Position numbers and translations under genes: made by a program | Source of the DNA: a virus | Lineage: Duplodnaviria > Caudoviricetes | Strand: one strand, 5' to 3' | DNA: 28,181 nt | Virus record (IMG/VR): IMGVR_UViG_3300044580_000520 | Span: 1 to 28,181 of that record | In this document: positions 1 to 28,181 of the stretch, piece after piece | How the letters are laid out: each line of letters starts with the position of its first letter | Position numbering within the stretch: the first letter of the stretch is position 1 | Notes under the pieces: generated by a model | Database searches by the model: none | What the model was told of the DNA's origin: nothing | Seen by the model: the letters and a program-made list of their open reading frames with translations, nothing else

Positions 1-1443
1 TCACCGCTTAATATTACCCCAAAATAGATACACTTTCGTTTGTAATAATATCGCAAGAATATTAATTAATTTAGCAATCTTAGTGCTATCTGCTCCTTTA
101 ATGTATGTTATATAATCCGACGTTTTACCATAAGGGTCATGCCGGTTACTGGCAACTTCTCTTTTGAAGCGCGGATGTTTGCTTGCCGCGAAGGCGGTTT
201 TAAGCTGGGTAATTTGTTCTTCGTTTAAGCTCTCAAGCGCAGATAGTACATACCGTTGGCTTCCGATTAACTGTAAATTGAGACCTAGTGATAGAACTGC
301 CTGCGTTTGCCGCCGGAGTTCTTGTTTGGTTTGTTGTTCTGCGATCTTTTTCATGCCTGCTTTTTCTGCAAAGGGTGAGTATTTCGCCATGACTGCCACC
401 ATTTCCACGTATGGTGTGCCAGCTTGGGGTAAGGTATCATGAATTATTTTTTCGCCTAGGCCTATGGTGCGGTATTTTGGGTGAATTACTATGCGATTGA
501 TTATGCTTAGTTGCTCGTTGAGTTGCTGCATAGTCATTCTGGTTAAAACCTGGCGTCTTCCAAAGCAAGCGGGGGGTGGGTAACTGTAGACTATGACGCC
601 ACAAAGCTCGTCACCACGGACCATGCGGAAGATTTTGCGGGCGGGGGCTATATTGTGCCCTCGGTAGTGGAAGGGCGTGAGTTTTTGCCAGTCAGCTCTT
701 GTACCTTCTTCGATTTTCATCTCTTTGGTTAAGCTGCATTCAGTGGCTGGAATGTTTGGGTAGTATTTGATTTGGATTTCTTCGCCAAACCGCTTACGTA
801 TTAGTACGCTGGGTTTTAGATCCTCGACTAGGTCGTTATGAGTTGTAGCTACTATGACTGCTTTACACTGTTGGCGAGCGAGTTTTTGGAGGTTGTAGGC
901 GATGATTTTTGCTGTGTCTCGGTCTAGGCAGGCGGCGAATTCATCCATTAGCCACCATTGTTTGCCTGATTCGATGAGTTTGGCGATTCTGTAGCGGTAT
1001 TTTTGGCCATCGCTGAGTTGACTGTAGGTGCGTAGAAACAGAAAGGCATCGTTTAAGCCGACTTTACTTAGCAGATCTAAGCCTTGCTCGACGGTGGCGC
1101 CTACGGTTTCGATTAGCGGTTTGTCAGGGTCTACTTGGACTTCTAGGAGGTCAATTGCTTCTTCTCCAAGGTCAGCACGGATCGCCCGGAGCAAAACGCT
1201 CTTGCCGCTCCCGCTATCACCTGTTATATAGACGATGTCTTGGGGGCCTATCTTTAGTTCTGCATCCAGAACTTTGAATCGCTGGGTTTCATCGATTCCC
1301 AAACCGAAGGCTTCAGCTACAACCAAGCTCCGAGGTGTTGGCTTAGTGTGTGTTTCATAGCTAATATTGAAGGTGAATTTGCCTTCCTCTTGGTTGTATA
1401 CTCGTCGGAATTGCCTTATGCGGAGGTCTCTTTGTCGTCTCAT
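1..1443 (-). CDS. ABC-type ATPase fused to a GNAT acetyltransferase (COG2401-like; Mom-like GNAT)
   Basis: Walker A GDSGSGKS, signature LSDGQKYR, Walker B LMDEF, H-loop TTHND. C-terminal FHYRGH...LCGVIVY...RIVIHPKYRTIGLG acetyl-CoA-binding motif. No TM partner gene nearby. Confidence 0.85.
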   Translation of the reverse strand: MRRQRDLRIRQFRRVYNQEEGKFTFNISYETHTKPTPRSLVVAEAFGLGIDETQRFKVLDAELKIGPQDIVYITGDSGSGKSVLLRAIRADLGEEAIDLLEVQVDPDKPLIETVGATVEQGLDLLSKVGLNDAFLFLRTYSQLSDGQKYRYRIAKLIESGKQWWLMDEFAACLDRDTAKIIAYNLQKLARQQCKAVIVATTHNDLVEDLKPSVLIRKRFGEEIQIKYYPNIPATECSLTKEMKIEEGTRADWQKLTPFHYRGHNIAPARKIFRMVRGDELCGVIVYSYPPPACFGRRQVLTRMTMQQLNEQLSIINRIVIHPKYRTIGLGEKIIHDTLPQAGTPYVEMVAVMAKYSPFAEKAGMKKIAEQQTKQELRRQTQAVLSLGLNLQLIGSQRYVLSALESLNEEQITQLKTAFAASKHPRFKREVASNRHDPYGKTSDYITYIKGADSTKIAKLINILAILLQTKVYLFWGNIKR

Positions 1444-1450
1444 TTTTTGG

Positions 1451-2869
1451 TCACCTTGGAATAACTGTTAAGAATGGTTCTGGTTCCATCTGCACTGTTG
1501 CAAACACGGCTAGTGCGATACTCCAAAACACGTCGTCATGGGTGCCGTTTGGGTGTGAGTAGCCTATGGCGCCGTCTTTGCGAAGGTCATAACGTTCCAC
1601 GTTTAGCTCAGTGCAGAGGTCGCCCCTGTAGGGTCGCTCCCAGTTAAGCAGTGGATAATAGAACTGTTTGTTCATCATGCGCTGTTTTAGCAGGCTTGCC
1701 ATCTCGCTTTTGCGGGGCACGCTAAAGTTGACGCCTTCAGCGTTTTCGATGCCTGCAGTTTGCATGTCGGCTATGATGCTTGGGCCTTCGCGGGTGAAGT
1801 CAACTCGGATTTTTTGGAAGCCGCCCCACCTGTCCTGCAGTGCCTTTAGATAACCGAGAACTTGGGCGTAGAGTGTGGGCTGCTGGAAAATCTTCAGATG
1901 CCGAAGAAACAGTTTATCGTTTAGCCGCTCAACCACCGAGAGCACACAGTAATCACGGGTTTGTGCCAAGTCAAGTCCAGCAAAGAAGTCACCTTCACAG
2001 CTAGCTTCGGGATTGAACTCTTGGAGGTCTTCCCCACAATTCTTAACCGTACCCACGCAAGCAACGATCAAGCTCTGAGCCAGCCAAACATCTTCGTCCT
2101 CTGCCCATTCTGCCTCCATTTCACGACGCCAACGCTGCGGATCATCCCCGAACTGGCGTTTAATCTTCTCAACAATAGTGGGCTTAAGCGGACCATTGGG
2201 TTCAAGGGCATCACTCCAGCGAACATGTGACCGCGCAAAATCGGAATAGTCTTTGTGGTTGCACATCTTCCAAAACAGCGAATCTGTATTCCAAGGCGTT
2301 GACGTCGCGATTAGTTTGCCGTTGGTTGTTCCAAGCGTAAACAGGATAGCGTCATAGAGTTCCTCGTCGTTTGGAACGAAGTTGGCTTCTTCGATCCAGA
2401 TAACTTTGAAGGTTGGGCCTCTGATTGTGTCGGGGTTGTTTGGGAAGGCTTCAATCATGCTGCCGTTTGGCAACGTAATCCTTGTTTTCTGGACGTGCAA
2501 GCCGGGCTGCTGGGGAAGCTTTCGACAAAAACCGCCCATGCGTCGTATGTTGAGTTTGGTTTGGCGCCAGCTTGGACCAACAATCGCTATGTAACTGTCA
2601 GGATGCTCCCAAGCATACTTGAGAAGTAACGCTGAAACCGAAAAGCTCTTGCCTGTCTGGCGTGCCCAACGTACAGCAGTAAACTGGTTCTTCTCAAACA
2701 TCTCCGCAAGTTCCAGTTGGTAACGGTAAGGCGTAAACCCGAAGACTTGTTCAAAGAAACTCTTAACATCGCTCCTTAGGCTTTCGACCTTACGTTCACC
2801 TAGCTCTTCAGCAGCCGCTATATCTGAGCGCAAGCCTGCCCGTTCCTCAAGGAGTCGATCTTTATGCAT
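1451..2869 (-). CDS. terL: Terminase large subunit
   Basis: PYRYQ motif, Walker A ARQTGKS, Walker B IWIEEA, coupling motif TSTPW, RNase H-like GLDLAQTRD and HDDVFWSIALA. Start taken at ATG 2869, which overlaps the end of the upstream gene (track start 2899). Confidence 0.95.
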   Translation of the reverse strand: MHKDRLLEERAGLRSDIAAAEELGERKVESLRSDVKSFFEQVFGFTPYRYQLELAEMFEKNQFTAVRWARQTGKSFSVSALLLKYAWEHPDSYIAIVGPSWRQTKLNIRRMGGFCRKLPQQPGLHVQKTRITLPNGSMIEAFPNNPDTIRGPTFKVIWIEEANFVPNDEELYDAILFTLGTTNGKLIATSTPWNTDSLFWKMCNHKDYSDFARSHVRWSDALEPNGPLKPTIVEKIKRQFGDDPQRWRREMEAEWAEDEDVWLAQSLIVACVGTVKNCGEDLQEFNPEASCEGDFFAGLDLAQTRDYCVLSVVERLNDKLFLRHLKIFQQPTLYAQVLGYLKALQDRWGGFQKIRVDFTREGPSIIADMQTAGIENAEGVNFSVPRKSEMASLLKQRMMNKQFYYPLLNWERPYRGDLCTELNVERYDLRKDGAIGYSHPNGTHDDVFWSIALAVFATVQMEPEPFLTVIPR

Positions 2870-3314
2870 TGCTCTGGGACTTTTTGAGAAGTTCCGCATA
2901 CTTTTTTCTAGCCTCCATTAATTCCTCTTCCATTTCCCGATAATGCACATACTCGGCAAACCGCTCCTGGTACACTTTAACCCCAGCGATTATGCCGCGT
3001 AAACGCAAAACCTCAGCCTTATCCAGCCCCGGCGTCTTTAGCGCTTCCAAGGCGGCTGCAAGAATCTTTAGTGTCTCCTCGATGCTGGGCAAATCTTGGG
3101 GAAGCGTCAGTTCGGTAGAACAACAACAATTGGAATTTTTCGGCTGTTGTTGTTCTTTCAGTAACCCAAACTTTAGCAGCTTTTGGCGAATGGCTTCCTC
3201 AGTGTAGCGCCCGTCAAAGCTAAACACTAAGACTCTAAGGTCAGTTGTCCCCGAAGTGTACCAGTCCCTGAGTTTGTGCTCATCATCCGCAGGCCAAGGT
3301 TTGCCCTTCGTCAT
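2862..3314 (-). CDS. Probable terminase small subunit (N-terminal Myb/HTH-like domain, helical C-terminus)
   Basis: KPWPADDEHKL...TEEAIRQKLLKFGL helix-turn-helix pattern, coiled-coil tail, overlaps the start of terL. Confidence 0.55.
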   Translation of the reverse strand: MTKGKPWPADDEHKLRDWYTSGTTDLRVLVFSFDGRYTEEAIRQKLLKFGLLKEQQQPKNSNCCCSTELTLPQDLPSIEETLKILAAALEALKTPGLDKAEVLRLRGIIAGVKVYQERFAEYVHYREMEEELMEARKKYAELLKKSQSNA

Positions 3315-3553
3315 GTTTTCTGCCCCACAAACAACCCAATGACCGTGCCGCTTAGTCCGGTGATTGAAGCGAAAATCTCAGCGTTCCACGTACCTAAAAT
3401 GGCTAAGTGCGCAAACTCAAGAGCCGACATAAACGCTGTCATGCCAATGGCAAATTTGACGCCCAACACAAGCTTAGCGGGCGGCTCTTCTGCGATGAAG
3501 CGCCCTCTCTCAAAGCGTCTCCTTGTCAATGCACGCTTAATTGGGTCTGCCAT
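3311..3553 (-). CDS. Small two-TM membrane protein, holin-like candidate
   Basis: Basic N-terminus followed by two hydrophobic segments (VKFAIGMTAFMSALEFAHLAIL; IFASITGLSGTVIGLFVG), located after the tail genes. Confidence 0.5.
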   Translation of the reverse strand: MADPIKRALTRRRFERGRFIAEEPPAKLVLGVKFAIGMTAFMSALEFAHLAILGTWNAEIFASITGLSGTVIGLFVGQKT

Positions 3554-3950
3554 CGATACTCAACCTCCTCTGTGCAAGCGCTCTTCGAAAAGTTCTTGAG
3601 CGATTCATGGAACGGTGCCCGCCCATCATAAAACTGTTAACAAGCCTGCTAGCCGACTCGTTTGGAATATGCTCTTTAACTAAGACTGTTACGCCGAGTG
3701 CCCAACCGATCGGAATTGCGGTGTAGTCAAGATCGAAGAGACCATCGGCATAGCGAAAACTGTTCTGCGCAATCACGATATGCTTAATTTTGTCGCCGAT
3801 TAAACCGACAAATATTCCCCAACTTTTAACGGGGACATCGATGGTCATGCCTGAGCCGCTGCTTTTACCGACTGAGGCATCGCACCAGTCAATAGCGATT
3901 AAGTCGCCGGGGTGGATGTTTTCAAAGAGTTTTACGATTTGTTTGCTCAT
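3537..3950 (-). CDS. Viral hypothetical protein (beta-rich, IxWxDA...IP pattern)
   Basis: In operon with overlapping neighbours; GGTGA RBS before ATG 3950. Confidence 0.6.
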   Translation of the reverse strand: MSKQIVKLFENIHPGDLIAIDWCDASVGKSSGSGMTIDVPVKSWGIFVGLIGDKIKHIVIAQNSFRYADGLFDLDYTAIPIGWALGVTVLVKEHIPNESASRLVNSFMMGGHRSMNRSRTFRRALAQRRLSIDGRPN

Positions 3951-3964
3951 TTTAGAGGTCACCG

Positions 3965-5575
3965 TTATCGCCTTGCCTTGTAGTTGTTAAGGGCGTTCGT
4001 TCTGGCTTTCAAGGCATAAATCCAGTCAGCCATCAGCTGCTTCTGATAGCCAAGATTCAAAGTAACATCCAGGGTGTTGTTTTCTGCCAACAAATGATAA
4101 TCCACGCTTTTGACAAGAAAACTCACAGAGGAGATGCTTTCGTTTGGCAGAGTAACCTCAATCATATCGCCGGGCAAAATAGGCGAGGTACCATAATCGA
4201 TTAAGGTGCTTTTTAGGGCCAGCGAGGTTTTGGCCTGTTTCTTGTAGGCTAAAATGGATTTAGCTCTAAGCATGCACTCGTTATCGCTGAAGAGGTCCTC
4301 AACGATGTCCACGTACTGGCGCTCGCCATAACTGGCAATGCTTGCGGCGTCGGTTTGCACATTGCTATACCTTGCACCGGTGAAGTAGAGCTGCCCATGC
4401 CAAACTTGACCACTCACGCCAGGGGTAGCTAGATAAGCCGTGACGGTCACCGTGCGGATATTCACCCAGTCAAAGTCGCTGGGAGCAGCCCAATCCGGTG
4501 CATGATTTACATCAACGTCAAGCTGAAACGTTGACCAATCATTACTTGCAGATACACTGTTGACATTTGAGAGGTTGCGGCCACAAACTCTTGACAAGGA
4601 ATCGTGCAGGATAACCAAGAAGCCATCGGACTTGACAAGATCATCCCGCAGTAGTGCTAGAAACAGTTTGGGGTACATGTTGCCGTTTACGGTTGTGGTG
4701 AAGTAGAAGATGCTAACCGCATTGTAGGCCGTGCCCGTGGTGTTCTTTACGCTTGTGGCAGCAGAACCATACTTTATAGCGGAATCTAGAGAAATAGAGC
4801 CGCCATATCCTGTCCAGTAACCACTCGCAGGAGTAAGACTTTCGACCGTTTCATCAACGTCTACGGGTGTGCTTTTGGTGGCAGCGCCATAAATGGTTAT
4901 TTTGTTTCTAACCGAGAGGATATCCGATTCCGTTTCTGCCTCTTCAATCCGTTCAACTAAGCTGACTGAGCTTGTTTTGGCGCCCCTATGGAAAAATTCA
5001 AAACGGCCATCAGGTGCAACCCTAAAATCATATCCGATAGCGCCCGCTTTGTCGCTGTCCTGAGCGATTTGTTTGAGGATTTCCCAAGCTTGTTTATTCT
5101 CATAGTCCAAGCGGGTGAAAGTGGTGTCGGTGTTTTCAACCAGCTCAACTGCGCTTCTCACATGAGGCAGACCCGAATGATAATCGAGGAGATGCTTGAC
5201 GATGTCTTCGCCTTTCATGAGGGCATAGCCTTCGGTGACGTATTCGCGGAATAACCGCTCGCCCCAGTCACGGCCAGAAACAGTTACATAATGCTCAAAG
5301 GCGTTTGACTGGAACTTCATGTTCTCGTTTCGTGTGGTGATAAGTTGAGGACAATTAGCGCCTCGACCCATCATAATGTAACCGTCTTCGCCAAGCGCTA
5401 TTGGAGAGTTACCGGGGCTGTATTTGCCGTCCCAGTTTTGTAGGCGATAGGCGAAGCTGCTGACTTCCTCGGTTCCGCCTAAGTGCAAGGCGATTTCTTG
5501 AATGTCAGCCTGATTAATCTGACCGCCCGATACACCAGAGTAAAGAGTTACTGAAGTAGGTGCAGGTTCGCTCAA
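3965..5575 (-). CDS. Baseplate hub / tail-tip protein with an inserted beta-sandwich domain
   Basis: Follows the tape measure. Hub-like motifs VSGRDWGERL, AWEILKQIA...YDFRVAPDGRFEF, NKITIYG, DAASIASYGER, ILPGDMIEV. Trp/Gly/Ser/Thr-rich insert at about 4380-4870. Confidence 0.75.
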   Translation of the reverse strand: MSEPAPTSVTLYSGVSGGQINQADIQEIALHLGGTEEVSSFAYRLQNWDGKYSPGNSPIALGEDGYIMMGRGANCPQLITTRNENMKFQSNAFEHYVTVSGRDWGERLFREYVTEGYALMKGEDIVKHLLDYHSGLPHVRSAVELVENTDTTFTRLDYENKQAWEILKQIAQDSDKAGAIGYDFRVAPDGRFEFFHRGAKTSSVSLVERIEEAETESDILSVRNKITIYGAATKSTPVDVDETVESLTPASGYWTGYGGSISLDSAIKYGSAATSVKNTTGTAYNAVSIFYFTTTVNGNMYPKLFLALLRDDLVKSDGFLVILHDSLSRVCGRNLSNVNSVSASNDWSTFQLDVDVNHAPDWAAPSDFDWVNIRTVTVTAYLATPGVSGQVWHGQLYFTGARYSNVQTDAASIASYGERQYVDIVEDLFSDNECMLRAKSILAYKKQAKTSLALKSTLIDYGTSPILPGDMIEVTLPNESISSVSFLVKSVDYHLLAENNTLDVTLNLGYQKQLMADWIYALKARTNALNNYKARR

Positions 5576-6120
5576 GTATCCTCGACTCCTTGACGATAGA
5601 TCGCCATGTCACCTGACCGTACAATCCCTCGTGTGGCGGTAGCGGTTTGGCTGGCTGTGGAGTTGAAGTTCTGCATGCTTGACGTTGCCGTATTCATGCT
5701 GTTGGCAAAGGAGTACATTGCAACTGCAGCAGCCGCAATAACAGCGATACCTACGCCTGTTAAAGCCAAGAAAGTCCCGTAACTGATGTTTAGGGCGTTT
5801 TGTGCAGCTGTGGCAACCCAACAAGCAGCCGAATAGACCTTTTGGGCGATAGCAACACCGGTGCTCGTCGAGAGAAACATGCCCATGGCAGTAACCACCA
5901 TCATGGCAGAGTTGAAGGTGCGCATTTGGGCGTCGTTGAGCAAGCCCATTTGGTTGGCGATGTATCCGATTGCGGTGCCAGCTGCGCCGATCCCAGCCAT
6001 GGCAGTGCCCAAGTTTTTAATTCTAGCCGTCAAAGCCTCTGCATCAGTCTTAATTCTGGAGAATTCCCCGCTTGCCCTGTTAACAGCTCTAATGGTCACA
6101 GCTATTTCTCGAAAACTCAA
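5572..6120 (-). CDS. Very short tape measure protein (~182 aa)
   Basis: N-terminal IAVTIRAVNRAS tape-measure-like motif, Ala-rich helices, AAQNALN and GVGIAVIAAAAVA patterns. GGAGG RBS before TTG 6120, which overlaps the upstream stop (TTGA). Confidence 0.75.
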   Translation of the reverse strand: MSFREIAVTIRAVNRASGEFSRIKTDAEALTARIKNLGTAMAGIGAAGTAIGYIANQMGLLNDAQMRTFNSAMMVVTAMGMFLSTSTGVAIAQKVYSAACWVATAAQNALNISYGTFLALTGVGIAVIAAAAVAMYSFANSMNTATSSMQNFNSTASQTATATRGIVRSGDMAIYRQGVEDT

Positions 6121-6461
6121 AGCTGAGCCTCCGCCTTGGCAGCCCAAATAGCGTCGAGGATAACTTTTTCGAGAGCCGGCAAGTACTGCTCTAACGCAGG
6201 CGACAGGTAAGGCCGAGCCCTCATATTTCGTGTTCCAAACTCAACTGCAGCAGCGTATGTGGCCTCAGCGCCCACTTCAACCACCCAATCCTTAACTTTA
6301 GCAAAAATAGTGCGCTGCAGATAGCCAGTCCGCAATGGCACAAGCTTCTCAGCTTCCGCCTTAACAGCTTCTGCCCACTCGGCTAGAACCCTTCGGACCT
6401 CTTGTTGCATTGCGCTGTCGAATTTTGCCATGGCTGCTTGGAATTCATCTGAGCCTTCCAC
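6117..6461 (-). CDS. HK97 gp10-family neck/tail morphogenesis protein
   Basis: VPLRTGYLQRTI, YAAAVEFGTRNMRARPYLSPA motifs; true start may lie slightly upstream. Confidence 0.85.
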   Translation of the reverse strand: MEGSDEFQAAMAKFDSAMQQEVRRVLAEWAEAVKAEAEKLVPLRTGYLQRTIFAKVKDWVVEVGAEATYAAAVEFGTRNMRARPYLSPALEQYLPALEKVILDAIWAAKAEAQL

Positions 6462-6475
6462 AGTGCATGTAACTT

Positions 6476-6685
6476 CTATTGCTGCCGTTTTCCCGCCTCC
6501 CTCTCCGCTTTCCGTTTTTCTTCTTCAGCGATTTCATCCATTACGTTCAAGATGTGGCAGAACTCCTGCACTGTTCGGGCTGGCTGCTTTGCAAGCTCGA
6601 CTGGTGTCCATCCGAAGGTTTGACATAGCCTAAACTCGACAAGAGCACTGTGCGGCTTTCCTCGTCTAACTGCTCTAGTAAAAAA
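6476..6685 (-). CDS. -1 frameshift extension of the tail chaperone (gpT-like; full product ~178 aa)
   Basis: The -1 frame after TTTTTTA (6685-6679) reads FTRAVRRGKPHSALVEFRLCQTFGWTPVELAKQPARTVQEFCHILNVMDEIAEEEKRKAEREAGKRQQ* to TAG 6478-6476. Not in the ORF track. Confidence 0.75.
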   Translation of the reverse strand, partial: FFTRAVRRGKPHSALVEFRLCQTFGWTPVELAKQPARTVQEFCHILNVMDEIAEEEKRKAEREAGKRQQ

Positions 6686-7011
6686 CGCAAATCCTCCCGA
6701 GACATGCCGTTAAGCGTGTTGACTACCTTCGAGAAAAGCTCCCCAAGCTCAATCGGAATACCTACATCTTCGCCCAACAGCTTCTCAATCGTTATTGGGT
6801 GGGTTTGGGGTTGGCCATGCATGCTTGCCATGATGGTTTCAGCTTGGATGGCTATGAAGTCGCTACTCTCAACGTCACCGGACAGCTTGTTGTATTTGGT
6901 GTGCTTTTGGATGATGCGGTTACGTTTAGCCCATGTTATCTCGGCAAAGGTGTAGGTGCCTCTGTATTCTTCGCCGAATCTGCCATCAATCTCTAACTTT
7001 TCCGTTTTCAA
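6547..7011 (-). CDS. Tail assembly chaperone (gpG-like)
   Basis: Directly downstream of the tail tube gene; GAGGAG RBS before TTG; contains an in-frame slippery heptamer T TTT TTA. Confidence 0.75.
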   Translation of the reverse strand: MKTEKLEIDGRFGEEYRGTYTFAEITWAKRNRIIQKHTKYNKLSGDVESSDFIAIQAETIMASMHGQPQTHPITIEKLLGEDVGIPIELGELFSKVVNTLNGMSREDLRFLLEQLDEESRTVLLSSLGYVKPSDGHQSSLQSSQPEQCRSSATS

Positions 7012-7028
7012 CTTTATCTCCTCGGTAA

Positions 7029-7892
7029 CTATGAAATGCTAAGCGGTCCTCTAGCCGTGAAAGGTACCTTTGCATAGATCAGGTCTTCAGATTTGCCGCT
7101 CAGTGAAAAGTCAGCCCATTTTGTGTGCTCTACGCTGACTTTGTTGACCTCGCCCAACCCGAATTCAAGGTTCGACTGCTCTACGTCCGCTAAAACGTCA
7201 TCAGGTTCTTGCCTACTTTCAAACTCAAAGTTCAACTCACCCGTCAGCAGTCGTTTACCCCAAGTGAGATACTTAGCCAAGTGCCCGTTAACCGACCTTA
7301 TGACAGGGACAGGCTTGCAGCTGTTGTCTATCTGCAGCTTCCAAGAAGTAACCCGCTCGTTCATCACACCGCCGATTTTAACATAACTCTCGCTGCCTGA
7401 TACGGCGCCAGAATAGTCGGTGTAAGTAGCATCCGCAATCTTGGCTGTGCCCACTTCGATGTCTTGGGCTGGAAACTCAGCTTCACATTCCAGAATGCCG
7501 TCTATGTCGCATGTTAGGGTGGCTTTGTCAAATCTTGCGCCCTTGTAGAGCAGGCTTATGATGTCTGTGGCAGAAGCGAATTGTTCCTTGTAGTAGAGCA
7601 CTTGCAGGGAGAGGCTGGTGTTTAGTTCTTGCTTGACGTATTGCAGCAAGTTTATGGGAGCGTCCGACGGAATGGGATACTTGACTTTTAGAACAGGCTG
7701 TCTGAGTCCGCGTTTAAGAGCGACAACATCAATCGATCCTGTGCCTACTACCCTAATGTTGTTTGGGTTTATCTCCGGATCTATGTTGCTGCAGGAGTGC
7801 CCAAGCATGGCCGGGTTAGCAGGGACTACGCCGAAGGTACCTTCGGTAGCATAATAGAACTTTTCTTGGTCGCTATGATAGGTGTCCACCAT
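7029..7892 (-). CDS. Major tail tube protein
   Basis: YATEGTFGVVP N-terminal motif, VTSWKLQIDN and LTGELNFEF beta strands. GGGTGA RBS before ATG 7892. No sheath gene, so the tail is non-contractile. Confidence 0.8.
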   Translation of the reverse strand: MVDTYHSDQEKFYYATEGTFGVVPANPAMLGHSCSNIDPEINPNNIRVVGTGSIDVVALKRGLRQPVLKVKYPIPSDAPINLLQYVKQELNTSLSLQVLYYKEQFASATDIISLLYKGARFDKATLTCDIDGILECEAEFPAQDIEVGTAKIADATYTDYSGAVSGSESYVKIGGVMNERVTSWKLQIDNSCKPVPVIRSVNGHLAKYLTWGKRLLTGELNFEFESRQEPDDVLADVEQSNLEFGLGEVNKVSVEHTKWADFSLSGKSEDLIYAKVPFTARGPLSIS

Positions 7893-7907
7893 ATTTTTCA
7901 CCCGTGA

Positions 7908-8924
7908 CTATGAAATGGCCACTGACTCGAAGAGCCAAGCCATGATGACAATTTCTTCTTTGTATAGGAACGGCTTGACGTCAACTACATCGACGTCTCG
8001 GTAACTGTGCACATCGCAGAACGTTATGCCACGTACGTCAACGGTCGCTTGAACAAAATCACAGTACAAAACGGCAGGAGTTACTCCATCTGAGGGGTTG
8101 GTTGTCCGTGCCATTAGGTATAGGTAGCCTTCCTCGTTGACATAGTTCGTGAGGTTAGACGTTAAAGTGACATTCAGGGTCTCGTCTGTTCCCAAAACGC
8201 CGGTTTGTGGATTGCTCCAAGCGGCTGCTGCATTATCCCATATTTTTAGGGTAACACCGTTTCCCTGTGGAACAAGCCCAAAACCCTCAAAAGCCAAAAT
8301 TACACGCTTTAAACACTGCTTTCTCGGTTCATTTCGGCTCTCACCAGCTTTGGAGCCGATTTTGAAGCGGAAAAGCATGAAAGCACGCTCATTTGGAGTG
8401 GTTGTGCTAATAGAGTGCCTGTTATCGTCGCTTGCCCAAAGCTTAGGATACTCCGTATTATCCAGCTCACTCCAAAGAGTACTTGAGGGTTCAGGCTCCA
8501 CCTCAGCGGTTGTATCGTACGCTTTATGGGTTGTAGAACTATCATATAGAGGATAATAACAGAAGATTGTTCTATTTGGTAGGTTGCGGTTCTCGGGAAT
8601 AATCAAGAGCAACTGCTCAAGAACCTTATCACGAATGACTCTGCCGACATCTGCACCTGCAGATGGCTTGTCAACGGTTACTACAGTTGCTCGGAGGGAG
8701 TAGATGCGCCTTCTCAGTTTGCCGTCTAAAGTATGCTTTTGCTGTTGGCAAGGCTCAGAAGTCTTTGAGACGGTTATTTGGGCGTCGTAATCTTTGAGCA
8801 ATTCCCGGTCATAATTCGCCTGAGAGCATAAGACACGGGCTAAGCCGCCATCGTCTTTTACGACTCTTATACGGGACTCGATTAGGCGCAGAACTGTTAT
8901 TACCGGGTTTTCTACTTCACTCAA
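7908..8924 (-). CDS. Probable tail terminator/completion protein with a large inserted beta domain
   Basis: Position just before the tail tube gene; AAGGAGG RBS before TTG 8924 (TTGA overlap). Terminator-like N and C parts flank an insert at about 8040-8580. Confidence 0.55.
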   Translation of the reverse strand: MSEVENPVITVLRLIESRIRVVKDDGGLARVLCSQANYDRELLKDYDAQITVSKTSEPCQQQKHTLDGKLRRRIYSLRATVVTVDKPSAGADVGRVIRDKVLEQLLLIIPENRNLPNRTIFCYYPLYDSSTTHKAYDTTAEVEPEPSSTLWSELDNTEYPKLWASDDNRHSISTTTPNERAFMLFRFKIGSKAGESRNEPRKQCLKRVILAFEGFGLVPQGNGVTLKIWDNAAAAWSNPQTGVLGTDETLNVTLTSNLTNYVNEEGYLYLMARTTNPSDGVTPAVLYCDFVQATVDVRGITFCDVHSYRDVDVVDVKPFLYKEEIVIMAWLFESVAIS

Positions 8925-10312
8925 CTTGCAATTAGCCTCCTTGCGATGCTTTTGAAGTAAAACCGCTGATTCGCAAACGTAAAGGACATTACTGTCTGGA
9001 CTTCGTAGTCTTCGCCTTGACACCTAATCTTGTCATGAACCCTAACTGGAAGAAACGTGTAGACCGTCAAGTAATCGTTAAGGTAATAGCCTGCTTCTAG
9101 CATCACTTGCTCGGCTTTAAGCGAAGAAACAACTGCCAGCAAATCCAAAGGTTCACCATAAGCCACAGTTACGGCGGCTTCTCGAACAGGATAAAGCGTC
9201 ACCGTTACGCCCTTGCTCTTCAGAATCTTGGTGAATTGTGTTACTGGCTCCTCGTAATGTAGAAAAAGCTCGGCTAGCCAGCAAACGGTGACTAATGCCT
9301 GCTTGTTTTCTACATAGCTGTAGTCTGTATGTTTAGCGCCCCAATACATGAATTCGGCAGCATGCTTGCCGATGACTTCTACGCTGAGTCTTAGGCTTGG
9401 CTTGTCATGGTTTTGACGTATTTTCCAAATGATCCCGCTTGTAACGGCGTCGTAGTAGTCGCATGCGCTGAATCGGCTAACTACATCTATGTAGCCTGCC
9501 CAGCAGACCGCAGGATCATAGGCTGGATACTTTGCGCTAGCCCTGATATTGTTTAGTTTGTTGTAGACTTTCTGGCAGCTTGCACTCCAGCCCTCGACCG
9601 CATACATTCCTAACAGCGCGTAGGCGAATGGGTCATCGTAAACCTCATTCTCAGTTAAGCCCACTCGGTGCCATTTGCCGTCTGCAGGGTCAAAGTCTAA
9701 CCAAAGATTCTCAAAACCATACCGGAGAAAGCCTATTGCTTTGCTCATAATACCCTGGTACACTGAAGCGTTTGGGACATCGTGTTTCTCGGCTAGCATC
9801 ATTAAGCCAATCAGCCCATAGAGGCACTCAATATCCAGTTGCAAAAGCCACGCATCGCCAATCGTAACCGCTCTTGCGAAACCGCCGTAGGCCTGCTGGT
9901 CCTGCATAGTTTTGAGAAAAGTTCCGCCAGCTAACTTAGCAGCATCCAAATATCGAGAATCATTGATGAGGTCGTAGACTCTTAACAGGGAAGGTATGAC
10001 CCTGCAGGCGTCTACACTGTAATAGTAAGTGCTATTCTCTGCGCTTTTGAAACCGCCATAAGCCTTACGTGTTGGGTCAAGACATTGCTGGGTTAGAACC
10101 CAATCGGCTAAACTTGCGATTTTGATATAGATGGCTGCGCTTCTGTCCGCAAATTGCGGGGAAGAGTAGGCTTCACATAGGAAGTCGATGGCAAAGCTAG
10201 CTGCTAAAACACCTTTTCCAAAAGCGGGGTCTGGTGTGCTGGGTGGAATAACGTAGACATAAGGGGCGTAGTCCATGATGAATTGGTAGTAGGCTTCGGG
10301 AACGGTTCCCAT
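8921..10312 (-). CDS. Alpha/alpha-toroid (glycosidase/terpene-cyclase-like) domain fused to a C-terminal head-closure (stopper)-like domain
   Basis: Repeats LADWVLTQQ..YGGF and FLKTMQDQQAYGGF, plus YLDAAKLAG. The last ~105 aa (GVTVTLY...HDKIRCQGEDYEVQTV...FKSIARR) resemble SPP1 gp16-type stoppers, and the gene sits in the stopper slot. Confidence 0.6.
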   Translation of the reverse strand: MGTVPEAYYQFIMDYAPYVYVIPPSTPDPAFGKGVLAASFAIDFLCEAYSSPQFADRSAAIYIKIASLADWVLTQQCLDPTRKAYGGFKSAENSTYYYSVDACRVIPSLLRVYDLINDSRYLDAAKLAGGTFLKTMQDQQAYGGFARAVTIGDAWLLQLDIECLYGLIGLMMLAEKHDVPNASVYQGIMSKAIGFLRYGFENLWLDFDPADGKWHRVGLTENEVYDDPFAYALLGMYAVEGWSASCQKVYNKLNNIRASAKYPAYDPAVCWAGYIDVVSRFSACDYYDAVTSGIIWKIRQNHDKPSLRLSVEVIGKHAAEFMYWGAKHTDYSYVENKQALVTVCWLAELFLHYEEPVTQFTKILKSKGVTVTLYPVREAAVTVAYGEPLDLLAVVSSLKAEQVMLEAGYYLNDYLTVYTFLPVRVHDKIRCQGEDYEVQTVMSFTFANQRFYFKSIARRLIAS

Positions 10313-10313
10313 G

Positions 10314-10664
10314 CTAAGCGTTCCCCACATAAGGTGTTTTTAGATTGGCTAGAAGCCGCTCAAACTCTACTTGCAGCACGGCTAAGCTGGGCAATGAAGA
10401 GTTGGAACTGCTCAAGTCGCCAACTGTGAAGTTTAAGCCGATTGCTGAGCCGCCAGTCAAATAGCAGACCGCGTAAATAGCTGCTAGGAGTGTGATGGCT
10501 TCTTTTTGAGCGTCAGTGCAGTTTTGGTAGTCGATATCAGCGGAGAGTTCAAGCTCTAAAGTGACCTCTGCACGCTTAATCATCTTCAGAACTTTAGCAT
10601 CAGAAATATCCGAATCCTTAACATTCAGAACATCTCTTACGTCTTCCGCTGATACGCTACCCAT
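10314..10664 (-). CDS. Head-tail adaptor (HK97 gp6 / SPP1 gp15-like)
   Basis: VSAEDVRDVL...ISDAKVLKMIKRAE helical pattern, FTVGDLS motif, directly after the portal gene. Confidence 0.75.
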   Translation of the reverse strand: MGSVSAEDVRDVLNVKDSDISDAKVLKMIKRAEVTLELELSADIDYQNCTDAQKEAITLLAAIYAVCYLTGGSAIGLNFTVGDLSSSNSSLPSLAVLQVEFERLLANLKTPYVGNA

Positions 10665-10667
10665 CGC

Positions 10668-11936
10668 CTATGCAGCTCCTGCGCTTTCTTTCGGTTTACT
10701 TGGTGCGTTTCCAGGTTGGGCGTCCCAGAGTTCCCAGCCAAACTTAACTGCATTCTTGCGGAACTCCTCACTTCGGATAAGCCCAAGTTCAGCGGCCTTG
10801 ATGAGGTCAGCTGGATTCAGTTCCGGTGTTTCGAGGCTGCCAAAATTCAACCTCACCTTAGCCTTCACAGCATCAAAACCTGATTGAGCAACCACTACAG
10901 CGAAGATTTCACGTTCCACCTGTCGCTTGACGTAGCGCTGAATTGGTTTGACAAGCATATCTTGCAAATCCAAAGCTGCATTCGCTGAGGCTTCGGTGAA
11001 GCCTGGTGTGCTAAACAGGCGTGGAAGGGGTGTTTCGCAGCCCAGATAGAACTGGTTTACCATGTGGTCAATGTAGTACTCAAAGCGTGCCCGAGGGTCG
11101 ATAGTAACAGGATCTAGCCGGGCGGGTGTTTTTCCGCTGTAGAAAAGCCACGTGCCCTCTTCACTGCGATTCTTTATCGCACTCTCAAATTGTTTGATGG
11201 TTGCATCTTTGGCATCAGGAACAGAAGCTAAGACGTCTGGGCCAGCGTATTTCTCGAATATTTTAGGCATTAGCTTCTCGATTTTAGCCTTCATCCATGC
11301 ATACGCTGGGCGTTTATCGTTCTCAATCGTGAGCGTGTGCAAAAGCACCTGTAATAAGCCTGTGCCGAAGCCTGACTGGATGTCGCCGCCTAGGCGCCAA
11401 TGGATAACTGCTTCGGGATTTAACTCGCCGCCTTTATTGTCACGGCTGAGTTCGCGATAACTGCTTTTTAGCTCGTAACCCGTGACTTTGTAGGGCAGCT
11501 TTAGGTTAGAGACACTGCTTAAGCCAATGCGTTGGACCCCGTCGATTGGGATGCGTATAGTATCATTCAATTTCTGGGGTGTCAGTCTTAGCCAAAAGTC
11601 GTTCCCACAACCGATCAGAGGCTTAGCCATTTCATTTAGCAAGCCATCGAGATTGACATCCTCGCAAAACTTATCGACGGCAGCTTTAGCTTCCGAGGCT
11701 TTCTCGTACTTTCCGTCGACTGTAGTATAGAAACCCATACCAACTGTTGAAGCAGATAGAAGATCAATGCTGCTTTTGCAGGTCGGATCTCGATCGTAGA
11801 GCTTCATAACGTCTGCAAGCGGAATGCAGGTTGTATCGAAGAATACTCGTCCTTTCGGTGAAGCGACGCCAGAAGCAGGTGCATACGTTAGGACTTCACG
11901 AATCTTGTTAATTACCTTACTCAGAACCGATTTCAC
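10668..11936 (-). CDS. Portal protein
   Basis: LYDRDPTCKSSIDLLS, LIGCGNDF, EAVIHWRL...GFGTGLL, LVKPIQRYVKRQVE and LIRSEEFRK portal motifs. Exact start uncertain. Confidence 0.88.
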   Translation of the reverse strand: MKSVLSKVINKIREVLTYAPASGVASPKGRVFFDTTCIPLADVMKLYDRDPTCKSSIDLLSASTVGMGFYTTVDGKYEKASEAKAAVDKFCEDVNLDGLLNEMAKPLIGCGNDFWLRLTPQKLNDTIRIPIDGVQRIGLSSVSNLKLPYKVTGYELKSSYRELSRDNKGGELNPEAVIHWRLGGDIQSGFGTGLLQVLLHTLTIENDKRPAYAWMKAKIEKLMPKIFEKYAGPDVLASVPDAKDATIKQFESAIKNRSEEGTWLFYSGKTPARLDPVTIDPRARFEYYIDHMVNQFYLGCETPLPRLFSTPGFTEASANAALDLQDMLVKPIQRYVKRQVEREIFAVVVAQSGFDAVKAKVRLNFGSLETPELNPADLIKAAELGLIRSEEFRKNAVKFGWELWDAQPGNAPSKPKESAGAA

Positions 11937-11956
11937 CTCAGTTTCTTCGTTTTAAC

Positions 11957-11963
11957 AAAAAAA
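11957..11963 (-). terminator. Oligo-T (T7) archaeal-type terminator/attenuator after the major capsid gene
   Basis: CATCCCCCTTTTTTTG on the - strand about 30 nt after the capsid stop. Confidence 0.45.
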
Positions 11964-11992
11964 GGGGGATGAGTTGCATGCTTAGCCAACGC

Positions 11993-12955
11993 TCAAGTTA
12001 GGGTAGTCTTTATGCTGGTCATTTTGGCAACAGCAGTGGAACGTAGGATGCCAGCACCGAATCTTGTGGTTGCACGAACGCCATACTTCCCGGTTTTTGT
12101 GTCTTCCCAATCTTCTACTGTAATGTCTCGGCGTAGAAGCATGGCAGAGGCGACTCTAGTGTCGATTGCGTAAGCCGTACCGTTTGGCACTAAAGTGCTC
12201 GCTTGTACCCTCATGCCAAGGATGCTTCCGACGCTTCCCTGTTCAATATCGGTTTCAGCACTTGGCAGATATTGTGCATGAACAAATTTGTCATCGTTGA
12301 GTAGTTGGTGTAGTTGGGTCTCGCTGATCGCTAATACCGTCGGGCGCCAATTTTCGCTTCTTACGGCATCATGTAGTTTAAGCAATCCAGTCCAGCTAAG
12401 AACAGCGTTGCCGCCATCAATTGGCGAGCCGCCTGCTAAGTCAGCATTCTCCACAGCACTATATAGAGAAATTATGTCTGTAGTCTCTTGCATACCTAAA
12501 GCTCTGCCAACTTTTTCCACCATGTTATCCATGACATTCCACGTCGCGTCTTCAAGGAACTCCCGTGTCCATTCTTCCGAGGACTCAGAAAGCACGTTAG
12601 TATAGATGTCAATGAAGGAATTCTTTTTTCCACTAAGTCTTGTTAGTGATCCTTCAGAATAGCGGTAAGCGACTGCGTCGGTATCAAGTGGGAAACGTTC
12701 TGTTGTTTCTGTGGTTGGCATAACGTTGATGATGTTTCTGCCGATTAGCTCTGGGTATGCTGCCTGTACTAGGGTGTCATGCATTCTGCCAAGGGCGCCT
12801 GTCATGTCGCTGAATAGGCCTTCTTTTATGCCCATAGCAACATAGCGTTTGAGGAATGGGTGGTCGGTTTTCTGCTTTAGTTTCTCGTAGACTTCCCGTT
12901 GGTCATTAGGTTTAGCCATCAAAGTTTCAAACAATCGCGGTTTCAATGCATTCAC
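11993..12955 (-). CDS. HK97-fold major capsid protein
   Basis: EWTREFLEDATWNVMDNMVEKVGRALG spine helix, GSILGMRVQASTLVP, RATTRFGAGILRSTAV. Start may be TTG 12946. Confidence 0.9.
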   Translation of the reverse strand: MNALKPRLFETLMAKPNDQREVYEKLKQKTDHPFLKRYVAMGIKEGLFSDMTGALGRMHDTLVQAAYPELIGRNIINVMPTTETTERFPLDTDAVAYRYSEGSLTRLSGKKNSFIDIYTNVLSESSEEWTREFLEDATWNVMDNMVEKVGRALGMQETTDIISLYSAVENADLAGGSPIDGGNAVLSWTGLLKLHDAVRSENWRPTVLAISETQLHQLLNDDKFVHAQYLPSAETDIEQGSVGSILGMRVQASTLVPNGTAYAIDTRVASAMLLRRDITVEDWEDTKTGKYGVRATTRFGAGILRSTAVAKMTSIKTTLT

Positions 12956-13380
12956 TTCTCCACGTCAATGAAAATTAAGTCGCCATCTGCTGCGGCTGAT
13001 TCTAATGCGGTTCCGAGTTTGCGATTATAGAATACGGTGTAGGTTGCTGCGCCGCCTTCGTTAACCGGTTGGTCTACGTACTGCGTTACTTTGTTGCTGC
13101 CTGCGCTGCATACGCCGTATCCTCTTGCAATGGCGCCGTTGGCTACAACTTTGACTCTGCCTTTCTTGAGCACCGGACACATAGCGCCGGCAGCAACGGA
13201 TTTGACGGCTACGCCTATGGCCATATCTCCGCCGGGGCTTGGTGATACCTTGTCATCTGAGCTTAGGTGGACTGGTGAGCCTTTGGTCACTGCTGATTCA
13301 GCCTCAAAAGATTCTATCTGGGCGTTGGGGTCGTCGGTTTCTCCTGCAGCCATCCAGGGTTTGCCTGTTTTATCAGTCAT
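12952..13380 (-). CDS. Capsid cement/decoration protein (DUF2190-like)
   Basis: FEAESAVTKGSPV, AIGVAVKSVAAG, GAIARG, LGTALESAAADGDLI; directly upstream of the major capsid gene. Confidence 0.8.
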   Translation of the reverse strand: MTDKTGKPWMAAGETDDPNAQIESFEAESAVTKGSPVHLSSDDKVSPSPGGDMAIGVAVKSVAAGAMCPVLKKGRVKVVANGAIARGYGVCSAGSNKVTQYVDQPVNEGGAATYTVFYNRKLGTALESAAADGDLIFIDVEK

Positions 13381-13464
13381 CTAATTTCAAATCAATTCGT
13401 TTTCTTGAATTTCCCAAAGTTCGTCCTTTGGTACTCTTCCTCATAGAAATGAGCAAAAGCACAG

Positions 13465-14184
13465 CTAGCCGCCTCCCTCTAGCTGTTTGACTACTCTTCG
13501 GAGTTCTTGGCACATGCGCTGAGGTCCCAAACCCCAGCTGCGCTGAATCATCGGCGAAGGCAGAACTGCCTCAACCATACCTGCAGCCTCCGAAACCGCT
13601 ATCATCTTAGGCGGATTCTTTAGCAACCCACCATCTGGGACCTGTTTGCGTAAGTCTTCAATTGTTCTTTGAGCCTCAGTCAGTTTGCCTTCAGTTTGAT
13701 TGAGCCTTTCCAAAACCTGAACATTACTTTCAGGAATACCAGGAACCGCGACTAGGCTTAACTCGGCATTATGCATGCCATGGGGAACTTTGCCATCCAC
13801 CAAATCGACCGCTTCATAGTCTGCTCCGACGCTTACGTGCTGAACGAGGCCTTTGCGGATTTTCTCGCCTGTATCCCCATCATAAATCTCTGCTTCATAC
13901 CAGAGATTGTGTCCATCCCAGTCAGTTTTAGTTACCTTGCCGACAGCGTTAGGTACGGCGACATGCTCGATGTAGACGGGTGCATTGGTCAGCTTACTTG
14001 CAAAGTTCTGCAGCTCCTCAGAGGTGTAGATGTTGAGGTTTCGACTCATGCCTGTACACATGGCCACGCCTCGAATACGCAAGGGCTTATCGGATAAAGC
14101 CTCAAGAACCTTAAAGGGTAAAATTGATGCTACATGCTCCCGAAAACGCTTACAATCCTTACAGCCAACACTACCCTGAGACAT
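13465..14184 (-). CDS. Prohead maturation protease with short C-terminal coiled-coil (scaffold-like) region
   Basis: IRGVA...SRN..IY, APVYIEH (catalytic His), HVSVG (catalytic Ser), ELSLVAVPG. Confidence 0.85.
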   Translation of the reverse strand: MSQGSVGCKDCKRFREHVASILPFKVLEALSDKPLRIRGVAMCTGMSRNLNIYTSEELQNFASKLTNAPVYIEHVAVPNAVGKVTKTDWDGHNLWYEAEIYDGDTGEKIRKGLVQHVSVGADYEAVDLVDGKVPHGMHNAELSLVAVPGIPESNVQVLERLNQTEGKLTEAQRTIEDLRKQVPDGGLLKNPPKMIAVSEAAGMVEAVLPSPMIQRSWGLGPQRMCQELRRVVKQLEGGG

Positions 14185-14216
14185 CGCTAAATCGCCACCA
14201 AACTATTCGGAGGCTA

Positions 14217-14265
14217 TGCATAAATTACTTGAGAGCCTAAACACGATCTATATCGCAAACACGAT
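14217..14265 (-). promoter_or_regulatory. Putative late (virion operon) promoter: TATA-like box with upstream repeated motif
   Basis: TTTATGCA (14224-14217) about 35 nt before ATG 14184; AAACACGAT direct repeats at 14239-14247 and 14257-14265. Confidence 0.5.
14229..14247 (+). repeat. 19-bp direct repeat, copy 1 (TTGAGAGCCTAAACACGAT)
   Basis: Identical to 18904-18922. Confidence 0.9.
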
Positions 14266-14453
14266 TGCAATAGGGCAAAATTGAAAAAGCCACATTCAGG
14301 GGTGTTTGAAGAAAATGTCAATCGACCGCATATCCCTCTTAGCATACAGACGTTTTTTAATCTAATAGGTAGGTTGTCCTTAGCGTCAAAGCCAGTTTCA
14401 AGCAAATTTATATTATGAGTTCTGTATATTTGCACAAAGAGGGCAAAGTAATC

Positions 14454-15695
14454 ATGGATCCAGTTCGCTTAGGCGTTCGAGTTACAGACATAGAAAGGGT
14501 GCTTGATCAATTCGAGTCACCAATTCTCGGAAATAACTTCAGAGCAACGCTTCCCGCAGGAAGAATCGCCAGGTTGCTAGTAGCGCTACAAGGACAAGAA
14601 ATTGTTTCGATGCCTGCACTGGAGTCTATAGCATACAAACAAGCGCATATTTCTTCCTTTGAACTAAAAAAGGCCTACTTGCCGCTTTTCGCTGAATGGG
14701 GATTCGCCAGAGTCTACGACAAGAAAATCGAGGAAACAATAACTAGCCGCACCGAGGTTCTACGTCAAGCGGGCAAGATGTGGGAAGAATCAGATCCTAA
14801 TCAGGTAGAGAAACTGGCCGTTGACCTATTTGACACCACATCCGTGTCTCCAGCGCCAAGTAGCAAAGTTCAAAAGATTCTTTCCAGCTATAACGAGTCA
14901 GTGGGGCAAAACTCACTAACCCATCTCTCTGAAAGCGGTCTTGTTGATAATTTTCAGTTCGATGACGGACAATGGTACTACTCACCGGAAATTTTTGGGG
15001 AGAACTACCCTAAGACACTAGAATACCTAAGAAGCCAGACTGAGAGTAGACAGCAAGAAATTAGATCTGTCGTTGAGAGCGTTCTTACTAATCAGGGCTT
15101 ACCTCACGATGCCCTTAAAGCAGGAACCGATGAGAAACTGATAAACCAAATGGCTGGCGCAGGTTTACTTATGGGATATCCACTCTCCATCGGCAGCAGA
15201 ACATGCCCGTTCTACTTTACCCCAGACATAAGAAATCGCTTTGATAAAGAAGGTAGAGGCGACAAGTTTGAATTAATAAAGGCAGGGATGGCACACTTCC
15301 AGTACGCTTTTAGGTTGGCAGATCAAAGCACAGGGCGACTGAAATTCGGGCCATCAGTTTTCCTAAACAGCCTGTTGGAGAAAGGAAAAGCAGGCGATGC
15401 TACCGCAATTGGTACTGATTATGACCTGCTAGTCAAGAATGGACTAGTAAAACTTGAGCCGACTACTGGGAGCAAATACCGCTTTTTATTACCAGACTCA
15501 AAGGAAAAAATCGCAGATTTAGAAGCAATCCGGGATGCCTTCGAAGAAAAATGGGTTGTGCCTCAGATGGACCTGTCAACAATGGGTATTCCATCAACCG
15601 TTATAGCGGGCGATTCTATAGTCTATAGGTCGAGTAAAGTAATGCAGGCTAAATCGTTGGCAAGAGAATTCGCTAAGGATGTCTTTAAACTATGA
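14454..15695 (+). CDS. Tandem winged-helix-like protein, candidate defence sensor/scaffold
   Basis: Four wHTH-like ends (FAEWGFARV; LSESGLVD..WYYSP; MAGAGLLM..FYFTP; LVKNGLVK..YRF). TATA box TTTATATT at 14407-14414 favours ATG 14454 over 14415. Confidence 0.55.
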   Translation: MDPVRLGVRVTDIERVLDQFESPILGNNFRATLPAGRIARLLVALQGQEIVSMPALESIAYKQAHISSFELKKAYLPLFAEWGFARVYDKKIEETITSRTEVLRQAGKMWEESDPNQVEKLAVDLFDTTSVSPAPSSKVQKILSSYNESVGQNSLTHLSESGLVDNFQFDDGQWYYSPEIFGENYPKTLEYLRSQTESRQQEIRSVVESVLTNQGLPHDALKAGTDEKLINQMAGAGLLMGYPLSIGSRTCPFYFTPDIRNRFDKEGRGDKFELIKAGMAHFQYAFRLADQSTGRLKFGPSVFLNSLLEKGKAGDATAIGTDYDLLVKNGLVKLEPTTGSKYRFLLPDSKEKIADLEAIRDAFEEKWVVPQMDLSTMGIPSTVIAGDSIVYRSSKVMQAKSLAREFAKDVFKL

Positions 15696-16801
15696 GTGCT
15701 GATCGGGGCTTTGAACTAGAGAGAAGGGCGCATCGTCTTGTTTGGTGCTTGGGCTACTTCGCTAGGAGAGACGTTCTCATTTACTCAGAAGAAAATGATC
15801 AAATAACCGATATAGACGTTATAGGCTTGAAATTTGACGATACTCTTGCACAAAGCCTTGTGATTGTGGAAACCAAGAGCGAAAAAGGATTTCCATCCAT
15901 CCTCAAGTTGAGAGGATTGATTGAATACTACTCATCAAATACTTTAGCATTAATGATACGACCGAACATAACGCCAGCGATTATTAAGTTTGCTGAACAG
16001 TTAGGAATTAGAGCAATGCACACCGCTCGGCTAGATGAGGTGGAAGAAGAATTAAAAATAAACGATAAAGCATGGTCGCCACTCTCTTTTTCGACTGATT
16101 TCGACAAACGCTATCTTGCAGCAATTAGTCTGCTCTCAAGCTCAGGGTATAAGAAGGAAACACTCTTACGGCATATTTTTTGGGTTGAAGAAAACCCTTT
16201 TCATAAACTTAAACTCATCAAAGAATCAGCGAGTAATTTGAATACCAAAGTACCAGACGTAAGCGAACGAGCGCTGAAATCTGCTCTTTCACTTTTACTG
16301 GTCGATTTTACGGCGTTATTCAGCTTAAGCCTACTACAAGTATGTAGCGTATTATATACACTGCCCCAACACCAAAGACGAGCAGTATTTATTGATAAGT
16401 TCATTTCCGGTAAATTGACTACGAAAGAGAAAAATGAAATCATAGATAAAACATATACTCTGATTTCTAAATATACAAAAAGCATCCTCAATGCGCCATC
16501 TATAGTTAGGAGAGAGGACTTTTCCTTAGTTCCTGACTATTCCGATCAGATTTATGCACTCGCTGAACGGTTGCTAAAGCGACCGCATTACTCTAAAGAC
16601 TTAGCCAGACTATTTGATGTTTACATGACATTGGTACTTTCCGACAAAAAGCCAACACTTATCGATCTTCAAGGCTTACTAAGCATGCCTAAGGATGACT
16701 TCGACTTTACTCTCAAATTCGCTAGAGATACGATTGAAGTGCTATTTAACAAAAAGATTCCTGAACTTTTTATGCCTCTAATGTTAGAGCAGCAATCGTA
16801 A
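15692..16801 (+). CDS. PD-(D/E)XK restriction-endonuclease-fold nuclease with helical C-terminal domain
   Basis: GFELE...TDIDVIG...IVETKS catalytic pattern; ATGA overlap with the upstream gene. Confidence 0.75.
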   Translation: MSADRGFELERRAHRLVWCLGYFARRDVLIYSEENDQITDIDVIGLKFDDTLAQSLVIVETKSEKGFPSILKLRGLIEYYSSNTLALMIRPNITPAIIKFAEQLGIRAMHTARLDEVEEELKINDKAWSPLSFSTDFDKRYLAAISLLSSSGYKKETLLRHIFWVEENPFHKLKLIKESASNLNTKVPDVSERALKSALSLLLVDFTALFSLSLLQVCSVLYTLPQHQRRAVFIDKFISGKLTTKEKNEIIDKTYTLISKYTKSILNAPSIVRREDFSLVPDYSDQIYALAERLLKRPHYSKDLARLFDVYMTLVLSDKKPTLIDLQGLLSMPKDDFDFTLKFARDTIEVLFNKKIPELFMPLMLEQQS

Positions 16802-16955
16802 AGCACGAATGGTAAGCAACTCTACAGGTAACAAAACATTATCTCCACTATAGAAAAGCTGATGTATGATATAACAACCAGAGGATGAATTGACGGCAAA
16901 TCTTTATTTAACAAAAGTCAGACAAAACTAAGATATCCATAAGAGAAAACGTCTG

Positions 16956-18650
16956 GTGGCTTGTATGGCATGCGGCGAAGATAAAGAGTCTAAGATGTTA
17001 AATATTATTTCAAGATATTTTGAGGCTCAAGGTTGCCGATGCTATAAGGATTATTTTATGAGAGAAGGGGAAAGAAAGTATAATTTTGATCTATTTTGTG
17101 AAAGCGATTCAGGCCCTGTTATTGTAGAAGTGAAAGTTTTTGATTTTTTACCCTCTTCTGTAGTTTATGCCTTGATAGGTAGAATGAGAACTAGTTCATT
17201 CGACAGATTGAAGCTCTACCTTGCAGTTCCATCAAGAACACGGATGCTTAGAGAAGCAGAGTTAGCGATGCAGCAAAATGGTATCGGACTTATAGTAGTT
17301 GATAGCGACAAATTAGATTTTCGAATTGAAGCCAAGCCATTCATAACTCAAGCGTCTGTAGCGTTGAACGAGATTTTAAAGTCATTTATTGAGGCAGTTA
17401 ACTCGGGTTTGATTCAATCGGCGCCGATTGGATTGAATCCTGCGACTATTGTAAACGCCATTAACACTTCAGCGCCCTATTCAGCGAAAATGTATTCATC
17501 GTTAAGGCAAGCTACGCTAAATCCATACAAACTTCGAATTTCTAGGGAACTCGTCGACAAGTTAGAAAATATCAAGCATTTAAGTTACGCTAGTTTACTT
17601 ACGGATTTTAAAAGGGACTACGAAAAAGTCAGTGACCCAATTAAGGAAAGTAAACTAATTCTTGAAACGTTACAAAAACTATGGGAGGGCAAATATGGCA
17701 AAAATGAGGCCGCTAAATTATTCGATTCTTTTAACAAAATTGAGCCTGTGCTTAAAGCGATTCCTAGGTATAGGGATCACTTTGTTCACCCGTTTCAGGT
17801 TTTTCTCATGGGAAGCCTAGTTATAGATGCCAATTATTCGCTTTTTCACAGGCTACATGAACAAAAATTCGATAAATGCAAAAAGGACTCACTAGATTTC
17901 GCATGGCTCGTTTGTTCAACTTTCCATGATATTGGTTATCCAGTTCAACTCTATGAAGTATTTAGCAAGAAATTCTTTAGCGACTTTCTACAAGCAACCG
18001 ATTCACCAGTTTTAATTCAGACAGAGAAACTCCTATTTAGCGAAGGTAATTTGAATTATATTGATAATCTCGCTGGTCTATACAACCATTATAAGAGCGC
18101 AAAGAGACAATGGGTTTATAACTCAACTTATAGCATGGATCCTGAGCTGAGAAGAATTAGAAATAGTATTATTTCAGAAGCACAACAAAGGAACCATGGC
18201 ATAATCAGTTCCTTGAGCTTAATAAGAAAAATTCTAGCTGAAGATTTTGTAAAAAATGATTTAGAGAATTATTTATCAGGGCGTTTTTCAACCGATATTT
18301 TCCCAGCCGCTTTAGCTATGGCCTTCCATGACGAGCATATGCTATCAAAACTTGGTACACCCTTGGTTTTTGAAGAAATGCCTCTATCTTTTCTTTTAGT
18401 CTATTGTGACCTTATACAAGAGAGTGGGCGATCTGAAGAGGCAGAAATTGTTGATTTAAAGGATTTCATATGCGAACCCGGAAATACAGAGGCAACTTTA
18501 GTTTTCAGCGGTGCAACTGAATATAAAAAGAAATTTGACGAGATGGAACGGATTTACGACATAATACTAAGTAATAAAACCATATTCTCATTATCTTTGA
18601 GACATGCAGGTTCTAATTGTTCTAGAAGTACACCAATAAAACAATACTGA
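16956..18650 (+). CDS. PD-(D/E)XK nuclease fused to an HD-superfamily phosphohydrolase
   Basis: N-terminal FDLFC...IVEVK...LYLAVP...NGIGLI; C-terminal YRDHFVH, FHDIGYP, NHG, FHD, YCDLIQE. Confidence 0.75.
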   Translation: MACMACGEDKESKMLNIISRYFEAQGCRCYKDYFMREGERKYNFDLFCESDSGPVIVEVKVFDFLPSSVVYALIGRMRTSSFDRLKLYLAVPSRTRMLREAELAMQQNGIGLIVVDSDKLDFRIEAKPFITQASVALNEILKSFIEAVNSGLIQSAPIGLNPATIVNAINTSAPYSAKMYSSLRQATLNPYKLRISRELVDKLENIKHLSYASLLTDFKRDYEKVSDPIKESKLILETLQKLWEGKYGKNEAAKLFDSFNKIEPVLKAIPRYRDHFVHPFQVFLMGSLVIDANYSLFHRLHEQKFDKCKKDSLDFAWLVCSTFHDIGYPVQLYEVFSKKFFSDFLQATDSPVLIQTEKLLFSEGNLNYIDNLAGLYNHYKSAKRQWVYNSTYSMDPELRRIRNSIISEAQQRNHGIISSLSLIRKILAEDFVKNDLENYLSGRFSTDIFPAALAMAFHDEHMLSKLGTPLVFEEMPLSFLLVYCDLIQESGRSEEAEIVDLKDFICEPGNTEATLVFSGATEYKKKFDEMERIYDIILSNKTIFSLSLRHAGSNCSRSTPIKQY

Positions 18651-18785
18651 AGGCGACAATATTAAACGTACGAGCGCTAATAGGAAACAAGAAAATTTTT
18701 GATGTTTTGGCTTCCTATCAATATCAAGATTTAAGTTTTTGAATCGCCTTTTATTTAATTTCATTAACTTCAGCGCGCGCTTAAC

Positions 18786-18887
18786 GAACTCAAAATCTGC
18801 TTTTGCACGCTCTGTTTTCATTAAAGCATTCCTCCTAGAGCGGGTTACATTGGGCGTTTTCATCTTTAACTTACGAGCAATCCCATA
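18786..18887 (-). pseudogene. 5'-truncated copy of the HTH gene at 22147-22353
   Basis: YGIARKLKMKTPNVTRSRRNALMKTERAKADFEF vs YRIARKLKMEIPNVTRSRKNALRKLEGAKADLEF, 26/34 identical by hand; the N-terminal ~18-20 codons are missing. Confidence 0.85.
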
Positions 18888-18903
18888 GCTTAGCGTTAAT
18901 GGT

Positions 18904-18922
18904 TTGAGAGCCTAAACACGAT
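18904..18922 (+). repeat. 19-bp direct repeat, copy 2
   Basis: Identical to 14229-14247. Confidence 0.9.
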
Positions 18923-18955
18923 AATGAATTAAAGACTGGGTTACATTTCCAAAAA

Positions 18956-18986
18956 TTTATATCTTATTTATATCTTATAAGATATA
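18956..18986 (+). promoter_or_regulatory. Operator/promoter: tandem TTTATATCTTA x2 overlapping the perfect 18-bp palindrome TATATCTTATAAGATATA
   Basis: Repeats at 18956-18966 and 18967-18977; palindrome at 18969-18986, 14 nt before the RHH gene. Confidence 0.7.
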
Positions 18987-19000
18987 TTGAGTGTGGATCA

Positions 19001-19180
19001 TTGTTGAAGAAAGTTTTGGTGAGTTTGCCCAATGGGGTCTTCAAAATCGTTAAAGGATTAAAAGGTCAAATAGGCGACAGTGATAGCGAAGTAGTACGTA
19101 ATATTGTCGTTTCTTATTTGTCAGAACAAGGTTACTTTAACACATTGGCACCAATTGATTCTTCACCCAGCTCTGAATAA
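19001..19180 (+). CDS. Ribbon-helix-helix (CopG-like) regulator, 59 aa, not in the ORF track
   Basis: Hand translation MLKKVLVSLPNGVFKIVKGLKGQIGDSDSEVVRNIVVSYLSEQGYFNTLAPIDSSPSSE: beta strand, helix, then G-x-S-x-S-E-V-V-R helix. Confidence 0.8.
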   Translation: MLKKVLVSLPNGVFKIVKGLKGQIGDSDSEVVRNIVVSYLSEQGYFNTLAPIDSSPSSE

Positions 19181-19211
19181 AATTCGGAACCAAACCACTA
19201 AACACTATCAA

Positions 19212-19829
19212 TCATTGATTCAAATGAGCATCAATAAATATAGCAATGGGACAACTAGAACACTCTGCATCTCCGCAAGTTACAATTTCTTTTATACATT
19301 CGCGTAATTCAATATTTTTATAGGTTGCGAAAACGTGCTTGGCAAGTTTATACTTACTAAAACGGTCTTTACATATATGCCCATTACTTAGGAAACGAAT
19401 CAAACATTTTTTCCTTAAAGCAAATAGGCTTGAATAGCTAGGTCCATCTGTAAACCTTTTTGCCTTTTTGACAACACTTAATTTTTTTTCGGAAACAAGT
19501 ATTAAACCAATACTATCGTGATCCCAATTATCTATCCTTTTATTTGTAGCAACATAAGCGTAATCAACGTATTCTTTCACTTTATCAACTTGCTCGAAAG
19601 CCCGGCTTAACTTGTCCCTATCAGATTTCACCTCAATATAGGTCAAAAACCCATTCTTTTCTAAAAGAATATCTAATTCAGAGATTATTCGCCCATATGA
19701 AATATTTAATTGAGCATGTGGGACCACAGCGAATCCTTTAGCTGTGTAATATTTGATTAGTTTTTCAATTATCTCTGTTTCGTAAAATCCAACTCTTTTG
19801 GGAGAAGTACTAAGATTTTGAACTTGCAC
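19212..19829 (-). CDS. PD-(D/E)XK nuclease (sce7726/MmcB-like) with Cys-rich C-terminus
   Basis: ELDILL...YIEVKSDRDKLSRAFEQ...DYAYVA...IGLI; C-terminal CGDAECSSCP; AGGAG RBS before GTG; overlaps the protease gene by 20 nt. Confidence 0.75.
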   Translation of the reverse strand: MQVQNLSTSPKRVGFYETEIIEKLIKYYTAKGFAVVPHAQLNISYGRIISELDILLEKNGFLTYIEVKSDRDKLSRAFEQVDKVKEYVDYAYVATNKRIDNWDHDSIGLILVSEKKLSVVKKAKRFTDGPSYSSLFALRKKCLIRFLSNGHICKDRFSKYKLAKHVFATYKNIELRECIKEIVTCGDAECSSCPIAIFIDAHLNQ

Positions 19830-22062
19830 TATTGTTCTCCTTTTTCCATAAGTGACGATTTTTATTATAGATTTCTTGAGTTAGAGGGTATAAACGCGGT
19901 TCCTCCGATTTAGCTGTTACTAAAATGGCACAACCATATCTTATGTTGGTTTTGCGCATATCTTCAGGATGCATTTCAAACGTTGGTTCTCCAGTAACAA
20001 AAAATCTCCAAGTTCCTTCCATGCTCTTTCGTTTAAACTCATATCGAAATACCTTGACATGCGATTTTTTACTAAGCTCTTCTGGATTTGCCAGTTGAGC
20101 GTAGCTTTTTTCATTACCGGTCTTCTTTGCATACAATTTCATATGTGTAGTAAGTTGGGGGGTGGCAGTTTTGAAATTATCATCTGAGTGAACAAGAAAT
20201 ACCTCAATTTTTTGCACAAATTTCGGGATACGGATCCTTCTTATTCTACTCTTAAAGAATCGATTCTTTTTTCCTTGGGTGACTTTATCTGTAAGAGGAA
20301 GTGTTCCTTCGGTTATTAGAAGCGCATGTAATGTGTCACAGTTATTTTCAAATTTTGTTTCACCAAAACCTAGGCATGCCCTAATTGGATCAGTTTTATC
20401 GTGTGACTCCTTATGAATTTTAGAGAAAGCTAACGCAATTGCTTTCAAAGTTTCAGCGTTTTTTATGCCCTTACCGTATTTTCCTTCTATTTTCGATATT
20501 TCATGCATCACTAAAGGGGTAGCAAAACTGGTTCCAATAAAGCAACAGCTATCGCCATTGCTATCAAAAGTATCAACGCCCACGTTAGTTATGGAACCAT
20601 CATTGCATTGATTGCCGCCATGCTGCACGATTTCAGGTTTAGGGCAGTTAAACAAGTTTGGCGTTGCTGTTCCGCATCGTGTGAAAGGAGAAAGCTTATG
20701 CTTTCCTGCTATTGTATCTAATGAGTCCTTTTCTGTGATAGCGCCTACACTTAAAATATTTACAGACCTAGAGGGATCTTTTACTGGATAATCACGAATA
20801 TAGGATGGATAAGAGAAACCGCTATTAATTTTAGAAATTAGTTCATTAGTATTAATATTACCGGCACTAAATGTTACGCAAATATTCTTCTGCTGAATGA
20901 GTTTGTTTAATTGAGCAGTTTCGTAAGGTTGTTGATAATCAAAGACGACAGAGGAAGTGAATAAACGGACACCCGCAGCTGAGTATTTATTGATAGCTTG
21001 GATAAATCCTTTGTAAGCTAAGGTTTCTCGGGTATGTCCCCAAACTTTGTAAGAAATTATCCGAGCGGTTTGCTGATTTAGGGTTTTACCAAGGGCAGCT
21101 AGGCATGCCACGGGTGTCCCATGTCCACCATCAGGGTAACCATCCTCATAATCTAGAAATCCGGAAACACCATCTCTTTGTATAACTGAATTTTGCAACT
21201 GAGGTATAGAACTAACTCCAGTATCCATTACACAGATAACTGGTAATGGAGTTGTATACACGGAGACAGAAGCAATACTACTCTTGACTCTTAGATTCTT
21301 ACCGCTTCTTCTGGGTGTTTTTTGGAAATTTTCTACACTTGCCTTGGGAATCTCGTTTAGATAAAATATGACGTTAGAGCTCTTGACTAGTTCTGTTAGT
21401 TCTTGACTATTAAGGTCGGCAAATACGATTCCTGAATCATCCCAGTCTACAACACTATTACGCTTAGATAGATAATCGATTATTTGTTTGAGGTAATCTC
21501 TCACTAAATCATTCGAAATATTTGGCATAAGGTGGATTGCTAAAAGTTTGCTCTCCCATGGGTCTTTTTTAAGATTTGATGGAACTATCTCATTATACAA
21601 AAGGGGGCTAAACCTTTTTATCGCTTCAAATCGTTGGCTTTTAAAATTCCTACTTTCCGACAACTTGGATAAACTCAAAAGAGGGCATGAAACAAGCAGC
21701 TTGTCATGAGTAGGATTTAGATAAGCCAGTATTTCAGCAGACAAATTACTCAGGAACTCGCGGTTTTTAGGAAGAAAAATACGAACAGGCCCCAGAGTTC
21801 CGTTTTCGTGCAGAATTTGTTTTCCTGATAGGCCGAGGACAAAATATGCTTTCTCTGCACTCTTGAGAGTAGTTGATTGAATAGACGATACAGTTGACAG
21901 TATTTGGTGATCAATTTCCTTTGAAGCCCACTCCGCCTCAAAGTCATCTGTCTCATAATGAACCCACTCTCCATTGGAGGTAGGATAAGTTTTTTCTCGA
22001 TCTTTATGGAAAGTTTTGGATGGAACAAAAATAAAGTCATTTAGATCGGAAGCTTTTCGCAA
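19810..22062 (-). CDS. S8 subtilisin-like serine protease (IetS/Y4bN-like, no signal peptide)
   Basis: Catalytic triad VMDTGV, GHGTPVA, GTSFATP; oxyanion SAGN; LSVGA, SPFTRCG and PKPEIVQHGGN motifs. Confidence 0.9.
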   Translation of the reverse strand: MRKASDLNDFIFVPSKTFHKDREKTYPTSNGEWVHYETDDFEAEWASKEIDHQILSTVSSIQSTTLKSAEKAYFVLGLSGKQILHENGTLGPVRIFLPKNREFLSNLSAEILAYLNPTHDKLLVSCPLLSLSKLSESRNFKSQRFEAIKRFSPLLYNEIVPSNLKKDPWESKLLAIHLMPNISNDLVRDYLKQIIDYLSKRNSVVDWDDSGIVFADLNSQELTELVKSSNVIFYLNEIPKASVENFQKTPRRSGKNLRVKSSIASVSVYTTPLPVICVMDTGVSSIPQLQNSVIQRDGVSGFLDYEDGYPDGGHGTPVACLAALGKTLNQQTARIISYKVWGHTRETLAYKGFIQAINKYSAAGVRLFTSSVVFDYQQPYETAQLNKLIQQKNICVTFSAGNINTNELISKINSGFSYPSYIRDYPVKDPSRSVNILSVGAITEKDSLDTIAGKHKLSPFTRCGTATPNLFNCPKPEIVQHGGNQCNDGSITNVGVDTFDSNGDSCCFIGTSFATPLVMHEISKIEGKYGKGIKNAETLKAIALAFSKIHKESHDKTDPIRACLGFGETKFENNCDTLHALLITEGTLPLTDKVTQGKKNRFFKSRIRRIRIPKFVQKIEVFLVHSDDNFKTATPQLTTHMKLYAKKTGNEKSYAQLANPEELSKKSHVKVFRYEFKRKSMEGTWRFFVTGEPTFEMHPEDMRKTNIRYGCAILVTAKSEEPRLYPLTQEIYNKNRHLWKKENNSASSKS

Positions 22063-22146
22063 ACAGGTTATCCCTATCTTTAAGGTTAGTAAGACACTTT
22101 TAAAATTTGCCGAAAAAACGCTTGCTCATAAGCCAAGTTTATTTGT

Positions 22147-22353
22147 CTATTTAGGAGTGGTTTTAAAAATTGGTTTTTTAAGTCCAGCGGCAAATTCCAA
22201 ATCAGCCTTTGCACCCTCCAGTTTCCTTAAAGCATTCTTTCTGGAACGAGTAACGTTGGGTATTTCCATTTTTAACTTGCGTGCAATACGATAATCACTC
22301 AAGCCCTCGGAATGTAACCGTAGAATCTGTCGCTCAAGTTCAGTCAATGCCAT
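22147..22353 (-). CDS. Small HTH DNA-binding protein (LuxR/Tfx-like)
   Basis: LTELERQILRLHSEGLSDYRIARKL...NVTRSRKNALRKL. Confidence 0.85.
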   Translation of the reverse strand: MALTELERQILRLHSEGLSDYRIARKLKMEIPNVTRSRKNALRKLEGAKADLEFAAGLKKPIFKTTPK

Positions 22354-22356
22354 AGG

Positions 22357-22881
22357 CTATGGCTCCTCTTTAGAAACGCTATGCAGAGCCACGTTTTCTG
22401 CTAGCAAGTCCTTATCTGACTCTTTGTAGGCGTCTACGCCAAAGCTTGTCATAGCCCAGCACCAACCCCGCCGCTCAACAACCACCGAGTCCAATTCCTT
22501 AGATAACCGCTTATTCATTCGAACAATCCGTCTAGTCACTTGATGTCTGGCAATCTTAAATTGAGCTAATCTGGCGGCTATATCTTTAGGGAGCAATCCG
22601 GGAGCACCTGTTTCAAACAACAGTTGGAGAATTGCTTTGTCGATCTCATCTTCGCAGGCTGCCTCTTCGATAAGCGACTTCTCAAAGTGCAAGGAGTCCT
22701 TCAGGCCAGCAAAGATAACCCTGAGCAGCAACTTGATTTCAGCGACGTCTCGGTCGAGTTTCTTGTCCTTGGCAAGTAGATACTTGAGTTTCCCAACCTT
22801 GTCGGCTTGGCTACGCTTGGTTTTTGGCACTTTTTGGGGTGAAATAGCTATGTTTTGAACAGGTTCATCGCTTGCTTCCAT
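22357..22881 (-). CDS. Coiled-coil plus winged-helix protein
   Basis: DEIDKAILQLL...LLPKDIAARL...HQVTRRIVRM...WAMTSFG; GGAGTG RBS before ATG 22881 (track start 22914). Confidence 0.65.
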   Translation of the reverse strand: MEASDEPVQNIAISPQKVPKTKRSQADKVGKLKYLLAKDKKLDRDVAEIKLLLRVIFAGLKDSLHFEKSLIEEAACEDEIDKAILQLLFETGAPGLLPKDIAARLAQFKIARHQVTRRIVRMNKRLSKELDSVVVERRGWCWAMTSFGVDAYKESDKDLLAENVALHSVSKEEP

Positions 22882-23054
22882 GTCAAAACGCACACTCCAA
22901 GTTTTTCGCTCCATTCAGACAGGCAAGGTTTGAGGCTCTGGCATCTACACCAATTGATTGTGGGAAAGGAGCTTCTGAAAAGCATGGACTTTTCCCATGC
23001 CTAAGATATGATACCAAAAGTGCTTTTGAACAAGTTTCAACCGCTAAAATGAGG

Positions 23055-24020
23055 CTATGAAACGTAGCTTTTGCCTCCGTTTTCAGAAGCCTTAGTTGCC
23101 TCTTGTGCCCCGCCTTCTAGGCTACCTGCAAGCTTTCCTAGGGCGTCAGCGACTTTAGCGAAGTCGCCGCTCATCTTCTCCAACTTTGCAAGGCTGCCAG
23201 AGATTCTCTCTAAATTGGTTAGAGCGGTTTCTACTTGGCCTTCAAGTTTCTTGACCCGCTCGGGCATCAGCAAATACTCTACTGCTGCGTCACGGCCAAG
23301 ATGATCCAGTTCGCCCTCGTCTTCGCCTGGGCTGTCATCTATCAGTCGCTTTGGCGTGCTTACCTCAAAGTAGCGATTTAGCAGATTCGCTACAGGGTCG
23401 TCGATGCCTAACTCATGACGGTTGTTAATTGTACCCTGCCCCAAAAAGCAACCATACTTGCTAGTTAAACCCTGGGCAACTCGGTCAGCCAAGTTCTTAG
23501 CCAAAGTCACCAATTCTCCCGGGCTGCGACCGTACAGCGTCTCAACATGCACAATCCAAGACGTCGTCGTATGCCTCACCTTGACACCTTGTTCTAACCC
23601 TAAAAGAGCCGTCCAATTCTGCATCTCAATCCGCTTAAAATCAGCCAATGGATAGACACCCTCACGCAGCACCGGATACTTGAAAAAACACCGATGCAGC
23701 CGAAAGACGCCGCTGCTAAAGAGGACACCTTCACAGGATATGAGAAAGTTTTGACCGCGCTCGGTTAACTCGTAGTCGATGATGTTGCTGCGTTTCAAGC
23801 GACGGATTAAGCCTGCCTTTTCCAGCTTCTTAACATAGTAAGCAACATGTTGCCGCTTCCATCCGCGGACACGCCCTATCTTGGCAGGGTACATTTTGAC
23901 CTCTATACCTTTGAGGATTGGGATGACGCGGGACCGAACGGTATTGAAGTCAAATTTGACTTTTGACTTTGAGAGCGAAATATTTTGACTTCTATCATTA
24001 GCGCTAACCAAGAAGTTCAC
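23055..24020 (-). CDS. Winged-helix (MarR/ArsR-like) protein with central unknown domain and C-terminal coiled coil; regulator or replication initiator
   Basis: YPAKIGR...RQHVAYYVKKLEKAGLIRR...YELTERG. GAGGTGA RBS suggests TTG 24011 as the start. Confidence 0.7.
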   Translation of the reverse strand: MNFLVSANDRSQNISLSKSKVKFDFNTVRSRVIPILKGIEVKMYPAKIGRVRGWKRQHVAYYVKKLEKAGLIRRLKRSNIIDYELTERGQNFLISCEGVLFSSGVFRLHRCFFKYPVLREGVYPLADFKRIEMQNWTALLGLEQGVKVRHTTTSWIVHVETLYGRSPGELVTLAKNLADRVAQGLTSKYGCFLGQGTINNRHELGIDDPVANLLNRYFEVSTPKRLIDDSPGEDEGELDHLGRDAAVEYLLMPERVKKLEGQVETALTNLERISGSLAKLEKMSGDFAKVADALGKLAGSLEGGAQEATKASENGGKSYVS

Positions 24021-24021
24021 C

Positions 24022-24174
24022 TCAGTTTTTAATGACCGCTTCTCGTCTGTGGGGTCGGAAGTTACTGCAAGCGTCCCCTGAAGCTACACGGCCAATAGTT
24101 GACCGCTTGCTCATTTTGGCACTAATGCATCGGCCGCACCAGTCGGCGCAGTCAAAGCATTTGGCCCCATCCAT
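24022..24174 (-). CDS. 50-aa Cys-rich protein, not in the ORF track
   Basis: AGGAGG RBS; MDGAKCFDCADWCGRCISAKMSKRSTIGRVASGDACSNFRPHRREAVIKN; stop codon overlaps the RBS of the next gene. Confidence 0.65.
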   Translation of the reverse strand: MDGAKCFDCADWCGRCISAKMSKRSTIGRVASGDACSNFRPHRREAVIKN

Positions 24175-24269
24175 CAGAAAAGAGCCTCCTGTGAAAAACA
24201 TTGAAGCCTAATTACAATTAGGGCATGGTTTTGCTTCCATCGTAAAAAGCATCTAATAGACTCTATAGG

Positions 24270-24315
24270 AAAGAAAAAAAGAGATTGGAAAAATGGCGAG
24301 CCCCCTGTTCGCCAT
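24270..24315 (-). terminator. Hairpin plus T-tracts downstream of the tRNA
   Basis: ATGGCGA (24293-24299) / TCGCCAT (24309-24315) stem followed on the - strand by TTTTCC and TTTTTTTCTTT. Confidence 0.6.
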
Positions 24316-24351
24316 CTTTTTAAAAAGTATAAATTAAAGGCTAGAAGGAAG

Positions 24352-24424
24352 TAGCCCAGAAGAGATTCGAACTCTTGTCAAAGGCTCCAGAGGCCTCTAT
24401 GCTTGACCACTACACCACTGGGCT
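24352..24424 (-). tRNA. tRNA-Gln(CTG), intronless, CCA not encoded
   Basis: AGCCCAG/CTGGGCT acceptor stem (A1-U72), D arm, GAGGC-CTCTGGA-GCCTT anticodon arm, AAGAG-TTCGAAT-CTCTT T arm. Confidence 0.96.
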
Positions 24425-24452
24425 GCGGTAATCACAGTGAAACAGCGTGCGG

Positions 24453-24470
24453 TTTTATAACTTTACCGTT
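24453..24470 (-). promoter_or_regulatory. BRE/TATA promoter of tRNA-Gln
   Basis: AACGGTAAAG-TTATAAAA on the - strand, 29-36 nt upstream of the mature 5' end. Confidence 0.7.
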
Positions 24471-24784
24471 GCTCTTTGATAGAGTTCTTGGCTTTTTAGC
24501 CATGCGGACACAGTAGCATTTTTAGTCGGCTCTGTTGTAGTGGCATACAGTCGCCTGTCGCCTGACCTGCTTTGGCTAATTGGCGCAATAGTTGGTTCAG
24601 TCGCGCTGACTTTTATGTTGTTTCGGGTTACCTGTAAAGGGTATTGTGATATGATAAAAATTTTTAATTTTGTATTCGGTACGAGACACAAATTAGCTGT
24701 CTGAACTAATCTTGTGCTCATTTTTCCACTTTCTAATTGTATGTATTTACCGCTAACTTTCAAATAAACTCTAGGATTTACCAT
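24455..24784 (-). CDS. Hypothetical protein (doubtful in its 3' half)
   Basis: ATG overlaps the end of the ATPase gene; the ORF runs into the tRNA TATA box; no recognisable motif. Confidence 0.3.
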   Translation of the reverse strand: MVNPRVYLKVSGKYIQLESGKMSTRLVQTANLCLVPNTKLKIFIISQYPLQVTRNNIKVSATEPTIAPISQSRSGDRRLYATTTEPTKNATVSAWLKSQELYQRATVKL

Positions 24785-25848
24785 AAGTAATCTTTCTCTT
24801 CTAAAAGTCCTAAATCTTCTTCCATGTCATCATCTTGGGTTGATTCGGGGTTATCGTTGTAAACGCTCTGGTCTAAGTTTGGCTCTTGGCTGTTCTCTGT
24901 TTGTTCTGCTGGAATTGGCTTAAATATATCAAGGATTCTTTGAAAGAGGCTCTTAGGTTTAGGTTTGGGTCTGGGTTTAGGCATGTAACTAAACCATTTC
25001 GCTCTTATCTTATAGTTTATTTGATATGGCTTTCCTTGCTGTTTCCATGTGGGGCTAGTGAATGTTTGCCCCTCAAAGAACCAATTGCGTTGAGGCAATT
25101 CTGAAAAGTTAACGTTATACTGCTTTTCTAACCTTCTATGGTAGGATGTTTTATCGCTCTCTGGAATCTTACCATAAGCCGTTAGTTGCTTCGTCCTTAT
25201 AGTTTTGCTAAAATCTGTTTCACGTTGGCAACAGGTATAAAATGCTTCTAAGTTGTTTCTGCCTTCATTGAATACAGTTAAGAATTCCTCTGCTTCTGCT
25301 TTCATCGTTGACCTAACGTTAAACGCATCCTGTGCTTCTTCAATAAAGTAGGCTATCTTCTGTTTAGGTTGGTTGTTAACTGTTGTTTCTCTTTGCTCTC
25401 TCTGTAGTGCATCAAGATAGTTTATGACTGTACGGATAAAGAAACCACGTTTGGAAGGTTTTCGACTTTTTAGCCTAAATAGTATGTCTTTTTCGCTGTC
25501 TAATGCTAACTTTACTAAATTCCAATTGTTCAAGCTGTACCGTTCTAACTGTTCTGTTGTTTCTATGTCCTTAGCTAAGGTAATGTCGTGTTCTCCAACT
25601 GTAAACACTGGAATCTTTGAAAACCCATAGAGCCAAGCTTCTGAGCCGTCAAAGCAAATTACTCTGGTGTCTGGTAAAATTCGCAAATATTGAGCCATCG
25701 AAAACAGCAATCTTGTTTTTCCGTGTCCTTTACTTGCATTGGCATGAATTCCGCCTTCGCTTAATCCTTGTTGTACTATGCTCTGAAACTGCTTTTCGCT
25801 ATGGTCATTGATGTTAGACTGCTTAGGGGTTCCGTGGTGTTTTACCAT
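24778..25848 (-). CDS. P-loop ATPase, FtsK/HerA-like
   Basis: Walker A ASKGHGKT, VICFDGS, Walker B YFIEEAQD, EGRN arginine finger, YTCCQR sensor; Pro/Lys linker and acidic tail. Confidence 0.75.
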   Translation of the reverse strand: MVKHHGTPKQSNINDHSEKQFQSIVQQGLSEGGIHANASKGHGKTRLLFSMAQYLRILPDTRVICFDGSEAWLYGFSKIPVFTVGEHDITLAKDIETTEQLERYSLNNWNLVKLALDSEKDILFRLKSRKPSKRGFFIRTVINYLDALQREQRETTVNNQPKQKIAYFIEEAQDAFNVRSTMKAEAEEFLTVFNEGRNNLEAFYTCCQRETDFSKTIRTKQLTAYGKIPESDKTSYHRRLEKQYNVNFSELPQRNWFFEGQTFTSPTWKQQGKPYQINYKIRAKWFSYMPKPRPKPKPKSLFQRILDIFKPIPAEQTENSQEPNLDQSVYNDNPESTQDDDMEEDLGLLEEKDYLW

Positions 25849-26049
25849 GCCATAAGTTGACTATTGGCGTTCATTTAAGCCTCTGCTTCGATGAACTTCG
25901 ATAATTTTAGCCCTTTTTTGACTGAAAAGCCCAAATAGGTCACCGATTACACACATAGGGCAGCCTCAAACTAGTTTTTTCAGAAAAGTTGGCATTCAAT
26001 TAATAGCTCTATATTATTCTTAAAAAAACAAGCGATAAAATGATGTCGT

Positions 26050-26154
26050 GTCAAAAATGTAGGCTGCCTCTAATGGTGAATTATACTCTAGTAAGACGTT
26101 AGAGTACTGAGTGATGATGTGTGAGACTTTAGAGGTAGCCCACAATTTTTTGAC
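26050..26154. repeat. Long imperfect inverted repeat with a nested hairpin
   Basis: GTCAAAAATGTAGGCTGCCTCTAA (26050-26073) vs TTAGAGGTAGCCCACAATTTTTTGAC (26129-26154); inner TACTCTA/TAGAGTA (26084-26090 / 26100-26106). Confidence 0.7.
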
Positions 26155-26199
26155 CTAACTTTTTAGGTTAGCGTTTTCTCAAGGGGTACGGGGATGTTT

Positions 26200-26322
26200 T
26201 TACTCGGAACATTGCCGATTTATAACTGTTTTACAATCGCCGCAAACATACACAAATAAGTTATCTTGAATAGCTAAATAACAAACAGTAGACCTTTTGC
26301 AGTTTGGACAAATATTACCCAT
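26200..26322 (-). CDS. 40-aa zinc-ribbon protein, not in the ORF track
   Basis: GGAGTGA RBS; MGNICPNCKRSTVCYLAIQDNLFVYVCGDCKTVINRQCSE (CPNC...CGDC). Confidence 0.7.
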   Translation of the reverse strand: MGNICPNCKRSTVCYLAIQDNLFVYVCGDCKTVINRQCSE

Positions 26323-26324
26323 AT

Positions 26325-26534
26325 CTAATCACTCCAATTAAAACTGTATTTCTTGCCTAGACGCTCAAGTTTAACCAATTCTACCCTCTGACTGGCAATA
26401 TCAAAGGGATATTTGGTTATGATTCGTTGGCGCATACGCCTAAACTCTGAACCGCATTCGCTACAACAGTATTTTTGCACTTCATAGAAGGGCTTCTCAA
26501 ACGGCTCATGACACCAACGACAACACGGATTCAA
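26325..26534 (-). CDS. Small treble-clef-like Zn-finger protein
   Basis: CRWCHEPF...QKYCCSECG. Confidence 0.7.
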   Translation of the reverse strand: MNPCCRWCHEPFEKPFYEVQKYCCSECGSEFRRMRQRIITKYPFDIASQRVELVKLERLGKKYSFNWSD

Positions 26535-26550
26535 CTTTATTTAGCGCCTT

Positions 26551-27039
26551 CTAGACGGTTGTTATGTAGCTTTTAATTTTTCCAGAATCGTCTAACTCTA
26601 CAGAACCAAAAGTGTACCCAGAAGTTTCTAGAATACGTTTTGCCTCTTCTGCTTCTATTTTTATTGGCTCATTCATGTGAACCGTTAAAATGTCGGTGCT
26701 TTCTAGGTGTGCTGCCATACATCTGCCTAGTGAAGAGATATCCATGAGGTAGTGCTTTTTATCGTCACCAAATTTTAGAATAATGTTCTCGGTAGCATCT
26801 TCTCTAATTTTCATAGTGCATGATTGTTTGAAAAAGGCTTTTGCCTTATGACCGAAAGCAGTATTATCGTTGTAAGTTTGTACCATTAGAATATCAAAAG
26901 TTGCTTCTCTGCTTATACCTTCTAATTCAGTAGGCTTGTATAACTGACAGGTGTTTCCCGTTATTTCTTTCCAGTAGAAGCTTTTCCCGTCTTGATACCA
27001 CATGCCAAAAGCTGGCTTATGCTTAGTTGATAAACTCAT
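26551..27039 (-). CDS. Hypothetical protein
   Basis: GGTGAGG RBS; overlaps the upstream ORF. Confidence 0.65.
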   Translation of the reverse strand: MSLSTKHKPAFGMWYQDGKSFYWKEITGNTCQLYKPTELEGISREATFDILMVQTYNDNTAFGHKAKAFFKQSCTMKIREDATENIILKFGDDKKHYLMDISSLGRCMAAHLESTDILTVHMNEPIKIEAEEAKRILETSGYTFGSVELDDSGKIKSYITTV

Positions 27040-27610
27040 TAATCCTCACCTGTAAGTTATGCCACTTTAAGCGATTCTCTCTTAGCTTCTGATTATACGC
27101 TTGTTTGGTGAGCTTGACTGACTCAGAATCAAACTCTGATATCGGTAAGTCATGCTTTAGCAGTAATCTACTTTCACCCTGAAACTCTATGTCTATCCCT
27201 GACTTGAGAACTCTTTTTCCCAAAATATTCAAAATTTTTCTGCAACCTGTATTCCCCATCTTTGCCAACTGCTCAGTTTGATTGATAACGTCTGCTTCAT
27301 CTTTCCCCTTTATCCAGCTTGGGTCTATGTCTGAATTTGCTATATCGATTGGAAAATGAACTCTATGCGAATTTGATTCATACTGAGCAGTATCGCCGCC
27401 TTGAGGGGCAGGTTTTGGGCTGTTAACGTATTCTGCTTGCTTGCGTTCTTTTTCATTAATTAAGCGGTCTTTTTCTTGTGATAAGAGCGCCTTAATGGTT
27501 TCATCCTTAGCTTTTAATTGCTCTTCATATTGGCTCTTTAGCCTCTCTTCTAGTGCGACAGTATCGATTTTTATCGTCATGTTTTTAGTTGTTTGCTGTT
27601 CTTCAGTCAT
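27023..27610 (-). CDS. Hypothetical protein with N-terminal coiled coil
   Basis: LEERLKSQYEEQLKAKDETIKALL heptads; GAGGATGA RBS. Confidence 0.65.
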   Translation of the reverse strand: MTEEQQTTKNMTIKIDTVALEERLKSQYEEQLKAKDETIKALLSQEKDRLINEKERKQAEYVNSPKPAPQGGDTAQYESNSHRVHFPIDIANSDIDPSWIKGKDEADVINQTEQLAKMGNTGCRKILNILGKRVLKSGIDIEFQGESRLLLKHDLPISEFDSESVKLTKQAYNQKLRENRLKWHNLQVRINEFIN

Positions 27611-27613
27611 AGC

Positions 27614-27910
27614 TTAGTCATCCTCTATCTGTATCGGCTTAACAGCTCTAGAAAAACGGGCATTTTCACCTAACAATTGAGGTTCAGTATCATGCTTGAT
27701 GAATGGTTCATTTAGTGTCAGGTTAGTGCCTCTAGACTTTGCGAAACTTTTAGGGGATTGGTTTTGAGCTTCTTTATTGATATCAATTGCGTTATTAGTG
27801 GCGGCTAGCTGTGATTGTGAAATAGAGCTAACTATACTATCAATCTCTTCTTTCATAGTTGGTTTATTCCGTTTATCAAAACTCATATCAATCGACATCC
27901 AAAACTTCAT
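27614..27910 (-). CDS. Hypothetical low-complexity protein
   Basis: In operon, flanked by tightly spaced ORFs; start uncertain. Confidence 0.5.
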   Translation of the reverse strand: MKFWMSIDMSFDKRNKPTMKEEIDSIVSSISQSQLAATNNAIDINKEAQNQSPKSFAKSRGTNLTLNEPFIKHDTEPQLLGENARFSRAVKPIQIEDD

Positions 27911-28181
27911 TCAAGGCGTGGTTCTGCCCGTATATGAAATAGCATTTTCTAGGCGTTACAGAAATCAAAACCGTATTCTTAATTGTTGTAACAGCTAACC
28001 TTTGCATTGTGTCAGGTGATTGAGTGGCTAAATCAAATATTTGGTCAAATACTTCCTCAATTAGCTGAGCATTTGAACGCTTACCTAGTTTTACTTTTAA
28101 GTAATCTAATTCTGCATTAAGACGCTTGTTTGAATGAATCTTATATTCGCTTTTACGTACTTTTTTACTTACCATAAACAT
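27888..28181 (-). CDS. Probable ribbon-helix-helix DNA-binding protein
   Basis: YKIHSNKRLNAELDYLKVKLGKRSNAQLIEEVFD strand-helix-G-helix pattern; at the window edge. Confidence 0.5.
   Translation of the reverse strand: MFMVSKKVRKSEYKIHSNKRLNAELDYLKVKLGKRSNAQLIEEVFDQIFDLATQSPDTMQRLAVTTIKNTVLISVTPRKCYFIYGQNHALNEVLDVD

Follow-up and report, generated by a model that had tools for sequence, protein, structure and literature searches.

The 28,181-nucleotide IMG/VR virus record analyzed here (the window) is very probably a trimmed fragment of a temperate head-tail virus that integrates into Bathyarchaeia chromosomes, here at a tRNA-Gln of a sediment archaeon, and that belongs to the lineage of Bathyarchaeia tailed provirus 1 (BATPV1; Xu et al., PMC11705971; JAAKEZ010000002:240214-273571). 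The element itself is another copy of this published provirus lineage and not an archaeal gene transfer agent (GTA). The predicted presence of an HK97-fold capsid protein, a large terminase, and a portal argues for membership in Caudoviricetes. We give even chances to a broader reading, namely, that the element represents a large and still mobile archaeal virus group with a near-smallest ruler-built tail, in which a tape measure protein (TMP) of ~156 to 195 aa sets about five trimeric rings on a trimeric hub, distal-tail ring and fibers are lacking, receptor binding resides on inserts of the neck, terminator, and hub, and head-only and terminase-only satellites appear to exploit the family.

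The record and its gene content

The record is a chromosomal excerpt, cut on the side that holds the integrase in relatives, since its edges lie at gene ends (the last gene's stop codon occupies bases 1 to 3, and base 28181 opens an ATG), its source is an IMG/VR virus record, and proteins 100% identical to its capsid and tape measure proteins are listed on contigs of 0.65 to 1.6 Mb. From 14184 down to 1, the minus strand carries the virion operon, 17 intact open reading frames (ORFs) arranged head to tail and free of internal stops, in agreement with an earlier note on this DNA that saw no pseudogenes there. The same note had described a tightly overlapping 14-kb operon; it is intact and compact, but genes overlap at only 6 of 16 junctions and are otherwise separated by 1 to 115 bp (counts that depend on the chosen start codons), so that "tightly packed" is more exact.

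Twenty window genes match BATPV1 at 40 to 87% protein identity (MCP, 84%; TerL, 78%; tube, 86%; TMP, 70%; hub, only 47%), and the gene order is the same, from the early winged helix-turn-helix (wHTH) genes to the ABC-acetyltransferase gene. BATPV1 is likewise bounded by a tRNA and has a tyrosine recombinase gene at its distal end, but differs in its tRNA (Pro versus Gln here), its cargo, and its TMP length (193 versus 182 aa). The matches amount to 20 of the 28 element ORFs queried (71%) and half (50%) of BATPV1's 40 genes; with a family taken at 20 to 50% shared proteins and a genus at 60% or more, the two belong to the same family and possibly to the same genus.

The head genes, all on the minus strand, begin with a prohead protease or scaffold protein (13465 to 14184; weak PHROG protease matches, E 0.016 to 0.025; 79% identity to BATPV1 gene 8, annotated as a head maturation protease), followed by a capsid cement or decoration protein (12952 to 13380; PF09956, E 7e-8) and the HK97-type major capsid protein (11993 to 12955; PHROG 267, E 1e-14; PF05065/PF25209), whose 909 homologues at 90% clustering are, where named, mostly from Bathyarchaeia. 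The portal (10668 to 11936) had no direct Pfam or PHROG match and is 79% identical to BATPV1 gene 11, annotated as portal by HHpred (100%); the head-tail adaptor (10314 to 10664) is 87% identical to gene 13, annotated as such. At the other end of the operon lie a 141-aa protein and an 80-aa hydrophobic protein (3311 to 3962; present in 58 and 51 loci), neither with a Pfam or PHROG family match, the latter possibly holin-like to judge from its size and hydrophobic stretches. The small (150 aa, by position) and large terminases follow (1451 to 3314; PF03237; PHROG 2, E 7e-38), and the last gene encodes an ABC-type ATPase fused to an acetyltransferase-like domain (1 to 1443; PHROG 293, 886, and 11841), its stop codon forming the record edge.

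The element extends beyond position 14184, through cargo and early genes, up to a tRNA-Gln(CTG) found by ARAGORN (24351 to 24424, minus strand), the presumed integration site and early-gene end of the provirus. The early genes, also on the minus strand, are likewise intact. The first gene of the element encodes a 59-aa Cys-rich protein (24022 to 24201), homologues of which lie just inside att in several relatives. Next is a 321-aa protein (23055 to 24020; 307 representatives at E<=0.001), in which only a MarR-type wHTH was recognized, beside a conserved C-terminal domain of no known family; it is a candidate regulator or replication initiator, its position suggesting the replication role. A 185-aa protein and a 68-aa LuxR/GerE-type HTH protein (22147 to 22914) are early regulators; the HTH region of the latter gene has a 76%-identical copy at 18787 to 18887. 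The variable cargo (14415 to 22062) is low in GC (34 to 45% versus ~48 to 50% in the virion operon) and comprises three plus-strand ORFs of 426, 369, and 564 aa, a PD-(D/E)XK-like ORF, and an IetS-like subtilase (E 6e-34). The three plus-strand ORFs matched no family and none of 170 loci; the subtilase matched one of these loci.

Pfam and PHROG scans of the 32 window ORFs gave no match to a sheath, tail fiber, integrase, polymerase, primase, or helicase, as the earlier note had seen. The trimmed edge and the continuation of the element past 14184 change what these absences mean: the lack of an integrase probably reflects where the record was cut.

Integration and spread

Among 13 relatives mapped in Bathyarchaeia genomes and selected for long contigs, 12 carry an integrase homologue, and 8 are bracketed by tRNA-end duplications of 14 to 22 bp, 33 to 48 kb apart; no att duplication was found in the other 5. 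Five kinds of tRNA are duplicated (tRNA-Pro, -Ala, -Arg, -Lys, and -Asn). Two integrases exceed the Pfam cutoff (E 4e-20 and 7e-23), and a second integrase type lies below it. In the window, the tRNA is placed relative to the early genes as are tRNA-Arg in L001, tRNA-Lys in G001, and tRNA-Arg in G325, and in the latter two the tRNA 3' end is duplicated 48.0 kb and 33.9 kb away, respectively, beside an integrase homologue. The second att copy and the integrase of this element would lie outside the window; an exact-match scan for the left end of this copy found nothing.

The distribution of the family is patchy. The capsid gene occurs in 53 of 401 genomes of the class, with one to five matches each, and in a quick TerL tree copies from the same genome rarely group, 14 of the 15 multicopy genomes listed needing more than one origin. 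The TerL of the window is 99% identical to that on four contigs of another genome, apparently a sign of recent spread. Cargo varies between loci, and in four loci the same head genes are paired with a different, conventional tail module. Of 50 IMG/VR relatives, 20 are classed as provirus and 30 as linear, none as having terminal repeats, and no circular form turned up; PF00589 was found in four of these records, which are mostly fragments.

The earlier note had proposed either a small-genome virus lineage or a domesticated GTA, that is, a fixed host locus packing random chromosome fragments into small particles, like the Rhodobacter capsulatus GTA (RcGTA). The first proposal stands, with 33- to 48-kb genomes, and we consider the second extremely unlikely. 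It can draw on the compact operon of about 14 kb, a TMP even shorter than that of RcGTA, the lack of integrase or replication genes inside the record, the absence of circular forms among the 50 relatives, and strong purifying selection (dN/dS of 0.04 to 0.13 over nine virion genes), which fits either reading equally well. A short TMP and a missing integrase in a trimmed record are not evidence of a GTA. Of the findings that the note had named as speaking against a GTA, an integrase, att duplications, and patchy distribution were all encountered in close relatives, circular forms being the exception. A vertically fixed locus is made improbable by the patchy, multicopy distribution, by att sites with integrases at five tRNAs, and by scattered, unrelated TerL copies within one genome; variable cargo and tail-module swaps speak against a GTA as well, as does the position of the record's edge, a gene end that in relatives is followed directly by cargo and integrase.

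It is also conceivable, and in our view unlikely to a lesser degree, that the provirus lineage is real but this copy is stranded, with intact virion genes, integrase or att lost, and no excision, as G002_b and G002_d may be. The far end lies outside the visible record, five of the mapped regions have no detectable att, and broken copies occur (e.g., L066, L078, and L079). Against this, none of the 17 ORFs of the virion operon is broken, the early genes are intact as well, and the near-identical TerL occurs in another genome.

A short predicted tape measure throughout the family

The probable TMP gene (5572 to 6120, minus strand) encodes 182 aa, the length given in the earlier note; its TTG start overlaps the stop codon of the upstream gene, and it lies between the HK97 gp10-like tail completion gene (6117 to 6461; PF04883; PHROG 5, E 4e-20) and the hub gene. 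TMP profile matches of the protein itself are weak (E 0.0015 to 0.07; PHROG, E 0.0086). Its assignment draws on position, the chaperone frameshift, and the published HHpred label (95.9%) of BATPV1 gene 20, the annotated TMP of 193 aa.

Short length is a trait of the whole family and not a deletion. At 90% clustering, 1041 homologues have 100 to 319 aa, compared with 17 of 320 to 529 aa; the 31 ORFs called from 39 loci range from 170 to 334 aa. The core between two conserved motifs comes in stepped lengths of 73, 97, and 129 residues, steps that would correspond to about one ring each. The 17 longer homologues, the weak profile support, and the resemblance of the RcGTA tape measure to the P22 tail needle might be taken to suggest a deletion derivative of a long TMP, or a protein that is not a length ruler (e.g., a podovirus-like ejection or needle protein). 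We regard this as very unlikely: lengths of about 180 to 195 aa prevail among the best 120 matches, in the five long forms printed, the two conserved ends are still present and the difference lies in inserted Pro-rich repeats, the gene is under purifying selection (dN/dS, 0.071; 10 pairs), and the conserved tube protein and G/GT frameshift constitute ruler-based tail machinery. The deletion alternative in particular fails because the family is short throughout.

Tail design and assembly

The remaining tail genes all lie on the minus strand. A protein joining an (alpha/alpha)-barrel sugar-enzyme-like domain to a C-terminal head-closure-like domain (8921 to 10312; model pLDDT, 82 overall and 31 to 58 in the C-terminal domain) has Foldseek matches to GH8, GH76, and epimerase barrels and is a putative stopper by position and a weak match of its C-terminal part to PHROG 939 (E 3e-4). 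The position of the following 338-aa protein (7908 to 8924) suggests a tail terminator; it carries a large extra AF_1625_C-like domain, and ESM Atlas matched it at 0.98 to virus clusters with PF27237. The tube protein (7029 to 7901; PF18906; model pLDDT, 86) has two tandem tube domains of the trimer-ring type: full-length alignments reach Z scores of 23.6, 22.7, and 18.7 to the tubes of SH-Ab15497, P74-26, and T5, and single-domain tubes align to residues 1 to 153 or 162 to 290. In the tail assembly chaperone gene (6547 to 7011), the sequence T TTT TTA at 6685 forms a slippery site and the -1 frame is open, predicting a G/GT-type -1 frameshift upstream of the TMP; the site and an open frame of 62 to 71 codons are present in all 40 homologous loci examined. 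The 536-aa baseplate hub (3965 to 5575; PF24032; PHROG 400) follows the TMP directly. Its central insert is variable and poorly conserved, and it shows weak profile matches to a VgrG-type protein and to the 954-aa baseplate hub 9h4p.

No sheath match was found among the 32 ORFs, and the tail block holds no unassigned large ORF; with a tube fold present and a sheath absent, the tail is predicted to be of the noncontractile siphovirus type. The TMP overlaps the hub start, and in 30 of the 33 loci holding both genes there is no gap for a separate distal-tail (Dit) gene between them; a Dit-like domain may lie inside another protein.

In Haloferax tailed virus 1 (HFTV1), TMP residues 2 to 316 span 11 rings and 25 residues lie in the baseplate (PMC12494034), and the RcGTA tape measure of about 216 residues corresponds to five tube rings and one distal ring (PMC7296036). 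The trimer rise in the P74-26 tube is 40.25 Å. By analogy, we infer about five rings here, with a tube of about 20 to 24 nm and, with neck and hub, an overall length of about 30 to 35 nm. The earlier estimate of a tail of about 25 to 30 nm thus holds in describing a very short noncontractile tail and differs in the figures.

We envisage that a tyrosine integrase encoded beyond the record, at the distal end of the element, would excise a circle of roughly 33 to 48 kb and that the early wHTH genes and host enzymes would drive expression and replication; no viral replication enzyme was recognized in the window. Particles would then be produced by TerS and TerL filling the HK97 head and by a tail made by the normal siphovirus route, in which the G/GT chaperones coat the 182-aa TMP and the two-domain tube protein assembles around it as a stack of trimeric rings, yielding a rigid tail of the dimensions estimated above. 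The last ring would dock straight onto the trimeric hub, and a hexameric distal-tail adapter would therefore be unneeded. As there is no fiber gene, adsorption probably proceeds via domains grafted on core parts: the hub insert, the neck barrel, and the terminator insert.

Comparison with known systems

This tail design (a two-domain tube, a conserved G/GT frameshift, and a tape measure gene followed directly by the hub gene) was not found in print, and the available excerpts of the BATPV1 paper (PMC11705971) contained no remark on tail length or design. HFTV1 is similarly a small siphovirus of archaea whose tail is short and rigid; a trimeric connector sits on its trimeric hub, and its listed parts include no distal-tail hexamer. 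Its tail chain 9fkb_BA (284 aa) shares the two-domain fold of the tube protein (Z, 11.2). HFTV1 has, however, a TMP of 341 aa and a tail of 56 nm with 11 hexameric rings and separate fibers, whereas here the tube is apparently made entirely of one two-domain protein, the TMP has about half that length, and the window has no recognized fiber gene. RcGTA resembles the element in its very short tape measure and expected tail size but has a single-domain hexameric tube, a distal-tail hexamer, a hub and megatron, and a head holding under 4.5 kb; the present family has integrases, att sites, and 33- to 48-kb genomes. The siphoviruses T5 (pb6), P74-26, and SH-Ab15497 share two tandem tube domains (Z of 16 to 24), and their rings have been shown to be trimeric in P74-26 and are stated to be so in T5; unlike the tail here, theirs are long, nearly 1 µm in P74-26, and T5 has the distal-tail protein pb9. 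"Fuxiviridae" and "Kunpengviridae" (Duan et al., PMC10848311/PMC10541130) are also head-tail viruses of Bathyarchaeia: Fuxivirus (32 kb) has type IV-B CRISPR-Cas and Cas4, and Kunpengvirus has an integrase, PolB, MCM, and Cas4. No type IV-B CRISPR-Cas, Cas4, PolB, or MCM was recognized in the window or in the BATPV1 annotation.

If the reading is correct, a GTA-sized tail serves an infectious virus. Such a tail would set a lower bound on what real viruses build with a tape measure, its place being between the stubs of podoviruses, the tail of RcGTA, and that of HFTV1, and would indicate that a tube of two-domain subunits can do without a distal-tail adapter. The capsid and tape measure homologue counts show that the family is abundant, and it moves defense cargo from host to host within an archaeal class that is itself among the most abundant. 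Head-only relatives exist, as do stand-alone terminase pairs in hosts; because the element is common and multicopy and such pairs occur, some domestication within the family is possible.

Operon structure and published relatives

The virion genes of the window form 17 intact open reading frames (ORFs) on the minus strand, running from 14184 to 1 in the order protease, cement, capsid, portal, adaptor, 463-aa neck protein, 338-aa terminator-position protein, tube, chaperone, gp10-like protein, tape measure, hub, two small genes, small and large terminase (TerS and TerL), and ABC-acetyltransferase fusion. The tape measure gene (5572-6120, minus strand) encodes 182 aa; its TTG start overlaps the upstream stop, and it ends on the hub start. 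An earlier note had described an intact operon with a tape measure of about 182 codons, and both were confirmed, as was its statement that the window lacks sheath, fiber, integrase, polymerase, primase, and helicase genes, none of which was matched among the 32 window ORFs scanned. The sequence is a single virus record and a fragment; bases 1-3 are a stop codon, the final base starts an ATG, and both its capsid and its tape measure have identical proteins listed on large contigs (1.4, 1.6, and 0.65 Mb).

Named relatives belonged to the Bathyarchaeia in nearly all cases. One related locus, L073, falls within JAAKEZ010000002:240214-273571, which is Bathyarchaeia tailed provirus 1 (BATPV1), named by Xu et al. 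(PMC11705971), and the left boundary from our own att mapping (240214) is the one published. In the portion of their table available to us, gene content and gene order agree with the window, gene 20 (193 aa) is labeled as the tape measure, and gene 40 is a tyrosine recombinase; 20 window genes match BATPV1 at 40-87%. The entry two places ahead of BATPV1, probably BATPV2 going by table order, has the same layout in that portion. The accessible part of Duan et al. names other Bathyarchaeia virus families and leaves one large cluster unnamed; JAAKEZ, A05DMB, and "provirus" had no match in two supplementary files of the journal version. Tape measures and gene-transfer agents (GTAs) go unmentioned in the available part of PMC13573593.

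A short tape measure is the family norm

ORFs at the tape measure position, called 31 times in 39 loci, span 170-334 aa, and the protein database holds 1041 homologues of 100-319 aa versus 17 of 320-529 aa; a search for homologues above 529 aa, which is weak evidence of absence, found none. The five long tape measures displayed keep both ends and carry proline-rich repeat inserts. The tape measure dN/dS against the window was 0.071 (10 pairs), and values for eight other virion genes were 0.04-0.13, several of them from few unsaturated pairs. Taken together, the length counts, the conserved ends, and the dN/dS indicate that tape measures of this family are short as a rule, and the suggestion that this copy might be a deletion derivative of a longer tape measure was not borne out.

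Own profile matches of the 182-aa protein were weak; its predicted identity as a tape measure is based on its position, on the label given in the publication, and on the upstream chaperone gene. In the latter, all 40 loci examined retain a T TTT TTA/G slippery site and an open -1 frame, even where identity falls to 28%. Such a chaperone pair made by -1 frameshift (G/GT) is a hallmark of ruler-built tails. Residues between two conserved motifs numbered 73 in 5 rows, 97 in 143, 129 in 12, 146 in 2, and 248-251 in 4 (the motifs were present in 166 of 188 rows, which included duplicates and overrepresented close matches), a distribution that is suggestive only of tape measure lengths coming in steps.

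Predicted tail architecture

The tube protein (290 aa) has a predicted fold (pLDDT 86) of two tandem tube domains; it aligns over its full length with the SH-Ab15497, P74-26, and T5 tubes (Z scores of 23.6, 22.7, and 18.7), and single-domain tubes align to one half of it. The P74-26 rings are trimeric and pseudo-hexameric with a rise of 40.25 A, as given in the part of PMC10034513 consulted, and from this fold likeness we infer that the tube rings of the window would be trimeric as well. There was no room for a distal-tail (Dit) gene between tape measure and hub in 30 of 33 loci, the remaining three being L055, whose hub is extended at the N terminus, L062, which has an insert, and L040. A trimeric tube could dock on a trimeric hub with no six-to-three adapter in between, and this would account for the absent distal-tail gene.

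According to the sections of PMC12494034 available, Haloferax tailed virus 1 (HFTV1) has 315 helical residues over 11 rings, 25 residues in the baseplate, and a 56-nm tail. On that scale the window tape measure gives (182-25)/28.6 = 5.5 rings, that is, a tube of 20-24 nm and about 30-35 nm overall, so that the 25-30 nm proposed in the earlier note was of the right order. The Rhodobacter capsulatus GTA (RcGTA) combines about 216 residues with five rings in the tube plus a distal one in the part of PMC7296036 seen, and its scale gives about five rings for 182 aa. RcGTA already provides a short tail of comparable size, and HFTV1 one of twice the length. Sequence and single-chain models together suggest that a tiny tail with a trimeric tube and no Dit is genuinely characteristic of the family; we found no discussion of such a design in the literature searched, and queries for a shortest, short, or smallest tape measure or shortest tail gave only unrelated papers among the matches listed.

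Since no fiber gene was found, binding likely depends on grafted domains instead. Candidates are a predicted (alpha/alpha) barrel of the neck protein, resembling, at low identity, glycoside hydrolases and sugar epimerases, the AF_1625_C-like domain of the terminator-position protein, and the variable central region of the hub. Searches of PDB sequences with alignments of the hub, the terminator, and the neck protein yielded nothing beyond weak or chance matches, and carbohydrate-binding labels on 18-40% of single clusters of hub look-alikes are leads only.

Four relatives (L007, L071, L078, and L083) carry the family head and terminase genes with an unrelated conventional tail module, located between the portal and a 141-aa gene and comprising a 131-aa tube and a 357- or 530-aa tape measure; in L007 and L071 a 124-aa gene also occupies the distal-tail position, and there is a 608-aa protein after the tape measure. 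These are whole-tail swaps within the family.

Integration and distribution of relatives

Among 13 mapped regions around relatives, selected for long contigs, 12 contained an integrase homologue, located past the ABC-acetyltransferase and a block of cargo; two integrases scored above the Pfam cutoff, and the second integrase type gave subthreshold integrase matches. In 8 of the 13, a 14- to 22-bp duplication of a tRNA end (tRNA-Pro, tRNA-Ala, and two each of tRNA-Arg, tRNA-Lys, and tRNA-Asn) brackets the region at a spacing of 32.8-48.0 kb; the five regions without it were two with no tRNA, one cut off by the contig end, one with no integrase within range, and one with only 12-bp chance matches. 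Three elements have short integrase-like matches at their other att end (G003:C37 and G002:C1, intA, early end; G005:C4, intB, early end), which suggests that the att site splits the integrase gene upon integration there. Fusellovirus-type integrases are split in this manner.

A capsid match (E<=1e-40) was present in 53 of 401 genomes of the class, with one to five matches each, although incomplete genomes may hide more, and a quick TerL tree (57 rows: 56 of 80 genome loci plus the window) required more than one origin for 14 of the 15 multicopy genomes listed. Integrases, tRNA-end duplications at several tRNAs, patchy capsid occurrence, scattered TerL copies, and the same head genes joined to a different tail in four loci are the behavior of temperate viruses and not of a fixed GTA locus. 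Counting against this reading are the absence of a terminal-repeat class from 50 IMG/VR relatives (20 provirus, 30 linear) and the unrecovered far end of the window copy. The GTA alternative of the earlier note is very improbable, and the window is very probably a further member of the known Bathyarchaeia provirus lineage. In the literature searched, no paper was by its title on GTAs of Bathyarchaeota.

Circular excised forms, which the earlier note had named among the things that would refute a GTA, did not emerge from those 50 relatives, and the filtered contigs of three runs compared with 8182-28181 showed no att junction. An exact 33-base scan of metagenome contigs yielded no left extension of the record, four integrase queries detected no integrase fragment in the window (best E of 0.4), and there was no long terminal or att-like repeat inside it. 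One of the three runs, X1, contains 0.99 of the words of 18182-28181, and its cover is even across the element, with none past about 24.3 kb; as X1 may be the source and its contigs were filtered, this gap was dropped as evidence.

Cargo, early genes, and tRNA flank

To the right of the operon lie low-GC cargo, four early genes, and then a tRNA-Gln (24351-24424), and in G001, G325, and L001 (regions of relatives) a tRNA likewise precedes the early genes. The 321-aa early protein matched no replication family, only wHTH domains. The cargo includes an IetS-like subtilase (19810-22062) with no recognizable IetA ATPase adjoining, its neighbor being a PD-(D/E)XK-like ORF. The HTH gene region is duplicated (18787-18887 and 22193-22293; 76% identity across 101 bp), and a stretch of 18 bp found at 14230 occurs again at 18905, within the pieces 14213-14247 and 18787-18922. 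Two cargo blocks sit between these repeated regulator or promoter pieces, which offer a possible route for cargo exchange. Beyond the tRNA, 24455-28181 (GC about 38%) carries minus-strand ORFs of 356, 69, 162, 195, 98, and 97 aa, with no matches in 170 loci and almost no family matches, and is possibly a second mobile element using the same tRNA. The 356-aa ORF has a Walker-A-like motif.

Head-only relatives and stand-alone terminase pairs

Two further kinds of relative may be more surprising than the tail itself. In head-only loci (L026:3298-7173, L028:3648-12217, L029, L039, L037, and L042), which are incomplete records, the 141-aa gene, and then the membrane gene and the terminase, follow within 0.3-1.0 kb of the portal, and the interval contains neither neck nor tail genes. 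L026, L028, L029, and L039 form one group (81-95% DNA identity), and L028 ends in an integrase (E of 1e-37). These loci are candidates for capsid-forming satellites that borrow tails.

Stand-alone TerS-TerL pairs, at about 9500-11450 in each locus, lie amid host genes in L056, L068, L072, L082, L092, L098, L121, L127-L130, and others. The search used TerL and is biased toward such loci: in 55 genome loci at least 10 kb of sequence lies upstream of TerL, and among these, 26 that have both flanks contain no family head or tail gene, and 18 of these have no other family gene at all, the matched TerL stretch being free of stops in 16. No literature on an orphan terminase was matched under several phrasings. 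L068, L072, and L082 share the host genes that come after the pair, whose synonymous divergence is similar to or lower than that of the flanks and whose dN/dS is 0.05-0.11; the L109 and L110 pairs are far closer than most of their flanks (pS of 0.13 versus about 0.7), and those of L127 and L128 are more distant than theirs, with a stop in one. The stand-alone pair is possibly a mobile or domesticated packaging cassette, able to load host DNA into the heads of a helper.
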